Shown here in pieces: positions 1-64,000 of a stretch of 64,000 nucleotides of DNA. Numbering within the stretch: the stretch's first letter is position 1; each line of letters opens with the position of its first letter. The stretch covers positions 250 to 64,249 of the forward strand of contig JAFGHI010000010.1 in assembly GCA_016930235.1 (NCBI GenBank), given 5' to 3'. Both the position numbers and the translations under genes were made by a program. The notes beneath the pieces were generated by a model that saw only the letters and a list, made by a program, of their open reading frames with translations, was not told where the DNA came from and ran no database searches. The stretch is from Candidatus Omnitrophota bacterium (GTDB lineage: Bacteria > Omnitrophota > Omnitrophia > Omnitrophales > Aquincolibacteriaceae).

Positions 1-1515
<1,515 letters not shown>

Positions 1516-1556
1516 CAATTTATCCGTAAGATTTCTTCAGTCTGTATGAAGATCCC

Positions 1557-2969
1557 TTACCGCTTTCTTTTTTTTTCAAGCTTAAACTTATCTCCCCCAT
1601 CAGGAATTTCGGTTGGATAATTCCCGGTAAAACAAGCCGTGCAAAACTCATGGGGTCCCTTACTTGTCGCTGCGAGCATTCCCTCTAAACTCAAGTAGCC
1701 AAGGCTGTCGACATCCAAAAACTTCTTGATTTCTTCCATTGATTTATTGCACGCCAGCAATTCTTCCTTGGAAGGGAAATCGATTCCATAATAACAAGGC
1801 GAGATATGCGGCGGACAACTGATTCTCATATGAACTTCGCGGGCACCGGCTCGCCTTAGCAAGGAAACACGGGACTTTGCAGTATTCCCCCGGACAATTG
1901 AATCATCGACGACCACAATTCGTTTTCCTTCAACCACTTTTCGAATCGGGTTGATTTTGATTTTAACCTTAAAAGACCGTGCTTCCTGAACGGGATTAAT
2001 AAAAGTCCTACCGATATAGTGGTTTCGCGTGAACCCATGCCCTAAAGAGATCCCGGAAGCTTTCGAAAATCCCATCGCGGCAAAATTTCCAGAATCCGGA
2101 ACCGGGATAACGAGATCGGCATTAGCCGGATGTTCCTTGGCAAGATTCATCCCCATCTTTTCGCGGACCAAACCAACTGTATCTCCAAAAACAAGTGAGT
2201 CCGGCCTGGAAAAATAAACGTGTTCGAAGATACACTGCGCCTTTCTCCGTTTTGATTCCCCAAAAGGGAAATGACTGCGAACTCCTTTTTCATCGATCAC
2301 AATAACTTCACCGGGCTCAACATCCCGGATGTACTCGGCTTCAATAAGATCAAAGGCGCAACTCTCCGACGCTAAAACATAACTTTCTCCTAATTTCCCA
2401 AAACAGAGGGGCCTGAAACCATAGGGATCTCTCACACCAATCAGCTGTGTTTCGTTGAGAATGACTAACGAATAAGCCCCTTCCACCCGTTTAACCGATT
2501 CCACAACCGCTTCTTCGCAATTCCGATAGCTCGGTTTGGCAATTAAATGGACAAAAATCTCGGAATCCATCGTGCTTCCAAAGATAGATCCGTAGGCTTC
2601 CAATTCGGAACGAAGAAGTTGGGCATTTACTAAGTTACCGTTGTGGGCCACAGCGACTTGCCCTCGGGAATAATCAACCCGGTAAGGCTGGGCATTAATC
2701 AGTTTGGAGGATCCAGTCGTCGAATATCGTGTGTGTCCGATAGCGATATGTCCCTTAAGATTTGCCAAACGTTCCGTAGGCAGAGCATCTCCCACTAATC
2801 CCATGGATTTATAAATATAAAGATCGTTTCCGTCGCTTGTACAAATCCCCGCGGCCTCTTCACCCCGATGTTGAAGAGCGAACAAACCCAGCTGTGTGAC
2901 ATAAGCAGCCTGAGGATGGTTATAAATCCCGAAGACCCCGCAAAACTCTTTAATGTTTTCGCCGCTCAT
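1557..2969 (-). CDS. purF: amidophosphoribosyltransferase with N-terminal propeptide
   Basis: The 470-aa ORF has CGVFGIY after a short propeptide (Ntn glutaminase Cys) and a PRTase domain (VVVDDSIVRGNT). Confidence 0.9.
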   Translation of the reverse strand: MSGENIKEFCGVFGIYNHPQAAYVTQLGLFALQHRGEEAAGICTSDGNDLYIYKSMGLVGDALPTERLANLKGHIAIGHTRYSTTGSSKLINAQPYRVDYSRGQVAVAHNGNLVNAQLLRSELEAYGSIFGSTMDSEIFVHLIAKPSYRNCEEAVVESVKRVEGAYSLVILNETQLIGVRDPYGFRPLCFGKLGESYVLASESCAFDLIEAEYIRDVEPGEVIVIDEKGVRSHFPFGESKRRKAQCIFEHVYFSRPDSLVFGDTVGLVREKMGMNLAKEHPANADLVIPVPDSGNFAAMGFSKASGISLGHGFTRNHYIGRTFINPVQEARSFKVKIKINPIRKVVEGKRIVVVDDSIVRGNTAKSRVSLLRRAGAREVHMRISCPPHISPCYYGIDFPSKEELLACNKSMEEIKKFLDVDSLGYLSLEGMLAATSKGPHEFCTACFTGNYPTEIPDGGDKFKLEKKRKR

Positions 2970-2999
2970 TGCTTATGCCTTTCTGATACGCATGTTCAA

Positions 3000-5237
3000 T
3001 TAAGAAGACGTCATCTGTTTGGGGATTGCTTGTTCGTAAATCGCAGCCAAAGTCCCGACTTTTTCATCAATGCGTTCTTCGATTTTCAGGGAGTCCCCCT
3101 CCACTTTCCCAATTTGAAAGAAAGGAATCTTCATTTTTTCAGCCAATTTTTCCAACTTCTCCCGGTTCTTCGGATCCACGGAAATCACAACTCTCGATTG
3201 AGATTCCCCAAAATACAAGGCATCCTCACGAAGATCGTTCTGCCGCTGAAGCTTTGGAACATTCGCCCCAAGGTATCCTTTAGGATTAAAACAACACTCG
3301 CTCAAAGCCACGGATAAACCGCCTTCCGCCATGTCATGACAAGAAGACATTAACCGGTTATTTGCCGCTGCCATTAAGAATTTCTGTAAACGGACCTCTC
3401 GATCCAAATCTAATCTCGGAGGAAGTCCTTTCTGAATCTGGTGAATCACCATTAAATAATGGCTCCCTCCTATCTCATTGAAGGTTTCGCCCGCGACAAA
3501 AACAAGGTCCCCTTCTTTTTGAAAAAAGGAAGGCACACGATTATCAATCTTCTCAAGCAATCCCACCATGCCAATCGTGGATGTCGGAAAAATTGCGCCT
3601 GTCGGATTTTCATTGTAAAAACTGACATTACCCCCGGTAACGGGCGTTTCCAACGCTTTACAAGCAGCCGTCATACCTTCAACGACACGGTGAAACTGCC
3701 AAAAAACCTCAGGTTTCATCGGATTACCAAAATTCAAACAATTCGTGACCCCAAGAGGCTGGGCCCCTGAAACCGCAACATTGCGCGCAGCTTCTGCCAC
3801 CGCAATCTTTCCGCCCTCGTAAGGATCCAAATAACAATACAAACCATTGCAATCAGTCGAAACGGCAATCCCTCGCGATGTCCCTTTGATACGAATTAAA
3901 GCTGCATCGGATCCCGGATAAAAAACCGTATCGGTCCGAACCATATGATCATACTGCTGCCAAACCCAAGCTTTTGAAGCAATGGAAGGATGCTCTAAAA
4001 GTTTTTTCAACACAACCCCCAAATCGGTGGGGATTGAAAGCTTCTTCCAATCTAATGTCTGAGCTTCTTTAAGATAATCGGGTTCTCTTTCCTCGCGAAT
4101 ATAAACAGGTCCTTCATCGGCAAGCGATTTAGCCGGAATCTCTGCAACCAGCTTTTCGCCTTCCCGGACGCGCATCATGTGCCCTTCCCGGACCTTACCA
4201 ATCTTGACCGCATGAAGATCCCACTTTTCAAAAATTTCCTCGACAATTTTCTCTTTTCCCTTTTTTGCAATAATTAACATCCTTTCCTGAGATTCCGAAA
4301 GCATAATCTCATAAGGAGTCATCCCTGTTTCCCGGCGTGGAACTTTCGCCAAATCCATTTCGATCCCGGTTGAACCGCGTGAAGCTGTTTCACACCCTGA
4401 ACAGGTCAAACCTGCAGCCCCCATATCCTGCATGCCAACTAAAGCATCCGTCTTAATCAATTCCAAACAAGCTTCGAGGAGGAGTTTTTCCATGAATGGA
4501 TCTCCAACTTGAACAGCAGGCCTATCTTCCCCGCTATCCTCGGTCAGTTCGCGCGACGCAAAAGCGGCACCTCCCAAACCGTCACGTCCTGTCGCTGCTC
4601 CGACATAATAAACAGGATTTCCTACACCGTGGGCACACCCTTTGACGATTTCCTTGGTCGGAACAATTCCAAGACACATGGCATTAACCAGAGGATTTCC
4701 TTCATACGATTCATGAAAGTAAACCTCCCCCCCAATCGTCGGAACACCAATACAATTCCCGTAATTGGCAATTCCGCTAACCACACCGCTAAAGAGACGG
4801 CGGCTTTGCGGGTTATCCAGTCTCCCAAAGCGCAGCGAATTCATCAAGAGTACGGGCCTAGCTCCCATCGTAAAGATATCCCTCAAAATTCCGCCAACCC
4901 CTGTTGCAGCCCCTTGAAAAGGTTCCACCGCTGAAGGGTGGTTATGACTTTCGATTTTGAAACAAATGGCATACCCTTCGCCAATATCAATGATCCCGGC
5001 ATTTTCCTCGCCAGCCTTCACTAATAATTTAGGGCCGGTTGTCGGAAAAAGCTTAAGCACAGGTTTGGAATTTTTATAAGAACAGTGTTCGCTCCACATC
5101 ACGCTGAACATGCCAAGCTCCGTGATATTGGGCTCACGCCCCAGGATCTCAAGAATTCGCTCGTACTCTTCTCGAGTGATTCCGTGCGCCTGCAAGATTT
5201 CAGGAGTTATTTTCGAAGAAAGTGATGTCATCGCCAT
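3000..5237 (-). CDS. purL: phosphoribosylformylglycinamidine synthase subunit PurL
   Basis: Large AIRS-like duplicated domains. The likely start is MAMTSLSS at 5237, with GAAGG upstream. The track ORF extends to 5303 and overlaps purQ. Confidence 0.88.
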
Positions 5238-5248
5238 TATCTGCCTTC

Positions 5249-5941
5249 TTAAGAAGAAACCTCTGCTAAGAGGCTTTCCCAAATCTTTTTGCCGTCCTCG
5301 CACCCTAAGATTGCTTCACTCACTCTTTCCGGATGCGGCATCATGCCTAATACGTTCCTCTTTTCACTCACAAGACCGGCAATGTGGTCCCTCGAACCAT
5401 TCGGATTGAAGGATTCTCCTAGCTGCCCCGCCTGTGAACAATATCGGAAAACAACTCGGGATTGATCCTGTAATTTCTTTAAAACATCATCATCACAATA
5501 ATAATTGCCTTCACCATGAGCAATGGGAACCGAAAGGACTCCGTTTTTCTTCAACCGACAGGTAAAGGGATTATTCACATCCTCAACTTTTAACCAAACA
5601 CGCTTACAAATAAAAGATAATGTCTTATTTCTCAACATGGCGCCCGGCAACAATCCCGCTTCCAGCAAAATCTGGAAGCCATTACAGATCCCAATCACAT
5701 ACCGTCCCTGGTCCGCATGTTTCTTGACGGCCTCCATCGCGGGTGAAAAACGCGCAATAGCACCCGTTCTCAAATAATCGCCATAACTAAACCCGCCCGG
5801 TAACACAACTAAATCCACTTTCGCAAGAGAACGTTCCTTGTGCCAGACATATTCCACCGACATCTTCATGACATCCTTTAAGGCATGAAAACAATCGGTA
5901 TCACAGTTGGAACCTGGGAAAACAAGGACTGCCGCTTTCAT
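5249..5941 (-). CDS. purQ: phosphoribosylformylglycinamidine synthase glutaminase subunit PurQ
   Basis: A 230-aa class I glutamine amidotransferase with ICNGFQ and a C-terminal HPER motif. Confidence 0.9.
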
Positions 5942-6189
5942 CCTTCAGAAACCTTAAACGAATATTGTTCAATCACAGGATTAATCAAAAGCTTCTCACA
6001 CATTTTACGGATTTTTTCTTCAGCCTTCTTGACGTCCGATGCTTCAACTTTGACTTCAAAATATTTACCGACCCGGACATCCCGCGTTTCTTCAAACCCC
6101 AGGGAATGCAATGCATGAAGCACGGTCTTCCCTTGCGGATCCAAAACTGACTTTTTTAATGTCACATTGACTTGTGCTTGGTAGTTCAT
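5938..6189 (-). CDS. purS: phosphoribosylformylglycinamidine synthase subunit PurS
   Basis: An 83-aa PurS-like protein, translationally coupled to purQ with a 4-nt overlap. Confidence 0.85.
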
Positions 6190-6257
6190 ATCGACTTTAT
6201 CCTCAACTATTGGGTTTCGACGGGGCTCGTACTCGTACTTTAAACAATCTCACCTGC

Positions 6258-7178
6258 TTAATGACCCAGTTTCTTACCCGCCAGTTTCTCATAGACATCT
6301 TGGTAAGCTTGACTGGTTTTCTCGACAACTTGAGATGGAAGCTCAGGTGCGGGGGGCTTTTGATCCCACTGAATATCGAGAAGATAATTACGAACAATTT
6401 GTTTATCGAAACTAGGCTGATCTTGCCCCGGCTGATAACGGTCCTGCGGCCAAAAACGGGAACTATCCGGAGTCATCACCTCATCAATGAGAATCATAGT
6501 ATTGCCCAAAAGACCAAATTCAAACTTGGTATCGGCAATCAGGATTCCTTTACTGGCTGCATAATCAGACCCTTTTTTATAGATCTCGATCGATAAAGCC
6601 TTTGCTTGATCCGCAATAGACTGCCCGATCCGTTTCACCGTTTCCTGGTAATCAATATTCTCATCATGCCCACTGGTTGCTTTCGTGGCCGGGGTAAAAA
6701 TTGGTTCTTTTAATTTTTCGCATTGTTTTAGGCCTCTCGGTAAAACATGCCCGCAAACAGCACCCGTCCTCAGATAATCCTTCCAGCCCGATCCCGTTAC
6801 ATATCCTCGTACAACACATTCAATCGGAAGGGGCTTGGCCCTGCGAACTAACATGGTGCGCCCGGTCAATTGAGCGCCGTTATTCTTGATGATTTCATCC
6901 GGCAATCCCATCTGACCAATGTCAGCTGTAATCAGATGATTGGGCACCAACTCTTTGAAAAAATCAAACCAGAAAACTGAGATTTGGGTTAAAACCTTAC
7001 CCTTGAAAGGAATCGGATTAGGCAATACCACATCGAAAGCACTTAAGCGGTCCGTGGTGACAATCAATAATTTGTCGTCACCCACGGCATAAATATCACG
7101 GACTTTTCCCCGGCCGACTAAGGGTAGTCGTAACTTCGTCTCCCATACTGTTTCGGGCATTTTGGCTTTTGAAAGCAT
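6258..7178 (-). CDS. purC: phosphoribosylaminoimidazole-succinocarboxamide synthase
   Basis: A 306-aa SAICAR synthetase with GKVRDIY, LIVTTDRLSAFD and ADTKFEFG motifs. Confidence 0.9.
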   Translation of the reverse strand: MLSKAKMPETVWETKLRLPLVGRGKVRDIYAVGDDKLLIVTTDRLSAFDVVLPNPIPFKGKVLTQISVFWFDFFKELVPNHLITADIGQMGLPDEIIKNNGAQLTGRTMLVRRAKPLPIECVVRGYVTGSGWKDYLRTGAVCGHVLPRGLKQCEKLKEPIFTPATKATSGHDENIDYQETVKRIGQSIADQAKALSIEIYKKGSDYAASKGILIADTKFEFGLLGNTMILIDEVMTPDSSRFWPQDRYQPGQDQPSFDKQIVRNYLLDIQWDQKPPAPELPSQVVEKTSQAYQDVYEKLAGKKLGH

Positions 7179-7193
7179 TTCCTCTCTCCTCGG

Positions 7194-8495
7194 TTATGAC
7201 GTGATTCCTACACGCTTAAAAATAGCATCCACATTTTTCAGATGATGCTTGTAATTGAAAACTTCCCGGATCTCCGTCTCGGAAAGGTTTTTGCGAATCT
7301 TTCTGTCTTTTGTCACAGCTTTTTGAAGGGTCATATTTGGATTTTCCCAAACACCTTTGGCGGCACTTTGAACCAACGCATAAGCTTCTTCACGCAGTAA
7401 CCCTTTTTTGACAAGTCTTAAAAGCAACGCCTGGGAAAATACCATCCCGCGGCTTTTTTCGAGGTTCGCAATCATGTTTTCTGGAAACACAACGAGATCC
7501 TTCACTACACGCTGCATTAGGGTCAACATATAGTGCAGAAGGATTGTGCTGTCAGGGAAAATCACGCGTTCAACCGAAGAGTGGGAAATATCCCTTTCAT
7601 GCCAAAGAGTGATGTTTTCCATCGCAGCAACGCTGTTGCCTCTCAGGATGCGGGCCAACCCAGCCACCCTTTCACAAATAATGGGGTTTCGTTTATGCGG
7701 CATTGCTGAAGAACCCTTTTGTCCCCGCCCAAAAGGCTCTTGAACTTCCAAAACCTCAGTCCGTTGGAGTCCTCGTATTTCCGTCGCCAATTTTTCTAAA
7801 GAACTTCCGACAATGGCGATCGTCGTTAAATATTCTGCATGACGATCTCGCTGAACAATCTGGGTAGAGATCGGTGCGGGTTTTAAACCCAGTTTTTTGC
7901 AGACAGCAACCTCGACCTCAGGATCAACATTCGCAAATGTCCCAACAGCACCTGAAATTTTCCCATAACAGACACTTTCAACTGCATGATCAAACCGGAC
8001 GAGGTTTCTTTTGAATTCTTCATAAAAAAGTGCCATCTTAAGCCCAAAAGTCACGGGCTCTGCATGCACCCCATGGCTGCGGCCTACCATCAGCGTCAGC
8101 TTGTGTTGTTTTGCTTTCTTCTTTAAAATCTCAATGAATTTTTCTAATTCCTGACGGATGAGACTCGAGGCTTGTTTGATCTGCAAAGCTAAAGCCGTGT
8201 CCAGCATATCCGAGGAAGTCAAACCAAAATGGACGTAACGCGCAGCCGGCCCCACATATTCCGCAACATTCGTAAGAAATGCAATCACATCATGTTGAAC
8301 TTCTTTTTCAATTTCTTGTATGCGTTTGATGTTGAACTTGGCTTTTTTGCGGACTTTTGCGGGTATGTTTTTAGGAATGTAGCGATATTGCGCGAGCGCC
8401 TCTAAAGCGGCTAACTCAACTTCTAACCACTGACGGACTTTATTTTCTTCCGTCCAAATTTCGCCCATTTCGGGACGTGTATATCTCGGAATCAT
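7194..8495 (-). CDS. purB: adenylosuccinate lyase
   Basis: A 433-aa fumarate-lyase family protein with the GSSAMPHKRNP signature. Confidence 0.9.
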   Translation of the reverse strand: MIPRYTRPEMGEIWTEENKVRQWLEVELAALEALAQYRYIPKNIPAKVRKKAKFNIKRIQEIEKEVQHDVIAFLTNVAEYVGPAARYVHFGLTSSDMLDTALALQIKQASSLIRQELEKFIEILKKKAKQHKLTLMVGRSHGVHAEPVTFGLKMALFYEEFKRNLVRFDHAVESVCYGKISGAVGTFANVDPEVEVAVCKKLGLKPAPISTQIVQRDRHAEYLTTIAIVGSSLEKLATEIRGLQRTEVLEVQEPFGRGQKGSSAMPHKRNPIICERVAGLARILRGNSVAAMENITLWHERDISHSSVERVIFPDSTILLHYMLTLMQRVVKDLVVFPENMIANLEKSRGMVFSQALLLRLVKKGLLREEAYALVQSAAKGVWENPNMTLQKAVTKDRKIRKNLSETEIREVFNYKHHLKNVDAIFKRVGITS

Positions 8496-8533
8496 GGATT
8501 CAATTTTTTTGCTTGCATCCTTTATTTTGAGTT

Positions 8534-8611
8534 TGGTAGCGCTAACGGGATTTAAACCCGTGTTTCCGCCTTGAGAGGGCGGCGTCCTGAATCAGGCTAG
8601 ACGATAGCGCC
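8534..8611 (-). tRNA. tRNA-Glu (anticodon CUC), CCA encoded
   Basis: Reverse complement GGCGCTATCGTCTAGCC...CCGCCCTCTCAAGGCGG...ACGGGTTTAAATCCCGTTAGCGCTACCA folds as a cloverleaf. It has a 7-bp acceptor stem, anticodon loop CUCUCAA and a T-arm GGTTTAAATCC. It resembles bacterial tRNA-Glu. Confidence 0.85.
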
Positions 8612-8778
8612 TCTAAACAAGCCCATCCGTCCTCCCGCCTTATTCGCAAACCTACATATTTCAACAGGTTGTAAAAATAAAGGGGTTCTTCCTTTAACGG
8701 AAATGAACGCTAGCGGTTAGTATACAAAGACTTACAACTCTTGTCAATGCAAGCCTGAGGACTGTATTGGTTAGAATT

Positions 8779-9123
8779 TTATCTTGTTTGGCGTCTTAAA
8801 TCGCTAAGTTCCCTATCCAGGCTTCGGATCTTCTCATCCTGAAACTTGATTTCTCTCTCAAGGTCGCTCACACGCCTCTCTAAATCATCTATCTGCGATT
8901 TGGCCCTCGATGATCCAAGATCCACAAGTTCACCATCCGTCGCAATGGGAACACTTGTTTTCGCCATGGCTTTTTGCGGAGTCACGACAGGCGTAACGGG
9001 ACTTGTCGAAGTTGTCTGAACATCCTCTTCAAGCTCCTTAAAAACTTTCTCCCAGTCTTCCTGAGCCATCATTACAGACGAAGTGGTAAACATTGCTAGA
9101 AGAACAAAGATAAACGTTTTCAT
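8779..9123 (-). CDS. hypothetical secreted coiled-coil protein
   Basis: A 114-aa ORF with an N-terminal signal peptide (MKTFIFVLLAMFTTSSVMMA) and a C-terminal heptad-rich region. Confidence 0.55.
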   Translation of the reverse strand: MKTFIFVLLAMFTTSSVMMAQEDWEKVFKELEEDVQTTSTSPVTPVVTPQKAMAKTSVPIATDGELVDLGSSRAKSQIDDLERRVSDLEREIKFQDEKIRSLDRELSDLRRQTR

Positions 9124-10087
9124 GTTTTCTCCCCTACGCTTTCTTTAAATTTCAGAAGCTTCATCCCCCTATCCTTGCTCAAAGGATTCTTCTTGAGGAG
9201 AATGCTGCCTCACCTATGATTTTTCTCAAGCCCGAGGATGACATCGAGCATGGACTTTTTTAAGGTGATCCCTCGAAACATGAGTATAAATCTGCGTCGT
9301 TGCAATATCGGCATGCCCGAGTAATTCCTGCACTACACGAAGATCCGCTCCTCCTTCCAAGAGATGCGTTGCAAAAGAATGCCGGAATGTATGCGGAGTA
9401 ATGTGTTTGGTAATCCCCGCCAAACGCGCATATTTTTTGATCACTTGCCATATGAACTGACGCGTTAAGCCAGAACCATTCTTTCCGATAAAAATACGGT
9501 CTGATTTGGCTTTTTGCCGGGAACGAACCCGGGAGATATATTGCCGGCAAGCCTCAATCGCTTTCCTCCCAAGAGGAACGATACGTTCCTTTCCTCCCTT
9601 CCCATGACACCGGATGAACCCGCTTTCAAGATTCAAATCCCCAAGGGTCAAATGAACAATTTCAGAAACCCTCATCCCTGTCGCATAAAGGCACTCCAGT
9701 AAAGCCCGATCGCGAACACCCCGCTTGTCGTTGAGATTCGGTATTTTCAAAATCCCTTCCATTTCGGGCCCGGTCAAAAACTGAGGCAGTTTTTTCCAAA
9801 GCTGAGGCGATTCCAACACGCTTGTCACATCATCGTGGAGATGGCGCTCCTGGACGAGGAAACGATGAAAAAGTTTGATGGCCACAAGCCGCCTAGCGAC
9901 ACTTGTTGTTTCTAAACCCCGTTTTTTCTCATCAGAAAGAAAACAAAGGATATGATCACGTTTAATCTTTCTCCAATCCTTCAATTTTCTTTTATCCAGA
10001 AATGATAGGTAGGCCTCTAAATCTTGGCGGTAAGCGATCAGTGTGTTTTGAGACAACCCTTTTTCAACCGAAAGGTAATTGACAAAC

Positions 10088-12788
<2,701 letters not shown>

Positions 12789-12795
12789 CTAAACT

Positions 12796-13068
12796 CTAGG
12801 ACGTAATGCCAAATACCCCATAGCGATGGCAAGCCTCGCCCCAAACAATTTCTATGTCCTGAATATAATGTTGCATCTGCACCTGAATTGCTTTGAGGAA
12901 ATCTTCCAAAATAGTCTCTTCGCCTTCGGCCAAGACTTCGACCTGGCCGTTGGGTAAATTCCGAACATACCCTTTGACATCAAAACGCCGGGCAAGTCTT
13001 TGGACCGTAAATCGAAATCCGACCCCTTGGACCATCCCTTTGAAAATCACCTTCATCTGCTTAATCAT
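12796..13068 (-). CDS. acyP: acylphosphatase
   Basis: Carries the VQGVGFR signature of acylphosphatase-like domains. The start is likely at the internal Met (MIKQMKVIF). Confidence 0.7.
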   Translation of the reverse strand: MIKQMKVIFKGMVQGVGFRFTVQRLARRFDVKGYVRNLPNGQVEVLAEGEETILEDFLKAIQVQMQHYIQDIEIVWGEACHRYGVFGITS

Positions 13069-13164
13069 ATGGGATTTTGCTCTCACGGTTTCGGCAAAAA
13101 AACCCTTCAAATCTATCATACCGCGTCTGAGTTCGACTGTCACAAATTTTGTTTTTCCTCATAC

Positions 13165-13698
13165 CTAAGAAACCCCAAGACCCTTCATCATTTGATGACG
13201 GATATGATAAGCAACAATCCCAAAAGCCACGGTCACATTCAGCGAATTTTTTAGTCCCACCATTTCGATTTCAACGGCGGCATCACAAAGAGAAAGAATA
13301 TCCTCGGAAACACCCGTTATCTCATTTCCAACAATTAAGCAAACCGGTGATTTCACATTCAACTTTTGATAGGGAATGCTCTGATGGGTCTGCTCCAGAA
13401 GAACGATCATATACCCCTGCTTTTTCAGGGATTGAATGCAATATCTTGCGCTTTTTGCGTAGGACCATGGCACCTTTTTTTCTGCCCCGAGTGCCGTTTT
13501 GGAAATCCGGCTGGAAGGGGGTATCCCTGTTATTCCGCAAAGCCATAATTTTTCAAGCCCCGCCCCATCTGCCGTCCGGAATATGGATCCGACATTGTAA
13601 AGGCTCCGGATTTGATTAAGAACTGCACAAAAAGGCAAACTCGAAAAACGTTGGTTTTCCTGTCTAGTAACAAGCTCGCGATGCGTCAGTTTTTTCAT
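13165..13698 (-). CDS. SpoU/TrmH-family RNA 2'-O-methyltransferase
   Basis: 177 aa with SPOUT-type motifs (GSIFRTADGAG, LVGNEITGVS). Confidence 0.7.
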   Translation of the reverse strand: MKKLTHRELVTRQENQRFSSLPFCAVLNQIRSLYNVGSIFRTADGAGLEKLWLCGITGIPPSSRISKTALGAEKKVPWSYAKSARYCIQSLKKQGYMIVLLEQTHQSIPYQKLNVKSPVCLIVGNEITGVSEDILSLCDAAVEIEMVGLKNSLNVTVAFGIVAYHIRHQMMKGLGVS

Positions 13699-13803
13699 AA
13701 TCGTATAGATAAACGACGTTAATTGAATTTGAAGTCAGTGGAGTTTACATGGAATAAAAAAAAATCTCAATCCAAAATCGAAAGAAACGCTATCGCAGAG
13801 GTT

Positions 13804-14244
13804 TTATGAACGAGGGGAATCCTTCGAAACAAACACACGAATCACATCAAGATCACTAGAATCAATATTCAGAAAGAACACACCCACATGGCAAAAGCCC
13901 TTCTTTTGTTTTCGTTGACGGCTCCAAACAACCTTAGCGAGAATCGGAATTTGCCGGTTTTCCTTAGCTAGATTAAGAGTCAGCTTCAAAATGGTATTCG
14001 GGTAAATGGGCTCTGCGGCTTGAAAGCGAAGACCTGTTTCCGAAAGATCCTGAAGATTGCTTAATCGGTGATTCATGTGCTGGCCATCCGGGATCCATCT
14101 CAGAAGATCATAGCATTGAACTCTCGGCGAAATACGACGTTCTGCCTGAAGAAAACGGCCCAGGTTCGTATTTCGAAGCTCGGGTGGAAATATCTTAAAA
14201 TCCGCCTCTTTTTCCTTTTCGTTAAAATACCGCTTGCGAATCAA
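13804..14244 (-). CDS. PilZ-domain (c-di-GMP binding) protein
   Basis: An RRISPR (RxxxR) motif and a DLSETGLRF (DxSxxG) motif, which are hallmarks of PilZ. Confidence 0.65.
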   Translation of the reverse strand: MIRKRYFNEKEKEADFKIFPPELRNTNLGRFLQAERRISPRVQCYDLLRWIPDGQHMNHRLSNLQDLSETGLRFQAAEPIYPNTILKLTLNLAKENRQIPILAKVVWSRQRKQKKGFCHVGVFFLNIDSSDLDVIRVFVSKDSPRS

Positions 14245-14711
14245 TTTTTCCTCCTATCTCCAGACATAAAAAAACCGACCGCCATTTCGCATTCCTTTGG
14301 CAGCCGGCTGATCTCGTCTGAGATCCCATGGCTTTGCGTCCTACCCTCGCGGACTGAACTCTAAAATAATGCATTCGTTCGAGCTGCTAACTCTTTTATT
14401 AGCAATAGGTTGCCTTGATCAAAGGGCCCTTGTTCGATATGTTAAAAAACGGCCTTTTATAACTCACAACTGCTGATACTAAAAGTTACCCGGTGAATAG
14501 GAAAAATACAAGGGGCACTAAGAAAAATTTTGATGATTCCACTTGAGCCCTTTTGTAGAGCCCAAAGTAGGTGAGCATCTCTTGAAGGCTTCATAGGAGT
14601 AGATTCTTCGAAGCTCCCGAATAGAACATTGTAGAATCGAGCTGCATAACATCGCCAAAACATCGTTGGCCGAGATTCGATCATTTTTGCATAGTTTTCA
14701 CTGCGCAAAAA

Positions 14712-14788
14712 TGGTCGGGATGGCAGGATTTGAACCTGCGGCCTCTCGGTCCCGAACCGAGCGCACTACCAGGCTGTGCTACATCCCG
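14712..14788 (-). tRNA. tRNA-Pro (anticodon CGG), CCA encoded
   Basis: Reverse complement CGGGATGTAGCACAGCCTGGTAGTGCGCTCGGTTCGGGACCGAGAGGCCGCAGGTTCAAATCCTGCCATCCCGACCA has the anticodon loop UUCGGGA and a T-arm GGTTCAAATCC. Confidence 0.85.
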
Positions 14789-14861
14789 ACGTTTTGAATA
14801 GAATTGCACGGCCGGTGTAAATTATATCTATAAACACTTAAAAATAAAGGACAAACCGTTT

Positions 14862-16229
14862 CTAGGCGATTTTTAGATATTGGATAAGTTTTTGAGGGTT
14901 TTGTCCAAAATCTCGATACCATTTCTCAAGAAGGACTTCGGCGGGAGATTTACCGGGGTCGATTATCTTTTCTCTGATTCGATCAAGAAAAACGCACTCG
15001 TTTCGCCATTCCTTCACCGTCTTCTGGAGGGCCAAACTTGCACATGAAATATCAACAAGTTCACGCACAAGCGAAAGAACAGAATATCGTCCCACCTTCG
15101 CCTTCATTCCTTCCTTCATGACACGCTGATGTAAATCCATTCGCTCCTTAAAAGTCATTTTGCTCACCAATTTCCACGCTTCTTCACGCGCATCCGGATG
15201 GTAAAAGATACCCTTCCAAAAAGCAGCAACCGCCGGAATAAGATCCGGCGATTGCCCGTCTACTCCGCGGATTTCCAAATATCTCTTCAAACGAACTTCG
15301 GGGAAAAAAGTGCTCAAATGAAGTTCAAAATCAGAGAACGTTGCATAATGTCCCTCGTATCCCCTCTCAAAAAATTGCCGAAATGTTCTATCTCCAACCG
15401 GAATCCATTCAGCTTCGCGGACAAGAAACATGACGGGAATATCAAGAACGAACCGGACATAATCGGCAAATGTTGCCCCCGGAAGAAGCAATTGAGATGG
15501 AATGCCTGTTCGATCAGGATCCGTTTCTTTCCAAATAGCCAACCGTCGGGATAGGTAACCGTTTGGCTGCCCTGAAGAAAAAGACGAATGAGCAAACATG
15601 GCGCTGACAAGCGATGTAATCCCTAATGAAACCCTTAAGCTAACCATGGCGTCCTCTTCACTCAAATAATCAACATTCACCTGATTCGTGGCCGTCCGTT
15701 TCATCATATGATGGGATAAGGAACCGTGTGTCCCCAAATATTCAGCCATCACTTGGTAACGTTTCTTCGGAACCCAAGGAATGTCATCCAACCCGCTGAA
15801 GGGATGAATCCCATGGGCAAGCCAGGCAACATTTGGGACTGATGCTGATACGGCTCTTAACTCCTTAATAAAATGATCAAGCTGTTCTTCGACTTCAAAA
15901 ATATTTGACACAGGAGGAGCGCTTAACTCAAGCTGTCCACCAGGTTCAAGACCAATCCAAAGATCACCCCGTCTAAGGGCAATAATATTCCCATCTTCCC
16001 TTAAAGGTTCGTAATCAAATTCCCCGGCTAATTGTTCTAAAACCCCTTGAATGCCGTTAAAACCGTAATAGGGTAAAGCCCTCCCTGTTCCAGTATGCAC
16101 ACCTATAAATTCAGCTTCTAGTCCGACTCTCGTCTTTTCCCGCGGTTTCGCCCACCGGTGGAAGCACTGGACCAAATCATCGATCGTCTCAATTCTTTTA
16201 AGATTTCTATCTTGGATAAGAGTAGTCAC
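14862..16229 (-). CDS. glutamate--cysteine ligase, GCS2 (plant/proteobacterial-like) family
   Basis: 455 aa with GCS2 family features. It lies divergent to gshB. Confidence 0.7.
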   Translation of the reverse strand: MTTLIQDRNLKRIETIDDLVQCFHRWAKPREKTRVGLEAEFIGVHTGTGRALPYYGFNGIQGVLEQLAGEFDYEPLREDGNIIALRRGDLWIGLEPGGQLELSAPPVSNIFEVEEQLDHFIKELRAVSASVPNVAWLAHGIHPFSGLDDIPWVPKKRYQVMAEYLGTHGSLSHHMMKRTATNQVNVDYLSEEDAMVSLRVSLGITSLVSAMFAHSSFSSGQPNGYLSRRLAIWKETDPDRTGIPSQLLLPGATFADYVRFVLDIPVMFLVREAEWIPVGDRTFRQFFERGYEGHYATFSDFELHLSTFFPEVRLKRYLEIRGVDGQSPDLIPAVAAFWKGIFYHPDAREEAWKLVSKMTFKERMDLHQRVMKEGMKAKVGRYSVLSLVRELVDISCASLALQKTVKEWRNECVFLDRIREKIIDPGKSPAEVLLEKWYRDFGQNPQKLIQYLKIA

Positions 16230-16335
16230 AAATTTAATGCTCCTTTTGACATTTTTGAAATAGAATAACCCCGATACCGAAAGTTGACAACCTCAACATG
16301 TTAACAAGAAAGACGAAAGATTAGTTCCTGGAAGC

Positions 16336-17310
16336 ATGAAGATCTTCTGTGTCTTAGACCCTTTACACAAGCTTGATCCTAAATGGGATACGACTCTTTA
16401 TCTGCTTCGTGAAATGTCTCGTCGCGGACATCGGATATGGATCGGTGACGTCCCCGATCTTGCTTTTTATCAAAGGGCGGTAGTGGCAAGGAGTCGCGAA
16501 ATTTCTCCTCATGACCCCAACGCAAATATTTTAAAAACAAACGCTGACTTTCTTTTTAAAGCAATAACAAAACCTGAAACTCTCGATCTGCGTCTTTTCG
16601 ACCTTATCCTGATTCGAAAAGAACCACCCTTCGATGAAAATTACCTTTGCATGACATATCTCCTCGATCATTTGGCCAAAAAAATCCCAATCGTTAATCA
16701 CCCGCGAGGCATACGTAATACCAATGAAAAACTGGGCGCTTTGCTCTTTCCCGATTTCATACCACCTTCGATCGTTTCTTCATCTCCCGCTTCTATTCTT
16801 GAATTCCAAAAATCAAAAGAATCGCATCTCGTGATTAAACCGATTGCTGAAAAAGGCGGGAAAGGAGTTTTTCTCCTCAAGAAAAACCAGCCGGGCAAGA
16901 TTGTAAAGTTAAAAAATGCAACTTTGCGCAATAAGAAATTTCTTGTCGCTCAAAAATTCCTTAAAACACCTCGGCAGGCCGACAAAAGGATTCTGATCCT
17001 CAATGGAAAAATTTTCGCGGCCTACGAGAAACGTCCAGCCCCCAAGGAGTTCCGAGCAAATCTCGGTTTGGGTGGGAGTTTTCATCGAACCAGGATTACA
17101 CCCAAGGAAGAGAAGATAGCCAAGACCATGAGACCTTATCTTCTTCAAGAAGGTCTCTATTTCGTTGGAATTGATGTCATGGGGGAATTTCTTTTAGAAA
17201 TCAACGTTACTTGCCCTGCAGGGCTTCCTGAGGCTAAATACTTGCACCCACGGCTTCCGCTGGTAGAAATGTGGGCGGATTTTCTGGAATCTCACGTAAG
17301 GAAGTTTTAG
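16336..17310 (+). CDS. gshB: glutathione synthetase (ATP-grasp, prokaryotic type)
   Basis: 324 aa with a GshB N-domain and an ATP-grasp region (KPIAEKGGKGVFLLK ... NVTCPAG). The gene also has an SD. Confidence 0.8.
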   Translation: MKIFCVLDPLHKLDPKWDTTLYLLREMSRRGHRIWIGDVPDLAFYQRAVVARSREISPHDPNANILKTNADFLFKAITKPETLDLRLFDLILIRKEPPFDENYLCMTYLLDHLAKKIPIVNHPRGIRNTNEKLGALLFPDFIPPSIVSSSPASILEFQKSKESHLVIKPIAEKGGKGVFLLKKNQPGKIVKLKNATLRNKKFLVAQKFLKTPRQADKRILILNGKIFAAYEKRPAPKEFRANLGLGGSFHRTRITPKEEKIAKTMRPYLLQEGLYFVGIDVMGEFLLEINVTCPAGLPEAKYLHPRLPLVEMWADFLESHVRKF

Positions 17311-19018
17311 TTTCGATCGTTTTCTTCTCTCGCGGGACAAAGCCTAAATAATAAAGCGAGGCCTCTATGACTTCTTTGAAGACAGGTCCAGCAACAGTGC
17401 CTCCATAGTAGCGGGGTTTGGGATCATCCAAGACAACGGCCATGACAAGTTCGGGATCTTCCGAGGGCGCAAACCCAACAAATGATGAAACAAAATTTGA
17501 GTGGGAATAGCCTTTCCCATTCGGCAGCACTTTTTGAGCAGTCCCTGTCTTTCCACCCACTGAAACCCCGTCAATTTTTGCCCTTTTGCCGGTTCCTTCT
17601 TCGACCACACGAGTTAAAATCCGTCGCATTTGTGCAGCAACGGCGGGCCGAATGACTTCTTCACGAAGGATCTCCGGCTTCGTTTCTTTGATGACAACTC
17701 CGGCACCATCTGTCACTTTTGAGATAACATAAGGCCGAAAGAGCTTTCCTCCATTCGCAATAACCGCCATGGCATTGGTCATTTGCATGGCCGTTACGAG
17801 GATCTCATGCCCAAAAGGAATATTGTAAGGTGATGTTTTTGACCACTGGTTTGGTGGGCGTATAAAACCAGCGACCTCCCCTGGCAAATCGATCCCTGTG
17901 GACTCTGAGAATCCATAAGCACGGATATACCCGTAGAAGACTTCTGGATCCAGCAAACTTGCAACTTTAACGATTCCGATATTGCTTGATTTCACAACAA
18001 CGTCCTCAAAAGATAAATCACCATAAGGATGGACATCATGTAAAACCTTCGATCCATATCGATATTCCCCGTTCTCACAATCAAAGATCGTCTCAGGCAT
18101 GGCCTTCCCTTCATTTAAAACAGCACTAGCGGCTACCACTTTAAAAACCGATCCAGGCTCATACATATCCGTTAAAGCACGGTTCCGCCGGCTTGCAACT
18201 GTCGAGTTCGCTACTTGATTAGGGTCAAAAGACGGGCGATTGGCCATTGCCAGGATCTTCCCAGTTTTGACTTCCATCACAATTGCAAAGGCCCCTTGAG
18301 CATGCCATTGGGTATAAGCTTCATTGAGTGCTTTTTCTGTCAGGTATTGGACATATTGATCAATCGTTAAGGTCACATTGTGACCGTTGACTGCAGGGAT
18401 CGCTAAAATCTCGAAGGCTCGTATCTCCCTTCCGAGGGCATCACGTTTGGTGTACCTTCGTCCAGCCCGCCCTTGCATCTGTCGATTGAGAACAAGTTCG
18501 ATGCCTTCCAGGCCATTCGTATCCACATCCGTAAATCCGAGGATGTGTGAAAGAAGTTCACCTTGGGGGTAAAATCTTCGGTACTCTTCCTCAATCCCCA
18601 AAGCCGGAGTCTTGAGTTCCCGAATAGCTTTGGCTTCTTCGACTGAAACACGGCGTTTAATCCATACGAAGGCCTTTTTTCTGGATAGCCTTTCGCGGAC
18701 AAAATCTTCGGGAAGATCCAAAATTAAACTTACTTTTCGGGTCATTTCCTCAAGCTTATCCCGGCTTAAAAGTCTTGGAACACCATAAATGGATGGAACC
18801 TTCAAGTTTGTGGCCAATTCCCGGCCCGAACGGTCAAGGATTCTCCCCCTCAAAGGAGCAATTTCAATACTTAACCGGTGTTGCTTTTCGGCAAGTTCAA
18901 GAAGTGAGGAGTTCCGAATCACAGCAAGTTGAAGTAATTGGTAGGCAACAATCAGAAAAAAACTGGCGGTAATAAAATTAACAATCCAAAAACGCCGTTT
19001 TGTAACCGTTGATATCAT
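17234..19018 (-). CDS. ftsI: peptidoglycan D,D-transpeptidase FtsI / PBP2-class
   Basis: 594 aa with an N-terminal TM, a dimerisation domain and a transpeptidase domain carrying SxxK, SxN (SSN) and KTG(T) motifs. Confidence 0.88.
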   Translation of the reverse strand: MISTVTKRRFWIVNFITASFFLIVAYQLLQLAVIRNSSLLELAEKQHRLSIEIAPLRGRILDRSGRELATNLKVPSIYGVPRLLSRDKLEEMTRKVSLILDLPEDFVRERLSRKKAFVWIKRRVSVEEAKAIRELKTPALGIEEEYRRFYPQGELLSHILGFTDVDTNGLEGIELVLNRQMQGRAGRRYTKRDALGREIRAFEILAIPAVNGHNVTLTIDQYVQYLTEKALNEAYTQWHAQGAFAIVMEVKTGKILAMANRPSFDPNQVANSTVASRRNRALTDMYEPGSVFKVVAASAVLNEGKAMPETIFDCENGEYRYGSKVLHDVHPYGDLSFEDVVVKSSNIGIVKVASLLDPEVFYGYIRAYGFSESTGIDLPGEVAGFIRPPNQWSKTSPYNIPFGHEILVTAMQMTNAMAVIANGGKLFRPYVISKVTDGAGVVIKETKPEILREEVIRPAVAAQMRRILTRVVEEGTGKRAKIDGVSVGGKTGTAQKVLPNGKGYSHSNFVSSFVGFAPSEDPELVMAVVLDDPKPRYYGGTVAGPVFKEVIEASLYYLGFVPREKKTIETKTSLREIPENPPTFLPAEAVGASI

Positions 19019-19094
19019 GGATCAAACCGCACCGATAGGATTTTTAAAACGCAACTGGAAACTGATTTCTAAATATTCGCGGCTCGAATGATGC

Positions 19095-19478
19095 TCAACG
19101 TTCGGTTTTTGCCTGAGCAACACCCGTCCAACGCCCTAAGATACTGAGAAAATGACCCGTCACTTGCTCTGAGTCCATATAAGCTGTTCCAAGCTCCTGG
19201 ACAACCGGAAGATGAGGGATCCGCACAACCTGTACTTCCTTGGGTAATCTCAAATCTAACTCCAATTCTTTCATTCTTCCTTCCAATAACCGAGGAGATT
19301 TCAGTTGATCAACTTCAAATTTGATCTGTCGATAGTCTTCGGATTTCCTTGTCACAAGCTCATATTGCTCGTCAATACGATAAGAGACACGAAATAGAGC
19401 AATCTGCTGGTGAACGTAAAGAAGCATTAATCCAGACAACATCGCAATTCCTAAGATTATTCTCCCCGTATTTCTCAT
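19095..19478 (-). CDS. ftsL: cell division protein FtsL-like
   Basis: 127 aa with a single TM followed by a coiled coil. It sits between rsmH and ftsI as in canonical dcw clusters. Confidence 0.6.
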   Translation of the reverse strand: MRNTGRIILGIAMLSGLMLLYVHQQIALFRVSYRIDEQYELVTRKSEDYRQIKFEVDQLKSPRLLEGRMKELELDLRLPKEVQVVRIPHLPVVQELGTAYMDSEQVTGHFLSILGRWTGVAQAKTER

Positions 19479-20383
19479 CCCGTTTTCTCCGCAACTCTCA
19501 ATTTTGCGCTTCTTGCTCGCCGGTTTTCCAACATCTCCGAGCGGCTCGGCACTACCGGCTTCTTGGTCACTAAGAAAGCTTGTCTCTTCTGACTTAGATC
19601 CCTAAAAAAATATTTCGCGATCCTGTCTTCCGAAGAATGAAACGTAATCACACCCAGTCGGCCCTTTTGTCCTATCCGTTCCCAAATCTTCGGAAGAGCT
19701 TTTTCAAGGCATCCTAATTCATCATTCACCGCAATCCTCAATGCCTGAAAAACCCTTGTCACCGGATGATGACGAGCATGCTTGGGACGTCTTCCCTTTT
19801 CAAACTTTAAAGATCGCGGCAAAGCTCCTTCAAGAACCCCGACTAAGTCTTCTGTTGTCTCAATAGGCTTCTGTCGTCGTGACTGACAAATAGCATATGC
19901 AAACTTTCTCGCCCGCCGCTCATCGCCGAACCTGTAGAAGATCTCCGCAAGGTCTTCTTCTGAAAGATCATTGACGAGATCCCTTGCTTTCATCGATTGC
20001 TGAACATTCATCCGCATATCCAGCGGTCCCGGATGGTTAAAGCTAAAACCCCGTTCCGGATCATCAATCTGTTCTGCCGAGAACCCGACATCTAATAATA
20101 CGGCATTTACAAACCGAATATTTAGAGAATCTAGGATTTTATCGAGATTAATAAAGTTTTCTTGGTGCAATGTTGCCTGTGGATAGGGTTTAAGTCTCTC
20201 TTGACATCTGGAAATGCTTGAAGCGTCCTGGTCCAATCCAATCAAACGTCCTGTTAGGCCTATTGTTTTGATTATCTCCATGGCATGCCCTGCATTCCCG
20301 AGTGTCCCATCAACCACGATATCACCCGAGCGCAAGGCAAGAAGCCTGAGCGTCTCTTGAAGGAGTACCGGTTTATGGGGCAA
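19475..20383 (-). CDS. rsmH: 16S rRNA (cytosine1402-N4)-methyltransferase
   Basis: 302 aa of the MraW family (DGTLGNAGHA, GFSAEQIDD). Confidence 0.9.
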   Translation of the reverse strand: MPHKPVLLQETLRLLALRSGDIVVDGTLGNAGHAMEIIKTIGLTGRLIGLDQDASSISRCQERLKPYPQATLHQENFINLDKILDSLNIRFVNAVLLDVGFSAEQIDDPERGFSFNHPGPLDMRMNVQQSMKARDLVNDLSEEDLAEIFYRFGDERRARKFAYAICQSRRQKPIETTEDLVGVLEGALPRSLKFEKGRRPKHARHHPVTRVFQALRIAVNDELGCLEKALPKIWERIGQKGRLGVITFHSSEDRIAKYFFRDLSQKRQAFLVTKKPVVPSRSEMLENRRARSAKLRVAEKTG

Positions 20384-20711
20384 AGCTCTTAATCGCCTCT
20401 TCTTCTGAATGATAAGATTCCATTAATCCGTTCACACCAATCAACCGGAACGTTTTTTCAACTTCCGGACGAAGATGGATGAGCTTGATATCCCCTTTTT
20501 GCGCACGAACTTTCATGAGTCGGTCAATCAAAATACCCAATCCGGCTAATTCCACCCGCTTTGCGGATTGAAGATCGAGCAATAACTTCTTATGATTCTT
20601 TTTAAGAAGTCTCGCCAAACGGTTTTTGATTTTGACCATCTCTCCGGCACTCAGGTCTCCTTGAAATCGTAGAACCTCAACACCCATATTCACTCTGGAA
20701 CGAAACGCCAT
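20373..20711 (-). CDS. STAS-domain protein (anti-sigma factor antagonist-like)
   Basis: 112 aa with the SpoIIAA-like STAS pattern (VLRFQGDLSAGEM ... LDLQSAKRVELAGLGILI). It lies between mraZ and rsmH. Confidence 0.6.
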   Translation of the reverse strand: MAFRSRVNMGVEVLRFQGDLSAGEMVKIKNRLARLLKKNHKKLLLDLQSAKRVELAGLGILIDRLMKVRAQKGDIKLIHLRPEVEKTFRLIGVNGLMESYHSEEEAIKSFAP

Positions 20712-20731
20712 TGACTCCCCCTTTCCTTAAT

Positions 20732-21169
20732 TTATTCTGTAATTAATTTCTCAGCAAGCTCTTCGAACTTGCCTTTGTTATTATCAAAGAAACTTTGCCA
20801 TTTTTCTTTAGACCATATTTCAATACGGTCCGATACGCCGATGATGATGACATCTTCTTGAATCAAAGCATAAGTCTTCAAATAATCCGGAATTAAGATC
20901 CTTCCCTGCTTATCGCAAACGACATCGACAGCCCCCGAAAAAAACAATCGGTTAAAGTGGCGGGATTCACCACGGGTAAAAGGCATATCCCGGAATTTCT
21001 TTTCCTGGGTCTTCCAGGTAGCTTCCGTGAAAACAAACAAACATTGATCGAGGCCTCGTGTGATATAGAACTTTTCAGCAAAGTTTTCTTTGAAGATCTC
21101 TCGGAATTTCGCAGGGATGATGATCCGGCCTTTATTGTCTAACGTATGTTCATATTCGCCGTAAAACAT
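20732..21169 (-). CDS. mraZ: transcriptional regulator MraZ
   Basis: 145 aa with duplicated MraZ halves (DNKGRIIIPAKFR / DKQGRILIPDYLK). Confidence 0.9.
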   Translation of the reverse strand: MFYGEYEHTLDNKGRIIIPAKFREIFKENFAEKFYITRGLDQCLFVFTEATWKTQEKKFRDMPFTRGESRHFNRLFFSGAVDVVCDKQGRILIPDYLKTYALIQEDVIIIGVSDRIEIWSKEKWQSFFDNNKGKFEELAEKLITE

Positions 21170-21189
21170 CGTTTCTACCTACCTTTTTT

Positions 21190-21225
21190 GGTTTACCACT
21201 TTCCCCCACTTTTCACCACTTTCAT
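21190..21225 (-). promoter_or_regulatory. putative MraZ operator / Pmra region
   Basis: On the minus strand, AAAGTGGTGAAAAGTGGGGGAAAGTGGTAA contains three direct AAAGTGG repeats with 10-bp periodicity immediately upstream of mraZ. MraZ operators are classically triple GTGG(G) direct repeats. Confidence 0.5.
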
Positions 21226-21517
21226 CATCAGCGGGAGTATACTCCCCCCTCAAATGGGAGTCAACCCTTTTCTTCAAGAAAATCCTCCTAAGTGATTATC
21301 TTTCAACTAAATACAATATATGGTGTCGGAGGATGTATAGGCCCACTATTAATAGTTATTCTCTCACGAAGAAATGGGACTACGCTCCCCAGGCGAATGG
21401 TTTCACTATGGTGGACATTTCTACGAGGACGTGGCTTATGAAATCTAAGATGAAAAAAAACTTAGATGAGGACAACAAATACTGCGGAACAAACAAAAGA
21501 AATCCAAAGGAGAAAGA

Positions 21518-22252
21518 TTATGTTTGCGGAGAGACTTCTTCGTTCTCTAGATACAAAATTCGTGAGCAATTTTCACAGATAACCAAATGTTCTTCGAGCT
21601 GAAGCTCATTAATGATTTGGGGCCTTAATTTAATTTGGCATGCGGCACAATTTTCACCCTCGGTTTTGACGAGAGCCAAACCTTGCTTAACCTCTACGAT
21701 ACGGTTGTATAAATCTCTCACATCGAGAGGGACCTGTTCCATCACGGTCTGACGGTCCTTCTTAAGTTTTTCGATTGCGGTCTGAAGCGTCTTTTCTTGC
21801 TGATCCAGTTCCGCAAGCTTCTGGCTGACTTCCTTTTCAACCTGCCCTAAGCGGCCCTTTTCCTTTTTAACTTCCTCATCAGCCGCTTCGACTTCATCGA
21901 GGATTTTAATAATTTCTTCCTCCAAAAGAGAATTATCAGCCTTCAGCGAGGCGATCTCTTGCTGCATGGCGCTGTATTCTTTGTTGGTTTTCAACAATCC
22001 TAACTGTCCATCCAGCTTTTTGACATTGGCCTCTTTTTGTGCCAACTCACCTTCTTTCTCTTTCTGCCTAAGCTGAAGCTTACGTAATTCCCCCTCAATT
22101 TCATTCAGGTGGGACTTTTCACTCTCAAGCTGCCGCTTAACCTCGGCTTTCTTCTCAGGGATGTCAAAAAGCTGCTGTTGGGCAGCATAGAGTTCGCTAT
22201 CGACAACCTGAATTTTCTTAAGAGCTTCTATGGTCTCTCGAACCTTTAACAT
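21518..22252 (-). CDS. coiled-coil protein with C-terminal C4 zinc ribbon (COG1579-like)
   Basis: A long heptad region is followed by CAACQ...CENCSRIL. Confidence 0.65.
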   Translation of the reverse strand: MLKVRETIEALKKIQVVDSELYAAQQQLFDIPEKKAEVKRQLESEKSHLNEIEGELRKLQLRQKEKEGELAQKEANVKKLDGQLGLLKTNKEYSAMQQEIASLKADNSLLEEEIIKILDEVEAADEEVKKEKGRLGQVEKEVSQKLAELDQQEKTLQTAIEKLKKDRQTVMEQVPLDVRDLYNRIVEVKQGLALVKTEGENCAACQIKLRPQIINELQLEEHLVICENCSRILYLENEEVSPQT

Positions 22253-22375
22253 AATAGAAAGGCATTATAGGGAAGTTTCCGAACAGCATCAAGGATGAAA
22301 TCACAGACTTAAAATATGAGCGTGTATAAGGTTAATCAACATTCGCTGGGAGTATAGAATTCTTTTAGACTTTAT

Positions 22376-22981
22376 CTAAACCGGGAAAGCTTGTTTGGCC
22401 TCTACGCCAAGTTCGATAAAATCATCTAATTCGCTTCGATCAAGTTTTGCATCGCGAAAAAAATGATAACGTTCATCAATATCATCGACGGCCTTCTCTA
22501 ACTCAATGGATGGTATCCTTTCTGCAAGATCCAGGAGGGCCCATTCTCTCAAAGCCATTCCTTCACGTTCCTGGGGCGCCATAAAAAAATACTCGAATAG
22601 CCGCACACCTTCCCTAGACAGAAGTCTTTCCTTTTCGTCTCTTGAAATAGAGATAAGGTCCATCACTCCGTCTGAAATTGATGGAAAAAAAATAAAGAGC
22701 CTGAGTTTCTCCCCGGTAATCCTCATCCAATCATCCCACTCATCACAAAGTGATTTATAGGTAGTAAGCGAAAAGGGTTCAAACATAATGCGACCCCAAA
22801 GGAGTCCATCAGGAACTTCAAGAAAGATCTGGTCATGTTCAATGGAGGCATTCACAAGCACAGGCTTGACATTGAAACCACGGTACATGCTTTGCATCAC
22901 ATCCCGCAAAGCAGTCATCATCGCCTGGCGGTCCTGTTTTGTTACTTTTTCGACAAAGAAGAAATTCATGGATTGTGACAT
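22376..22981 (-). CDS. hypothetical protein (third gene of ParA-CBM48 operon)
   Basis: 201 aa with no recognisable motif. Its start overlaps the stop of the upstream gene. Confidence 0.45.
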   Translation of the reverse strand: MSQSMNFFFVEKVTKQDRQAMMTALRDVMQSMYRGFNVKPVLVNASIEHDQIFLEVPDGLLWGRIMFEPFSLTTYKSLCDEWDDWMRITGEKLRLFIFFPSISDGVMDLISISRDEKERLLSREGVRLFEYFFMAPQEREGMALREWALLDLAERIPSIELEKAVDDIDERYHFFRDAKLDRSELDDFIELGVEAKQAFPV

Positions 22982-23778
22982 GGGGCAAACTCCAAGGATG
23001 TTTGTAATAATCTTGCAAGCATTCGTTTTTCTAAAGAATTGTAATTTTCAACCGGCTTCGAGGACAAATGTTCCAAGGCCAAACTCGAAGAAAAGGTATA
23101 TTGATGCATCCCCTCTTGCAATCGTCCAAGCCAGGTCACACTCAAACCTAGATGCCGGGACGTCATCTCAGAAAACTTTTCGTAAAGGAAACTTCCCTTT
23201 TCCTGAGTCACCGCACCGTCAAAAAGCAGGTAATATTCAAGGTGCGGATTGAGGGCCATGGAAGCCTTCATGGCTTTATAGACTTCCGATAGGCTCTCGA
23301 TATTGGGTCTCACCAGCAAAATCCATTTATCAAGAACAGGGATGATCTTGTCAAACTGGGCAATCCTGTTATATTCGAAATCAAGAAAGAACTTTTGGTT
23401 CGCGAAACTCTCGGATGATACAACATCGTGAGGATATTCCCATACTCTTTCAAGTTGATCCCAGGTAAAAGAAACCCACCGGATGTTCGAACCAAAAGAC
23501 TCGCTCTGCAGAATGGTAGGCGCATCTTCGGGACGCCCCAAATAACGTGACGTGAGAGAAATGATCGTGCACGGACAAGATGTATCTGCCACCCGGGAAG
23601 CCAGGTAACTCGTTAAAAAAAGCGAGCTACCCGGTCTGTCAGGATTAAACACGCTTAAGCACTCTATCCTCTTCTCATTCAGCAGATTCTGACGTTCGAC
23701 GGTTTCGACCTTCTGTTGGAATAAAGGTGAAATATCTTTCAAACCACGTTTAAGACGACGTTTTGGGTCCATAGTCAC
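22966..23778 (-). CDS. hypothetical protein, possibly degenerate ParA/MinD-like fold
   Basis: 270 aa. The N-terminal strand-loop region (ECLSVFNPDRPGSSLFLTSYLA) resembles a ParA Walker-A segment that has lost the P-loop lysine. The gene overlaps the ParA-CBM48 gene by 4 nt. Confidence 0.35.
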   Translation of the reverse strand: MTMDPKRRLKRGLKDISPLFQQKVETVERQNLLNEKRIECLSVFNPDRPGSSLFLTSYLASRVADTSCPCTIISLTSRYLGRPEDAPTILQSESFGSNIRWVSFTWDQLERVWEYPHDVVSSESFANQKFFLDFEYNRIAQFDKIIPVLDKWILLVRPNIESLSEVYKAMKASMALNPHLEYYLLFDGAVTQEKGSFLYEKFSEMTSRHLGLSVTWLGRLQEGMHQYTFSSSLALEHLSSKPVENYNSLEKRMLARLLQTSLEFAPCHNP

Positions 23779-24872
23779 ACAAGCTCCAGGTAAGAATCAA
23801 CGGTTCCATATTCGTTTTGCCGTTGAACAGGTTGATAAGGATCAATCTGCCATTCTCCATCCACAATAAATTTATACCGGTATTTCCCCGGATGGATCGG
23901 AATCACCTTCTGCCACAATCCATTGGGGCGTTTCTGCATGGCTTCGGGTATCCATTGATTAAAGTCACCGGCAATTTCGACGATCTCAGCCTTCTCATTA
24001 ATGGCCTGAAATAAAACACCCCCCAAGACAGAACGCGGGCCATAATGGCGGTGAAGAATATTTTTCCATCCGAGTTCATTCATCGGAAATCGTCGCTGCC
24101 AATCCCGTTTCAAATATTCCACGGCCAAATGAAAATAGTCTCGGAAAGCAGATGATTCAGGGGCATACTCCACAATGCTTTGACCGGCACTCGATGCTTC
24201 TTTTAAAACAATAGCATTGTGAATCACTGTCCGCAATAATTGATCCTGAAAATGAGCTAGGACTTCTTCATAAATCTCCTGTCCAAAGGTTGTATCAGAA
24301 TCAAAGAGAGTCAAAAGAGCGTAGACATTTAAGCGCGTTTCACGAAAGATTTGAAGATGCTGGATGGTCTCAGAAATCTTGGCCAGCCCATGCAAAGAAA
24401 AAAACGAGGGTTCGATCGGAATAATCAGATCATCAGCAGCTTCCAAAGCATTGAACGTCAAAACGCCAAGATTTGGGGGGCAATCCAAAATCACATATTC
24501 AAAATCCGGATTTTCCCTTTCCAAGATGTCCAGTTCCCGCTTAAGGCGCTTATCCCTATCAGGCGAATTGGCCAAATCTTCCTCTAAGGCATTGAGCACA
24601 CCGTCGGAAGGCAAAAGATAAAGGCATGAATTCACTTGCTTTAAAATGGGCATGACACTCGGACGAAGAGCTTCCCTAAATCCTAACAGATCATAAAGCG
24701 TCAACGCTCCCTTCTCAAGCTGGACACCCAACCCACAAGTTGAATGCCCCTGCGGATCCAAATCCACGAGCAACGTTTGTTTCCCCAGGTGGGCCAAACA
24801 AGCAGCTAAATTGATACTTGTCGTGGTTTTACCGCAGCCGCCTTTTTGGTTGGCAACCGCAATGACACGCAA
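23775..24872 (-). CDS. ParA/MinD-family ATPase fused to C-terminal AMPK-beta-type glycogen-binding domain (CBM48)
   Basis: The N-terminus has the deviant Walker A KGGCGKTT and VDLDPQG. The C-terminal ~80 aa (IAGDFNQW...GKYRYKFIVDGEWQIDPYQP...GTVDSYL) matches the GxFNxW / YKFxVDGxW / DP / GTV signature of AMPK beta GBD / CBM48. Confidence 0.8.
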   Translation of the reverse strand: MRVIAVANQKGGCGKTTTSINLAACLAHLGKQTLLVDLDPQGHSTCGLGVQLEKGALTLYDLLGFREALRPSVMPILKQVNSCLYLLPSDGVLNALEEDLANSPDRDKRLKRELDILERENPDFEYVILDCPPNLGVLTFNALEAADDLIIPIEPSFFSLHGLAKISETIQHLQIFRETRLNVYALLTLFDSDTTFGQEIYEEVLAHFQDQLLRTVIHNAIVLKEASSAGQSIVEYAPESSAFRDYFHLAVEYLKRDWQRRFPMNELGWKNILHRHYGPRSVLGGVLFQAINEKAEIVEIAGDFNQWIPEAMQKRPNGLWQKVIPIHPGKYRYKFIVDGEWQIDPYQPVQRQNEYGTVDSYLELV

Positions 24873-24972
24873 AATAAAACCTCCCTCGATAATTAAAATG
24901 AGTCCAAGTCTAATAATAATAACGACTTGAGGTTGGTATCTCTTGAGCTCTCAGAAGAAAAAAATTGAAGCC

Positions 24973-26001
24973 TTAAAGAAGGTCGGAACTGGAGAGTGTC
25001 TTAAATCGATTACCCTCGTCAAAGTAGGTTAGAAACCAATGAGTTTCGGGAAATTGCCGCGCCATGTCCGGAGCGTCATTAGGCCCCAAAACAAAAAGGG
25101 TTGTTGAGAGAAAATCGGCGAGGACGGCTGAAGGCGCAATCACGGAAACGGCGATAGAATCACGGGCCGGGTAACCCGTCCTGGGATCAAGGATATGGGC
25201 ATAGCGTATTCCGTCCCGAACAAAAAAATTTTCATAATCCCCGCTGGTTGACACAGCTTGATGGTCTAGCGAGACAACTTTCCACGTTCGTGAAGGATCA
25301 CGGGGATGTCTTAATCCGACACGCCATAAGCGGCCCTGAGGAGACTTCCCAAACGCAAAAACTGTACCGCCAATATTAACAAGAGCACTCATGATGCCTT
25401 CCCTTTTCAAAACCGAAACAATATCATCACAGACAAAACCTTTACCAATAGCTCCCAAATCAATACCCATACCGGGGCGGAGGAATTGGATCTCAGAACG
25501 ATCCTCGTCTGTCAAAATGCCGTCGCTTCCTACCTGTTTCATCACGCTTTCAATTGCCGCTACACTCGGGATATTTAACTCATCATCAAAAAATCCCCAC
25601 AATTTCATTAAGGGATAAACCGTCACGTCAAAAGCCCCCTGAGAAAGATTGTGAAAATCTTTTGCGGTCTGGACAATGTGAAACGTTTCCCGAGAGACCT
25701 GCTGGACCGATTCATATCCTGTTTGGTTCAAACGGTAAATTTCTCCCGGTGCCTCAAAGTAATTCAATTTATTTTCCAGTTCCCGAAGCCTTTGAAAAGC
25801 AACCTCAAGGGCTTGGTCTCGCTGGCTCGGCGTTCCTCCGGCGACAATAATTTCGACAAAGGTGCCCATCATAAGACCCTGACGTTTTGAAAAAGTCATC
25901 TGACCGCAACCTGTCAGGAAGACCGCGATGGAAAGAAACAAACAAACTTCTTTCCATGAAAAGAAAAACCACCTGTAGGCAGGACAAATCCGTATGTGCA
26001 T
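24973..26001 (-). CDS. apbE: FAD:protein FMN transferase ApbE (lipoprotein)
   Basis: 342 aa with a lipobox (LTGC) and ApbE motifs (GAIGKGF, TSGDYE). Confidence 0.85.
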   Translation of the reverse strand: MHIRICPAYRWFFFSWKEVCLFLSIAVFLTGCGQMTFSKRQGLMMGTFVEIIVAGGTPSQRDQALEVAFQRLRELENKLNYFEAPGEIYRLNQTGYESVQQVSRETFHIVQTAKDFHNLSQGAFDVTVYPLMKLWGFFDDELNIPSVAAIESVMKQVGSDGILTDEDRSEIQFLRPGMGIDLGAIGKGFVCDDIVSVLKREGIMSALVNIGGTVFAFGKSPQGRLWRVGLRHPRDPSRTWKVVSLDHQAVSTSGDYENFFVRDGIRYAHILDPRTGYPARDSIAVSVIAPSAVLADFLSTTLFVLGPNDAPDMARQFPETHWFLTYFDEGNRFKTLSSSDLL

Positions 26002-26026
26002 TTTGAGGCTGAGAAAATCCTCTCTC

Positions 26027-26968
26027 TCAAATCATGACCAGTTGTTCGATAGGAACAATTCCTACAACATCTCCCCAGGATTCCGTAGCCACAGCATAAG
26101 ACTGCCTTTTTTCCTGAAGCGTTAAAAAGGCTTTTTCGACTGAAGTTTGCTTGGGAACAAAAATGGGTGAGCGTAAATAATCTTTTAGATTTTGGTCATC
26201 CTTTTCTTCAAAGAGGAGGTCAAAAACATAAACCATGCCCACCACCAAGGAAGGAATCTCTTCGTAAACAAGAACCATCCGAGCTTTATTCTGGCGCACA
26301 AGGTTTTTGACATCCCCGACCGTGGCGCGTATGTCCACCTTGGGCACTTGCTCAAGCGGTGTCATGACCGACTCAACGCGGATCCGCTCAAAATCCAGAA
26401 TGGTATTAATGATTTGCTGCTCATGTAAATTCAATACCCCCGTTTTCGCTCCTTCTTCAATTAAACCGCGAAACTCTTCTTCTGAAACGAAAATGCTTTT
26501 CCCCGTTGCTTTTGGATAAATACCCACCAAAAAACGGACACCGCGAAGCACAACCCATACCGGAATCCGTAACAAACGCAAGAAGAAAGACAGCCCCCAA
26601 CTCCATTGAAGCAAAAATTGATGACTTTGGATCCTGCAGTAATCCTTCGGAACAACTTCACCGAAGATGATGATGATCGGAGCCATTACAAGGGTCACCA
26701 GCCACTCGTTATTAACATGGAAGTAGAGGTGAAGCACATAAGTCAGAACAGCCGTTGCGGTCACATTCACAACATTGTTCCCAATTAAAATTGTAGTTAA
26801 CAATTCATCTGTTTTCCGATAGAGCTTCATCACCTTTTGAGCCGCAACACTTCCGGAATCAGCCAATTCTCTCATTTTAACTTTATTTGAGGACACAAAG
26901 GCCATCTCCGAACCGGAAAAAAAGGCCGAAAGGACTAAACACAAAATTAAAATCAAAACATATGTCAT
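26027..26968 (-). CDS. CNNM/HlyC-CorC family membrane protein (DUF21 + CBS pair), short form
   Basis: 313 aa with N-terminal TM helices (DUF21) followed by CBS domains. It lacks a CorC_HlyC C-terminus. Confidence 0.75.
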   Translation of the reverse strand: MTYVLILILCLVLSAFFSGSEMAFVSSNKVKMRELADSGSVAAQKVMKLYRKTDELLTTILIGNNVVNVTATAVLTYVLHLYFHVNNEWLVTLVMAPIIIIFGEVVPKDYCRIQSHQFLLQWSWGLSFFLRLLRIPVWVVLRGVRFLVGIYPKATGKSIFVSEEEFRGLIEEGAKTGVLNLHEQQIINTILDFERIRVESVMTPLEQVPKVDIRATVGDVKNLVRQNKARMVLVYEEIPSLVVGMVYVFDLLFEEKDDQNLKDYLRSPIFVPKQTSVEKAFLTLQEKRQSYAVATESWGDVVGIVPIEQLVMI

Positions 26969-28203
26969 TTGTTCCTCTTTTTGACGATTACACTTCGAAT
27001 ACGACGTTGCCGGATCACATCATGAATGCGAAATTCAAATTCTCGCGTGTCAAAAACCTTGCCCTTTTTCGGAACTTCTCCTAACAGCTCTAAAATGTAT
27101 CCTCCGAGCGTACTTGCTTCATCCGCTACAAGATCAGAATTAAAATATTCATTAAAGTCCGCCAGAGGAACTTTGGCTTCGACAAAATATTCTTGGTGGC
27201 CAAAAGGCCTTATAGGTCTTTCCACAACCGCATACTCGTCATAAAACTCCCCGAAGATTTCCTCGAGGATATCCTCCAAAGTCACAATACCTGCCGTTCC
27301 ACCATATTCGTCAACACAAACCGCGAAATTATGTGTTTTCCTTCGGAACTCCGCAAGCAGGTCATCAATTCGTTTAGCCTCAGGGACATAAAGCGGCTCG
27401 ATCACCATCGATTTTAAATCCTGAGCCGGATTCAACATAAATTCTTGCACGGATGTTACGCCAACAATATTGTCGATCGATTCCTGATAAACGGGAAAAT
27501 AACTAAAATGATGGCGCCGGATGATATCTTCGTGTTTCTCCCTGGGGTCGTCCAAATCCAAAGCGGCCAAATCAATGCGGGGCGTCATGATATCTTTAAC
27601 CTGCCGCTCACCCAAATCCATGAGTTTTTGGATCATGTAACGCTCTTGACGGTCAAGGACACCTTCTTCTTCACCTATTTTGACCAACGTTTTGAGTTCA
27701 TCTTCAGAAATCTGATCGGAAGACAACTCTTTACGGATCGGGATCAGGAGTTTGACAATGCGGTTACTGATGGAACGCACGAGCCAACGAAACGGAAAGA
27801 AAATAACGGCAAAAACTCTCAACGGGAAAGAAACGATAAAAGCCACCAACTCATTAAAACGCACCGCCAAAATCTTGGGTATGATTTCTCCAACCACAAT
27901 CAAGATAACCGTAAAAATAAAAAGTGCCGGCCCCGTTCCCTTACCTCCCCACACTTCCATAGCTACCAAGGTGACAATCGCAGTCGCTAAAACGTGAACG
28001 AATAGATTTCCAATAATAATGGTATTAAGGGTTCGCCTCGGATTGCTGAGATGATCCTGGATCCAACCGATCATCCGCTGGTGTTTTTCTCCTAACCGGT
28101 TCTTTTCAATCTTCGTCAGAGAAAAGATAGCCGTCTCGGCTGCCGCAAAAAATCCGGCGAATAGCAGCAAAACCACGAGGATCAAACCATGAGCTAAAAG
28201 CAT
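26965..28203 (-). CDS. CNNM/CorC family transporter (DUF21 + CBS pair + CorC_HlyC)
   Basis: 412 aa, paralogous to the adjacent gene and overlapping it by 4 nt. Confidence 0.8.
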   Translation of the reverse strand: MLLAHGLILVVLLLFAGFFAAAETAIFSLTKIEKNRLGEKHQRMIGWIQDHLSNPRRTLNTIIIGNLFVHVLATAIVTLVAMEVWGGKGTGPALFIFTVILIVVGEIIPKILAVRFNELVAFIVSFPLRVFAVIFFPFRWLVRSISNRIVKLLIPIRKELSSDQISEDELKTLVKIGEEEGVLDRQERYMIQKLMDLGERQVKDIMTPRIDLAALDLDDPREKHEDIIRRHHFSYFPVYQESIDNIVGVTSVQEFMLNPAQDLKSMVIEPLYVPEAKRIDDLLAEFRRKTHNFAVCVDEYGGTAGIVTLEDILEEIFGEFYDEYAVVERPIRPFGHQEYFVEAKVPLADFNEYFNSDLVADEASTLGGYILELLGEVPKKGKVFDTREFEFRIHDVIRQRRIRSVIVKKRNK

Positions 28204-28784
28204 TAATCTCCCTCGTAAAGTTTCATCTCATGAATATACTGTTCAACTTTTTTGGGCAAGAAAGCGTTGACTTCGGAATTCCCCGAGCTAATTCCTGAAC
28301 GTATCACTGAAGAAGATATCGGTACAATCGGCATCTTAATCCAGTTCACTTTTTCTGTAAAAGGCGCTTCACTTTGCGCTCCCTCACGCGGAGCCACAAT
28401 AAAGCCGGCCAATTCGCGAATGCGGGCAATCCCTTTCCATTGAAGGAGACCGTTAAAGCTGTCTCCTCCCAAAATGAGATAAAGCTGGGTTCCAGGAAAT
28501 TTTGACTGGAGGATTTCTAGAGTATCAACCGTATAAGAAACGTCGGGACGCTTAAATTCTTCGTCACAAATTTCGAAATCAGTTTCATTCTCCAAAGCAA
28601 GCTCAACCATCCGGTAGCGGTAAGGGGCCGGGGTCAAATGCGGAAAAACTGATTTCGTCGGAGGAATGAAAGATGGAACAAAAAAAACGCGGTCGAGACC
28701 AAACTCCTTTTTCGCTTCACGCGCTAATGCCAAATGCCCTTTATGGATCGGATCAAATGTGCCTCCCAAAATGCCAATTTTCAT
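28203..28784 (-). CDS. nadD: nicotinate-nucleotide adenylyltransferase
   Basis: 193 aa with GGTFDPIHKGH (HxGH). Confidence 0.88.
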   Translation of the reverse strand: MKIGILGGTFDPIHKGHLALAREAKKEFGLDRVFFVPSFIPPTKSVFPHLTPAPYRYRMVELALENETDFEICDEEFKRPDVSYTVDTLEILQSKFPGTQLYLILGGDSFNGLLQWKGIARIRELAGFIVAPREGAQSEAPFTEKVNWIKMPIVPISSSVIRSGISSGNSEVNAFLPKKVEQYIHEMKLYEGD

Positions 28785-28799
28785 TTTGTCATCTCAAAA

Positions 28800-30068
28800 T
28801 TATGTCCGAACCTGCCCATTGCCCTCCACCACATACTTATAGGAGGTTAATCCCTCAAGCCCCATAGGACCTCGAGCGTGAATTTTATCCGTTGAGATAC
28901 CGATCTCGGCCCCAAATCCATACTGAAACCCATCCGAAAATCTTGTCGATGCATTGACCATGACAGAAGAGGAATCAACCCGGTCTCGAAAGATCTTAGC
29001 GGCCTTGGAGTCTTGAGTCACAATGGCATCGGTATGACCCGAACCGTACTTCTGAATATGCGCCATCGCTTCGTCAATATCGGAAACCACTCGAACAGCC
29101 AAAACCTTATCCAAAAATTCGCAACCGTAGTCCTCCGGCGTTGCCTTTTGGGCCCAAGGCAGGATCTTCTTAACCGCGGCGTCTCCTCTAACTTCACAAC
29201 CGCCCTCTCGAAGTTTTCGTCCAAGTTCGGGTAAGAAGCGACTGGCAATCTTCCGGTGAACCAAAAGGGTTTCCATCGCATTGCAGACGCCCGGCCTTTG
29301 CATTTTGGCGTTAAAAGCGATATTCACAGCCTTCTTTGAATCAGCCTTTTGATCCACATAAACATGACAAATCCCCTGGTAATGTTTCACCACGGGAATC
29401 CTTGAGGTTTCGGCAACTTTACGGATGAGCTGTTCCCCTCCGCGAGGAATCACAAGTTGAATTTCTTTATCCTGATGAAGAAGAAAATCAACAGCCTGCC
29501 GGTCCGTTGTTTGAACAAAACCAATACAGGATCCGGTCAACCGGTATCTTCTAAGAACCTCATCAAAAATAGAAACAAGGACACGATTCGAGTAAAAAGC
29601 CTCCCGGCCGCCCCGTAAAATCACGGCATTTCCGCTCTTCAAGCACAAGGAAGCACACTCGGCTGTAACGTTCGGCCTTGATTCGAAAATAATCAAAATA
29701 ACCCCAATAGGAACTGTAACGCGGGAAATCACTAAACCGTTGGGCCGCTTCCACCGTTTCACCACACGCCCAATAGGATCCGGAAGTGAGGCAACCGCGC
29801 GAACTCCTTCAGCCATTTCCCGAATTCGTTTCGGCGTTAAAGTCAAACGATCCAGCATCGCACTGCTCAGGCCTTCTTGTTTGGCTGTCCTAAGATCGCG
29901 CTGATTCTCACGAATAATTTTCTTTTCGGAGCAAATCAGTTGTCTTGAAACATCCTGTAGAATTTTTTTCTTCTGTTGAGACGTCAACCTGGCTGTTAAA
30001 AAAGATGCGCAACGGACTTGCCCTAGGGTTTTCTTAAGCTGTTTTTTCCATCTATAACTCTTTGCCAT
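28800..30068 (-). CDS. proA: gamma-glutamyl phosphate reductase
   Basis: A 422-aa ALDH-superfamily protein with a catalytic Cys (GVCNAMETLLVH). Confidence 0.88.
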   Translation of the reverse strand: MAKSYRWKKQLKKTLGQVRCASFLTARLTSQQKKKILQDVSRQLICSEKKIIRENQRDLRTAKQEGLSSAMLDRLTLTPKRIREMAEGVRAVASLPDPIGRVVKRWKRPNGLVISRVTVPIGVILIIFESRPNVTAECASLCLKSGNAVILRGGREAFYSNRVLVSIFDEVLRRYRLTGSCIGFVQTTDRQAVDFLLHQDKEIQLVIPRGGEQLIRKVAETSRIPVVKHYQGICHVYVDQKADSKKAVNIAFNAKMQRPGVCNAMETLLVHRKIASRFLPELGRKLREGGCEVRGDAAVKKILPWAQKATPEDYGCEFLDKVLAVRVVSDIDEAMAHIQKYGSGHTDAIVTQDSKAAKIFRDRVDSSSVMVNASTRFSDGFQYGFGAEIGISTDKIHARGPMGLEGLTSYKYVVEGNGQVRT

Positions 30069-30095
30069 CTCAAGTAATTCTCCTCATTCCAAGGT

Positions 30096-31208
30096 TTATT
30101 CCCAAAAAACCAAATCATTCCTTTGGATCACTTCGTCCTGATATTTATAGCCCAGGATTTCTTCAATTTCACTAGTTTTGCGCCCCAAAATACGTTTTAA
30201 TTCCTGGCTTGAATAACGAACAACTCCCCGGCCAAATACTTCACCGCTTGGGCTTCTCAATTCCACCACTTGTCCCTTTTCAAATTCCCCCTCAAGCTGA
30301 ACAATTCCTTTTGGAAGAAGGCTTTTTTTCTTTACACGCAATGCTTCGCAGGCACCGGCATCTAAAATTAAAGCCCCTTTTCGAGCCGCCGAGAACGCAA
30401 TCCATTTTCGCCGGGCATTTTTCTTTTCGCGCTGCTCCACAAACAAGGTTCCGACATCCTCGCCTTCAAAAATCTTGCGGATGCCTTTTTCATCATGGCC
30501 ATTGACCATCACAAGAGGAACACCCAATCTCATCGCGACACGAGCCGCCTCCAGCTTGGCCTTCATCCCCCCAACAGTTCTTTCTTTGCGAGTATCTTTT
30601 AAATGACGGACGAGTTCACTATCAATTTCCGATTCCGAAGATACCTGACGGATCCTGGAACCGTCCTGAAGATAAAAGCCATCGACATCCGAAAGCATAA
30701 TAAGAAGATCGGCATGAATAAGGTGCGCCACATGAACGGATAAAATATCATTATCCCCAAAAGCAATTTCTTCGGTCGCCACCGTATCATTCTCATTAAC
30801 AATGGGGATTACTTTCATCTTGAAAAGTTCATCTAAGGTATGACGTGCCCCCAGAAAACGCTTTCGAATCTCCAAGCCATCTCGCGTCAAAAGTAGTTGA
30901 GCCGCATGAAGTCCCCGGCCAGAAAAGTAACGTTCGTAGGCATGCATCAATCCACCCTGACCGATCGCGGCACAAGCCTGCAATCGCGGCATATTCCTGG
31001 GTCTTTTTTTGATCCCAGTCATCTGCATCCCGAAGGCAATGGCGCCTGAGCTGACTAAAACCACTTGTTTTTTCGCGTCAACTAGATCCACAATTTGACG
31101 GCACAAATTGGAAAAATGGTCTTCTTGGATCCATCCGTCGCGCCCGGTTAGAATACTCGTCCCGGCTTTAATGACAATGCGCTGACTTGACCTTATGGCT
31201 TCCCGCAT
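30096..31208 (-). CDS. proB: glutamate 5-kinase with PUA domain
   Basis: 370 aa with an amino-acid kinase fold (IVIKAGTS...) and a C-terminal PUA. Confidence 0.88.
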   Translation of the reverse strand: MREAIRSSQRIVIKAGTSILTGRDGWIQEDHFSNLCRQIVDLVDAKKQVVLVSSGAIAFGMQMTGIKKRPRNMPRLQACAAIGQGGLMHAYERYFSGRGLHAAQLLLTRDGLEIRKRFLGARHTLDELFKMKVIPIVNENDTVATEEIAFGDNDILSVHVAHLIHADLLIMLSDVDGFYLQDGSRIRQVSSESEIDSELVRHLKDTRKERTVGGMKAKLEAARVAMRLGVPLVMVNGHDEKGIRKIFEGEDVGTLFVEQREKKNARRKWIAFSAARKGALILDAGACEALRVKKKSLLPKGIVQLEGEFEKGQVVELRSPSGEVFGRGVVRYSSQELKRILGRKTSEIEEILGYKYQDEVIQRNDLVFWE

Positions 31209-31272
31209 AAAGGGCCTCCTGTTTAAAGCCGTCGTCCTGAAAGAAGTAATTCTAACGTATTTCCAGGTATTT

Positions 31273-32241
31273 TTATCCGCTTTTTTTTTGGCGAATATAA
31301 CTCAAGTGTTCCTTAAAAAGCTCCATCCCCTCACCCGTTTTCGTAGAAAGACAGATGACAGGAACGCCTGGATCAAACTTTTCACCGTCAATTCTTTCCC
31401 TCGCCCCTTCTTCGTCGACCTTATTGATAATAACGCTATAGGAAATCCCCGCAAAAGAAGCCTGATAGCGGGCAACTTCTTCCTTCAAAATATCGAGCCC
31501 TTCCTGAATGGACCCCGCAAATTGAGAAAAGGGATTTAAAACATAAAGGATATAAGGTGCCTTTTCCAGGTGCTTCAGATAATCCACGCCCAAACCCCGC
31601 CCCTCATGAGAACTTCGGTAAAGAGAGGGCAACTCACACAATGTCATATGCTGGTATTCCGACAATTCATAAACACCAATCACGGGGGCCTTGGTCGCAA
31701 AGGGATAGGACTCTTCTTTGGTTTGCACCCTAGTCAGTACATTGAGAATCGATGATTTCCCTGAATTCGGCAAACCGATCAAAAAAACATCTGCAAGAAT
31801 TCGAATGCTCAGCTCAATATCCAAAACAACCCCTTTTTGACCCGGAGTCGCTTCTTTGTCGCCTTGATTTCCAGATCCTCCGCGCCCACCTTGACAGACA
31901 ACAACCTCTTCTCCGTCCTGCGCCAGTTCACGGATAAGAAAATTCCTTTCTCTATCACGAATGCGCGTTCCAACAGGAACAAGGATTTTAAGATCCTCTC
32001 CATTCTTACCCCGTTTTCGATTACTGCCACCGTTTGCACCAGACTCAGCGATAAGATGTTGTTTGTACTTCAATCCGTCTAAAGATGTCGCATTATGGCT
32101 CGCAGAGAAAATAACACTGCCTCCACGCCCACCGTCACCGCCATTAGGAATCTTTTTTCTATCCTTGCGAACAAAAAAACTGGCACACCCATTGCCGCCG
32201 GAACCGGCTTGAACCACTAAATGGATTTGATCGATAATCAT
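31273..32241 (-). CDS. obg: GTPase Obg
   Basis: A glycine-rich N-terminal Obg fold (GGNGGNGG...GGRGG) is followed by a G domain (GLPNSGKSS). Confidence 0.88.
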   Translation of the reverse strand: MIIDQIHLVVQAGSGGNGCASFFVRKDRKKIPNGGDGGRGGSVIFSASHNATSLDGLKYKQHLIAESGANGGSNRKRGKNGEDLKILVPVGTRIRDRERNFLIRELAQDGEEVVVCQGGRGGSGNQGDKEATPGQKGVVLDIELSIRILADVFLIGLPNSGKSSILNVLTRVQTKEESYPFATKAPVIGVYELSEYQHMTLCELPSLYRSSHEGRGLGVDYLKHLEKAPYILYVLNPFSQFAGSIQEGLDILKEEVARYQASFAGISYSVIINKVDEEGARERIDGEKFDPGVPVICLSTKTGEGMELFKEHLSYIRQKKSG

Positions 32242-32261
32242 TTCATCCTCATTTCAGCAAA

Positions 32262-32308
32262 CCCCAAGAAAACAAAAAGGGTCTGGCTTTTTAAAAAGTC
32301 AGACCCTT
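32262..32308 (-). terminator. intrinsic terminator/attenuator between rpmA and obg
   Basis: On the minus strand, a GGGTCTG...CAGACCC stem (7 bp) is followed by TTTTTGTTTTCTT. Confidence 0.55.
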
Positions 32309-32325
32309 TTCTTATTGAAATCAAT

Positions 32326-32571
32326 TTATTTATTTTCAACGATATGAACGCTACGATTTGGTCTAAACTCCACAATACCATCTCGTTTCGCAAAGAGAGT
32401 AAAATCGTTGCCGCGCCCTACGAAGGCCCCGGGACGAAACTGGTTCCCTCTTTGCCGGACAATAATACTTCCCGCACGAACAAACTGTCCTCCATAGGCC
32501 TTGACCCCCAACCGTTTTGAATTGGAGTCACGCCCGTTTGTCGTACTGCCTTGTGACTTTGTATGTGCCAT
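32326..32571 (-). CDS. rpmA: 50S ribosomal protein L27
   Basis: 81 aa; [24 protein letters not shown] is a classic L27 N-terminus. Confidence 0.92.
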
Positions 32572-32595
32572 GACTTTCCTTTCGTCCCCTCTAAA

Positions 32596-32916
32596 CTATC
32601 CCTTAATTTCCTTAACACGTAAACGTGATAATTCCTGGCGATGTCCCTTTTTGCGCCGAGAATCTTTTCGGCGCTTAAATTTAAAGTGAATGACCTTAGG
32701 GCCACGGAAATGTCCTAGAAACTGACAGACCACCTTGGCCCCCTTTACATACGGTGTCCCGATATGCAGTTTGTTTTCATCTCTTACGAGAAGGACGTTC
32801 TCAAGATGAATTTCTTTCTTATCTTCGGGGACTTCAAGCTTTTCAACTTCGAGCACAGAATTGGGCTCGATATAGTACTGCTTAGAACCCGTCTCAATTA
32901 TGGCATATTTTGACAT
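32596..32916 (-). CDS. rplU: 50S ribosomal protein L21
   Basis: MSKYAIIETGSKQY... is L21. The start at 32916 has an AGGAGA SD; the track ORF is extended to 32946. Confidence 0.9.
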   Translation of the reverse strand: MSKYAIIETGSKQYYIEPNSVLEVEKLEVPEDKKEIHLENVLLVRDENKLHIGTPYVKGAKVVCQFLGHFRGPKVIHFKFKRRKDSRRKKGHRQELSRLRVKEIKG

Positions 32917-33077
32917 TTGATATCTCCTAACCCAAAGGGAGGCCATATTTTACGGAGTTGCCCCCCCTATGTCAACGTCTTTTGTCAATATCGATATCTT
33001 GTTTCTAAACAACAAGTTATGTCATCTCACCCGGATTTTTCTTATGATTTGATCCACCGAAGTCCTCTTTTAGAAGT

Positions 33078-33890
33078 TTATAGGACTCGGTCTTCGTTAA
33101 CGGGCAGGGATTGGCGGACACGCATTTGGGAAGAGAAATCCAACTCATCGACGATGATCCCCTCTTGCCGATCATCTCCACGAGCCAAAATCCTCCCCCA
33201 AGGATCCACAATAAGGCTATTTCCGTAGCTTCGTAGCTTCGTCGATGGATTCCGTCCCACCTGAGCGGGCGCAATGACAAAAACCTGGTTCTCAATAGCC
33301 CTCGCTCTCAACAAAATCTCCCAGTGGTCCTTTCCTGTCTCATAGGTGAAATTGGCAGGGACAAAAACAACCTTGCAACCTCTCAACTGAAACTCACGAT
33401 AAAGTTCCGGAAACCGAAGATCGTAGCAAATGCTCAACCCCATTTTGACCCCCTGAAGATTCACGGTCACAACACGATTGCCCGGAACAATGTACTTGGA
33501 TTCGTCGGTAATCATGCTGCCTAAACGGATCCGAAACAAATGTATTTTTCGATAGCAGGCAAGGATCTTCCCTGTTTCCGATAATAGGACGGAAGTATTA
33601 TAAAATCGTCTTTTGTCCTTCGAACACTCAAGCACACTACCCAGTAGAATGGATAATCGCAATTCCCGAGCAATTTGTCCGAAATCCTGGATCATTTTAG
33701 GTGTGATTTCTCTGGCAATCATCGAATCTTGCTGATGAGCACCTCGATAAATGAAAGCCTCCGGTAAAGCAGCCAAATGAACTCTCTGACGGGCGGCTTT
33801 TTTAAGCAGACCATAAACCGCAATAAAATTCTTTCTCCAATCGTCTCCGGCATTAACCTGGAGACAAGCCACTTTCATTTTTTTAATCAT
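33078..33890 (-). CDS. carbon-nitrogen hydrolase (nitrilase superfamily)
   Basis: An E-K-C triad is present (LPEAF, HYRKIHLF, catalytic Cys in GLSICYDLRFPE). Confidence 0.8.
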   Translation of the reverse strand: MIKKMKVACLQVNAGDDWRKNFIAVYGLLKKAARQRVHLAALPEAFIYRGAHQQDSMIAREITPKMIQDFGQIARELRLSILLGSVLECSKDKRRFYNTSVLLSETGKILACYRKIHLFRIRLGSMITDESKYIVPGNRVVTVNLQGVKMGLSICYDLRFPELYREFQLRGCKVVFVPANFTYETGKDHWEILLRARAIENQVFVIAPAQVGRNPSTKLRSYGNSLIVDPWGRILARGDDRQEGIIVDELDFSSQMRVRQSLPVNEDRVL

Positions 33891-33937
33891 GATGGATACC
33901 CGGTCCAATTGAGAAAGGAAATTCCGTCACCCATTAT

Positions 33938-34777
33938 TTATTCTTTGACCCAAAGATTTAAATCCCAGTCAAAGGGTAAGTATTTCAGCTTATATTTATC
34001 TTCTTCTAAAAATTGAATTTTTTCAGCATCGTCCAAATAATGAGCAAGAAAGGAAAGGACAGCAAATTCATCTTCGGTTAAATTTAAATCATTTTGAGCC
34101 ATCCCGAAATCAAGCCGAAAATCCCGGCCGTACCATTTGAAAATTTTAGAAATCTCGATCTTCTTGCTCCCTGGAATAATCCGGTTCTTGATCGGATCAT
34201 TTACGAACTCCTTTGCCGCTAAATAGAGCTGGCCCTCAACTCGAGGCCCCGTAAAAGCCTCGCGGGGAAATTTAGGGCAACTTTTGGCTCCGCAAGACAA
34301 GGCCATATGGATCTTTTCATCGCGGAATCTTTCGAGCAACATCCCCATTTTTATTTCATCCAGACTATGGCGTTCTTCGCCAAGTTCCACCAGCGGAATT
34401 TTCCAAATACCGGGAATATCGTTGAGTGACTTAATGATGCCATGAATACGAACAGCTGTCACAATCCCTACATGATAGGCATTCAAGACAAGCGCCAACT
34501 CTTCTTCTCGCGGTCCCTGAACATGCAAGGCACCGAAGTCAATATTCTTAAGGACTTTCTGATATTCTTCCACGAGGGAAGGATCTAAAATCACTCCGCG
34601 ATAATCAACTTCCCCCTGTTCATTGACAAACTTCTTAAGAAAAGCATCCCAAGAAGAATGGTCAATGGGTTCATCGATCGCATAAAGAATGGTCGTATTC
34701 ACGAAAAGAAAACAACCTAAAAAAAGAATAGTGAAAAAGAAAAAAACGCGTGGTCGATTAACTCCCTGAAAGGTCAT
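33938..34777 (-). CDS. DUF547-domain protein with signal peptide/TM
   Basis: 279 aa with an N-terminal hydrophobic segment. The DUF547 assignment rests on overall similarity and is tentative. Confidence 0.5.
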   Translation of the reverse strand: MTFQGVNRPRVFFFFTILFLGCFLFVNTTILYAIDEPIDHSSWDAFLKKFVNEQGEVDYRGVILDPSLVEEYQKVLKNIDFGALHVQGPREEELALVLNAYHVGIVTAVRIHGIIKSLNDIPGIWKIPLVELGEERHSLDEIKMGMLLERFRDEKIHMALSCGAKSCPKFPREAFTGPRVEGQLYLAAKEFVNDPIKNRIIPGSKKIEISKIFKWYGRDFRLDFGMAQNDLNLTEDEFAVLSFLAHYLDDAEKIQFLEEDKYKLKYLPFDWDLNLWVKE

Positions 34778-34832
34778 TTTTTGCCTCTTTACAAAACAAA
34801 TGATGTCGGAAAAGTCAAAATGATCGTTTACC

Positions 34833-35141
34833 CTAAAAACTCAATCCGTGACGTTTCAAAAACTCACGGTCTTCAGCATTTAAATGGAACTTCGAACTCT
34901 CCGGTTTTTCTTCGCGCGATATCAATTCGTCGTAAAATTCTTCGAATTCATCCATGTCTTCGGGGGCAAAGGGGAAGAAAGCAAAATAGAGGTTAAGGTG
35001 GATATTCCCTTCGGCATCTTTAAACGTCGAAGGGATTTGAGGATGTTTCCCCTGATTAGGCAAATTTTTGACCAGTTTCTTGAGAATACGAACCAATTGA
35101 TTCACATGATGCTCAAATTCTTTTTCATGATCTGAATTCAT
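34833..35141 (-). CDS. hypothetical acidic protein
   Basis: A 102-aa ORF with no recognisable motifs. Confidence 0.4.
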   Translation of the reverse strand: MNSDHEKEFEHHVNQLVRILKKLVKNLPNQGKHPQIPSTFKDAEGNIHLNLYFAFFPFAPEDMDEFEEFYDELISREEKPESSKFHLNAEDREFLKRHGLSF

Positions 35142-35172
35142 ATCCCCAATCTCCTTTTTAAATGCGGATAGA

Positions 35173-36105
35173 TTAATTCTTTTCTTCTAAATAAGCTTGC
35201 GCCGAAAGCGCGGCCTCGCAACCCTCTCCGCAGGCTGCAATAAGCTGTCTCGTCGAGCCCGACCGTATCTCCCCCGCAGCAAAAATACCGGGCACCGAAG
35301 TCTTTAAGTGCCCCTGGGTCACAACATACCCTTTTTCATCTAAATCGACAACCCCTTTTAGAAAACCGCTATTGGGATCATGTCCAATAAAGATAAAAAC
35401 ACCTTCTGCCGGGGCCTGTTTTTCAGCGCCCGTTTTCACATCCTTCAAAATCACGGACTCAACCTTTTTCTCGCCAAGGATCTTGGTCACCACCGTGTTC
35501 CATATGAACTCGATCTTGGGATTCTCCTCGGCCCTTTTCTGCAAGATCGGTCCTGCACGCAATTGATCCCGGCGATGAATAACCTGAACCTTCCGAGCAA
35601 ACCGCGTCAGGAAAAGGCCTTCCTGTAAAGCTGAGTCCCCACCACCTACTACAAGAATACTCTTATCTTTAAAAAAGGCGCCATCGCAGGTTGCACAATA
35701 GGAAACACCGTGACCTGTCAATTCTTTTTCTCCCTCAACACCCAGCTTTCGGAACGAAGATCCCAGCGCCAAAATAACGGCCTTCGATTGATAACGATTC
35801 GAAGCAGTCTTGATTTCAAATTGTTTCTCTTTTTTTGCAATTTGTTCCACCTGCTCGAAGATAATTTCTGTCCCGTAACGTTTTGCTTGTTCTTCCATTT
35901 TCATCGAAATCTCGGGGCCGGTCACCCCTGAAGGAAATCCGGGATAATTTTCGACAATATCGGTTAGGGCTATCTGCCCACCGGAAGTCAGTTTTTCAAT
36001 CAATACCGTCTTAAGATTGGCACGCGACGTATAAAGAGCTGCTGTTAACCCCGCACCCCCTCCTCCAATCACGCCCACATCGTAAGACTTGGTTTCTGCC
36101 ATCAT
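35173..36105 (-). CDS. trxB: thioredoxin-disulfide reductase
   Basis: 310 aa with GGGGAG FAD motifs, a redox CATCDG and an NADPH motif (GGGDSA). Confidence 0.9.
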   Translation of the reverse strand: MMAETKSYDVGVIGGGGAGLTAALYTSRANLKTVLIEKLTSGGQIALTDIVENYPGFPSGVTGPEISMKMEEQAKRYGTEIIFEQVEQIAKKEKQFEIKTASNRYQSKAVILALGSSFRKLGVEGEKELTGHGVSYCATCDGAFFKDKSILVVGGGDSALQEGLFLTRFARKVQVIHRRDQLRAGPILQKRAEENPKIEFIWNTVVTKILGEKKVESVILKDVKTGAEKQAPAEGVFIFIGHDPNSGFLKGVVDLDEKGYVVTQGHLKTSVPGIFAAGEIRSGSTRQLIAACGEGCEAALSAQAYLEEKN

Positions 36106-36114
36106 GGAACCTAC

Positions 36115-36525
36115 CTAAATCTCATGCACCCCGGCTTGGCCTAGGACTTCTTCAGCTGCGAAAATAGGAGCCTCCGCGCGCAAAGCTAGAGCCACGCTAT
36201 CTGAAGGACGGGCATCGATCATCACCGTTCCGTTTTCATTCCGCCGGACCTGCAATTTCGCAAAAAAAGTATTACTCTCCAATTTATCAATGACCACACG
36301 CTCCAATTTTGCGCCCAGTTTCTCAATCGCCGACAACATGAGATCATGCGTTAAAGGCCTCGGCGGTTTGATGCCGCTCAGCTTCAGTTTGATCGCATTG
36401 ACTTCAGCCATCCCAATCACAACAGGAAGATAGCGCGTCCCTTCCTTTTCCTTAAAAATAATTACTTGTTCGTTTCGATTTTCGTCAATCTTGATCTTGC
36501 TTAATTCCAGTTCAACGGTTCCCAT
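36115..36525 (-). CDS. bifunctional nuclease family protein (BFN/DUF151)
   Basis: MGTVELELSKIKIDE...LPVVIGMAEVNAIKL... shows the DUF151/BFN pattern. The start at 36525 overlaps the upstream gene by 14 nt. Confidence 0.65.
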   Translation of the reverse strand: MGTVELELSKIKIDENRNEQVIIFKEKEGTRYLPVVIGMAEVNAIKLKLSGIKPPRPLTHDLMLSAIEKLGAKLERVVIDKLESNTFFAKLQVRRNENGTVMIDARPSDSVALALRAEAPIFAAEEVLGQAGVHEI

Positions 36526-38182
36526 GAGTTTTCTTCTCTTCTGAGGCTTGATCGTTTTTAGCCAGCCGGAAGCGCCCGTTTTTTTCCCGGTTGACCTGAT
36601 CCTGAAAATGGAGATGGACACGTTTGCCTTCAACAATTTCTTTCTCAATAATTTCCTGTTCGGCCAGAATCTTTTCGATCTCCTGCTCGCGTGAGCGTAT
36701 TTCGCTCTCGATTTCTTTCTGCTTCTCAACAAGCTCCCTGAAATAACCCTCTTTCTCGACTAAACGATCCGCCAATTGACTTCGCTTCTCGTGAATTCCC
36801 TGTTCGGCTTGAATTTTACGCATCTCCTGTAATTGCCGTTTAGCCTCTTCGATTTGCGCATCATAACCTTGAAGCTTCTGGATGGCTCCCTGAAGCTCTG
36901 TTTCTTGTTTTTCACAAGTCCGGCAGAGTTCCGTCACTCTCTCTTCGGACCCCTTGTATTTGGACTCCCAGGATTGAGAGGTTCGCCGCGCTTCCTCCAG
37001 TTCCTGATATAGCTTAGCGCGGTCTTTGTCCACTTCTCTTAAACGGTCTTCTACCTTTTCACGAAGTGTTTTCTCGGTCTGCTGTGCCTCCTGCAAGATA
37101 TGGATCTGTTGTTCTAACGTCTCCTGTTTTTCACGCCAACGGCTCAATTGTTCGCCGCTTACCCGCGCACCCCGTTCTAGGTTTTCCTTCTGCCGTTCCA
37201 AATCCTTAACGCTTTCGGCAAGCTCTTCGGCCTTGAGACGCCACTGGTCAATCATTTGGGTCGCCTGTTGAAGCCTCTCCTCCAGTTGTTTGTTTTTTGT
37301 CTCCAATTCTCCCCGGTACTGACGGCCTTGTTCTTCCTTCTCTTTGATCCGGCTTCCGAAATCAAGCCGCTCGTTTTGAAAAACCCTCGCATTTTCCTCG
37401 AGTTCTTTATTGCGTTTGCGTAAGGTCTCCATTTCTTGACGCGTTTGGACCATCTTTTCTTCAAAAAGCTCTCTCGCCTCCCGGTACTCGTCTTTAAGGA
37501 CATCATACTTTTCTTCTAAATTGGAAAGCAAGGCACGTGCCTCTTTGATCTCCTTTTCCCTTCCTTGAAGGAGGCTTAACTCCGGAGCCGGCAACGGTCT
37601 TTGAGCACGAGCCTCTTCAAGTTTTCGAATGATCTCCGTTAATCGGGAAACTTCTTTTTCAAGATCTGCGTGGGACCTTTTCCAATTTTCAATTTCAGAT
37701 TCCAGTTCGCGCCGCTCGGGTTCCGGCAACCCTGGAATCGGCATTACCTCCGCGTGCTCAGACTTTTCCGGGCTCTCTCTCATCATACGGATCGCATTTA
37801 AAGCCTCATCAGGTCCCAAAACCTCTTGGACCTCTTGATTCTTCTGATGACTCTCCCAAGTATTGAGAAACGCTAAGTTGGGAGGTTCAGGCCAAACGGT
37901 CCGGTAATATTTTCTTTTGCGGAAGGTATCATTGGTGAGAACGATTTGAGCATTGGCGGCTTCAAAAAAACCCTTCACTTTATGGGCAATGTCTTGATTC
38001 AGATTATCCAAAAGAATGATGGGTGTGCTTTCTACCAAATCGCTGGCTTCTTCGGAGGAAAGTGAAAAGACTTCGGAAATTTTGAGGGCAATCCGTTTCT
38101 TGTCGATCTCGCTCAGAATCGGATTCAGAACAACACACCAGTTTTGCTTTTCGCTTCGCGATTTCTTATTGCCTAGCAACAT
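36512..38182 (-). CDS. L7/L12-C-terminal-domain-like protein fused to ~450-aa coiled coil
   Basis: The N-terminal ~80 aa (EEASDLVESTPIILLDNLNQDIAHKVKGFFEAANAQIVL) closely parallel the ribosomal L7/L12 CTD (EAKDLVESAP...EAGAEVEV). The remainder is an uninterrupted E/K/R/Q-rich heptad coiled coil. Confidence 0.6.
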   Translation of the reverse strand: MLLGNKKSRSEKQNWCVVLNPILSEIDKKRIALKISEVFSLSSEEASDLVESTPIILLDNLNQDIAHKVKGFFEAANAQIVLTNDTFRKRKYYRTVWPEPPNLAFLNTWESHQKNQEVQEVLGPDEALNAIRMMRESPEKSEHAEVMPIPGLPEPERRELESEIENWKRSHADLEKEVSRLTEIIRKLEEARAQRPLPAPELSLLQGREKEIKEARALLSNLEEKYDVLKDEYREARELFEEKMVQTRQEMETLRKRNKELEENARVFQNERLDFGSRIKEKEEQGRQYRGELETKNKQLEERLQQATQMIDQWRLKAEELAESVKDLERQKENLERGARVSGEQLSRWREKQETLEQQIHILQEAQQTEKTLREKVEDRLREVDKDRAKLYQELEEARRTSQSWESKYKGSEERVTELCRTCEKQETELQGAIQKLQGYDAQIEEAKRQLQEMRKIQAEQGIHEKRSQLADRLVEKEGYFRELVEKQKEIESEIRSREQEIEKILAEQEIIEKEIVEGKRVHLHFQDQVNREKNGRFRLAKNDQASEEKKTHGNR

Positions 38183-38298
38183 GAATCAACCTATCCGACC
38201 TACCCCTAAAATTCGCGAGTAGAGGCCTATACTTCCTTTCTCGCCCCGGCGTGCCCTATCAATCGACGAAGAATAAAAGAATAAAGGCGAACGATCTC

Positions 38299-38646
38299 TT
38301 ACATACTAATCCGGGTCGAAATTTCGTAAACAACCGGCATTTCCCAATACTCTCCCATCAAAACTTTCAAAATGCCCACGAGAGAAAGAATCCCCAAAAC
38401 AACAAAAGCTACCGTAAATACCAAATCGCCTAATATCGGCACTACTTTCAAAATAGCGGCTGCAATCTCCAAAATAAATAAAACCAGTGCCTGCTTCCCG
38501 TGAAATTGAGCAAATTTATTCTGCTTCTTGAGCAGTAACGGAACAAAGCAGAGAACATTGAAATAACCAATGGCAGCGAAAAACTTCGCATCCTGAATTT
38601 CCGGATCCGATTGAGGTGCTGACGCATCATCTTCACGTGCAACCAT
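38299..38646 (-). CDS. small membrane protein, DUF4870-like
   Basis: 115 aa with 2-3 TM helices and an FHGKQAL motif. Confidence 0.5.
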   Translation of the reverse strand: MVAREDDASAPQSDPEIQDAKFFAAIGYFNVLCFVPLLLKKQNKFAQFHGKQALVLFILEIAAAILKVVPILGDLVFTVAFVVLGILSLVGILKVLMGEYWEMPVVYEISTRISM

Positions 38647-38763
38647 GGTACCTCCTAAAGATGCCCTAACTCAGGGCCTGAACAAAGGTTAAGTAAATTT
38701 GCTCTATTATCATGGATTCATCCGCTTGAGTCAATCGAAATCCCATTTTTTTCAGTCTGAAAT

Positions 38764-39093
38764 CTATCTTGCGTAAAGGATAAAATCCTTGGCGGGCTGA
38801 TGTTGGATGAAGTGTTTCTGGATGATTTGCTCAAGCTTCTCTTCGTCTAACTCTTGATACCAAATGCCTTCAGGATATACCACAGCCAAGGGCCCCTTTT
38901 GACAAATCCCAAAACAGGAGCACTGGCTCCTCAAGACCCGGTCAGGCCCTTCGTTGAACTTCAATTCCGTCAATCGTTTCTTCAACCATTGATAGAGTGC
39001 CGAGGAAACCTCTTGCCGGGCACAACGCGGGCCTGTACAAATAAAAATATGACGCCGGTACGGTGCCATGACAAACGGATTATTTGCCGGCAC
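38764..39093 (-). CDS. thioredoxin-like [2Fe-2S] ferredoxin (COG3411-type)
   Basis: The Cys pattern HIFICTGPRC...CSCFGIC is typical of NuoE-like thioredoxin-fold ferredoxins. Confidence 0.6.
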   Translation of the reverse strand: MPANNPFVMAPYRRHIFICTGPRCARQEVSSALYQWLKKRLTELKFNEGPDRVLRSQCSCFGICQKGPLAVVYPEGIWYQELDEEKLEQIIQKHFIQHQPAKDFILYAR

Positions 39094-39526
39094 AAGATTT
39101 CTCCATTTGACGCATTTTCGTCTCCAAAACCTTAAGAAGCAGGGGTTGATCAGCTATCGGTGTCCCGTAATGGAAATCAAGTTCAGGATGTTTGGCCTTC
39201 GCTTCCTGAATCATTAAAGGGATATCTTCTTTGACGTGTTTTCCGCCGAAGAACATCATCGGCAGAACAAAAATCTGGCCAACACCCTTTTGGGCGCATT
39301 CGTCAATCGCCTGACCGATGGAGGGTTCGACAAACTCCATAAAAGCACCGGCGACAAACCGATCCGGACAGAGGTCCTGAAATTGTTCGACCAGAGATAG
39401 AAAGGCCTGATTGCTTTCCTTGTCTTTCGTTCCGTGCACAATCAGAAGATAGGCACCCTGTTTCTCAGTTGACACCGGGAATCCTTGTGAATTAATCCAT
39501 TTGACAGACGGGAGGCAAAGTCGCAT
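39080..39526 (-). CDS. cbiX: CbiX-like sirohydrochlorin chelatase (small form)
   Basis: LLIVHGTKDKESN...VLPMMFFGGKHVKEDIP fits a CbiX/SirB half-domain. Confidence 0.6.
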   Translation of the reverse strand: MRLCLPSVKWINSQGFPVSTEKQGAYLLIVHGTKDKESNQAFLSLVEQFQDLCPDRFVAGAFMEFVEPSIGQAIDECAQKGVGQIFVLPMMFFGGKHVKEDIPLMIQEAKAKHPELDFHYGTPIADQPLLLKVLETKMRQMEKSCAGK

Positions 39527-39833
39527 CCATCGGGATCACAAACGTCCCGACTTCACAAGCACCGACCAAAATGCGCCTTACCATATAGACCGTCCCCTTA
39601 CCTAACCCTGTAAAAAAACCGTACCACGGACCGCCTTCCATTTCATTGCCTATTCCGCATGGAATCTCCGCAACACTGGAAACAATATTCACAAGGCCTC
39701 GGCCGAGTTTAATTCCGGAATCCGTAACCAAATCCCCTGTCGTCGCTTCACCTGCCAGAGCGTAAGGTGCGATACCCCACATCAACATGACGAACACAAG
39801 AAACATGATTGTCGTTTGCTTTTTCATAATCAC
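39492..39833 (-). CDS. small secreted protein, putative exosortase-system-associated (TIGR04073-like)
   Basis: 113 aa with a signal peptide and a KLGRGLVNI motif followed by a G-rich core (GFFTGLGKGTVYMVRRILVGACEVGTFVIP). This resembles the TIGR04073 family as recalled; there is no database check. Confidence 0.45.
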   Translation of the reverse strand: MIMKKQTTIMFLVFVMLMWGIAPYALAGEATTGDLVTDSGIKLGRGLVNIVSSVAEIPCGIGNEMEGGPWYGFFTGLGKGTVYMVRRILVGACEVGTFVIPMDATLPPVCQMD

Positions 39834-39967
39834 CTCTCCATCAATCGTTGAGTATTTTGATTATCTTTGAAAGCGATTTCAACGCAAGCAAGATACCACA
39901 GGCGTAAGAAGTTGTAAACGCCCGAGAAAAGCACCGCACGTGCCCATCTCGTAGGTGGGCGAAATGG

Positions 39968-42900
39968 TTACGCGGCTTTTTGGATTTGGAGAGCAGCCTG
40001 GACTTCTTGACGCAACAAGCGATCAATCGCGGAAACATTCACAATCGGGCGTCCCTCGGAATCAAAAACAATAATCTGATTTTCGGGTCCTTCTCCCATT
40101 TGCCGAAAGAGATAAACGGCTTTGAGGAGTTCGGCTTGGACATTCTTAGCATCTGTTGAAGTCCTGGCCATTAAAGCAGAGGCAAACGCGAACGCCGTTT
40201 GAGTCATCCTCCCCAAAACTTGAGATTCTAATTTAGCTTCGCTTGTAAGGCGAATGCCGACCGGCAGAACCTGAGCCGTCTGCTCCATAAGAATTTCATC
40301 GCTAAACTCCATGACGGGCAGGACATTCTGTCCCGAATTTAGGATGGTCACCTGCCGGGGACTGGATGCCGCCGTAAAGGGAATCGGTATCGACTTTAGA
40401 ACTTGGATTAAAGCATTGGCGGCCTTTTTATCGCCGAGAATAGCAAAGCGATCCAATTCTCCCCGCAGGAAATAGGACCGGATGATATCCCCGTATTGTC
40501 CGATCGCGCTTTCACGATCCAACCTCGAGATCCCATCTTTTAATTCAGGAATATCCAGCCCCAAAGTTACCTTGCCTTGATAGGTATCTGCCACCTGCTG
40601 CATGAAAGTTACAAGATCCCGAACCGCCCGTTCCGCAATTTTCGACGTCATGCTATAAACTTCAGGCCTGTCTTCAAAAGCTGTGCCGAATCCTTGACGG
40701 CTTAAAAGTTCTTCGACGGCAATTTCGACAGCCCGCTTGAGAACCTGTTCCAGTTCCGCACCGTCAATTTGATGCGCGACGATCGGTCGCACGGCTGAAA
40801 GCACCTCCGATTGATCAGGCAAAACAAAATCTGCGGCTAATGCTTCGGCCGGAATCAAGGATCGCGCAATCGTTAAAGCACTGTCCACCCAAGTTAAGCG
40901 GAGTTCCGAACGGGGTTCCATCGGTGTGCCGTAAAGTTCCTCGGGCGTCCATGTTCCATCCCAGCCCTCCGGTTTCTTCATCACCGCAAGTTTTTTCAAA
41001 GCAGGCTCAGGTTTGGGTTTTGCCTGCAGCAGAGATTGTCCTTGCTTCTGTAAGCGAATCTGCTGCCAAGAGGCAAGCGGAAGCATAATTTCGATCTTCC
41101 CTATCCCGGGTAAAAGCGGGTTCCGAAGATGATACTCGATTTGGACCCCCGAGTCGGCCGCAATTCCGACCAGAACTTCCGTAAAGATCTCAAAGGCATC
41201 CCAAAGAGGATTGCTTACGCGATAACCTTCGCTCATTTGAGGACGCTCGGGTAGGGGTAAATAAACGCTCACACCCTGCTGCATATCCGGTCTCGATTTA
41301 ACAAGTTCAAAAAGACGAAGAAATTGTTCCCGGTAAGATGCCTCGTTCCACCCACCCTCATTAAAATCCGCAATGCCTTTCTCGGGATAACCCGCAATAT
41401 CCTGATCCAGGGCATCCAGCGTCATGACGCGCGGAGCAGGAGGTTTCGCGGTTCTTTTATACTCCTCGGCAAAAGTCGAAGCCGCCTTTTCTCCCATAAC
41501 AACAAACCGTTCATTTTGTCTCAATAACCCTTTTTCATACAAGATATCAAAGACCTCGCGAATCGGCATTTCTTGCCTTAATTCCGAGCGAACTTCTTCA
41601 GTCTGGGGGATTCCGGGACCCCGGAAAGACTTCGTGGCAACAAGATAATGATATTGCCGGTTATCATCCAGAAGGGTTCCGCGCTGAACATCAGACCATT
41701 TGAGGGCCTTAAACGCTTGGAGATCGCTTACTGTGAAGGGTTCCTCTTGAATGGAAATAAAACGGCCCCCCGGATTCAAGACAAGCCAGGCAACATCCGT
41801 CTCATTTGTTTCAACCACCGTTCCCTTAGTCAAAATTGAAAAGACAATATCCTGACTCTCTTTCCATTGAGGATTTTGATACTGGCTTAAATCACTTTCT
41901 CCGGTTAGAACAACCGTCTTCTCAGTTCCTGTCAATCCCAAGAAAGAGTTTAAGGAATCACGCAATCGGGATCCGATCGAAATATCAACCGTGCCGCCAA
42001 CTTCGGAAACTTGAGAGGTTTCGGACAATCCGGGCTGTTGTTGGTAGGGTTGCTGCCTTTGAGGTTGTTCTGCGGGAACTCGCTCCACTTCCGGAACAGG
42101 CTGAACAGCATCAGGAGAAATACTCTTCGCCTGCACCTGAGATGAAATATCGCTGATCTCACGTAACTCCGAACGCGGGCGCTGCCTTCGCGCAATCTTA
42201 AACCTCTGAAACACGTTCCCCTGCAAAATCCTATCCTGAATGGTGTTCTGCAACCGGCTCACCGCTTGATCAAACTCATCAACCGATGGCATCTGTTCTC
42301 CGCCCGCCAAAATCCGCTCAACGAGGGGCTTGATCTGTGATTCAATTTCCTCTGGTGTCGTATTCCGGACAAATTCCAGCATCTCCGGGACCTGATTCGT
42401 CTCAGCCACCTGGTAAACTTCAATCTCCGGCCGTATCAAGCGTAAAGCCAGAAGGGCCAAGAGCAAACGCCTGGAACCACCCCACACACCGTCAACTGTT
42501 ACCCACTTGCCTTTTGAATTCATAGAAGCCGCCACTTCCGCAATCTTTCCGACCAGATTCGGATGAAGCTGTCTAAGTTTCTTTTGCGCCTTTGGATCAT
42601 CGCGCCCAACCTGATTAATCGAAACCATTAAGTCATTTGACCCGACAGCATAAAAATCCGCATCGGGAGATATCATGGCATTCTCCTTCTCAAACATAAA
42701 ACCAATAAGGATCTGATTAATAATCTGACGCGCCTTTTCTTGCTCTTCTTCGACAATCCCGCTTAAATACTCCGTTTTAGCCTCCTCAATTAATTCAAGG
42801 ATACCGTTTATGTCTCTCTGATCAATAATATCCGGAATAAGAATATGCAAATTGACTTCGGGCTGCGGCCCCTTTCCTTCTCGCGCAAGTTCTTCTAAAC

Positions 42901-45900
42901 GATTATAAGCAGCAACCTGAGCCTGAAAAAAAACCATCAGCTGCATTTTGCCGAATTCCCGAAACTGTTTGAACAAGTCTCCATAATGTGGGTGAGTGCC
43001 TTCCTTATCCAAATAGAAACGAACACCCAAACGGTTGCGCCCTTCTTCTAAGGGGATCTCTAAAATCCTTCTCACCTCATCTGGTTTTCTCCCTTCGGTA
43101 AGGATCTTCGGGCGTTTGTCCATCTGAACATCAAAAATTCTCACAATAAAAGGCCGCCTTACCTGGAAAAAAGGCTGCATGAGAATCCCTTGGATTGTCT
43201 GTGCGAATCGGACCCGGTCATTTTCAATCCCCTGCCATCCGGGATGGGCCGCCAATTGCTCGGTTCGAAAAAGTCCGACACCCTTTCCACCGTGACGCTC
43301 AACAATCGACCGCAGTTCGGCCCGCCTCTGAAAATCCTCAGGTTTCGTATCATCCACATAAAATAAAATCTCCCGACCCGCAAAGAAAACCGGCTCATCG
43401 GCCCGGGCAAGAAAAAAGGCATCTAAATCAGCATAACTTTCCCTCCTTGCAAACCATGTATCCCGCGTTTGGTAATCAGGTCTCAACACAACGAACCCCT
43501 CACGGCCATCAGCCATGGCCCAACCCTGAAGTGTTTCCTTGGAAAATTCTAACCCGGCAGCTTCAAAATCTGCAGCCGGTATCACTACAATCCCCAAATC
43601 CCGGGCGAAGGTCACCCAATGTGACAAGCTTGTGCCACCCGGGCTCACAATCGCAACAACCCTTCCGTGACCACGCAAAGAACTCAAAAGATGGTAAAGA
43701 TCCCGCTCATTCTCAATAGTCTTCGCGAACACCACCAAATCACGATCGACTTGTTGGGTTGGGCCAAAGCGTGCACGGTCGTAATAACGCATGAGAAATT
43801 CAAGCGCCTCAGGTTCAACATCGTTGACACGCCTGCCCTCACCGCCCCTATTATCCGCATAAGCATTGAACATAGGGATCATGGTTTCCTGAAAATAACT
43901 GATGATGCCAGCTTGAAAAGGATCGTCTGGCTGAATTCTCTCCCATTGGCCACTGCGTATCTCATCCAAAACATTCTGAAAAACCTCTGCGGCATGCTGC
44001 CGGTTCTCACGAACCCGCCGTGAGATCTCGTCAAAAATCATCCGCAAAATCTCCTCAACGGCATGCTGCTGCTCCTCGCCAACCCATTGCCTGATCTGCG
44101 TGACAACTCCCGGAGGGAGGAATTCCATTTCAGCGGGCACCTCCCCTTCAAGGGGCATCTCTAACACTATTTTTTTATGTCCCTCCCAGAATCTTTCCAG
44201 GACTCCAGCCTCATTTTCAAACGTCTGTTGGGCCCTTAAATCCATAAAATGGCGCATATAGAACAATGCCGTGAGATATTCGATAGACCGGCCGGTTTTT
44301 AAAATATCCTGGCGTACCTGAAAGTCAAATCTCTTCACCCATGCTTTCCATTTTTCGATGTTTGTATGTGCCTCTTCATGCAAGGTCCGATCAACGGCTG
44401 CAATGCTGGCTTCGTCTTCTTTCTTTTTAACCATCGCGCTGATTCTCTTTTGAATTTCCGCCTCATAAGATGCCGTAATGGCATCTAGAAATTGATCCAG
44501 AACATCAACCATAACCTCTTCGTGCCGGCGAACTTCCTCTTCTTTTTTTACCTGAACTTCTTCCTCAAGATCACTCATCTCAAAAATATAGTCATACGTA
44601 TCCAAATCTTCTTGGATGCTTTCAACATACCCTCGAAGCTCTTCATTCACTTGAATCATGCGTTTAAAAAGTTCACCACTGGGTAAATTACGGAAATTTG
44701 CAATATGTGCGTTGAGAAGGTCAATAATAATTTGAAGGGCTTTTTGAGGCGTTTTCCCCTTATCAAGGTGGTAAGCCAAGCGCTCAAAGACATCCATCTT
44801 GATCGTCTTAGGCCTGCCATGTTCATCGATTGTCATACCATAGACTGTATTATCAGCAAACATCCTACGCCTCGTATAGGAAGCTTCTTTCTGACCGTCC
44901 GCAAGCTTAGAATCGTCTGTATTCAAACCAAAAGGCAAATTCAGGAACAAATCAAATACTTTGGTCATCAACCGGTCTTTGGCGGTTTGGATTAAGACTT
45001 CGCGGACTTTTTTATTATGATCCTCGTCGGGTAAATGGATAAAATCCTCCCGATTGACAAGGGCAGGGATCACCGACCCCTGAATAAAACCCATGGCATA
45101 TACCGTCGTCGGGGCAGGAGCCGTTTGTTCTGCCAACTCCCGTTTCATTTCGTCAAGCATTTGCCTTAAGACTTCATCACTTCGGCTCTCTTGATGGCGG
45201 ACCCGATAAATAGCCTCTTCAAGAAGAAGCCCTAAAACTTCTTGCATTTGTTCCCCTAAAGACATCTGGCGCTCACTCTCATCCAAAACGCGCCGCCAAA
45301 TATTTGTTAATGCATGGACTTCATTTTCAACCTTTTGGGCAGCTTCCCGTGGCGTATCAAAAGGGCGGACAAGCGAGAAATTCACGCGCTTGGCTTCCCT
45401 TTCCCAAGTAACTATTTCACCCGAGGCAATAACATTCATCGCCGGCGAGGATCCCCGAAGGATCAGATTGTTAGGTCCTGTTCGAAGCTCGGAGCGTTGT
45501 GATTTAGATTCCGCCTGCACCGGGACTGACGGGACATCGACATAACGTTGATGGATAGCAAACTGCTGGAGGTGATGTATCAAAAGTTCGATTCTCCACC
45601 GCCAAGAACGGATGACTTGATAAGACAGCGTTACGGCAATCGCTGCCATCAGGGTTAGAACCGAACAGGACAAAGCAAAAGGAATATTCCCTTCATCCCA
45701 AGAAATTGCCACACGAATTAAAAAAACAATGCCTGCCATAGCCGTCATACTTCCCACTAAGAACCAACGAAATCCGGCCGCAAAAATCGAATTATACAGC
45801 ATGTCTTCATCCAACACGTCGACCACTTCTTGAATTCTTTCTTGGATATTCAAATCTTCATCCTCCAGAATTTCTGTGATTTCAGCATCATTGGATAGGC

Positions 45901-48900
45901 GCAACCACAAATCCCGATAAACGGGATTGTTGATTTTTTGATCGAGCCAACCCGCAAATTCCCCGCGAAGACCTGTGAGATCTTCATCGCGAAATTCTGA
46001 ACGCAAGTTAACACCGGCGGCATCATCACCCGCCCATCTCAACATGGGCTCACCTGATTTCCTTTGTGCAATTTCAAGCCCCCCATTCCCCCAAGTAAAG
46101 AAAATCCCTTTCCACCACAAAGCAAGAGAAGAAACCAAAGCGAAATCCGCAAGAGCACTCGTTAAAAGATTATTCGATGAAGGATACTCCCGGACTTTTT
46201 CGATATCCCCGATTGCAAAACCTCCGCGCTTTAATAAATCCCGCTTAATCGAATTAACTTGGTAAATTTCTCTCCGTCCCTGAAACTCTTCACCTGGAGC
46301 AGGAGATCTCTTGATATCCTCGTAGTAATAATTCGGCGCTTTCTCTAAGGTCAAATCCAATCCGCCATTTTCGGCAATGGCTTTCTGTAATTCCATGGGA
46401 AGCGAAGATAATTCCTCAATCTGTTCACCGCCCAAAAAGTAAACTGTCCGAAGTTTCTCCCGACCTTCCTCCGGATGCCGCCACACAAAAGATATTGTCC
46501 AACGGTCCCTACCAAGCTCTAAGCGGTTAATCGTATAATCACGCACACCTAGTTCTTCTAAACTCATTAAGAAAAGGGTGCGAATATTGATGCCCAGAAA
46601 ACTCATTGTCAAGATGCCGTGAACGCCGCCCTCATCAACTCGCGATGCATGAACTCGTTCCCGTAAAAGGGGCTGATATTCCTCCCCTTCCTCAGAAACC
46701 TTCTCACCGAAGGTAGCCTGATCACTCATGATAAGCTGCGTTGCGTTCGTCGTAAAAAGAGCACGAATAACATCGAATCCCGAATTAAAATACCAGGCAA
46801 ATTTTTCTTCATTCTTCCGGTTGACCTTGGAGCGAATGGCATCCAAAAATTCATATTCACTAACCCGCATCCACTCGCTGTAGTCATGGGCGCGTCCTTC
46901 ATGGATCCAAGCCGCATCCGAAGTAATGGCCGGCTCCGCCCGCGCAGGCTTTCTTAACTCCGAACGGCCGAGAGATTTGCCGGCCACCGCCGGAACTTTC
47001 GTCTTCTGAATCTGCCGAGCGACAAGATTCCAGACCGTAAATTCATCGAGTTCAGATGTAAAAATTATCCGACGGCCGCCGTCGAAAACCAAAGGTTCAG
47101 CGGCCTTAAGCAAATAAGTGTTGTTGGCAACAACGTTGCGGACGGCCCGGATGTACCCCATAAAATGATCACTCCTCGCAGCAGATTGGGCTTGAGGGCT
47201 GCTGTTATAATAATTAGCCCAATAAAGAATTTGATCATTGTTCCCCTTTGGGAGCGGCACCGGGATAAGAAGGTACTTGATCCGCGCAAGAAAGACTGCG
47301 GCGGCGGGATGAACTTTTAAATACTCTTGGAAGTCGCGGGAACTTGCTTCTTGGCCGGACGCAAACCACCTGAGTGTTACCTCATCGACATCATAAAAAA
47401 TAGGCATGGCCATGGCGGTCCAGTCCTCACGCCCCAAAACCCGACTCAAGAGATATTCCGCCGATCCAGGTTCACCTCCATAGAATTCGTCGGTCTGCAA
47501 TTGATCGGACTCCACCACAAGGGTCCGGGTCAAAAGTTTTTGGATATTCTCCCGGTATTCGGGTGATTCCTCTGAATCCGTCAACGCCAGAACAGCATCG
47601 ACGATTTGAACAAGCGGAATGAGACGGGTTTCAAAGTCTAGTGCGTTTTTATCGATCTGAAGGCGGAGATTTTGATCCATCGGCGTAAGGGCAGTGACAT
47701 GTTCTTCTAAAGGCTGCTCTTCTTGAGGAGAAACTTCTAATGGAATTTCAAACGGTTTCGTAACAGCTGGCGTTTGCGGCACTACCGTTACGTCTGCTGG
47801 AGCTCCAGCCTCAAGAGGAGCCTGATCTAAGGGAGCAATAATGATGGAAGAGGGTTCTTTGACCGTACCCGCTGCAACTCTCGAAATTTGCCTATCGATG
47901 ACCAACACAAATCCAAACGCAAGAACCGCCAACATATATCCCGTGAATATATCGAAAACACGTTTCCCCGAACGATAAAACCAGTTCGTTCCCAATAGAA
48001 GAATTCCGCTCCCCGCAGCAAGAACGAAAACCGCCAGCAAAGGAACACCGAGATGGTGTCCAAAACGGACGATCATCGCCGAAGCCATCGTGAGTGAAAG
48101 AACCGTCATCAAACTTGATACTAAAAAATGTCGAACATTTTCCCAATCAATGATTCGCTTTAGCATCCTGAACTGGTCCGCTCTAAGTTCCGAACGTTCA
48201 CTTGTCTCAAGAGAAGACGTCTTTTCGATTTCTTGACGGACAAGACGCCAAACTTCGAATTCTTCAAGATCGCGCGGCAAAACCGCAATTCCATCGATCT
48301 CGATGGGTTGAGTTACGCTTAACGGATAACTCTTCCCCGCCACCTTTGCGCGGGCCGCTTTAATAATTGCGCCAAAGTTATCCACTTTGGCCGCCCGTTT
48401 AGCTTTTGGACTTCCGTTGTAGTAGATGGCCCAATAAAGAATTTGTTCATTTTCACCAAAAGGAATGGGCGAGCGAAAAAGCCGATATTTGACCCGAGCT
48501 AAAAAGATTGAAGCTGCAGGATGGGTGCGCAGATATTCTCTCAATTCCCGTGAACTTTTGTCCTTGCTCGACGCAAATCGCCGGATCGTCGTTTCATCCA
48601 CATCATAAAAAACACGTTGGACAATAGCCTTCCAATCCGCCCGCTGTAAAATCCGGGTCAAAAGATATTCCGCCGTTCCGGACCCGTCTCCGATATTAAC
48701 TTCAACGTTGGCCACACCCGCCCCGGGGCCTCCCCGATATTGTTCGTCGGCCCGCAGTTGATCCGATTCCACCACAACGGTTCGGGTAAGAAGCTTACGG
48801 ACATTTTCCCGGTATTCCGGCGATTTATCGGAATCTATGAGTGCTACAATTGCGTCAACAATCTTAACGAGAGGAATCAAGCGGGTTTCAAAATTCTTGG

Positions 48901-51900
48901 CGTTTTTATCGATTATAAGGCGGAGGTATTCATCAATCTGTTCATCGGTGAGAGCCGCCTTTCCAATACTGCTCTGCTCCCCTTGCAGAACCCGCTTTAC
49001 GGCTTCAATCACATTCGGTTCGGGAATATCACGAATGGGGGCAACGGGTGCTGCTTTTTCAATGGAGGCAGGTGCTATTTCCGGAGGAGGCCTCGGGGCT
49101 TCAGGCGTAGTTGTTCGGCTTATTCCGACTTCCTGTCGAGCTTGGACATCCCTAACATCCTTCATATGCAGGAACGATACGACTCCAAAGGTGAGAACAA
49201 AACTTAAAAGGCCTACCATGATATTCGAAAAGCGCTCACCCAATTTGAGTTTCCTGCCGGTAAAATAAAGGAAATACGCAAAACCGGCCAAAAGGAAAAA
49301 AACAGCCGCCGGAGAAACTCCCAAGTCGTATATGGCTGGAATACCCAAGACCGGCACACCGAATAAAACAGATAAATCAAAAACCAAAGACGCCAGGTAT
49401 TTCGTCAGCCGGATATCCCATGATTCTTTTTTAGCGATTGCTTTTTCCGCCCGCAGCTCGGATCTCTGTAATGGTCCAAAAATCGCATCAACTTTTTCCC
49501 TTATAACACCGGCATAAGCAAATGCCTGGAATTGATCAAATACCCCCAATCGTTTCGCCGCGTTATAAGCCGGCACATGCACTTTACCCACCTTGTCACT
49601 TACAAGTATGAGAAACATTTCTTGTTGATACATAAAAGCAGAGCCTTTAAAAATTTTAGCCATGAGAACAGCGCCCACCATAAAATCGCCCCAAAGCTCT
49701 CCCCATTGGACCACAACCTCGGGAGTAATTGCTTCATCCGTAAAAATAGCCTCCATCAAATCCATAGCACCTGAAAGCTTTCCTAAAACCTCAACGGACC
49801 AACTATAATCTAGCGCCTGCGCTCTTAGGGCCTCATTGTCAGAAGCAAGGGAGTAATTCATCAACATCAAAAGGGTATTAGCCGCACTGACTCGAATTAG
49901 CGGCATTGCAGTTCCATCCCCTACGAGATCACGCAAATCATTCATCACCTGAAGCGCATCCATACCACTTTGACTTAAAGCCAAACCTCTGCCGGTCAAT
50001 TCACGCAAGGCATCTTGCCGCGCCTTCACATCGATACCCTTGTTTTTCGCATTCGCAAGCAAATCCTGAATCTCCGCCCGCAGTTCGGAGCGGGTATCTG
50101 CGGAAACTGCTTCTACTTCTCCTCGGCGCAGTTTGCCTTCATAAATCAAAACACGGGCTTGGAGAGGATTTAATCGATGAATTGCATCAAGGGCTTTGGG
50201 TAAAATATCAAGCCATTGGAGCGTTTTTCCGGCCCTCTTGATGCTAATTCGTCGCTCATAGAGTTTGGCATCCGGCCATGTCTCCCACTCGGCAATCCTT
50301 TCCAACGTATCCTGCACCCACATCTCGGGATTAAAACCAAAAATTAAACTCTCCGTTTGTTCTTCAATTTCGTTACGCGATAATTCCATAGCAGCTTGGA
50401 TTCGACCTTGGAGGCGTTCCTCAATGGATTGGATTTCGATCACGGCTGCATCCACATTTGGGTTCATCGCATAGATACTCCCTCCCAAAATATTGGTAAC
50501 TTGGACAAGATTGATCTGTAATCTTTGTAAACTTGTAAGCTCCCTGACGTCATCATCACGGACATCCCCTTCAAGATGAGTCCCTAAGACACGCAGCTGA
50601 ACCAAGACATCCGGCAGAAGAGCCCCGTTTAACTGATCGATTCTTTCTGCAATCGCCGCACCCTCTGTAAGCTCCTGCTCGAGAACCCGTTGAAGCCGGT
50701 CAATAGCCACATCCGCATTGATCAATGCAAGAAAATAATCGTTGATAAGCGATTGCCTTAATTCTGAACGGCCCGACACAAGCACCGACTCACGCATCCT
50801 GGCTTCAACCATCAAGTTGCGCAGTGTTTGCTCTAATTGTTTAACTTCCGCCGGGTCTTTAGAATCAAGATACGGCATCATCAATTCCGAAAGCTGGACC
50901 ATGCGGTAAATCGCAAAAAGAAGATCTGGCATATCCATCTCTTGGATGGCCTGTTTTGAAGGTAATCGCGTTACTGCCTCTTGAATAACGGACTTCTCGA
51001 TTGGCTTATCATCACCAATGTTGGCCACTGCTTTGATCTGCTCAAGCCAAAGGTCCAGGACTCCTCTCACATTATCCAAGATCGCTATTTTCTCCTCGAA
51101 AGCAGGCTCTCTTTGATAAAAGCTCATCTTTGTAAGATCACTCAATGCTAAATTAAACTGGCTTATCTTTCCGGACAGTCTTCGCAAAAACCAGTAAAGA
51201 GCACCCGCGTCAACAACGTCTCCTTGTATCCCGTCCCACAAAAGATTCATGACAAGCACGATTGATTGAATCACCCCGTGCAACCGGGTCTCTGTTAGCT
51301 CTTTCTGGTATTGCCGGGCCTCCTCATCCATGATGATCTTCTCCCCGATTGCCTTGTCAGCCAAAGTGAGCTCCTCCCCGATGATCTTCATGGTTTCTAA
51401 ACCGTTTACCACAAATGCTCTCCGACTTTCCGTCTGACTGAGATCAATCGCCGATGCCCCCTTGTCAACGGACATAAAACCTTGCTTCTGAAACTGAAGA
51501 ATCCTCAACGAGAGAACCCTCGAACGAAGCTTCGCGGCGTAGCTTCCGATAATTTCCATCTTTGCCTTAAGGGCTGCACTCGTCGCCCCTAAAGGCATCC
51601 GTGAGCCTCTGGATAGAGTTTCCAGGCACATAATCAACCCCTCAAATCCTTCAATCAACGGAATTTCACTTTCATGAACCGGAACCGGCGGTTCCCCTAA
51701 AAGTTGGTCAAAAACACTCAAAGCATCCAGAACACGAGTCAGATGCGGCTCAAACATACCCTGTAACATCTGCAGGATGAGCGGATCGCTTAGATTCTGC
51801 CGGCTAAAAGACATCGTCGCATCTAACGCTAATCGCGAGGATGAAAGTGCTCTCGCTAAATGCCGGGCCATTTGCTGGCTCGTCATACTCCGCAGTTCAG

Positions 51901-53959
51901 AGCGACCGGGGACTTGATCTAGGGTATCAATTTGGACCGGGATCCCCTGCAATCCACTAGGAACAACACCTTCTGATACTAAACGGCGTTCAACACCTAA
52001 GTGAGGCAAAACACCTGCAGGAAGTTTGGAAAGGTTAATGGCATCGCCGGCCGCAAGAACGGGGTAAGTAAAACCATCGGAGGTCGTGGCTGTCTGGAGA
52101 AGATTCAAGATATTTTGTTCGGTGAGGTCGCCTTGGGCGTCCAGATCGCGGATCCCTTGAATGAAACGTTCGATATTCTGAAGCCATTTTTGACGGAGTT
52201 TTTGGATGCTTTCTTCATCCAGGATTTCATCGATAAAGAGGGTATACTTCCCTGCTTGATCTAATCTCTTTTGGCCTGCCAAATCTCGGACAATTTGATC
52301 ACGCCAATGTTTTAAAAGGGTGCCGGGGTCTTCACCGCTTTCCTCAACCAGCTTATCGCGAGTCGAACGGATAAAGGCTTTGTAAATATTGATTCGGTCA
52401 TTCTCGACCCGGAAATACCCTTTCCAAGCCACCTCACCCCGCATATTTTGGCGGTAACTCGTTTCATCAGGAACCGAACTGATTCTTGGCATTACCAGAA
52501 CATAAGAAATTCCCTCTTGGCGGAAACGCTCAGTCAAACCTTCGGTATGAAAACCGCCAGCGATTAGGACACTGGAACTGTGTGAAGAGTAAAGAGTATC
52601 TCGTGAAGAGCTGCTCTGCATCTTTTGAATCAAATTTTGGTAAAAAGCCTGATCACGCGCTTCGGCTGTTTGATAAAAAGCGATGTGATGTTTTAAATCG
52701 TCTTGTCCCAGAGGGATTTCCTCAAATTCTTGACCTTGGATTATAGTTTCGATACGTTTCCAATCCTCATAGCCGATATTCAATTTTGCGAGCCTCGTAA
52801 GGAGATCCAGATGAAGGCCTCTGCGGTTAAGGTCCCGTTCAAGGTCAGTTCGGTAGAATTTCTCCTTCACGGATTCTGTATACGCCTGGAATTCCTTAAA
52901 AAGCCTTGTGCCGCGAAGATCCTTCATCCTCAGCTGATTTTGCATAAGGGGCTTAAGAGTGTTTGACACTTCAAGAGAAATCCCCTTTTCTTCGATGAGC
53001 TCCTTCATGAATAGCGCAAAGGCTTCGGGAGTTATTTGGGATATCTGAAAGGCCTGCCGTTTTTTATGAAAACGTTTAAGGTCCTCACGCCCGCCATTTG
53101 TCGAATCACCTTGATGCAAGAAATCCTCGACTTTTTCGGCAAGGGCCATGACTTCCCGGTCTAAATGAACGCGGTCCACGAATTGATTTTCGTATTCCCC
53201 CAAAATCAAATCGAGCTCGGACCCTTTGGCCAGCTTCTGATAATTTGAAAGTTTCTTCAGAACGGTTATGAAGGTTTCCAAATTTTCACCAAAATCCTGA
53301 AGCAAGCGATCGATCGCGAGAAGTTCTTCGGGATACGTGTTTTGTTTTTCTTCTTGAAGCCCTTTTTCCGCAATTGAAATTCTCCGGAGGAAGTCTTCTT
53401 CTTTCCCTGCCGCCTGAAGAAAATAGGCCAGCCCTTGTTCATAGAGATCCCAATTCTCAATCCCCTCATATTGGCCCTCGACATGGTTAAGAATCGCGGC
53501 AGCCGTACTTCCTGTAAGCTCCCCTTTTTCGTGATAATCATTTAATACCTTTTTTAATAATTCCTGATCCGGAAAACTTCTGAGGATCTGAGGATCCAAT
53601 CGGCTAGCAGCACCTTCTAAAGCGATGAGGTCCACACCGTAAGTCTCTTGAAAATATCCGATAAGCCTTTGAATATTTAGCTGAGCTTCAGGAATAGCGT
53701 GGGCATCTTGAATAAGGACAACGGTCTGATCGTTTTGGCCTTGATACCTTTCAAGAACCTCTCCGATCTTTTCCGGGATTTCGATCTTTGAAATTTCAAA
53801 GGGTATAGATTTCTCTAATTTTTTGTCAGCCAAAGGTAAGAGATTTCCCGAGGCGTATACAGGCAAACTTAGATGGTTCGTCACAAAGAAAGTCATGACG
53901 ACTATTAAAGCCACTGATTTAATGAGTGTAGACCTCTCCTGCATGAAGTCTCCCTTCAT
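39968..53959 (-). CDS. giant (4663 aa) secreted/multi-pass membrane protein with internal duplication, embedded PEP-utilizing phosphotransfer module and ten RSELR motifs
   Basis: A single uninterrupted 13,992-nt ORF. It has an N-terminal signal peptide (…LSLPVYA|SG) and hydrophobic TM clusters near aa 1425-1455, 1521-1600, 1945-2025, 2603-2625 and 2722-2785. Aa 3430-3500 resemble a PEP-utilizer phosphohistidine swivel domain (GGTSLSHWVTFARDLGIVVIP). Aa 3555-3800 resemble the PEP/pyruvate-binding TIM barrel (GVGLFRTEQL ... GSNDLMVSINQVGRDD). The second ATG at 53944 has the better SD (AAGGGAG). Confidence 0.85.
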   Translation of the reverse strand: MKGDFMQERSTLIKSVALIVVMTFFVTNHLSLPVYASGNLLPLADKKLEKSIPFEISKIEIPEKIGEVLERYQGQNDQTVVLIQDAHAIPEAQLNIQRLIGYFQETYGVDLIALEGAASRLDPQILRSFPDQELLKKVLNDYHEKGELTGSTAAAILNHVEGQYEGIENWDLYEQGLAYFLQAAGKEEDFLRRISIAEKGLQEEKQNTYPEELLAIDRLLQDFGENLETFITVLKKLSNYQKLAKGSELDLILGEYENQFVDRVHLDREVMALAEKVEDFLHQGDSTNGGREDLKRFHKKRQAFQISQITPEAFALFMKELIEEKGISLEVSNTLKPLMQNQLRMKDLRGTRLFKEFQAYTESVKEKFYRTDLERDLNRRGLHLDLLTRLAKLNIGYEDWKRIETIIQGQEFEEIPLGQDDLKHHIAFYQTAEARDQAFYQNLIQKMQSSSSRDTLYSSHSSSVLIAGGFHTEGLTERFRQEGISYVLVMPRISSVPDETSYRQNMRGEVAWKGYFRVENDRINIYKAFIRSTRDKLVEESGEDPGTLLKHWRDQIVRDLAGQKRLDQAGKYTLFIDEILDEESIQKLRQKWLQNIERFIQGIRDLDAQGDLTEQNILNLLQTATTSDGFTYPVLAAGDAINLSKLPAGVLPHLGVERRLVSEGVVPSGLQGIPVQIDTLDQVPGRSELRSMTSQQMARHLARALSSSRLALDATMSFSRQNLSDPLILQMLQGMFEPHLTRVLDALSVFDQLLGEPPVPVHESEIPLIEGFEGLIMCLETLSRGSRMPLGATSAALKAKMEIIGSYAAKLRSRVLSLRILQFQKQGFMSVDKGASAIDLSQTESRRAFVVNGLETMKIIGEELTLADKAIGEKIIMDEEARQYQKELTETRLHGVIQSIVLVMNLLWDGIQGDVVDAGALYWFLRRLSGKISQFNLALSDLTKMSFYQREPAFEEKIAILDNVRGVLDLWLEQIKAVANIGDDKPIEKSVIQEAVTRLPSKQAIQEMDMPDLLFAIYRMVQLSELMMPYLDSKDPAEVKQLEQTLRNLMVEARMRESVLVSGRSELRQSLINDYFLALINADVAIDRLQRVLEQELTEGAAIAERIDQLNGALLPDVLVQLRVLGTHLEGDVRDDDVRELTSLQRLQINLVQVTNILGGSIYAMNPNVDAAVIEIQSIEERLQGRIQAAMELSRNEIEEQTESLIFGFNPEMWVQDTLERIAEWETWPDAKLYERRISIKRAGKTLQWLDILPKALDAIHRLNPLQARVLIYEGKLRRGEVEAVSADTRSELRAEIQDLLANAKNKGIDVKARQDALRELTGRGLALSQSGMDALQVMNDLRDLVGDGTAMPLIRVSAANTLLMLMNYSLASDNEALRAQALDYSWSVEVLGKLSGAMDLMEAIFTDEAITPEVVVQWGELWGDFMVGAVLMAKIFKGSAFMYQQEMFLILVSDKVGKVHVPAYNAAKRLGVFDQFQAFAYAGVIREKVDAIFGPLQRSELRAEKAIAKKESWDIRLTKYLASLVFDLSVLFGVPVLGIPAIYDLGVSPAAVFFLLAGFAYFLYFTGRKLKLGERFSNIMVGLLSFVLTFGVVSFLHMKDVRDVQARQEVGISRTTTPEAPRPPPEIAPASIEKAAPVAPIRDIPEPNVIEAVKRVLQGEQSSIGKAALTDEQIDEYLRLIIDKNAKNFETRLIPLVKIVDAIVALIDSDKSPEYRENVRKLLTRTVVVESDQLRADEQYRGGPGAGVANVEVNIGDGSGTAEYLLTRILQRADWKAIVQRVFYDVDETTIRRFASSKDKSSRELREYLRTHPAASIFLARVKYRLFRSPIPFGENEQILYWAIYYNGSPKAKRAAKVDNFGAIIKAARAKVAGKSYPLSVTQPIEIDGIAVLPRDLEEFEVWRLVRQEIEKTSSLETSERSELRADQFRMLKRIIDWENVRHFLVSSLMTVLSLTMASAMIVRFGHHLGVPLLAVFVLAAGSGILLLGTNWFYRSGKRVFDIFTGYMLAVLAFGFVLVIDRQISRVAAGTVKEPSSIIIAPLDQAPLEAGAPADVTVVPQTPAVTKPFEIPLEVSPQEEQPLEEHVTALTPMDQNLRLQIDKNALDFETRLIPLVQIVDAVLALTDSEESPEYRENIQKLLTRTLVVESDQLQTDEFYGGEPGSAEYLLSRVLGREDWTAMAMPIFYDVDEVTLRWFASGQEASSRDFQEYLKVHPAAAVFLARIKYLLIPVPLPKGNNDQILYWANYYNSSPQAQSAARSDHFMGYIRAVRNVVANNTYLLKAAEPLVFDGGRRIIFTSELDEFTVWNLVARQIQKTKVPAVAGKSLGRSELRKPARAEPAITSDAAWIHEGRAHDYSEWMRVSEYEFLDAIRSKVNRKNEEKFAWYFNSGFDVIRALFTTNATQLIMSDQATFGEKVSEEGEEYQPLLRERVHASRVDEGGVHGILTMSFLGINIRTLFLMSLEELGVRDYTINRLELGRDRWTISFVWRHPEEGREKLRTVYFLGGEQIEELSSLPMELQKAIAENGGLDLTLEKAPNYYYEDIKRSPAPGEEFQGRREIYQVNSIKRDLLKRGGFAIGDIEKVREYPSSNNLLTSALADFALVSSLALWWKGIFFTWGNGGLEIAQRKSGEPMLRWAGDDAAGVNLRSEFRDEDLTGLRGEFAGWLDQKINNPVYRDLWLRLSNDAEITEILEDEDLNIQERIQEVVDVLDEDMLYNSIFAAGFRWFLVGSMTAMAGIVFLIRVAISWDEGNIPFALSCSVLTLMAAIAVTLSYQVIRSWRWRIELLIHHLQQFAIHQRYVDVPSVPVQAESKSQRSELRTGPNNLILRGSSPAMNVIASGEIVTWEREAKRVNFSLVRPFDTPREAAQKVENEVHALTNIWRRVLDESERQMSLGEQMQEVLGLLLEEAIYRVRHQESRSDEVLRQMLDEMKRELAEQTAPAPTTVYAMGFIQGSVIPALVNREDFIHLPDEDHNKKVREVLIQTAKDRLMTKVFDLFLNLPFGLNTDDSKLADGQKEASYTRRRMFADNTVYGMTIDEHGRPKTIKMDVFERLAYHLDKGKTPQKALQIIIDLLNAHIANFRNLPSGELFKRMIQVNEELRGYVESIQEDLDTYDYIFEMSDLEEEVQVKKEEEVRRHEEVMVDVLDQFLDAITASYEAEIQKRISAMVKKKEDEASIAAVDRTLHEEAHTNIEKWKAWVKRFDFQVRQDILKTGRSIEYLTALFYMRHFMDLRAQQTFENEAGVLERFWEGHKKIVLEMPLEGEVPAEMEFLPPGVVTQIRQWVGEEQQHAVEEILRMIFDEISRRVRENRQHAAEVFQNVLDEIRSGQWERIQPDDPFQAGIISYFQETMIPMFNAYADNRGGEGRRVNDVEPEALEFLMRYYDRARFGPTQQVDRDLVVFAKTIENERDLYHLLSSLRGHGRVVAIVSPGGTSLSHWVTFARDLGIVVIPAADFEAAGLEFSKETLQGWAMADGREGFVVLRPDYQTRDTWFARRESYADLDAFFLARADEPVFFAGREILFYVDDTKPEDFQRRAELRSIVERHGGKGVGLFRTEQLAAHPGWQGIENDRVRFAQTIQGILMQPFFQVRRPFIVRIFDVQMDKRPKILTEGRKPDEVRRILEIPLEEGRNRLGVRFYLDKEGTHPHYGDLFKQFREFGKMQLMVFFQAQVAAYNRLEELAREGKGPQPEVNLHILIPDIIDQRDINGILELIEEAKTEYLSGIVEEEQEKARQIINQILIGFMFEKENAMISPDADFYAVGSNDLMVSINQVGRDDPKAQKKLRQLHPNLVGKIAEVAASMNSKGKWVTVDGVWGGSRRLLLALLALRLIRPEIEVYQVAETNQVPEMLEFVRNTTPEEIESQIKPLVERILAGGEQMPSVDEFDQAVSRLQNTIQDRILQGNVFQRFKIARRQRPRSELREISDISSQVQAKSISPDAVQPVPEVERVPAEQPQRQQPYQQQPGLSETSQVSEVGGTVDISIGSRLRDSLNSFLGLTGTEKTVVLTGESDLSQYQNPQWKESQDIVFSILTKGTVVETNETDVAWLVLNPGGRFISIQEEPFTVSDLQAFKALKWSDVQRGTLLDDNRQYHYLVATKSFRGPGIPQTEEVRSELRQEMPIREVFDILYEKGLLRQNERFVVMGEKAASTFAEEYKRTAKPPAPRVMTLDALDQDIAGYPEKGIADFNEGGWNEASYREQFLRLFELVKSRPDMQQGVSVYLPLPERPQMSEGYRVSNPLWDAFEIFTEVLVGIAADSGVQIEYHLRNPLLPGIGKIEIMLPLASWQQIRLQKQGQSLLQAKPKPEPALKKLAVMKKPEGWDGTWTPEELYGTPMEPRSELRLTWVDSALTIARSLIPAEALAADFVLPDQSEVLSAVRPIVAHQIDGAELEQVLKRAVEIAVEELLSRQGFGTAFEDRPEVYSMTSKIAERAVRDLVTFMQQVADTYQGKVTLGLDIPELKDGISRLDRESAIGQYGDIIRSYFLRGELDRFAILGDKKAANALIQVLKSIPIPFTAASSPRQVTILNSGQNVLPVMEFSDEILMEQTAQVLPVGIRLTSEAKLESQVLGRMTQTAFAFASALMARTSTDAKNVQAELLKAVYLFRQMGEGPENQIIVFDSEGRPIVNVSAIDRLLRQEVQAALQIQKAA
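46952..48181 (-). repeat. giant-gene internal duplicated unit, copy 2 (aa ~1927-2336)
   Basis: Has the same TM cluster (HHLGVPLLAV / FGVPVLGIP; FYRSGKRVFDIF / FTGRKLKLGERF), Pro-rich linker and soluble module (NALDFETRLIPLVQIVDA...ILYWANYYNSSP...). It also ends in RSELR. Confidence 0.8.
48182..49450 (-). repeat. giant-gene internal duplicated unit, copy 1 (aa ~1504-1926)
   Basis: The unit is a TM cluster, a Pro-rich linker and a ~240-aa soluble module (NAKNFETRLIPLVKIVDA...ILYWAIYYNGSP...) ending in RSELR. It is paralogous to copy 2 at both protein and DNA level (e.g. ccaataaagaatttg at 48431 and 47221). Confidence 0.8.
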
Positions 53960-54097
53960 TGGTCTTTACTTTATTAATTAGCCAAACCCGACAGATCTAA
54001 CTTGCCAAAACTCAAGTGTTTGAGCCTAGTTATGCGTACTATTAAAGTTTACACAATATTTTAGAAAGTTCAAAAAAAAACGCATAGTACGATCTAG

Positions 54098-54128
54098 CAT
54101 GATATAACGCATTCTTGCATGAGATAAC
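54098..54128. promoter_or_regulatory. direct 12-mer repeat in AT-rich promoter region of the giant gene
   Basis: GCATGATATAAC ... GCATGAGATAAC lie with a 20-bp centre-to-centre spacing, ~140-170 bp upstream of the giant ORF start. Their function is unknown. Confidence 0.25.
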
Positions 54129-54232
54129 ACTACGGTTAATTGTGGAGATTCTGGGTTTTAATGGAGCAGAAACGGGGTTATTTTCCTTAAAAAATACGTT
54201 TGACTTTCATCTCAAAAAACGCTTCTAACGCC

Positions 54233-54880
54233 TTAAAATCCCTGTTCGATCAGCTTGGAGAGCTTCAATTGGGTGCTTTTACGCGGCTTCAATTCGTCCG
54301 ATAAGATCTTGAGATACCTCGTAATGAGGTCAATTTCCAGATTCACAGGGTCCTTCACCTTTTTCCTGCCTAAGGTTGTCTCTTTCAAGGTATGAGGAAT
54401 AATCGCAATCTTGAACCGGTTACCTTGGACGCCCTGAATTGTCAAACTGATCCCGTCAACCGCGATGGACCCTTTATGGGCCAGTAATTTCGTGACTGCC
54501 TTGTCGGCTTGAAACCAAAAGATCCAGTTCTTCCCTCGTCGTTCAATCTTCGTAATGATCCCACGGCCATCGACATGTCCTGTCACAAAATGACCTCCGA
54601 GAGGATCTCCTGCTCGAAGCGATCTTTCGAGATTGAGGAAGCTGCCGATACGGAGTCCTCCTAATGTTGTTGCCGCCAAGGTTTCTTTAACAACATCCAC
54701 CTCGAAATATTTCGAAGTCGCTTTGACAGCCGTCAGACAAACACCTTCGCAAGCAATACTTTCACCGATCTCTAACCGCCTTTTCGCTTTCCTCTGAAAT
54801 CCGATCCGAAAACGGACAATGCCGCCCGTTTCGGTTTTCTTTAAGACCTTCCCTTGATTTTGGATAATACCTGTAAACAT
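54233..54880 (-). CDS. ribE: riboflavin synthase (alpha subunit)
   Basis: 215 aa with the duplicated lumazine-binding repeats MFTGII ... GHVDG. Confidence 0.88.
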   Translation of the reverse strand: MFTGIIQNQGKVLKKTETGGIVRFRIGFQRKAKRRLEIGESIACEGVCLTAVKATSKYFEVDVVKETLAATTLGGLRIGSFLNLERSLRAGDPLGGHFVTGHVDGRGIITKIERRGKNWIFWFQADKAVTKLLAHKGSIAVDGISLTIQGVQGNRFKIAIIPHTLKETTLGRKKVKDPVNLEIDLITRYLKILSDELKPRKSTQLKLSKLIEQGF

Positions 54881-54896
54881 GTAAAGCTCCTCTCTT

Positions 54897-56045
54897 CTAT
54901 CGAATATTCTTTAATGATGCCTTGATTTTTCCTACAAAATGCCAATCCTCACCTAGCTTTTCAACATGATCGATCTCGCATTCAATTCCATCATCCGGAA
55001 GTCTGAATCCTTCTCCCTCGACGGACGTTTTTGCACTGCGCCCTCCGATCAATTTTGGCGCGATAAGCCAGTGAATTTTATCGACATGTCCCCCTTCCAA
55101 AAGCGACCAGGCCAGTTCCCCGCCCCCTTCACAAAGCAACTTGGCAACCCCTAAAGACGCCAACTTCTTCAACAAATCATCGAGATCTAATTTCCCGTCT
55201 TTGTCATGGACAGGAAGAAGAACCTTTCCTTGCTTCGATTTTTCATGAGAACGTCTCTGCACCAATGTCTTCTCACTGACAGCGAGCAAGGTTAATTGCT
55301 CGCCCTTAAAAATATTCGCCTTTGGCGAAACCTCGAGATTCGGATCGATCACAACGCGCCAGGGTTTGCCTTCGATCTGATTCCTCACCTTGATCCGGGG
55401 ACTCAGGTTCGGATTGTCCTTAAGCAAGGTATTCTTCCCGATCAGGATTGCGTCTTGTTCAGCCCTGAGTTCGTGAACAAAACGCCTGGCCGGCACCGAA
55501 GTTATCCATCGTGAGGCCCCTGTCTTTGTCGCAATCTTCCCGTCCAAGGATTGGGCCATTTTGAGAACCACAAAAGGTTTCCGACTGCGGATAAATTTAA
55601 AAAACGACTCATTCTGTTTTTCGACCCGCCCCGCCAAAACACCTGTCTTGACTTTCACGCCGGCTTTTCTTAACGCCTTCACTCCTTTGCCGTGATGTTT
55701 GGGGTTCGGATCCAAGGCCCCGATCACTACCTTTTGGATACCGGCATTCAAAATAGCCGCAACGCACGGAGGCGTTTTCCCCCAGGTCGAACAGGGCTCT
55801 AACGTCACGCATAAAGTCGCCCCTTTGGCTTTTGAACCTGCACGTTTTAAGGCCGCGACTTCGGCATGATCACCGCCAAAAAACCGGTGATAGCCCTCTG
55901 CGACAATCCTGTTCTTTTTCACTACGCAAGCCCCAACCATCGGATTGGGGCTGACCGTCTTTCTCCCCTTTTCGGCAAGATGTAGAGCTCTTAGCATCCA
56001 CTTTTCGTCCGTTGAAAGATAGCCGGTTTCAGACAGGAGATGCAT
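54897..56045 (-). CDS. ribD: bifunctional diaminohydroxyphosphoribosylaminopyrimidine deaminase / 5-amino-6-(5-phosphoribosylamino)uracil reductase
   Basis: A CMP/dCMP deaminase motif (HAEVAAL ... PCSTWGKTPPC) is followed by a RibD_C reductase domain. The start is likely MHLLSETGYLSTDEKWMLRAL. Confidence 0.88.
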   Translation of the reverse strand: MHLLSETGYLSTDEKWMLRALHLAEKGRKTVSPNPMVGACVVKKNRIVAEGYHRFFGGDHAEVAALKRAGSKAKGATLCVTLEPCSTWGKTPPCVAAILNAGIQKVVIGALDPNPKHHGKGVKALRKAGVKVKTGVLAGRVEKQNESFFKFIRSRKPFVVLKMAQSLDGKIATKTGASRWITSVPARRFVHELRAEQDAILIGKNTLLKDNPNLSPRIKVRNQIEGKPWRVVIDPNLEVSPKANIFKGEQLTLLAVSEKTLVQRRSHEKSKQGKVLLPVHDKDGKLDLDDLLKKLASLGVAKLLCEGGGELAWSLLEGGHVDKIHWLIAPKLIGGRSAKTSVEGEGFRLPDDGIECEIDHVEKLGEDWHFVGKIKASLKNIR

Positions 56046-56481
56046 CCGATTCATTTGTTGAAACCTGATAGCGGGGTTTTTCAGAATGGTTGATCTTATC
56101 GAGGATGCCGTTGACAAATTTCCCGGAATCTTCCTGGGAAAATTTCTTGGCCATATTCACCGCTTCGTTGATGGAAACTTTCTGAGGAACATCTTCCAAA
56201 TAAAGGAGTTCATAAGTCGCAGCACGCATGATGTTTTTATCAACCACCGCCATTCTCCCAAGTTCCCAATTCTCGGCCGCGTTCGAGATGACCTTGTCAA
56301 TCTCCTGCTGATTCTGGAGGGTGCCTTTCACTAAAACTTCTGCAAATTCCTGAACTTCCTTGGCAGGCTGACCCTGATGGCTCCAGAAATTTTCTATGAT
56401 CTCGGAGAGCTTCCCAGGATTCATTTCAACCTGATACAGAATCTGAAGCGCATATTCGCGCGCAAGCGTCCGTTTTCTCAT
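56029..56481 (-). CDS. nusB: transcription antitermination factor NusB
   Basis: A 150-aa NusB fold (REYALQILYQVEMN...). Confidence 0.85.
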   Translation of the reverse strand: MRKRTLAREYALQILYQVEMNPGKLSEIIENFWSHQGQPAKEVQEFAEVLVKGTLQNQQEIDKVISNAAENWELGRMAVVDKNIMRAATYELLYLEDVPQKVSINEAVNMAKKFSQEDSGKFVNGILDKINHSEKPRYQVSTNESDASPV

Positions 56482-56987
56482 CTTTTGTTTTTCACCCGGC
56501 GTTGCCGGCCCTTCACACGCGTGTTCTGATCCATCTGCCGGTTTAAATCAGCAATCTCAATGGCTGCCAAGGCCGCATGAGCCCCTTTGTTCCCGGCCTT
56601 AAGTCCCGCCCGGTCGATGGCCTGCTCAAGCGTGTCTGCGGTAATCACAGCCGTTGCAATCGGTATACCGGTTTCCAACGCCACCTGCGATATCCCGCGT
56701 GTGACTTCGTTGCATACACATTCATAATGATAAGTCCCGCCTCTTAAAACACAACCCAATGCAATGATGCCGTCCAATTTCCTAGCCGCCAGCTTCTTAC
56801 AAAAGTACGGAATTTCTAAAGCCCCCGGCACCCAAGCAACTTCAATATCTTTTTGAGAAACCCCGGCCTGTTCTAAAACCTCCACGGCACTTTCAAGCAA
56901 GCGCTTTGTAATGAATTCATTAAACCTGGCAACGACAATAGCAAAACGCTTTCCGTCTCCTTTTAAGTTCCCGCGGCGTATGATCAT
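56478..56987 (-). CDS. ribH: 6,7-dimethyl-8-ribityllumazine synthase
   Basis: RFAIVVARFNEFIT is the lumazine synthase signature. The start is MIIRRGNL at 56987, adjacent to the ribBA stop. Confidence 0.88.
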   Translation of the reverse strand: MIIRRGNLKGDGKRFAIVVARFNEFITKRLLESAVEVLEQAGVSQKDIEVAWVPGALEIPYFCKKLAARKLDGIIALGCVLRGGTYHYECVCNEVTRGISQVALETGIPIATAVITADTLEQAIDRAGLKAGNKGAHAALAAIEIADLNRQMDQNTRVKGRQRRVKNKR

Positions 56988-56988
56988 C

Positions 56989-58200
56989 TCAAAGATTAAG
57001 CAGGTGTCCCAGCTTCTCCTTTTTTGCTTTGAGGTATTTGGCATTGTGGGCATACCGGGGTGTTTCAATCGCCACCCGCTCCACAACCTTCAATCCATGT
57101 CCTTCCAAACCAACGATTTTCCGGGGGTTATTGGTAATCAAACGCAGTTTTGTCAAACCAAGGTCTCTTAAGATTTGTGCCCCGATACCATATTTCCGTA
57201 AATCCGGTTTGAATCCCAAATGTTCATTAGCTTCTACAGTATCCATTCCCTTATCCTGCAAAGCATAGGCCTTGAGTTTATTCGCAAGCCCAATCCCACG
57301 GCCTTCCTGACGCATATAGAGAATGATCCCGGACCCTTCTTCTTCAATCTTCTCCATCGAAGCAATCAGCTGATCCTGGCAATCACAGCGAAGAGAACCC
57401 AAGATATCGCCCGTAAAGCATTCCGAATGAACCCGAACAAGTGTCGCACCTCCAGAGGGAACCTCCCCCTTAATCAAAGCAACATGCTCTGTCCCATCGA
57501 CAAGGGACCGGTACAGCTTGATTTTCCATTCCCCGAAAACGGTGGGTAGGTGGGATTCACTGATCATCGCAACGACTTGGTCGAATTGACGGCGGTACTT
57601 AATGAGATCGCGAATGGTTCCGATCTTCAATTGATGTTCCTTCGCAAAACGGATAATTTCAGGAAGCCTGGCCATCGTCCCGTCATCATTGACGATTTCA
57701 CAAATGACACCGACGGGTTCTAATCCCGCAAGGCGTGCTAAATCACAAGCCGCTTCGGTGTGTCCGGCCCGGGCTAAGACGCCGCCTTTTTTTGCTTTGA
57801 GAGGAAAAATATGCCCTGGAGCCACCAAATCGGAGGCCCCTGCCTTGGGATCCGCCAAAACTTCAATGGTCCTGGCCCGATCATAAGCCGAAATCCCTGT
57901 GGTGGTCCCGAGTCTTGCATCCACAGAAATCGTAAAGGCCGTTCCCATCGGGTCCCGTGAAGGAAGAATCATTTCCTTAAGTCCAAGGGCTTCGCTTCTT
58001 TCTTCGGTTAAGGGAGCGCAAATCAATCCGCGTCCGTATTTCATCATGAAATTAATCTTCTCCGGCGTAACCATGGAAGCCGCCAGAATAAGATCGCCCT
58101 CATTTTCCCGAGCTTCATCATCGGTCATAATCACAAGACGACCCTGACCGATTTCCTTGATAATTTCTTCAATAGAACTTACGACTGTCTTCTGATCCAT
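56989..58200 (-). CDS. ribBA: bifunctional 3,4-dihydroxy-2-butanone-4-phosphate synthase / GTP cyclohydrolase II
   Basis: The DHBP synthase half is followed by GTP cyclohydrolase II ([11 protein letters not shown] ... C-x2-C). The start MDQKTVV is at 58200 with an AGGAG SD 5 nt upstream. Confidence 0.88.
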
Positions 58201-58210
58201 AACCGCTCCT

Positions 58211-58249
58211 AAAAATAAAAATCCCGAAAATAGAAAATCTATCTTCGGG
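58211..58249 (-). terminator. intrinsic terminator hairpin of the FMN riboswitch expression platform
   Basis: On the minus strand, CCCGAAGATAGATTTTCTATTTTCGGG is followed by ATTTTTATTTTT immediately upstream of the ribBA SD. Confidence 0.65.
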
Positions 58250-58428
58250 TTGATGGATACACGACGCAAATTGTCTTCTTCTCCCGTCCGGACTTTACCG
58301 TCGGCACCTGAATTCCACAGGTTCAGTTTTCCTGAATACTCTCAAGAAAAGTCGCGGGCTTTCACCGCCGGTCTGGATTTGTGCTTTCCTAAATCCTTTA
58401 CGCACTCACCATGCCCCGAAGATTGGCC
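58250..58428 (-). promoter_or_regulatory. FMN riboswitch (RFN element) aptamer
   Basis: On the minus strand, ...TCTTCGGGGCATGGTGAG...GGCGGTGAAAGCCCGCGAC...GGAATTCAGGTGCCGACGGTAAAGTCCGGACGGGAGAAGAAG matches conserved RFN blocks (GGTGAAA.TCCC ; CCGACAGTGAAAGTCTGGATGGGAGAAGGA). Confidence 0.75.
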
Positions 58429-58595
58429 GTATGATATCAGGAACCCTTTTTATTGTCAAACTTTTAAAGGGATTTAATATATCGTATCTTGTTTATATAT
58501 AGTTAGTTACGACATATTTCGTGTCCTGTTTTTTTGACTGTTTTTATTTACGTGTTACTATTTAATTAAGGGCACCTTCGGGTGCTCTTAAGGGA

Positions 58596-58690
58596 TTCTG
58601 ATAAAGGCAAACCCGGAGCAATCCGGGGACGCAAAGCCACAGATCCCGTAGAAGCTCAAGTTTATACGGGATGGCTGGGTTACCAAGTCC
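58596..58690 (+). promoter_or_regulatory. c-di-GMP-I (GEMM) riboswitch aptamer, copy 1
   Basis: AAAGGCAAACC-[CCCGGA GCAA TCCGGG]-GACGCAAAGCC-[ACAGATCCCGTA...TACGGGATGGCTG]-GGTTACC reproduces the Vc2-type blocks GGCAAACC / GGGACGCAAAGCC / GGGUUACC. P2 is capped by a GNRA tetraloop. Confidence 0.8.
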
Positions 58691-58718
58691 TCGCGGATCT
58701 TTTACAGATCGGTAGCGA

Positions 58719-58872
58719 TTCTGAAAAAGGCAAACCCGGAGTAATCCGGGGACGTCCCGTCAAACTGCTCGCGCAGCTTGAGGGACTGCGTCATCCCTTC
58801 GGGGATGATCGTAGCAAAGCCACAGACCCCGTAAAAACTCAAGTTTATGCGGGGTGGCTGGGTTACCAAATC
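58719..58872 (+). promoter_or_regulatory. c-di-GMP-I (GEMM) riboswitch aptamer, copy 2, with ~60-nt insertion
   Basis: The same conserved blocks are present (GGCAAACC, CCCGGA GTAA TCCGGG, CAAAGCC, GGTTACC). A compensatory change in the P3 stem (CCCCGTA/TGCGGGG versus CCCGTA/TACGGG) supports RNA structure. An insertion forming two hairpins (CGCAG...CTGCG ; CATCCC TTCG GGGATG) sits between GGGGACG and CAAAGCC. Downstream, CCTCA...TGAGG can occlude the GAGGGGAGGA SD. Confidence 0.65.
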
Positions 58873-58925
58873 CGCCAGAATTTGGCCGAATCAGAACCTC
58901 AGTCTTGTTGAGGGGAGGATTCGGC

Positions 58926-59501
58926 GTGTCAAAGAAAGTCGCGGCTAAATGGGTACGCGCATTGAGCCTGGTCATAGTCTTCACACTTTTTTTGTCCAGT
59001 AAAGCAACTGCCCAAATGACGGGCCGGGCCCTCTCCTTCCAAGATCTAGCCAGTCAACTCCATTCTCCGGAAGAAATTGCACATTTTATGTGGAAACATT
59101 TCGTCTTCGAAAAAGACCAGCGGCTTTTCGGCGAGGAAGAATACTGGCAATCTCCCGAGGAATTTTTTGAAAACCGGAAAGGCGATTGCGAGGATTTTGC
59201 TCTCTTTGCTCAGGCTATCCTTAAAACCAAGGGAGTCACCTCATTTCTGATGAATATTTACGGTTCACAATTTGCTCATACGGTTCTTGTCTTTAAAGAG
59301 GACGGTAAATACAACGTTGTTGACGGAACAAAGGTCAAAAGATACGAAGCCGAAGGTTTAAGGGAACTCGCCGACAAGATCCATCCGAAGTGGGATAAGA
59401 GTGCTATCGTCAAACCGGCCAAGGAATCGAAACACGGACAGATTCTCGCGCAATTCGCGAAGGAAGCCAAGATCAAACGCTCGATGCGTTCTAGCGCCTA
59501 G
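58926..59501 (+). CDS. secreted transglutaminase-fold cysteine peptidase, BTLCP/LapG-like
   Basis: A GTG start lies 6 nt after the GGAGGA SD. There is a signal peptide (…LSSKATA|Q). The putative Cys-His-Asp triad is GDCEDFA ... FAHTVLV ... VVDGT. Its spacing (~36 and ~15 aa) resembles that of LapG-type bacterial transglutaminase-like cysteine proteinases. Confidence 0.6.
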   Translation: MSKKVAAKWVRALSLVIVFTLFLSSKATAQMTGRALSFQDLASQLHSPEEIAHFMWKHFVFEKDQRLFGEEEYWQSPEEFFENRKGDCEDFALFAQAILKTKGVTSFLMNIYGSQFAHTVLVFKEDGKYNVVDGTKVKRYEAEGLRELADKIHPKWDKSAIVKPAKESKHGQILAQFAKEAKIKRSMRSSA

Positions 59502-60939
59502 GTTGTTTACGCCTCTCGACTAAAGCAGGACCTTTTTCAAGCAACCTTTTTGCGATGACCATACAGGTCTTTACAATAATTGCTAAATCTAAATTGAAGC
59601 TGAGGTGTTCGAGATAATACAGGTCATAGTCCATGTTCTCATGGATGAGGAGCCTTTTCCTGTCATCGCTGATCTGCCATAAACCCGTCATCCCGGGCTT
59701 GACCGTTAATCTTTCCCGTTCAAGCGGGCCGTATTTTTCTACCAGAAAAGGCATCTCAGGACGCGGACCGACGAGACTCATGTCCCCTTGGATCACATTA
59801 ACAAGCTGCGGCAGTTCATCCAGTCCTGATTTTCTCAAAAGACCGGCAAAGGGATTGATGATCTTTGATTTCTTCGAAAGCTCTGGGGAAATTTCATGCT
59901 CTTTGGTCCCCGATTTGAGCGTTCTGAATTTGAACATTGTAAATTTCCTGTGATCCTGCCCTATCCGGACTTGCCTGAAAATGGGCGACTGTTTTGAATC
60001 GATCCGCAAAGAAACCCAAATGGCAAGAAGGATTGGAGATAACAGAAAAAGCAAGGTCGAAGCGATTAAAATATCCAGGACCCTTTTGGTGACCATATAG
60101 GAGCTGCGGACAAAACCTTTGCGGAAACTCACAAGCGGTATGCCTCCGATATTTTGAAGTTCTGCCCGTTCAATATGAAACTGATAGAGCGACGGGATAC
60201 TCCAGCACTCAATCTCAAGTTCACGACAAAGCTGGTAAACCTCAATAATTTCATGTTCTTTTAATCCCCGGTGGGCGATGAAAAGAATGGAAGCTTCACG
60301 CTTTTTTTTGAGCTTCTTCAGCTCTTTCAAGTCTCCGAATACCGGAAGATTATCCGGTTTCTTGACCAATTTGGAAATATCGTCATCGAGAAAGCCCAAA
60401 ACACGAATGCCCAGCTTGGGAGATTGATGGATCCACCGTTCTAATCTCTGGCCGTGATACCCCGCTCCATAAATCAATGCATGCCGGTTGGCAATCCCCT
60501 GACGATTGAACCAGGCAAAAAGATGCCGCATTGCAAAACGTTCAATGCTGATCACCCATAATGAAACAAACATCGAATAAAAGGTCGCCAATCGCGAAAA
60601 CTCGCTTTCACGATAAAAGAAAGAAACCGCAAAAACAAAAAAGTAAATCGACCAAATCCCCTTAAAGATCAGACTTTGTTCTTCGACACCGATAACACCC
60701 ATTTCCGGTTTATAGAGCCCGATCGCTTGAAAGACAATGAGGGCAACCACGGGAAGGGCCCAAACAATCGGCAGGAAATCCGAGAAATACTGCCAATTCC
60801 CATGCCACGGGAAAGTAATCCAAAACCAATAACCGATCACAAGGGAAGCCTGAAAACAGACAAAATCTGCAGCCATCATCAGCAACGTCAGCCCATAAAA
60901 GGTTTTTCCCTCAAAAGCTTTCATTTTACCTTCTTCCAA
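59491..60939 (-). CDS. undecaprenyl-phosphate sugar phosphotransferase (WbaP/polyprenyl glycosylphosphotransferase family)
   Basis: 482 aa with N-terminal TM helices, a central CoA-binding-like domain and a C-terminal bacterial sugar transferase motif (DELPQLVNVIQGDMSLVGPRP). Confidence 0.85.
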   Translation of the reverse strand: MEEGKMKAFEGKTFYGLTLLMMAADFVCFQASLVIGYWFWITFPWHGNWQYFSDFLPIVWALPVVALIVFQAIGLYKPEMGVIGVEEQSLIFKGIWSIYFFVFAVSFFYRESEFSRLATFYSMFVSLWVISIERFAMRHLFAWFNRQGIANRHALIYGAGYHGQRLERWIHQSPKLGIRVLGFLDDDISKLVKKPDNLPVFGDLKELKKLKKKREASILFIAHRGLKEHEIIEVYQLCRELEIECWSIPSLYQFHIERAELQNIGGIPLVSFRKGFVRSSYMVTKRVLDILIASTLLFLLSPILLAIWVSLRIDSKQSPIFRQVRIGQDHRKFTMFKFRTLKSGTKEHEISPELSKKSKIINPFAGLLRKSGLDELPQLVNVIQGDMSLVGPRPEMPFLVEKYGPLERERLTVKPGMTGLWQISDDRKRLLIHENMDYDLYYLEHLSFNLDLAIIVKTCMVIAKRLLEKGPALVERRKQPRR

Positions 60940-61684
60940 TTTTCTCTAAGAATACTTGATAAAAAAAATAGGGATTGCCAAAAACATACCGCTGAAACAA
61001 CCGAACCGGGTCCTGCAAGAGCCGGTAGAGCCACTCCATCTGCATTCGGATCATCCACTCCGGTGCCCTCTTAAGGACACCTGAAGTATAATCAAAAACA
61101 GCGCCCCCCGTCAAAAATATCCGCGCATCCAACTTCTCCCAATATTGATTTAACCATTCTTCTTGAAGAGGCATCCCGAAACCCAGGATCAGGATATCCG
61201 GCTTAAGCCGATTGATCTCCTCAATCACGGCCTCATTTTCTTTCCCTTCCTTCTCAAAATATCCGTCCCGGTATCCCCTGACCTGCAAGTTGGGGATCTT
61301 CTCACGTAAGGCATCCCGGGCCTTTTCAGCAATCCCCGGTTTACCGCCAAGAAAATAGAAACTGTAATTCTTGCCAGCGCACCAATCGGCCAGTTCCCAA
61401 ATCCACCGGGCATAAGTCACCTTGGGCGGCGGCCCATAGCCTTTCCATTTGAGGGCCCAGCGGACACCATCACCATCACAAAAAACCAGCGGTGCCTTCC
61501 TGAACAAATCAGACATCCATGAACGTTGGATCGCCAGATTCATGGCATTCACATTGACATTCAGCACCAAGGCTTTTTCCTGATGATCAATCACTTGGCT
61601 GATATAATTGTGAATCTCCGCCGTCCCGACCTTATGAACCGGGACCCCTAAAATCTCTTGTTTTTCATACGAGTGGGATATCAT
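60926..61684 (-). CDS. WecB/TagA/CpsF-family glycosyltransferase
   Basis: 252 aa showing the family pattern (VNVNAMNLA ... FLGGKPG ... GFGMPLQEEW). Confidence 0.8.
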   Translation of the reverse strand: MISHSYEKQEILGVPVHKVGTAEIHNYISQVIDHQEKALVLNVNVNAMNLAIQRSWMSDLFRKAPLVFCDGDGVRWALKWKGYGPPPKVTYARWIWELADWCAGKNYSFYFLGGKPGIAEKARDALREKIPNLQVRGYRDGYFEKEGKENEAVIEEINRLKPDILILGFGMPLQEEWLNQYWEKLDARIFLTGGAVFDYTSGVLKRAPEWMIRMQMEWLYRLLQDPVRLFQRYVFGNPYFFYQVFLEKIGRR

Positions 61685-61748
61685 GATGCCTGTCCTCGTT
61701 AAATCCTTCTTTTATCTATCGACGTATTGGCTTTAAAGTTATAGCCTT

Positions 61749-62414
61749 TCATGATTGAAAACCATCATAGGCAACAAAAGATTTGACCAAGCCCATGAAT
61801 CTTTCTTCCTTAATGAACGCTCCAGGAAAAAGGGCTTGGATATCCTTTTTACGAAGAAGATGGATGGAATCAATAAGGGCTTCCGCCTTCTTACGGTCCG
61901 TCTCTTTTTTCTGCCATCCGAGGGCAAAACCCTGAACCAATTTTATCCTGCAAATCCTGGGAAGGAATTGGAAGAACGGAAACAAGAAATGCGGTTCGAT
62001 GGGAAAATACCGATTGGGCGTTTGAATATAAAAGCGTTTCCCCACACGCCTGATTTCACGGGCCATCGCGGTTTGATGTTCGATCGACCCCACATGCTCA
62101 AGGACCGAATTAGAAAAAACAATGTCAAATTTCTTATCCTGATATTCGGGCATCGAACGCCCATCCCCCCGACAGGCAACCAAGTTCGAAGCGTCCGTCC
62201 GCACGTCTTCAGGATTCAACAGGGTTATCTGAAAATCCGGATTGTCGAGAAGGCCAAAACTTCGCCAAAAAGTCTCCGTACCTCCGACATCTAAAACCCT
62301 AAGGGGTTTAGGCAACGGTTCAATCAGCTTAAGAAATTCCGCCATTCGTCTTTCTCGAAATTTGAATGAGATCGACTTATGACTGCGATAATCCGCCCAC
62401 GAAGGAAGTGTCAT
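61749..62414 (-). CDS. class I SAM-dependent methyltransferase
   Basis: Carries a VLDVGGTETF SAM motif. The start is ambiguous between 62414 and MAEFLK at 62345. Confidence 0.7.
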   Translation of the reverse strand: MTLPSWADYRSHKSISFKFRERRMAEFLKLIEPLPKPLRVLDVGGTETFWRSFGLLDNPDFQITLLNPEDVRTDASNLVACRGDGRSMPEYQDKKFDIVFSNSVLEHVGSIEHQTAMAREIRRVGKRFYIQTPNRYFPIEPHFLFPFFQFLPRICRIKLVQGFALGWQKKETDRKKAEALIDSIHLLRKKDIQALFPGAFIKEERFMGLVKSFVAYDGFQS

Positions 62415-63723
62415 CTCTTTTTCTTTCCTGTTGCCAGGAAACCCATCTCCTCATCACATTCAGATGAAATGCCTCAAAAAGTCCAACCCACGAAAAGTAA
62501 AGGAAGGCCAAAAGTTGCGGCGCATCCAAATCATCGGTCGCCATCCAAATCGTCATGGCAAACAAGATTGCCCCCAAGCCCCTCCAAAAAAGAAACAAGT
62601 TTCGCTGAGTCACCACATAGTTCTTTAAACCGTACCATCTAACCATTAAGACTGCCTGAAGGATAAGAAATAAGATAAACCCCGCTAGACCTGTCTTATA
62701 AAGAAGCGATAAATAGGTCGAATGGGATCCGATAGGGATAGAAAAAGCAGAGGCATCCCTTTCCTTTAAACCAAACCCGAAAATCCAATCGACCCCCTCG
62801 AATTGTTCAAGGCTGTATTCATATAAAGCCAAACGGTTCGTGGTACTTCCCTCCCGCGCACTTAAAAGCCATGCCAAAGCACCCTCAATCCAAGGCATCG
62901 CCAAAAACAACAGCCCCAGAAAGAGCAGCATCCACAAAATAAAATATCGCCTCTGTAAAAATAACATCATAATGACGCTTGCCATGAAAGCAACGAGACA
63001 AGTTCTGGAAAGACACATAACCAATCCTGCAAAGTTAACGATAAAAAGAAAGAGAAAAACGGGATGACCTAACTTTCTTTCAACCGCCGCCCATGTCATC
63101 AGCGAGAGCAGGATAATCACCATGACACCTCCGGTCGCCGTGGAATACGGTGTCAACGCCATAAAACGGGGCCGTAACCCTTCAGCAAACCAATCCCAAT
63201 GAAGCGGTTTCATGACTAACGAATTCAAGACCAAGGTTTCCTTTCCTAGATAATCTGTCAGTCCATAAAGGGGCGTTTTGATAGCAATTTCCTGATGGAC
63301 GAAGAACGCCGCAAAAGCCGTTGCCAGGACTAAAAAAGACATCAACCACGCGAACCGGTAAAACACCGAAAGCAGCGACCGGATATCCTTTAATTCAAAA
63401 GCATTGGTCAAGACCACCACGAGCATCAAACCCACTCCCCAAAAACTGAGATTATATAGGGAAGCGACAACACGTTTGCCTTCCGCCGTGGGAGCGTGGA
63501 TCAGGATGGAAAAGGCATAGATCAAGAAAAGGCCCAGGAGCAGAAAGAAGGAAGGCATCAAAACAACCCCCTGGTCTTCTGTGTTTGAAACAAAGATTAG
63601 CCGGATGAAAAGATAAAGGGTAACGGCATGAAAGATAAAAAGGTTCAAACCGAGCGCCCACCAGCAAACAGCACCCACCACAGTCCACTTCCAGACACGA
63701 AAAAAATGGTTGGCTTCTGTCAT
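62377..63723 (-). CDS. O-antigen ligase/polymerase family membrane protein (Wzy_C)
   Basis: A 448-aa polytopic protein with a large periplasmic loop. It has the LSRTCLVAF and GSHSTYLSLL motifs characteristic of the O-antigen ligase family. Confidence 0.75.
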   Translation of the reverse strand: MTEANHFFRVWKWTVVGAVCWWALGLNLFIFHAVTLYLFIRLIFVSNTEDQGVVLMPSFFLLLGLFLIYAFSILIHAPTAEGKRVVASLYNLSFWGVGLMLVVVLTNAFELKDIRSLLSVFYRFAWLMSFLVLATAFAAFFVHQEIAIKTPLYGLTDYLGKETLVLNSLVMKPLHWDWFAEGLRPRFMALTPYSTATGGVMVIILLSLMTWAAVERKLGHPVFLFLFIVNFAGLVMCLSRTCLVAFMASVIMMLFLQRRYFILWMLLFLGLLFLAMPWIEGALAWLLSAREGSTTNRLALYEYSLEQFEGVDWIFGFGLKERDASAFSIPIGSHSTYLSLLYKTGLAGFILFLILQAVLMVRWYGLKNYVVTQRNLFLFWRGLGAILFAMTIWMATDDLDAPQLLAFLYFSWVGLFEAFHLNVMRRWVSWQQERKRDDTSFVGGLSQS

Positions 63724-64000
63724 GGTTTAAGCCGGATCACTTCTTCATAAAGCATCTGATACCGTTTTAACATTTCCTGAAAAGAATATTTTTTCTCGTA
63801 ATGGCGAAACGCGCTCTCACCCATTTCCAGGATCTTTTGCTCGTCTTGCAACAATCGGACAAGTCCTTTCCGAAGAGCACCGCTATTTTTGGAAGGTGCG
63901 AGAAGTCCCGTTTCATTCTCAAGAATCATGTCCCGGCTCCCGGGAATGTCGGTAGCCAAAACACATTTATGCGCGGCATAGGCTTCCAGGATTGAAAGCG
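63720..64000 (-). CDS. glycosyltransferase family 1/4, C-terminal fragment (gene continues beyond window end)
   Basis: The C-terminal ...GSRDMILENETGLLAPSKNSGALRKGLVRLL... is typical of a GT4 C-terminus. The reading frame is open up to the window edge. Confidence 0.55.
   Translation of the reverse strand, partial: LSILEAYAAHKCVLATDIPGSRDMILENETGLLAPSKNSGALRKGLVRLLQDEQKILEMGESAFRHYEKKYSFQEMLKRYQMLYEEVIRLKP

Follow-up and report, generated by a model that had tools for sequence, protein, structure and literature searches.

Viral polyproteins (picornavirus 3C, potyvirus NIa) are cut at short repeated sites. In bacteria, RgpA, Kgp and HagA of Porphyromonas gingivalis and the adhesins of Mycoplasma are long surface precursors with duplicated modules inside, cut at defined residues or motifs by a known protease. 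Within the phylum Omnitrophota, the 'Archaeovorins' and the Dockerin-type giants reach 30,000–85,000 aa and carry C39/S8 peptidase and SecA-like domains, with an SLT-like domain in some; post-translational cleavage is suspected, although the cleavage points are not known according to the authors (bioRxiv 10.1101/2023.11.21.568195).

Here we describe a giant ORF of a Candidatus Omnitrophota MAG, analyzed within a 64-kb window (i.e. the whole stretch of DNA studied), in which 12 cassettes are separated by 11 RSE[LF]R pentapeptides and two neighboring cassettes, C5 and C6 (units 1 and 2), are paralogues (Table 1). Like the viral polyproteins, this single ORF contains unrelated proteins in series with a short junction peptide that covaries with lineage; unlike them, it is a bacterial chromosomal gene with no recognized protease cassette, and its cleavage is putative. 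It is a long bacterial ORF with an internal module duplication, as are RgpA/Kgp/HagA and the Mycoplasma adhesins, but whereas those systems contain repeated adhesin domains, nearly all of its cassettes differ from one another, with many cytoplasmic-type enzymes among them. With the Archaeovorins and Dockerin-type giants it shares the phylum, a very long ORF and TM segments; it differs in its length of 4,663 aa, in having no peptidase domain recognizable with Pfam or NCBIfam, and in belonging to a family with its own hallmarks (variable cassettes delimited by R[SA]ExR, with a conserved C1 head and a ...KAA tail), an architecture for which no description was found in the literature searched. The reading that we favor, at a probability of roughly 0.6, is an ancient in-place duplication of a cassette inside a motif-processed polyprotein, the duplicated modules being lysozyme-like domains on periplasmic tethers.

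Table 1. Features of the giant ORF and its duplicated cassettes (positions in the 64-kb window).
Feature	Residues (aa)	Position	Strand	Remarks
Giant ORF	4663 aa	39968..53959	-	NCBI MBN1687848.1; NCBI start is Met6 at 53944
Cassette C1	1-690	51890..53959	-	signal/anchor peptide and family-defining conserved head module
RSELR ending cassette C4		49451..49465	-	left boundary of unit 1; AGA TCC GAG CTG CGG
Unit 1 (cassette C5)	1504-1926	48182..49450	-	basic tail, 3 TM, Pro-rich tether, lysozyme-like domain, C-terminal extension, RSELR
Unit 1 TM cluster	1522-1540, 1546-1564, 1580-1598	49166..49396	-	helices from hydrophobicity
Unit 1 Pro-rich tether	1604-1671	48947..49150	-	15% Pro
Unit 1 lysozyme-like core	1672-1853	48401..48946	-	SLT / phage-tail-lysozyme-like
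Unit 1 C-terminal extension	1854-1921	48197..48400	-	common to unit 2 and phage relatives P0003-P0006
RSELR ending unit 1		48182..48196	-	CGT TCG GAA CTT AGA
Unit 2 (cassette C6)	1927-2336	46952..48181	-	C5 paralogue, same architecture, more derived copy
Unit 2 TM cluster	1946-1964, 1970-1988, 2003-2021	47897..48124	-	helices from hydrophobicity
Unit 2 Pro-rich tether	2024-2091	47687..47890	-	15% Pro
Unit 2 lysozyme-like core	2092-2257	47189..47686	-	
Unit 2 C-terminal extension	2258-2331	46967..47188	-	
RSELR ending unit 2		46952..46966	-	CGT TCG GAG TTA AGA
Best-conserved DNA stretch of the repeat	221 nt	47461..47681	.	72% identity to 48718-48938, spacing 1257 nt

Two adjacent cassettes of common architecture

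C5 and C6 lie side by side in one orientation and are significantly similar (BLASTP, 175/397 identities, 44%, E 4e-96); none of the other pairings of the 12 cassettes shows similarity. The tandem duplication of a whole RSELR-bounded unit, which an earlier note had claimed from the sequence, was therefore confirmed with exact coordinates, as was the architecture said to be shared: each copy has a tail, three TM helices, a Pro-rich tether (15% Pro vs 4.1% across the whole giant protein), a soluble module and an extension. The reported DNA-level similarity at a distance of ∼1.2 kb is real but modest, at its best over a stretch of 221 nt (Table 1).

Similarity between the copies was scored segment by segment as z against 2000 shuffles. 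The lysozyme-like core, for which sequence sharing had been noted, gave z = 109, the C-terminal extension z = 21 and TM2–TM3 z = 8.5. The basic N-tail with TM1 had no detectable similarity (z = −0.9), and the Pro-rich linker had no significant sequence similarity (z = −1.4); in these two segments the copies are alike in architecture and composition, not in sequence. At its C-terminal end the repeat runs exactly into RSELR, while sequence places the N-terminal boundary within ∼40 residues only. The earlier statement that the unit coincides exactly with motif-to-motif boundaries thus stands at the C-terminal end, the N-terminal end being placed by architecture rather than sequence. Of the 15 nt that encode the closing RSELR, units 1 and 2 have 12 in common, which fits a motif copied together with its unit. 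Both copies are predicted to be N-in/C-out from the K+R content of the N-tail, loop 1 and loop 2 (5, 0 and 4 in unit 1; 4, 1 and 3 in unit 2).

Junction motifs and cassette content of the giant-gene family

The 11 occurrences of RSE[LF]R in the giant ORF compare with 0.014 expected and use varied synonymous codons; the pentapeptide was absent from all six frames of the remainder of the window. The ORF is chromosomal, adjoins a riboflavin operon, and has cassettes of uniform GC and GC3. The only use of 'RSELR' found in the searched literature was the conserved R[STN]E[LV]R of PL7 alginate lyases, which in the jelly-roll domain of these enzymes is accompanied by QIH and YFKAGxYxQ. A PL7 reading was rejected: companion motifs of the QIH and YFKAG type are absent, and there is no PL7 Pfam match.

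In the genome collection, at least 268 loci begin with the C1 head. The best 80 come from MAGs that are either Omnitrophota or unclassified, with several such loci to a genome, and no neighboring gene is conserved around these 80. Residues Q84, D85, H87, E115 and G116 of the head are invariant, and 90% or more of the aligned sequences share G468, G469, F470 and H471. Comparison with the Tiki/ChaN-like fold gave sub-threshold hints only. Across 71 C1-headed ORFs (178,004 aa), R[SA]ExR occurs 246 times vs 7.7 expected, scrambled-order control patterns occur 8–14 times, and the fourth motif residue is genome-specific (p 6e-23). Cassette content is almost wholly different between family members, and segments between motifs correspond to autonomous proteins: a PrmA-like methyltransferase sits between two motifs, His_Phos_1 is contained in a single cassette, a J-domain begins 24 aa past a motif (i.e. 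at the cassette start), PEP-utilizing domains lie inside cassette C9 of the present ORF, and the C5/C6 module has free-standing homologues. In one MAG, head and body are encoded as separate genes. The enrichment of the motif and the whole ordinary proteins held by cassettes bear out the earlier view of a giant protein composed of RSELR-bounded cassettes.

We infer from these patterns that the giant ORF encodes a polyprotein, in which R-[S/A]-E-x-R would be the site for a genome-specific processing factor, most likely a protease. Release at the motifs would allow each unit to insert separately, N-in/C-out. No cognate protease was identified in the ORF or among conserved neighbors, and an hhalign comparison of C1 with the E. 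coli TraB-family protein YbaP revealed no relation; a protease in C1 would act before export, given its signal-like peptide. The more general proposal, in which a dedicated, genome-varying processing system cleaves at R-[S/A]-E-x-R and so splits Omnitrophota giant ORFs into cytoplasmic, membrane and periplasmic proteins, is tentative and in our estimate falls somewhat short of an even chance. If true, it would represent a chromosomal bacterial polyprotein strategy in place of operons, widespread and multi-copy in Omnitrophota, and the C5/C6 pair would indicate that cassettes evolve as genes do, duplicating with their delimiter and diverging under selection.

Alternatively, the giant ORF could work uncut as a multi-pass chain, with R[SA]ExR serving as an inter-module linker, docking or modification motif and the lysozyme-like modules on opposite faces of the membrane. 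Single-chain giant surface proteins are already known in Omnitrophota, an RAELR look-alike is located within the PEP-utilizing TIM barrel of C9, and processing at the motif is something that we infer, with no protease found in cis or nearby. However, each unit has three TM helices, and in an uncut chain the paralogous domains would end up across the membrane from one another, with C9 outside the cytoplasm, leaving one lysozyme-like domain and a PEP-dependent enzyme misplaced. C5 and C6 have the same positive-inside pattern. Cassettes that are complete, unrelated and ordinary proteins (J-domain, histidine phosphatase, PrmA-like methyltransferase, PEP-utilizing enzyme) also argue against an uncut chain, as do the separate head and body genes of one MAG and the genome-specific flavor of the motif, which points to a trans-acting reader. 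We therefore consider the uncut chain rather unlikely.

A divergent lysozyme-like domain

Neither C5 nor C6 had a direct match in Pfam or NCBIfam at E<0.1. An exhaustive HMMER search with a C5/C6 profile produced remote matches only, all to the soluble core (P0002 at 7e-11; P0003–P0007 at 8e-5 to 7e-4). Relatives of the domain comprise TM-anchored bacterial proteins of ∼230 aa as well as phage proteins. P0007 scored above the Pfam gathering thresholds of both Phage_lysozyme2 (PF18013, 35.8 bits) and SLT (PF01464, 29.1 bits), so that the tie of C5 and C6 to these families is transitive, running from the profile through P0007. Against an HMM made from outgroup sequences alone, C5 reached 76 bits, compared with 46.7 bits for C6.

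Among 16 aligned sequences T..E is invariant and the Ser that follows nearly so, with ARxKY, PIP and YW/YYxxYYN also conserved. Both units have the Glu-Ser pair within VVES (candidate catalytic Glu1731 in unit 1, codon 48767-48769; Glu2150 in unit 2, codon 47510-47512). In hhalign comparisons with E. coli Slt, EmtA, MltC and MltD, ES and G..QVE coincided with the ES and GLMQ motifs of these enzymes, at E 0.013 and low probability. In unit 1, the aligned counterpart of the SLT-domain GLMQ motif is the loop AGVANVEVNIGDGSG (48677-48721). This second motif has the family consensus G.FQ[VI]E and reads AGVANVE in C5 (N for Q), which thus keeps both T..ES and G..[QN]VE; the equivalent 15-residue loop is deleted in C6. 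An AlphaFold model of the domain (pLDDT 73, pTM 0.70) matched viral proteins best in a fold search (probability 1.0, TM 0.56–0.67), with weaker named matches to phage tail lysozyme, LT_GEWL, SLT and GH19. The profile search found no solved structure, and Foldseek against the PDB returned nothing significant. Taken at the level of profiles and motifs, these comparisons indicate that the soluble modules are divergent homologues of the lysozyme-like family.

The domain, probably helical and lysozyme-like in fold, with Glu-Ser followed in the family consensus by G-x-x-Q-[IV], resembles that of SLT/GH23 (PF01464) membrane-bound lytic transglycosylases and phage tail lysozymes (PF18013); as with the membrane-bound lytic transglycosylases, C5 and C6 are predicted to be tethered to the inner membrane and to face the periplasm, and relatives occur in phages and bacteria. 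Unlike the lytic transglycosylases, their anchor is three TM helices and a long Pro-rich tether rather than a lipobox or a single TM, and they differ from both groups in the extra 70-aa extension, in their location inside a giant ORF and, for C6, in the loss of motif II. The free-standing proteins P0008–P0013 (∼230 aa; chromosomal bacterial genes) resemble C5 in their basic N-tail, TM anchor and lysozyme-like domain; they have one TM instead of three, lack both the Pro-rich tether and the C-terminal extension, and share 20–23% identity with C5 in the full family alignment. On the polyprotein reading, the cassette would be an otherwise ordinary small membrane protein, with three TM helices after a basic cytoplasmic tail, then a tether of ∼65 residues, a lysozyme-like domain and an extension of ∼70 residues, and both lysozyme-like domains would cleave or bind peptidoglycan (of the own, host or prey cell) from flexible periplasmic tethers.

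The lysozyme-like domains, or at least that of C6, could instead be non-catalytic pseudo-enzymes with a glycan-binding or scaffold role. C6 may be inactive since its GLMQ-equivalent loop is gone, and it scores 30 bits below C5 against the family model; C5 itself has N for Q, and neither copy reaches a Pfam threshold. Yet both retain the Glu-Ser pair together with the other family-invariant residues, and the dN/dS of the soluble module (0.17) indicates constraint, though constraint is no proof of catalysis. Loss of catalysis is thus a possibility that we regard as unlikely.

Age and origin of the duplication

The copies share 53% nucleotide identity in a codon alignment, with a longest exact common word of 17 nt, and differ by indels that include the 15-codon loop. 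Synonymous sites are saturated (pS 0.72, dS about 2.3), and dN/dS is 0.24 overall. The duplication is ancient, and both copies have been kept under purifying selection. We suggest that one complete cassette and its closing RSELR were duplicated in place within a multi-cassette Omnitrophota ORF; no single-copy orthologue that would polarize the event was found.

It is highly improbable that C5 and C6 were recruited separately, whether from phage or through shuffling among paralogous giant genes, and came to be adjacent by chance. The almost complete turnover of cassette content in the family implies cassette gain and loss, and it is among phage proteins that the domain has its closest relatives. 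The two cassettes are nevertheless each other's closest relatives (44% vs at most 28% to anything else), match in their whole architecture and in the similar codons of their closing motifs, and sit adjacent and in the same orientation with uniform composition, and no such cassette was found at any other C1-headed locus searched.

The earlier warning of recombinational instability or misassembly, by which the pair would be an assembler-made duplicate of one locus or a young repeat prone to recombinational collapse, can be dismissed: tandem repeats are a recognized source of error in metagenome assemblies, no independent assembly was found to span the C5/C6 junction (a Logan contig stops at aa 1417, and JGI contigs contain no exact match to the junction), and the protein cluster of the giant protein has one member, but an artefact or recent repeat would consist of near-identical copies with long exact matches, and copies as divergent as these are a substrate for neither assembler error nor RecA-type recombination. 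The dN/dS comparison that had been proposed as a check (0.17–0.24, with dS saturated) likewise speaks against a recent or assembly-made repeat.

Extent and age of the cassette duplication

NCBI protein MBN1687848.1, which comes from a MAG of Candidatus Omnitrophota, is identical to the giant ORF except for the chosen start codon. The pentapeptide RSELR occurs in it 10 times and RSEFR once, versus 0.014 expected from composition, and no match was found in other frames of the 64-kb window. Codons of the pentapeptides vary at synonymous positions across the ORF, so selection is on the peptide. Splitting at these 11 motifs resulted in 12 cassettes (C1–C12) of 169–1,107 aa. A relaxed pattern adds one further match, RAELR, within the PEP-utilising domain of cassette 9; this one is probably no junction but an internal look-alike.

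Features of the giant ORF and its surroundings
Feature	Position	Strand	Remarks
Giant ORF	39968-53959	-	13,992 nt, 4,663 codons
C-terminal tail of giant ORF (...ALQIQKAA)	39971-40060	-	also ORF ends in related loci L004, L010, L016, L017, L019, L022, L041, L074
Cassette 9, 1,107 aa	42161-45481	-	PEP-utilizers_C domain (E 7e-16) and weak mobile-domain match
Relaxed motif RAELR, aa 3546-3550	43310-43324	-	between GGTSLSH swivel-His motif and GVGLFRTE, PEP-utilising TIM barrel
Cassette 6, aa 1927-2336	46952-48181	-	unit 2
Cassette 5, aa 1504-1926	48182-49450	-	unit 1
Riboflavin biosynthesis cluster (Lum_binding riboflavin synthase, RibD, NusB-like, RibH-like, RibBA-like)	54233-58269	-	directly upstream of giant gene, same strand
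ORF with transglutaminase-like / BTLCP cysteine-proteinase (Peptidase_C93) matches	58854-59501	+	~5 kb upstream of giant gene

Cassettes 5 and 6 were the sole similar pair in an all-against-all BLAST of the cassettes (44% identity across 397 residues, E 4e-96), in agreement with the extents, shared architecture and shared sequence that the earlier note had described for the two units. Similarity at the DNA level, also claimed there, is present: the best stretch measures 221 nt at 72% identity, with a spacing of 1,257 nt. Shuffle tests placed the likeness in the candidate lysozyme-like core (z = 109), the C-terminal extension (z = 21) and the second and third transmembrane (TM) helices (z = 8.5). 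Scores for the basic N-terminal tail with the first TM helix (z = -0.9) and for the proline-rich linkers (z = -1.4; 15% Pro in both units vs 4.1% overall) were not significant, and likeness in tail and linkers is therefore one of architecture and composition only. The duplicated unit had been described as running exactly from motif to motif; this is demonstrable at the C-terminal end, while at the N-terminal end the correspondence is architectural. The motifs that close unit 1 (CGTTCGGAACTTAGA) and unit 2 (CGTTCGGAGTTAAGA) resemble each other more than either resembles the one that precedes unit 1 (AGATCCGAGCTGCGG), which fits duplication of a segment in which the cassette body was copied with the motif that closes it.

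In the codon alignment the two units are 53% identical in nucleotides and synonymous differences make up a proportion of 0.72 (dS ∼2.3, saturated). Overall dN/dS is 0.24, and for the soluble module it is 0.17. Several indels separate the copies, and their longest common exact word is 17 nt. Judged from these sequence comparisons, this is an old duplication with both copies kept under purifying selection. An exact search of JGI contigs for the C5/C6 junction returned nothing and exact look-ups of the giant protein returned no further contig; no independent assembly therefore covers the junction. The identity, saturated dS, short exact word and indels nevertheless rule out an assembler artefact, and at such divergence homologous recombination between the units would be without substrate; the suggestion of local instability or misassembly is therefore rejected. 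GC and GC3 are even along the gene, composition gave no signal of foreign origin, and the gene sits among ordinary chromosomal genes that include the riboflavin operon, a thioredoxin-reductase-like ORF and CbiX. A word-index search with C5 yielded no relatives, and neither did two scans in which the C5/C6 alignment was run against genome and metagenome contigs; no single-copy orthologue by which to date the duplication was found.

A candidate lysozyme-like domain on a membrane tether

Hydropathy indicated three TM helices per unit. Lys+Arg counts in the tail, first loop and second loop were 5/0/4 for unit 1 and 4/1/3 for unit 2, and each unit taken alone is therefore predicted to be N-in/C-out. 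The soluble part had no match in Pfam or NCBIfam. HMMER, run exhaustively against 1.84 billion representatives, recovered the protein itself and six remote matches to the soluble core, among them P0007, which passes the Pfam gathering scores for both Phage_lysozyme2 and SLT. Searching again with the joint alignment brought in seven bacterial proteins, 148–241 aa long; six of these (those of ∼230 aa) carry an N-terminal TM anchor, and one lies in an ordinary chromosomal setting. An HMM built only from the outgroups scored 76 bits against unit 1 and 46.7 bits against unit 2, so at the level of sequence homology to this family appears solid, with unit 2 the more derived copy.

The 16 aligned sequences share a T..ES motif with an invariant T..E and a nearly invariant Ser, and conservation extends to ARxKY, PIP and a YW/YY..YYN motif. 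In a profile-profile comparison, T..ES and G..Q[VI]E fell on the canonical ES and GLMQ motifs in the SLT domains of E. coli Slt, EmtA, MltC and MltD, at a weak E of 0.013. In unit 1 the second motif is kept in the form AGVANVE, and in unit 2 a deletion removes 15 residues at this place; catalysis by the candidate domain of unit 2 is doubtful.

AlphaFold modeling of full C5 from two sequences only was useless (pLDDT 40); the soluble part of unit 1 was modeled at pLDDT 73 and pTM 0.70, with core blocks mostly between 73 and 93. Sequence-profile searches of the PDB were empty and Foldseek with the unit 1 model gave no significant PDB match. Against the Foldseek viral set, the five best matches were unnamed 150-aa phage proteins (probability 1.0, TM 0.56–0.67), and weaker ones were named phage tail lysozyme, LT_GEWL, SLT and GH19. 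Relatives with the same C-terminal extension are phage proteins encoded beside HNH and terminase genes. We consider it probable, at roughly 0.7, that the C5/C6 module belongs, as a divergent member, to the lysozyme-like (SLT / phage tail lysozyme) superfamily. As such it would add a divergent branch of membrane-tethered lysozyme-like domains common to phages and bacteria, and would bear on cell-wall handling by these ultra-small, possibly host-dependent bacteria.

One phage protein of 1,034 aa (P0005 / P0030, L088 10001-13105), with HNH and terminase genes adjoining, ends in a C5/C6-type domain and contains, between TM-rich segments, three copies of a ∼25-aa motif, GSNNKPINKIIGHHPGWANKxTE..I.SDFTAG.SWT, which may be another delimiter-type repeat.

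Motif-bounded cassettes across related giant ORFs

Homologues of C1 (aa 1–690), the head module that defines the family, are Omnitrophota MAG proteins of 37–42% identity. Where they reach far enough, the C1-like module always closes with a pentapeptide of this kind (TRAEAR, GRSEVR, PRAEVR, VRSETR, PRSDIR), and the sequence downstream differs among proteins. A scan of one genome per species identified 268 loci with a C1-like head; the best 80 of these (L004–L083) belong to Omnitrophota or unclassified MAGs, one labelled 'uncultured Planctomycetales', and several copies per genome are common among them. Over the 178,004 aa of 71 head-bearing ORFs, R[SA][ED][LVIFTAM]R occurred 246 times versus 7.7 expected, with 8–14 occurrences of scrambled-order control patterns, and was spaced every few hundred residues. 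The earlier view that the giant protein is built from motif-bounded cassettes is thereby supported and considerably extended.

Cassette content is almost wholly different from locus to locus. Among C2–C12, a homologue in the related loci was found for C9 only (L077, aa 964–1916), and no other head-bearing locus contained a C5/C6-type cassette. Ordinary proteins are found whole within cassettes: the PEP-utilising enzyme domains of C9, a PrmA-like methyltransferase between two motifs (P0023, aa 655–969), a histidine phosphatase (L017 ORF, aa 1327–1529), and a J-domain (L050 ORF, aa 1357–1420) that begins 24 residues past a motif, N-terminal as in J-proteins. Duplication within a gene is rare: apart from C5/C6, one case was detected in the 71 ORFs, a 51-aa mini-cassette present twice in the L056 ORF (aa 1421–1471 and 2715–2765; 96% identity, non-adjacent) with RSEVR on both sides. 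In MAG JBMONI01 (L003 10001-22613; L034) the head is a separate gene of 870 or 1,133 aa with a giant motif-bearing ORF close behind, which could reflect natural gene fission or an assembly frameshift; the giant gene behind a split-off head in one MAG has twelve RAE[VAI]R/RSELR motifs.

The fourth motif residue is genome-specific (chi-square p 6e-23). By MAG, it was Leu at 12/12 motifs in one, Leu at 10/10 in another and Met at 10/15 in a third; it was Leu throughout in JAUYMS01, CAYSSX01 and CAYRBY01, and Met at most motifs in JBAYGD01. This suggests a trans-acting reader co-evolving with its motif sites.

A possible polyprotein and its processing

We propose that the giant ORF would encode a polyprotein, with the pentapeptide delimiting proteins that function separately. 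Once cut, each C5/C6 unit would insert N-in/C-out and hold its domain in the periplasm on a ∼65-residue proline-rich tether, and the free-standing homologues are predicted to display theirs in the same way with one TM helix. Viral polyproteins offer a functional likeness to such a motif-cut ORF, and gingipain/HagA precursors a looser one. Were the chain to remain intact, the odd number of TM helices per unit would place the paralogous domains on opposite sides of the membrane, and the parity of nine predicted TM segments would place the PEP-utilising cassette outside the cytoplasm; topology thus supports a cut chain. We infer cleavage at the motif, a protease that performs it and enzymatic activity of the domains.

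On its own, the C5/C6 duplication is an ordinary evolutionary event. It is also a clean natural experiment, in that a whole unit was copied with its delimiter and both copies were retained, as expected if the units between motifs are functional proteins. The duplication thus serves as evidence that the motif-bounded unit is the evolutionary unit, and probably the functional one too.

The closest published work, on Omnitrophota giant genes, suspects proteolytic processing and states the cleavage points as unknown, which its authors regard as blocking structural and functional dissection (bioRxiv 10.1101/2023.11.21.568195). With a simple, testable delimiter present in hundreds of loci the problem would become tractable: sequences could be cut in silico before structure prediction, proteomics could be targeted, and the cognate protease could be searched for. 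The proteins of that study (bioRxiv 10.1101/2023.11.21.568195) are far larger and carry C39/S8 peptidase domains, whereas no peptidase domain was found in the present ORF. A 2026 survey of complete Omnitrophota genomes makes no mention of a motif or of cleavage (bioRxiv 10.64898/2026.06.07.730766), a literature search for 'Omnitrophota' with 'polyprotein' found nothing, and the family architecture is apparently undescribed. Full-text searches for the pentapeptides returned only an unrelated catalytic motif of PL7 alginate lyases, a reading of RSELR that we reject as the PL7 companion motifs are absent from the giant protein.

Among possible processing proteases, C1 is kept only as a lead. Its QDAH...EG...GGFH resembles Tiki/ChaN/TraB by eye, with sub-threshold profile hints of a Tiki/ChaN-like fold: PF04187 matched only two distant members (E 0.01–0.04), an NCBIfam search returned nothing, and hhalign against the E. 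coli TraB-family YbaP was negative. The Peptidase_C93-type ORF is not conserved beside related loci, and no conserved neighbour gene was found around the best 80 of the 268 head loci. The largest 'family' there (66 ORFs from 49 loci, without exception antisense to C1 in strand) is probably an antisense shadow of the conserved C1 coding sequence and not a gene.

Two starts are possible for the giant ORF, ATG 53959 (MKGDFMQERS...) or Met6 (53944), the latter being that of the NCBI record, and a signal-peptide-like segment follows (aa 12–34, ...PVYA/SG). At the other end, complete family ORFs have in common a C-terminal tail of ∼30 aa ending ...KAA, ...VAA or ...SA before the stop ([AS]A in 13/16), an ending that resembles C-terminal degradation or recognition tags.

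Follow-up and report, generated by a model that had tools for sequence, protein, structure and literature searches.

Few aptamers have been studied as thoroughly as the class I c-di-GMP riboswitches, whose binding pocket is regarded as rigidly conserved. In the leader described here, two aptamers of this class (c-di-GMP-I, or GEMM-I) stand in tandem 5' of a gene for a secreted LapG-like peptidase, and the second of them is split by 60 nucleotides. The locus lies in a window of 64,000 nucleotides (64 kb) from Candidatus Omnitrophota bacterium, and it raises the question of whether an aptamer interrupted so close to its ligand can still sense c-di-GMP, and of how two aptamers would control a single gene. 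The answer that we favour as the probable one is a class I c-di-GMP riboswitch in which two aptamers share a single translational platform. Both aptamers would likely bind, the insert would be tolerated and c-di-GMP would exert OFF control of the secreted LapG-like peptidase. The features on which this reading is built are as follows.

58534 to 58561, plus strand: promoter-like site for the leader transcript (TTGACT, 16 nt, TACTAT, with TG), a pattern match only, from a consensus scan (9 of 12 matches)
58593 to 58690, plus strand: aptamer 1, canonical c-di-GMP-I (GEMM-I), from Rfam and a family-specific model
58691 to 58714, plus strand: linker between the aptamers, without a terminator, from a terminator scan and the sequence
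58715 to 58873, plus strand: aptamer 2, GEMM-I with an interrupted P2a, from the same two models
58755 to 58814, plus strand: insertion between G45 and C46 of the P2a mini-helix, from a clean alignment gap and its fold
58866 to 58885, plus strand: predicted anti-P1 hairpin (a':b), CCAAAU (58866-58871) with AUUUGG (58880-58885), from pairing in homologous leaders
58885 to 58925, plus strand: Shine-Dalgarno-sequestering hairpin (c:d), from folds and duplex permutations
58926 to 59501, plus strand: secreted transglutaminase-like cysteine peptidase (BTLCP, LapG-like), 191 aa, from Pfam, alignment and matches to LapG structures

In aptamer 1, P1 pairs 58593-58600 with 58684-58690, P2a consists of G58607-C58632 and C58608-G58631, P2b (58612-58617 with 58622-58627) is capped by a GCAA loop (58618-58621), and P3 spans 58635-58681. 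By Rfam alignment and sequence, the equivalents of the ligand contacts G20, A47 and C92 are G58606, A58633 and C58683. The conserved block GGCAAACC was found at 58606-58613 in copy 1 and 58729-58736 in copy 2, GGGACGCAAAGCC at 58626-58638 in copy 1, and GGGTTACC at 58677-58684 and 58860-58867 in the two copies, respectively. Aptamer 1 scored 66.3 bits on Rfam model RF03167, above the gathering score of 59, and one further member of clan CL00126 exceeded its own threshold and was suppressed by clan competition. The family-specific covariance model R1, built from 30 insert-free aptamers of homologous leaders, matched aptamer 1 over its full length (92.9 bits, E = 2e-28). In the alignment of these 30 aptamers 88% of the cells were paired and 15 of 25 pairs changed on both sides. 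The observed helix covariation score was reached by 0 of 500 shuffles, and slid controls were 27-49% paired.

Apart from the insertion, aptamer 2 is ~92% identical to aptamer 1. Its P1 pairs 58717-58723 with 58867-58872 and lacks the outermost pair, its P2a consists of G58730-C58815 and C58731-G58754, and its P2b loop is GUAA (58741-58744). The contact equivalents G58729 (G20), A58816 (A47) and C58866 (C92) are intact, again by Rfam alignment and sequence. A local Rfam search gave 31.1 bits (E = 1.5e-5), which is below the gathering score because of the insertion, and R1 matched the aptamer at full length, over model positions 1-98 (56.9 bits, E = 3.4e-16). All eight core differences from aptamer 1 lie in loops or preserve pairs, and they include one double compensatory change in P3, where U58644-A58671 of aptamer 1 has become C-G. 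Since the canonical contact letters G20, A47 and C92 are preserved in both aptamers, both most likely bind c-di-GMP; for aptamer 2 we infer this from the sequence. The original prediction had described the conserved blocks in two consecutive aptamers, the compensatory P3 change and a ~60-nt two-hairpin insertion at GGGACG^CAAAGCC, and all of these are present. The Rfam score that it had named as a check is above threshold for copy 1 and below it for copy 2, with RF03167 as the best model.

RF03167, the c-di-GMP-I-GGC variant, was the top-scoring Rfam model for both aptamers. Going by the model consensus, we take the variant's name to refer to positions 20, 47 and 92, with G replacing A47 (consensus GACGCGAAGCC). 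The two aptamers read GACGCAAAGCC / GCAAAGCC, so that the window has GCAAAGCC, with A47, and not GCGAAGCC. Judged by these letters, both aptamers are canonical c-di-GMP-I despite the higher RF03167 bit score. Position 20 is G in both (58606 and 58729), not the A that is typical of c-AMP-GMP sensors (GEMM-Ib).

Pairwise alignment of the two copies showed a single clean 60-nt gap and near-identity elsewhere. In copy 2 the insertion parts GGGGACG (58748-58754) from CAAAGCC (58815-58821), with a point of insertion that is ambiguous by one G (58754 or 58814), and its site is one base pair away from the ligand-intercalating A47. Hairpin 1 (58755-58785, UCGC loop) is joined by the linker C58786 to hairpin 2 (58787-58813, UUCG loop), after which comes G58814. 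The insert folds at -29.7 kcal/mol (z = -5.4), and 0 of 200 shuffles folded as well. The P2a mini-helix (G21-C46, C22-G45), contiguous next to A47 in the canonical fold, is not so in aptamer 2, where the 60 nt part G58754 from C58815. As modelled, a four-way junction would arise from the insert together with both halves of P2, and the P2a pairs could still form across it. The 3' strand of this ligand-stacking, two-base-pair helix would then be interrupted by two flush hairpins, and the pocket could still form if the four-way junction keeps the original coaxial stack.

The assembly contig L002, which was stored independently, contains the identical insert sequence. We considered whether the same sample might also contain an allele without the insert, as Logan contig L001 stops exactly at the insertion junction and L002 begins 30 nt before it; this was not counted as evidence. 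The 30-mer common to both contigs, AAAAGGCAAACCCGGAGTAATCCGGGGACG, is identical in the leaders of other species (L004, L006, L008, L088 and L092), so the graph branch is explained by other organisms. Neither the 64-kb window nor 817 kb of related loci contained the insert a second time, and a search of the related loci gave no orthologue carrying this insert sequence. Alleles of the leader were also sought in a protein database by way of a spurious 109-aa ORF that overlaps it, with no matches.

GEMM-I aptamers, single or double, were found 5' of LapG-like peptidase homologues at ~65 loci, mostly in Omnitrophota and Planctomycetota, which are poorly known and mostly uncultured lineages. This is the conservation on which the original prediction had staked itself, naming its absence as a refutation. 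Two-hairpin inserts occupy the identical GACG^GCAAAGCC site in seven other leaders (L015, L018, L024, L032, L037, L102 and L109). None of these inserts is related in sequence to that of the window, and fold z-scores, obtained for the six other than L024, were -3.0 to -5.8. In each of these seven leaders the insert-bearing aptamer is the sole aptamer, and that of L015 is still above the RF01051 gathering score of Rfam. Modules of ~40 nt were found at other sites as well, namely inside P2, in J1/2 and once within the Shine-Dalgarno hairpin (L163). All 24 distinct modules, from four different sites, fold as two flush hairpins with a linker of 0-1 nt; that the module is always a hairpin pair would follow from the capacity of a four-way junction to preserve a coaxial stack. 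The expanded P2 regions cluster at 60-66 nt for the 13 modules inside P2 and for L015, compared with 23 nt in plain aptamers; those of the other same-site inserts exceed this size, the window's measuring 83 nt. Because the arrangement recurs in related genomes, the insertion in aptamer 2 is probably a tolerated, possibly tuning expansion and not a lesion.

It is possible, if rather unlikely, that the two-hairpin module is an independent functional element, serving as a docking site for a protein or another RNA or as a decoy for the switching strands that contain GAUU, and adding a second input from any place in the leader that offers a suitable helix. A module whose stems are nearly constant (UCCGCC...GGCGGA, then YCCGCC...GGCGGR) does occur at four sites (J1/2, P2, G45^C46 and the Shine-Dalgarno hairpin of L163) and is confined to these leaders across 817 kb, and AAUC, the core of the a' and c strands, is the commonest 4-mer in the module loops (7 of 152 windows, against ~0.6 expected). 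However, the window's insert has different stems and closed tetraloops and contains no AAUC, and loop lengths and sequences vary among the modules. Kissing loops between the two inserted hairpins were rejected, since complementarity is clear in L015 only (six bases) and nothing consistent was seen elsewhere. We are doubtful of the related proposal that a ~40-60-nt two-hairpin unit is a portable RNA module with its own function, repeatedly placed in helices (J1/2, P2, the ligand-adjacent P2a and the Shine-Dalgarno hairpin) and each time making a four-way junction. Its function could be, for instance, to receive a second input from a partner (protein or RNA), to act as a decoy for the switching strands with GAUU or to time co-transcriptional folding. 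If the proposal were true, aptamer 2 would represent a naturally occurring c-di-GMP aptamer of class I that bears an accessory domain at a distance of one base pair from its ligand.

Aptamer 2 is also unlikely to be a disabled duplicate, with its pocket wrecked next to A47, aptamer 1 as the sole sensor and its own remains acting only as part of the expression platform. Such a loss would agree with the score below the Rfam gathering threshold, the position one base pair off the intercalating adenine, the missing outermost P1 pair and an insert sequence without a homologue anywhere searched. It does not agree with eight core substitutions that all spare the structure, the double compensatory change among them, nor with the same-site inserts of the seven other leaders, which come from different lineages and in which the insert-bearing aptamer, being alone, must be the functional one. 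The original prediction had offered that the insertion may disable the aptamer, retune it or add a third input, and the first of these is what the comparative data argue against. An insertion by chance of a miniature mobile DNA element or a palindromic operator would suit the clean boundaries with a one-base G repeat and the palindromic content, but is very improbable: a genome-wide repeat or mobile element was rejected for want of other copies in the window and the 817 kb, where UCCGCC modules occur in these leaders only, and a DNA operator was rejected because half-site spacing varies from 7 to 11 nt, a poor fit to a dimeric site.

Read as a tolerated expansion, the insertion has a wider bearing. 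A natural, recurrent variant with a four-way junction splitting its ligand-stacking helix would reveal what degree of change in architecture the pocket can withstand, and the split P2a would offer crystallographers and riboswitch engineers a natural domain-grafting site. The presence of the two-hairpin module at four positions in one leader family poses the question of whether it is a structural spacer, a kinetic device or a second sensor.

As to how two aptamers would act on one gene, no terminator-like site was found on the plus strand between them (58691-58714), and the aptamers do not each have a terminator or Shine-Dalgarno-sequestering element of their own. There is one Shine-Dalgarno hairpin (c:d), after aptamer 2. 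Its basal stem pairs GCCGAAUC (58885-58892) with GAUUCGGC (58918-58925) and its apical stem pairs CCUCA (58897-58901) with UGAGG (58909-58913). The hairpin encloses the Shine-Dalgarno sequence GAGGGGAGGA (58910-58919), abuts the GTG start codon and formed in every constrained and unconstrained fold. The c:d hairpin covaries: across 24 leaders, none of 5000 permutations with non-cognate duplexes reached the cognate value; for covariation of P1, it was reached in 20 of 5000. At the tandem loci, a GAGGAUUCUGA box lies 5' of the first aptamer and the platform lies after the last. The sequestering helix that had been predicted is present, with an apical helix of CCTCA-N7-TGAGG and not N8, and as part of the larger hairpin at 58885-58925. 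The steeper, more digital response that had been attributed to the tandem is not established, given the lack of separate platforms and of a terminator between the aptamers and the one shared hairpin.

In aptamer 2, both P1 and the C92 equivalent are incompatible with the anti-P1 hairpin a':b. The CCAAAUC...GAUUUGG pairing of this hairpin is present in nearly all Omnitrophota-type leaders, and nascent transcripts of homologous leaders are predicted to adopt a':b at minimum energy. In the mechanism that we propose, a':b would capture the 3' strand of the last P1 when no ligand is bound. The first P1 would then have its 5' strand (consensus GAGGAUUCUGA; GGGAUUCUGAU in the window) free for pairing (a:c) with AUCAGAACCUC, part of the 5' arm of the Shine-Dalgarno hairpin, and the ribosome-binding site would stay open during transcription. 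Binding of c-di-GMP would lock the P1 helices, c would pair with d and translation would be off. The a:c pairing is thus a modelled, putative anti-sequestrator. In nascent transcripts cut before d, the minimum-energy fold consisted of a:c and a':b in L004, L006, L008 and L084. No covariation was detected between cognate and non-cognate a:c duplexes (p ~0.33), because the a segment is nearly invariant, and the pairing is absent from the clade of L016, L094 and L096.

OFF, that is, repression by c-di-GMP, appears the likelier polarity. Some homologous leaders use terminators, in which the 5' strand GUCCCAUCCC is complementary to the aptamer's GGGUGGGAC, and this complementarity is OFF logic. In L028 it amounts to -24.9 kcal/mol, with 1 of 200 shuffles as low, and in L037 7 of 200 shuffles were as low; it was significant in only 2 of 10 terminator-type leaders. 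When only the region 3' of P1 was folded the terminator formed regardless, and the antiterminator appeared only with the aptamer included. A switch at thermodynamic equilibrium was rejected. In equilibrium modelling, Shine-Dalgarno accessibility was barely altered (a difference of at most 0.08 between free and P1-forced ensembles) and the energies of the states differed by a few kcal/mol. For the window, aptamer 1 folded together with a':b and c:d (-143.3 kcal/mol) beat the a:c state (-135.9 kcal/mol).

An ON switch, in which c-di-GMP would free the Shine-Dalgarno sequence and the peptidase would be made at high c-di-GMP, seems improbable. In the equilibrium models the Shine-Dalgarno sequence is paired whether P1 forms or not, so that thermodynamics does not fix the polarity, and a GEMM-like element 5' of the PilZ gene in the same window resembles an ON switch. 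Against this, no segment freed by P1 formation complements c or d, and strand b, which abuts c, is G-rich like d. The 5' strand of P1 is the only alternative partner of c and gives OFF, which is also the logic of the terminator-type homologues.

The gene that would be under this OFF control starts with the GTG at 58926 and encodes an N-terminal signal-like segment and a GDCEDFA active-site motif. The protein matched Pfam PF06035 (Peptidase_C93) with 31.9 bits (cutoff 27) and PF04473 with 33.9 bits, and its profile matched the LapG structures 4FGO and 4U65 (E = 1.5e-10). C91, H121 and D136 are invariant among 24 homologues. The GDCEDFA Cys motif aligns to LapG 4FGO, with the His and Asp outside the aligned stretch, so that identity to LapG is established around the catalytic Cys only. 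These results uphold the original prediction of a secreted LapG-like peptidase downstream of the leader. The link that it drew to the PilZ protein (13804-14244) is strengthened by the GEMM-I-like element upstream of that gene. The stored gene call of the peptidase (P0001) starts at a later ATG. A neighbouring 4663-aa ORF had PEP-utilizers_C as its only match.

Compared with known systems, the type example of RF01051, Vc2 of Vibrio cholerae, has the same three-helix junction, the GGCAAACC, GGGACGCAAAGCC and GGGUUACC blocks, a GNRA-capped P2 and the contact letters G20, A47 and C92. The locus differs in that P2a of aptamer 2 is split by a 60-nt two-hairpin module, and in that its relatives carry ~40-nt modules in P2, J1/2 or the platform. 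No split-P2a or module-bearing GEMM-I was described in the literature searched, and searches for GEMM-I in Omnitrophota, GEMM with LapG and GEMM four-way junctions returned nothing relevant. Tandem GEMM-I riboswitches have precedents, and the pair of hairpins that splits a helix adds a further variant to a known kind of element. In the tandem glycine riboswitch, two aptamers serve one expression platform (compare Table 1 of PMC9481103). The present leader likewise has two like aptamers feeding one platform, with a different ligand and fold and without evidence here of tertiary contacts between the aptamers. Among tandem c-di-GMP-I riboswitches, the commonest tandem class, 347 doublets and 12 triplets have been counted (Sherlock et al. 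2022, PMC9481103), and the Bc3-5 triplet of Bacillus thuringiensis is an example (PMC4759541). The locus resembles these in placing more than one class I aptamer in a single 5' UTR. They are entered in the 2022 survey under 'multiple expression platforms' (PMC9481103), whereas here aptamer 1 is followed by no terminator or separate platform, the conserved 5' box lies before the first aptamer and the one Shine-Dalgarno hairpin comes after the last. The locus is thus a dual-aptamer, single-platform c-di-GMP design, set against surveyed tandems that are classed as separate-platform.

For the regulated enzyme, a class I riboswitch on the zmpI (PPEP-1) mRNA of Clostridioides difficile lets c-di-GMP repress an adhesin-releasing protease (PMC6366702). 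In both cases a secreted protease, expected to free proteins from the surface, is under the control of a class I riboswitch, and repression matches the OFF polarity proposed here. ZmpI is a zinc metalloprotease of a Firmicute with a single aptamer, in contrast to the Cys-His-Asp transglutaminase-like enzyme of this locus. The LapD-LapG system of Pseudomonas and Legionella has a peptidase of the same family (PF06035; 4FGO, 4U65), and c-di-GMP would govern the protease in both. No LapD-like or LapA-like gene was noticed in the window, and control would act here on synthesis, through RNA, in place of protein-level sequestration by LapD. For Omnitrophota and Planctomycetota, the locus points to RNA, and not to a LapD-type receptor, as the means of controlling a LapG-like surface protease.

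Two aptamers in direct tandem (58593-58690 and 58715-58873, +) precede the peptidase gene. They are nearly identical when aligned, apart from one clean 60-nt gap, and all the sequence blocks named in the original prediction were found at their places. Recognition by Rfam held for aptamer 1, which scored 66.3 bits against its best model, RF03167 (gathering score 59), with a second clan member also above threshold and masked by clan competition. It did not hold for aptamer 2, which remained below threshold at 31.1 bits (E = 1.5e-5, 401-nt search) because the model must skip P2 together with the insert. A covariance model, R1, was built from 30 insert-free aptamers upstream of homologous genes. 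In its alignment 88% of cells were paired, compared with 27-49% in slid controls, 15 of 25 pairs varied on both sides, 0 of 500 shuffles reached the observed value, and P1, P2 and P3 were well supported. R1 gave 92.9 bits for aptamer 1 and 56.9 bits (E = 3.4e-16) for aptamer 2, with the full model covered in both.

RF03167 is the 'GGC' variant, with consensus GACGCGAAGCC; both window copies carry GCAAAGCC. With an intercalating A, G20 and C92 in each, both aptamers are canonical c-di-GMP-I as judged by binding-site letters. The canonical A led us to reject a GGC-variant identity, and G20, with the canonical binding-site letters, a c-AMP-GMP sensor.

The leader and its neighbours are arranged as follows.

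58593-58925 (+): tandem leader and Shine-Dalgarno hairpin, flanked by two divergent units
58272-58427 (-): FMN riboswitch, 87.9 bits
54233-58269 (-): ribBA-ribH-nusB-ribD-ribE operon, 3' of the FMN riboswitch
from 58926 (+): ORF of 191 aa, GTG start at 58926
within 59491-63959 (-): Bac_transf sugar transferase, WecG/TagA glycosyltransferase, methyltransferase and Wzy_C O-antigen-ligase-like protein

The 191-aa product has a signal-like N-terminus and a GDCEDFA motif. Pfam Peptidase_C93 passed its cutoff (31.9 vs 27), as did DUF553; Cys, His and Asp do not vary among 24 homologues, and the family profile matched LapG structures over the Cys region only (4FGO, E = 1.5e-10; 4U65, E = 5.9e-8). The Peptidase_C93 and structure matches bear out the predicted label 'LapG-like', which is fair.

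One 650-nt intergenic region holds two riboswitch-controlled units (FMN and GEMM). A strong promoter-like site (58459-58431, 11/12 matches) drives the FMN riboswitch and rib operon, divergent from the GEMM leader. Between the leader's own promoter-like site (58534-58561, +) and aptamer 1, a palindromic hairpin seen by eye, UUAAGGGCACC-UUCG-GGUGCUCUUAA (58566-58591, +), may stabilise the 5' end of the leader transcript. Immediately downstream of the rib operon lies a 4663-aa giant ORF (39968-53959, -), which has PEP-utilizers_C (residues 3554-3841) as its sole Pfam match and was not recognisable by Pfam as an adhesin. The exopolysaccharide-type gene set (59491-63959, -), downstream and convergent, adjoins the peptidase gene and shares its last 11 nt.

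The predicted 60-nt two-hairpin insertion was located at 58755-58814, within P2a of aptamer 2, as a clean alignment gap. With GACG before the insert and G-CAAAGCC after it, the insertion point is uncertain by one G. It folds into a hairpin (58755-58785, UCGC loop), one linker base and a second hairpin (58787-58813, UUCG loop), with an energy of -29.7 kcal/mol (z = -5.4; equally good shuffles 0/200). Neither the window nor 817 kb of related loci yielded a second copy; L002, an independently stored contig assembled from run SRR13394437, has the identical insert sequence. A candidate no-insert allele, in which the end of L001 and the start of L002 (Logan contigs of that run) fall exactly at the insertion junction and overlap by 30 nt (window 58725-58754), was rejected: because the 30-mer is identical in several other species' leaders, this assembly-graph branch probably reflects other organisms.

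Relatives of the peptidase are few in a large protein database (25 clusters, all metagenomic). A scan of metagenome and genome collections with their alignment gave 160 loci, of which the nearest were Candidatus Omnitrophota MAGs (44-52% identity), followed by Planctomycetia. By R1, aptamers lie directly upstream of the homologue at about 65 of the 160, a few being alphaproteobacterial genes of the BTLCP (LapG-like cysteine peptidase) family; the leader is thus conserved before orthologous peptidase genes. Two full aptamers are present at 15 loci. At L120, L121, L123, L124 and L125, GEMM-I elements (R1, 51-70 bits) stand 5' of distant BTLCP homologues labelled Sphingomonadales, Rhizobium, Alphaproteobacteria and, once, a 'Kuenenia' MAG, and the riboswitch-peptidase association therefore reaches beyond Omnitrophota and Planctomycetota.

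Insertions are frequent and stereotyped among these leaders. Eight aptamers share the site between GACG and GCAAAGCC (window aptamer 2, L015, L018, L024, L032, L037, L102, L109), 13 have an extra ~40 nt within the 5' strand of P2, and about six leaders carry the two-hairpin module in J1/2, before GGCAAACC. The closest homologue, L163 (58% aa identity), has it in the expression platform, within the Shine-Dalgarno hairpin; there (131-172) a UCCGCC..GGCGGA UCCGC..GCGGA module lies between GAAUC and AGAAUCCUC, and the aptamer is plain. Between the two P2a pairs lie 23 nt in plain aptamers, and 60-66 nt in L015 and the 13 with a P2-internal module; L015 still exceeds the RF01051 threshold (35.8 vs 35). 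The same-site inserts are unrelated in sequence to that of the window, those of L018 and L024 being near-identical to each other. The six tested, and the window's, all consist of a hairpin, 0-2 nt and a hairpin, flush with the flanks (z -3.0 to -5.8), and two flush hairpins were found in 24/24 distinct modules collected. Many modules have near-constant stems (UCCGCC...GGCGGA, then YCCGCC...GGCGGR), and matches to this pattern were confined to these leaders (817 kb scanned). P3 is enlarged to 95-111 nt with extra hairpins, compared with about 45 nt when plain, in L013 (1406-1610), L014 (2591-2788), L021, L094 (424-576), L096 (1101-1254), L099, L104 and L110, which adds P3 to the expansion sites of this family.

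Two hairpins in one helix strand would form a four-way junction, in which the original helix stays coaxially stacked and the new arms stack on each other, whereas with a single hairpin the junction would be three-way and the helix bent; this difference would account for the invariable hairpin pair and flush boundaries. The window junction would fall between the two P2a pairs, so that G58730-C58815 could still stack on the ligand beside A58816, and constrained folding found the GEMM fold and both hairpins compatible. We infer a putative four-way junction with the pocket retained in aptamer 2, and the insertion most probably represents an expansion that splits the helix yet is tolerated, a kind that recurs in this leader family. 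Possibly the module binds something, rather than filling space or tuning affinity or folding kinetics, as its stem sequences are kept from one insertion site to another and AAUC is the commonest 4-mer of its loops (7/152 windows vs about 0.6 expected, kinship uncorrected; loops include those of L003, L010, L013, L014, L087 and L092); the window insert, however, has neither the conserved stems nor AAUC.

With the insert excluded, the 96-nt cores of the two aptamers differ at 8 positions.

J1/2: one difference, at a position variable in the family
GNRA loop: one difference, in the second letter
P3 apex: two differences
U58644-A58671 to C-G: one double compensatory difference, as predicted between the copies
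wobble to Watson-Crick or the reverse: two differences

None is at a conserved unpaired nucleotide and none breaks a core pair, the outermost P1 pair being the sole loss. This pattern would fit purifying selection, or recent homogenisation of two working copies. It is not as expected of a dead, decaying aptamer 2, and in seven other leaders with a same-site insert the insert-bearing aptamer is the only one and must therefore be the working one there.

No terminator was found after aptamer 1 in the window leader. The sequence 3' of aptamer 2 reads CCAAAUCC-N-GAAUUUGG-CCGAAUCAGAACCUCA-N7-UGAGGGGAGGAUUCGGC-GUG, a layout kept almost letter for letter in Omnitrophota-type leaders, and three helices are possible between strands a (5' box and P1 5' strand of the first aptamer), a' (P1 3' strand of the last), b (anti-P1), c and d.

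58885-58925 (+): c:d hairpin, which buries the Shine-Dalgarno GAGGGGAGGA, stops one base before the start codon and is present in every fold
58866-58871 with 58880-58885 (+): a':b, which captures the P1 3' strand and the C92 equivalent
58591-58602 with 58890-58899 (+): a:c, the box ahead of the first aptamer (consensus GAGGAUUCUGA) with AUCAGAACCU

The predicted sequestration of the Shine-Dalgarno by a downstream helix was corroborated by the constancy of c:d and its strong covariation (cognate mean -21.9 vs non-cognate -19.1 kcal/mol; 0/5000 permutations as low). Because of what it captures, a':b is mutually exclusive with ligand binding. The a:c helix takes in the conserved, otherwise unexplained 'AGAA' internal loop of c:d, and in most leaders its duplex energy lies between -9 and -18 kcal/mol. 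It gave no cognate versus non-cognate signal, since a hardly varies, and its complementarity is absent from one clade (L016, L094, L096). For four single-aptamer homologues with the transcript cut just before d, the minimum-energy fold was a:c with a':b, P2 and P3.

These helices and folds suggest a kinetic OFF switch, repressed by c-di-GMP. Without ligand, b would displace a from a', the freed a would hold c, and the Shine-Dalgarno would emerge unpaired; with c-di-GMP, P1 would be locked and c would pair with d. At tandem loci the a box comes from the first aptamer and a' from the last, so ligand at either would undermine the open state. Against this model, Shine-Dalgarno accessibility in equilibrium ensembles was almost unchanged between free and P1-forced leaders. 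The most stable of the window states defined was aptamer 1 folded with a':b and c:d (-143.3 kcal/mol); both aptamers folded gave -137.1 and a:c with a':b -135.9 kcal/mol.

AAUC is the core of strands a' and c, and module loops carrying it could pair with GAUU of a, b or d. The 3' strand of the window's hairpin 1, UUGAGGGA (58778-58785), nearly duplicates the Shine-Dalgarno-proximal UUGAGGGGA (58908-58916); a 7-mer common to both would arise by chance with a probability of about 0.05, and hairpin 1, if opened, could compete for CCUCA(G) of strand c.

Some homologous leaders have intrinsic terminators instead, with conserved GUCCCAUCCC in the 5' strand. It is complementary to GGGUGGGAC of the aptamer (P2 3' strand and junction), and the antiterminator therefore requires an unfolded aptamer; the complementarity was clear in L028 (1/200 shuffles as low) and L037 (7/200) and marginal elsewhere. 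LapG is held inactive when c-di-GMP is high. The C. difficile zmpI class I riboswitch represses a protease that frees adhesins (PMC6366702). The terminator-type leaders support OFF polarity independently of the folding model, the zmpI and LapG precedents point the same way, and OFF is overall slightly more likely than not.

A GEMM-I-like element (14255-14430, -) lies upstream of the ORF for the stand-alone PilZ protein (13804-14244, -; Pfam PilZ 47.4 bits). Its scores were 25.4 bits with R1 and a sub-threshold 32.0 bits with Rfam (E = 4e-6), and its P2 contains a ~60-nt expansion. Because the 3' part of the aptamer itself serves as the 5' strand of the terminator (CCGGCUGCCA / UGGCGGUCGG + U7), the element looks like an ON switch for that protein.

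The original prediction of a tandem GEMM-I, a LapG-like gene and a split second aptamer was thus supported, and the observation confirmed. The literature searched, incomplete in coverage, yielded no description of GEMM-I in Omnitrophota, of GEMM-I upstream of LapG-like genes, or of two-hairpin or four-way-junction insertions in GEMM-I. Such two-hairpin sequences may well sit unremarked among Rfam full hits, since L015, L014, L083 and L095 pass threshold. Among tandem riboswitches, those of c-di-GMP class I (347 doublets, 12 triplets) form the commonest class and are tabulated under multiple expression platforms (PMC9481103); the window differs from them in its single shared platform and in its split second aptamer.

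Follow-up and report, generated by a model that had tools for sequence, protein, structure and literature searches.

A secreted LapG-related cysteine peptidase in Candidatus Omnitrophota preceded by tandem c-di-GMP-I riboswitch aptamers

In the 64-kb stretch of Candidatus Omnitrophota DNA analysed here (the window), two c-di-GMP-I aptamers in tandem directly precede the gene of a secreted cysteine peptidase, and this arrangement is kept at related loci of the phylum. The account that we consider probable as a whole is that the LapG-related peptidase is governed by a translational OFF switch, that it remodels the envelope or matrix, and that the giant open reading frame (ORF) found nearby is incidental. 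The original prediction had connected the three elements differently, with a riboswitch-controlled peptidase processing the neighbouring giant protein. The gene from which the analysis started is as follows.

58926 to 59501, forward strand: secreted transglutaminase-fold cysteine peptidase of the BTLCP/DUF553 superfamily, 191 amino acids (Pfam, PDB profile, AlphaFold)

The peptidase ORF starts with GTG and has a GGAGGA 6 nt upstream. An alternative, longer GTG start at 58854 lies within the second aptamer, and the alignment of the orthologues begins at 58926. The N-terminus reads as a Sec-type signal sequence (MSKKVAAKWVRALSLVIVFTLFLSSKATA, followed by Q), with a K/R-rich segment, a hydrophobic stretch and then ATA before the Q, and the A-x-A-Q pattern was kept in the orthologues. 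The protein scored 33.9 bits against the Pfam family DUF553 (cut-off 20.5), slightly above its score of 31.9 bits against Peptidase_C93 (PF06035; cut-off 27; residues 43-133). It contains the motifs GDCEDFA (C88), FAHTVLV (H118) and VVDGT (D132). In an alignment of 29 homologues, G86-D87-C88-E89-D90 and H118 were invariant, while position 132 was Asp in most sequences; the more distant ones have Asn there, in many cases with Asp as the next residue. The best profile matches in the PDB were to LapG (4u65_E at 1e-11 and 4fgo at 4e-10). An AlphaFold model with a pLDDT of 90.1 gave LapG (4u65_E, 4fgo and 4fgp) and CPR-C4 as its top Foldseek matches, all with a probability of 1.00, and weaker matches to PNGase, arylamine N-acetyltransferases and transglutaminases. 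The claim of a secreted BTLCP-like Cys-His-Asp peptidase is therefore borne out by both Pfam scores, which exceed the gathering thresholds, by the signal sequence, and by the triad residues present in the alignment. As judged from its sequence and the model, the protein belongs to the transglutaminase-like BTLCP/DUF553 superfamily and is a cysteine peptidase that is either periplasmic or secreted. A total of 101 homologues were found, mostly from Omnitrophota, and the family is spread throughout this phylum. The genome loci of these relatives were obtained by a profile-based scan; a genome scan with the single peptidase sequence as the query returned no matches.

LapG, known from Pseudomonas fluorescens and Legionella, is the closest solved structure to the peptidase both by sequence and by fold. 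Both are secreted Cys-His-Asp enzymes with a transglutaminase-like fold and a GDCED motif that places acidic residues around the catalytic Cys, and by analogy the activity of both would ultimately be tied to c-di-GMP. The D87-C88-E89 segment was invariant in the peptidase homologues, and D87 and E89 presumably correspond to the Ca2+ binders of LapG. Such closeness to LapG and the invariance of these two residues would suit a true LapG-type protease that has the genes of its LapD-like receptor and T1SS adhesin at another site of the genome, with the riboswitch as a second layer of control. However, the peptidase scored only 32.9 bits against the NCBIfam LapG equivalog model NF045674 (cut-off 320) in a local match covering residues 41-107, DUF553 outscored Peptidase_C93, and neither the major ORFs of the window nor the annotated conserved neighbour families included a LapD, GGDEF/EAL or T1SS gene. 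We thus regard a true LapG-type system as quite improbable. At 33 versus 320 bits, the peptidase appears to be a distant relative of LapG and not its orthologue. The two also differ in their surroundings and presumed mode of control. In the Lap system c-di-GMP is read by the LapD receptor and the control point is the sequestration of pre-made enzyme, whereas here the mRNA would be the reader and synthesis the point of control. The T1SS adhesin, the retention module and the di-alanine site, which are features of the Lap system, are all absent from the peptidase locus.

The leader of the peptidase gene carries the following elements.

58534 to 58561, forward strand: candidate sigma-70-like promoter of the leader (TTGACT, 16 nt, TACTAT with TG), from a consensus scan only
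58566 to 58591, forward strand: stable 5'-terminal stem-loop with a UUCG loop, the probable transcript start, present in every leader fold
58597 to 58688, forward strand: c-di-GMP-I aptamer 1 (Rfam 66.3 bits, E 1.8e-13; own model 89.9 bits)
58720 to 58871, forward strand: c-di-GMP-I aptamer 2 (Rfam 31.1 bits; own model 52.7 bits, E 7e-13)
58885 to 58925, forward strand: Shine-Dalgarno (SD)-sequestering hairpin (-21.9 kcal/mol alone; found in 15 of 15 clade-1 leaders)

The promoter candidate sits just 5' of the terminal hairpin of the leader. Aptamer 1, whose P1 5' strand (GGGAUUCUGAU) reaches 58592, passed the Rfam gathering threshold of 59 bits and on its own folded into P1, P2 and P3 with a GCAA tetraloop. 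Aptamer 2 scored below the gathering threshold because of a 60-nt insertion of two hairpins (58755-58814) between the GAC of the P2 bulge and the closing G-C pair. It was recovered with our own covariance model, built from 14 related aptamers, and its fold (z = -5.7) comprises P2, the two inserted hairpins and a P3 that shows compensatory changes relative to the P3 of aptamer 1. At the columns that correspond to the Vc2 ligand contacts, both aptamers read ..AAAG-GC.., ..GACGC-A-AAGCC.. and ..GGGUUA-C-C.., and the contact positions G, A and C are thus present in both. The nucleotides that contact the ligand in Vc2 are G20, A47 and C92 (PMC5888326). The best-scoring Rfam model was the c-di-GMP-I-GGC variant (RF03167). 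In this variant, G replaces A at the intercalating position (consensus GACGC-G-AAgCc). In contrast, A occupies this position in both window aptamers, in a column that is invariantly A in the 14 related aptamers, and therefore we file them as canonical c-di-GMP-I aptamers notwithstanding the name of the model. By these features the leader carries two canonical c-di-GMP-I (GEMM-I, clan CL00126) aptamers in tandem, which are predicted from their scores and ligand-contact positions to bind c-di-GMP. The riboswitch expected before the peptidase gene is indeed there, with two aptamers in place of one. At least three c-di-GMP aptamers occur within the window.

Aptamers were present at 18 of the 20 testable orthologous Omnitrophota peptidase loci, in each case directly upstream of the peptidase gene (L001-L009, L011-L017, L020 and L021), and in six of these relatives they were in tandem (L005, L006, L009, L011, L012 and L013). 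The order of riboswitch and then peptidase is therefore maintained in evolution and is no coincidence, which supports the claim that c-di-GMP aptamers directly precede a secreted BTLCP-superfamily peptidase. Outside this set, aptamers also lay upstream of a BTLCP-like match on five GC-rich contigs, mostly labelled Alphaproteobacteria (L053, L056, L061, L066 and L071); the gene behind the aptamer in L056 is a Peptidase_C93 member (55.9 bits). On a Planctomycetia contig (L023), the gene of a secreted DUF553 peptidase adjoins a c-di-GMP-I riboswitch, and behind this riboswitch lies the gene of an FHA-type adhesin with 2102 or more amino acids. The Planctomycetia locus hints that in several phyla a c-di-GMP-I riboswitch may have taken the place of LapD in the control of BTLCP peptidases, whose targets would be large surface proteins, an idea that we hold tentatively and think somewhat doubtful. 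Separately, a metagenome scan with the leader pattern CCAAAT-N(3-22)-ATTTGGCCGAAT returned 120 loci. None of them encoded the peptidase and none had an aptamer, and therefore all were rejected as chance hairpins.

The anatomy of the expression platform suggests a translational OFF switch. The SD hairpin has an outer stem formed by GCCGAAUC and GAUUCGGC and an inner stem formed by CCUCAG and UUGAGG; it holds GGAG within an internal loop, and the base of its stem adjoins the GUG start. Covariation of the outer stem was seen in L004, L006 and L011-L013. The P1 5' strand of aptamer 1 has almost the sequence of the SD-side strand GAGGAUUCGGC, and is complementary to the anti-SD strand together with a conserved internal loop (AUCAGAACCUC) that is otherwise without explanation. 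The duplex between the P1 5' strand and the anti-SD strand, ranked at each locus against the background of that locus, reached -10.7 kcal/mol in the window (top 3%), -16.9 in L002 (0.4%), -13.1 in both L005 (0.3%) and L009 (0.1%), and -9.7 in L008 (0.9%). In L004, L011-L013 and the second aptamer of L006, this anti-sequestor pairing was weak or lacking altogether. In the absence of ligand, GGGAUUCUGAU would pair with the anti-SD strand and the internal loop AUCAGAACCUC, and this pairing would leave the ribosome-binding site open. With c-di-GMP bound, the strand would be held in P1, the anti-SD strand would close on the SD sequence, and translation would drop. In the window, the fold with the anti-sequestor pairing forced (-168.9 kcal/mol) was 5 kcal/mol more stable than that with both P1 helices forced (-163.6), a balance that the binding energy of the ligand could shift. 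In the minimum-free-energy folds the SD hairpin was closed both with and without P1. Because the hairpin forms in both states, folding fails to separate ON from OFF, and therefore the polarity rests on the conserved complementarity. The clade-2 leaders have another element, GGUUUGCC, which is complementary to GGCAAAC of the aptamer core and, as read by eye, adjoins a CCGGA...UCCG(G) pairing around the SD sequence and start codon. These leaders presumably have the same polarity as those of clade 1.

The peptidase gene has conserved neighbours on both sides.

54233 to 58269, reverse strand: ribBA-ribH-nusB-ribD-ribE operon, conserved divergent neighbour of the peptidase gene (Pfam)
58272 to 58427, reverse strand: FMN riboswitch of the divergent rib operon (Rfam 87.9 bits)
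59491 to 63723, reverse strand: exopolysaccharide (EPS) locus, conserved neighbour convergent with the peptidase gene (TIGR03025, Pfam)

A ribBA homologue lies divergently upstream of the peptidase gene at 14 of 22 loci. The EPS locus encodes a priming glycosylphosphotransferase (351 bits against TIGR03025 EPS_sugtrans, cut-off 296), a WecG/TagA-type glycosyltransferase, a methyltransferase and a Wzy-like polymerase or ligase; a sugar transferase adjoins the peptidase gene at 13 of the 22 loci, WecG at 10 and Wzy at 6. The conserved neighbours of the peptidase are thus the rib operon and a Wzx/Wzy-type EPS locus. With these as its conserved partners, a role in envelope or matrix remodelling is the most plausible one. 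The peptidase would accordingly be a remodelling enzyme produced at low c-di-GMP, reaching the same outcome as LapG and the ZmpI protease of Clostridioides difficile but at the RNA level.

The EPS context also gives weight to the opposite polarity, in which c-di-GMP activates expression of both the peptidase and the EPS genes, and a matrix component is matured or cross-linked by the enzyme as the biofilm forms. The second messenger usually induces EPS. An ON switch would therefore be more natural at the six loci where the priming transferase gene lies 110-175 nt downstream in the orientation of the peptidase gene (L002, L005, L006, L011, L013 and L014), and the thermodynamic folding is compatible with either polarity. 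However, no structure was found in which a ligand-stabilised P1 frees the SD sequence. Competition for the anti-SD strand could come only from the P1 5' strand, and bound ligand keeps that strand occupied. In the window, the genes of the transferase and the peptidase converge and are not co-transcribed. We consider an ON switch unlikely, though it is the strongest competitor to the OFF switch that the platform suggests.

A second possibility raised by the same neighbourhood is that the protein is no protease and instead acts as a transglutaminase, amidase or acyl-transferase on a polysaccharide, peptidoglycan or lipid-linked intermediate produced by the neighbouring locus. The papain-like transglutaminase fold allows several chemistries, and non-proteases are among the weaker fold matches. 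Besides the conserved EPS context, the peptidase gene is followed directly by a gene for a 390-aa product in L003, L007 and L016, and the sole Pfam signal in the family of this gene is a sub-threshold SGNH/GDSL match of the L004 member. However, LapG, CPR-C4 and vasohibins, the best matches by sequence and fold, are without exception proteases, which makes a non-proteolytic enzyme improbable. Proteolysis, in preference to transglutaminase or amidase activity, is the activity that we infer from the family.

The giant ORF lies beyond the rib operon.

39968 to 53959, reverse strand: giant modular membrane protein of 4663 amino acids with ten copies of RSELR, in the context of the peptidase gene

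Its start is 4967 nt from that of the peptidase ORF, and only ribE, ribD, nusB, ribH, ribBA and the FMN riboswitch lie between them, in agreement with the predicted distance of about 5 kb and the riboflavin operon as the sole separation. The repeated motif also proved genuine. The giant ORF contains exactly 10 copies of RSELR and one RSEFR, compared with about 0.014 copies of RSELR expected from its amino-acid composition, and RSELR was not found in the other frames of the window. Synonymous codons vary at the RSELR sites, and therefore the constraint acts on the protein. The first copy is located in a low-confidence, probably disordered stretch of the model after a folded N-terminal domain. 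RSELR is one form of a broader motif, R-[SA]-E-x-R. In a family of Omnitrophota proteins this motif comes after a conserved N-terminal domain, and it also recurs along at least one further giant ORF. A hydrolase of the TraB, Tiki, ChaN or erythromycin-esterase type, suggested for the N-terminal domain by DAH...EG...GGFH, was rejected: Pfam and PDB sequence searches were empty, and none of the fold matches of the domain model (pLDDT 74), EreC (E 1.8) and ChaN (E 7.5) among them, was significant. Recent acquisition of the giant ORF as foreign DNA was also rejected, as the G+C content is uniform at 0.44-0.49 with no sign of acquisition.

These observations bear on the proposal that the giant protein is a substrate of the riboswitch-controlled peptidase, cut at RSELR or at other sites. 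In its favour, the two genes are within 5 kb, the motif is real at the protein level with its first copy in probable disorder, and at the Planctomycetia locus a peptidase gene of this kind does sit beside a riboswitch and an adhesin. Post-translational cleavage of Omnitrophota giant proteins is suspected by authors who study the giant genes, and by their account the cleavage points are not known (bioRxiv 10.1101/2023.11.21.568195). However, a homologue of the giant ORF occurred within 10 kb of a peptidase relative at none of 80 related loci, and no ORF above about 800 amino acids was found near the peptidase gene at the orthologous Omnitrophota loci L001-L021. The proposed co-occurrence of BTLCP peptidase, GEMM leader and giant ORF was thus absent at the neighbourhood level from all 21 orthologous loci. 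In the window the giant ORF is followed by a gene that in L004 comes directly after the rib operon and in L008 and L014 lies about 1.5 kb beyond it. Because this flanking gene is near the rib operon without a giant ORF at these three loci, the giant ORF is a lineage-specific occupant. Its middle third is an orphan: no homologues were found for residues 640-1560, and residues 1293-2340 matched only the protein itself and three weak sequences among 1.84 billion representatives. With such a middle and a widespread peptidase family, the conserved job of the peptidase cannot be the giant protein.

The motif and the topology of the giant protein argue in the same direction. R-[SA]-E-x-R goes with the giant N-terminal domain elsewhere, and at the one such locus examined (L201) no peptidase was present within 10 kb. 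No assembly was common to the two families among ten proteins compared by accession, a comparison that carries no information on absence. LapG-type enzymes cut at di-alanine sites, and the giant protein has no TAAG, PAAG or AAAG. It has a Sec signal and, by hydropathy, about 3+3+2 internal membrane segments, in line with the caveat attached to the original prediction, and no RTX or T1SS features were detected by Pfam. It also contains a PEP-utilising enzyme module. Together, the membrane segments and this module imply that some RSELR sites would be cytoplasmic and beyond the reach of a secreted enzyme. With no neighbourhood co-occurrence, an orphan middle, a motif that occurs elsewhere without the peptidase and an enzyme that is not of LapG type, the c-di-GMP-RNA-protease-giant-protein circuit is not supported. 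We consider processing of the neighbouring giant protein very improbable, and take the 5-kb spacing of the two genes to be incidental. There is equally little chance that the peptidase is a c-di-GMP-gated processor of the Omnitrophota R-[SA]-E-x-R giant proteins in general, cutting at RSELR into about 11 modules when c-di-GMP falls; if true, such cutting would amount to a bacterial polyprotein with riboswitch-controlled maturation. The occurrence of R-[SA]-E-x-R in giant Omnitrophota proteins is the more surprising by-product of the analysis, as the motif provides candidate junction or cleavage points of the kind that the giant-gene literature calls missing.

The circuit had been described as previously undescribed, which is too strong in view of two precedents. 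In C. difficile, the protease ZmpI (PPEP-1) is repressed by a class I riboswitch and clips adhesins that are themselves induced by riboswitches (PMC6366702). As here, the gene of a secreted protease lies behind a class I c-di-GMP riboswitch, and the logic that high c-di-GMP leads to less release of surface proteins is a direct precedent for Lap logic at the RNA level. However, ZmpI is a zinc metalloprotease where the Omnitrophota enzyme is a cysteine peptidase; it is controlled at the level of transcription, in contrast to the translational control proposed here, and its substrates CD2831 and CD3246 are known, adjacent and riboswitch-induced, unlike the case of the Omnitrophota peptidase. In Bacillota, tandem c-di-GMP-I riboswitches with two or three aptamers are reported upstream of transglutaminase-like putative cysteine proteases (PMC12452182); these belong to another phylum and to the COG1305/Transglut_core branch rather than to BTLCP/DUF553. 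A third relative, CPR-C4 of the Candidate Phyla Radiation (PDB 7ob6 and 7pjo), is the second-best match of the peptidase by both fold and sequence. Like the peptidase, it is a small Cys protease with the transglutaminase fold whose source is an uncultivated lineage of small cells, and it has about 17-18% identity with the peptidase in the Foldseek alignment.

The riboswitch-controlled LapG-like peptidase therefore extends known biology rather than establishing a new principle. Considering the Omnitrophota, Alphaproteobacteria-type and Planctomycetia contigs alongside the Bacillota and C. difficile cases in the literature, a c-di-GMP riboswitch followed by a secreted protease suggests a recurrent answer to the choice between attachment and release, the task that LapD and LapG perform at the protein level. 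This pattern is useful for predicting regulons and for picking candidates for biochemical tests. For the Omnitrophota, an uncultivated phylum with no genetics, the results indicate that c-di-GMP riboswitches are in use and that one of their conserved targets is a secreted LapG-like peptidase beside an EPS locus.

The peptidase gene (window 58926-59501, plus strand) encodes 191 residues from a GTG start with GGAGGA upstream. An alternative in-frame GTG at 58854 falls within the second aptamer of the leader, and the originally predicted start at 58926 is correct because the orthologues align from it. The N-terminus can be read as a Sec signal (MSKKVAAKWVRALSLVIVFTLFLSSKATA, cut before Q), and the motifs quoted in the original prediction (GDCEDFA, FAHTVLV and VVDGT) were found in the ORF. 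An alignment of 29 homologues showed that G86-D87-C88-E89-D90 and H118 are invariant; D132 is Asp in most homologues and is replaced by Asn in the more distant of them. A Pfam search revealed DUF553 (33.9 bits, cut-off 20.5) and, in agreement with the proposed family, Peptidase_C93/BTLCP (31.9 bits, cut-off 27). When the family profile was searched against the PDB, LapG structures ranked first (4u65_E, E 1e-11; 4fgo, 4e-10), followed by the CPR-C4 protease. The AlphaFold model (pLDDT 90.1) matched the folds of LapG and CPR-C4 best, then those of vasohibins and other transglutaminase-fold enzymes. The signal, the motifs and the profile and fold matches identify the protein as a peptidase of the BTLCP/transglutaminase-like superfamily that is predicted to be secreted. 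With the NCBI LapG equivalog model (cut-off 320 bits), the protein matched only over residues 41-107 and scored 32.9 bits, and a LapG orthologue was rejected on this score.

The c-di-GMP riboswitch predicted before this gene was borne out by Rfam, and a second aptamer was found. The intergenic region contains the following features.

Features of the intergenic region upstream of the peptidase gene
58272-58427, minus strand: FMN riboswitch of the divergent rib operon (Rfam)
58534-58561, plus strand: promoter-like site
58566-58591, plus strand: stable 5' hairpin
58597-58688, plus strand: aptamer 1, c-di-GMP-I clan (Rfam, 66.3 bits)
58720-58871, plus strand: aptamer 2 (Rfam, 31.1 bits with relaxed thresholds)
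58885-58925, plus strand: SD-enclosing hairpin (-21.9 kcal/mol), its last pair abutting the GUG start

Aptamer 2 has the same core as aptamer 1, with compensatory differences in P3, and carries 60 nt (58755-58814), folding as two hairpins, that separate the P2 bulge from the closing pair; our own model, built from 14 related aptamers, scored it at 52.7 bits. The top Rfam model for the window aptamers is the 'GGC' variant. At the columns that we take, from Vc2, to be the contact positions, both aptamers carry A in place of the G of the 'GGC' model, and the remaining two positions are G and C; on this pattern we interpret both as canonical c-di-GMP binders. The ligand contacts of c-di-GMP-I have been described previously (PMC5888326). 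The FMN riboswitch and the tandem c-di-GMP-I riboswitches lie back to back on opposite strands of a 656-nt divergent intergenic region (58270-58925), a layout kept within the clade. A CUUUU(U)NCA element is conserved 10-20 nt 5' of the last aptamer (window 58700-58712; same place in L001, L005, L009 and L011-L014) and is complementary to the 5' junction of its own aptamer, CUGAAAAAG. It may be an upstream anti-aptamer, which in tandem leaders could couple both aptamers.

One genome per species was scanned with a profile of the peptidase, giving 80 related loci, the best 21 of which (L001-L021) all belong to Candidatus Omnitrophota or unclassified MAGs. In 18 of these 21, Rfam placed one or more c-di-GMP-I aptamers immediately 5' of the peptidase gene. 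L019 was excluded as untestable, since its sequence ends 23 nt upstream of the match, and L010 and L018 were the only testable best loci in which Rfam found no aptamer upstream. Tandem aptamers occur at six of the best loci, and insertions of 30-70 nt are seen in many of the aptamers. Our model confirmed the Rfam hits upstream of the Omnitrophota peptidases and also detected aptamers a few hundred nt 5' of a BTLCP-like match on five GC-rich contigs, indicating that the pairing is not confined to Omnitrophota.

Aptamers on the five GC-rich contigs (own model)
L053:9509-9610: labelled Alphaproteobacteria
L056:9490-9594: labelled Alphaproteobacteria
L061:8816-8920: labelled Candidatus Kuenenia stuttgartiensis
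L066:8223-8326: labelled Alphaproteobacteria
L071:9502-9593: labelled Alphaproteobacteria

In L056, the gene clearly belongs to Peptidase_C93 (55.9 bits), with its start codon 11 nt past the end of the aptamer. L061 shares the GC-rich gene order of the Rhizobium-labelled L056, with near-identical proteins; its Kuenenia label is probably a binning error. Therefore, given the aptamers at 18 of the best 21 loci and on these five contigs, the order of c-di-GMP-I aptamer and then BTLCP-type peptidase is kept by selection and recurs across phyla. Of the proposed co-occurrence, the peptidase and its leader were found together at these loci; the third member, the giant ORF (window 39968-53959, minus strand, 4663 residues), had no tblastn match at any of the 80.

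The Omnitrophota aptamers carry large insertions at at least three different places: as a two-hairpin insert in the P2 5' strand, after the P2 bulge (window aptamer 2), or as a branched, extended P3. Several score below the Rfam gathering score of the GGC model, and such aptamers are thus under-counted by standard scans.

Insertion-bearing aptamers
Window 58755-58814 (insertion of aptamer 2)
L001:5941-6079
L009:1565-1688
L011:426-571
L012:9613-9770
L013:940-1249
L015, L017 and L021

In the alignment, the G20 column is A in four aptamers (L004:9845-9923, L006:9694-9783, L011:311-395 and L013:940-1074), and three of them are the first member of a tandem pair. A at this position is the mark of the cGAMP-responsive GEMM-Ib riboswitches of Geobacter. 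Tandem A20 and G20 aptamers could read two different cyclic dinucleotides.

All 15 clade-1 leaders share a 3' design, consisting of the P1 3' strand (CCAAAUC), a loop, GAUUUGG, GCCGAAUC, an internal loop AUCAGRA, the anti-SD CCUC, a loop, the ..GAGG SD, GAUUCGGC and AUG. The outer stem of the SD hairpin covaries (UCGAAU/AUUCGA in L006, CCGAUU/AAAUCGG in L004, GCCGAAUU/AAUUCGGC in L012 and L013). The P1 5' strand of the first aptamer, GRGGAUUCUGA, is almost identical to the SD-side strand GAGGAUUCGGC and is complementary to the anti-SD strand and its internal loop, whose conservation we could not account for otherwise. On these grounds we propose a four-strand exchange in which, as long as no ligand is bound, the P1 5' strand would pair with the anti-SD strand and leave the SD free; once ligand binds, P1 would form and the anti-SD strand would close on the SD. 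The duplex between the P1 5' and anti-SD strands reaches -10.7 kcal/mol in the window (top 3% of the locus background), -13.1 in L005 and L009, -16.9 in L002 and -9.4 to -12.0 in L001, L003, L007 and L008, well above the background of each locus. Folds of the window forced into this duplex reach -168.9 kcal/mol and those forced into both P1 stems -163.6, a difference of 5 kcal/mol in favour of the duplex that ligand binding energy could overturn. Equilibrium folds close the SD hairpin in all states, and L004, L006 and L011-L013 show only weak anti-sequestor pairing. The clade-2 leaders (L015, L017, L020 and L021) have a different element, GGUUUGCC, complementary to the aptamer core; it adjoins a pairing, identified by eye, around the SD and start codon, and we infer the same polarity for these leaders. 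For the switch as a whole, we lean slightly towards OFF.

The neighbours of the peptidase were compared by clustering all ORFs from 22 loci. The ribBA gene lies divergently upstream in 14 of these, with the remaining rib operon in 7-8. A polyprenyl glycosylphosphotransferase adjoins the peptidase in 13 (window copy TIGR03025, 351 bits), a WecG/TagA-type transferase is nearby in 10 and a Wzy-like protein in six; GT4 transferases and a MurJ/Wzx-like flippase are found farther away. No LapD, GGDEF/EAL or T1SS genes were found among the major ORFs of the window.

The original prediction raised the possibility that the peptidase processes the giant protein. None of the orthologous loci has an ORF longer than about 800 residues near the peptidase. 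A homologue of the next gene after the giant ORF (window 39492-39833) directly follows ribE in L004 and lies about 1.5 kb beyond ribE in L008 and L014; therefore, the giant ORF, whose composition is native to the genome, is a lineage-specific occupant of the slot beyond the rib operon. Searches with residues 640-1560 (5.8 billion sequences) and 1293-2340 (1.84 billion) gave essentially no homologues, and the peptidase has over 100 homologues. Only one module, the PEP-binding domain of a PEP-utilising enzyme, could be recognised in the protein, and no TAAG, PAAG or AAAG site was found in it. No result supports the proposed link; the 80 loci, the lineage-specific slot, the orphan segments and the search for LapD, T1SS genes and TAAG-type sites speak against it, and we consider it very improbable.

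The repeated RSELR motif of the giant protein is genuine, with ten exact copies and one RSEFR against about 0.014 expected, synonymously varying codons and no copies in the other frames of the window. The hydropathy profile has about eight internal membrane segments, so some of these sites should be cytoplasmic, a further point against the link. The N-terminal 620 residues have Omnitrophota homologues (P0106-P0116, 38-44% identity), in which LIQDAHAIPxAQ, EG and SFP are invariant and GIEDWxLYE and AGGFHxxG nearly so. Seven homologues reach past this domain and have the same order of domain, variable linker with an RSELR-related motif, and modules non-homologous between genomes.

RSELR-related motifs in the homologues
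P0108, after the N-terminal domain: RSEVR
P0110 and P0111, after the N-terminal domain: RAEVR
P0106, after the N-terminal domain: RAEAR
P0107, after the N-terminal domain: looser SAELR
P0114, one on each side of the probable place of its precomputed methyltransferase-family match (PF06325): RSETR and RSEVR

In MAG GCA_049324575.1 (locus L201:10001-22613), an 870-residue homologue precedes an ORF of at least 3279 residues, in which R-[SA]-E-[VAIL]-R occurs 12 times at intervals of 200-450 residues. RSELR is therefore a local variant of a punctuation motif, R-[SA]-E-x-R, found across the family. Residues 624-695 of the window protein, including the RSELR at 686-690, have low confidence in the AlphaFold model and are probably disordered. 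No BTLCP peptidase was found within 10 kb in L201, and no assembly was common to the two families among the accessions compared (ten proteins); the motif goes with the conserved N-terminal domain and not with the peptidase. Sequence and fold searches gave no significant support for the idea that this domain might be a hydrolase of the TraB/Tiki/Ere type.

Two further c-di-GMP-I aptamers were observed away from the peptidase leaders.

Window 14295-14423, minus strand: third c-di-GMP-I-like aptamer (Rfam 32 bits, own model 26.9 bits) with a 60-nt insertion in P2
Window 13804-14244, minus strand: downstream ORF for a 146-residue PilZ-domain protein (Pfam 47.4 bits)
L023:2210-9678, Planctomycetia MAG: secreted DUF553 peptidase gene, then a c-di-GMP-I aptamer (75 bits) with terminator

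The third window aptamer is followed by a terminator-like hairpin and U7, and the overlap of the hairpin 5' arm with the aptamer 3' part suggests an ON switch by antitermination, governing a c-di-GMP receptor. After the L023 aptamer comes an ORF of at least 2102 residues beginning with a filamentous-haemagglutinin (TPS) domain (TIGR01901, 48.7 bits), which makes a predicted trio of peptidase, riboswitch and giant adhesin in which the RNA would govern the adhesin, not the peptidase.

Overall, the original observation was confirmed and its interpretation was half right: the riboswitch-wired LapG-like peptidase was upheld and the link to the giant protein was not. The two Omnitrophota giant-gene papers that we searched do not mention riboswitches, c-di-GMP or transglutaminase-like proteins, and of the two only a 2023 preprint takes up cleavage, calling the cleavage points unknown (bioRxiv 10.1101/2023.11.21.568195). 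The R-[SA]-E-x-R sites are candidate junctions or cleavage points in Omnitrophota giant proteins, and hence candidates for these points. The functionally closest known case to the window peptidase is C. difficile ZmpI/PPEP-1, a secreted protease that is repressed via a class I c-di-GMP riboswitch and frees adhesins that class II riboswitches induce (PMC6366702). Our literature search found no paper joining riboswitches to Omnitrophota biology. Given this precedent and this search, the kind of circuit is already known, and what is new is the phylum, together with unusually elaborated aptamers.
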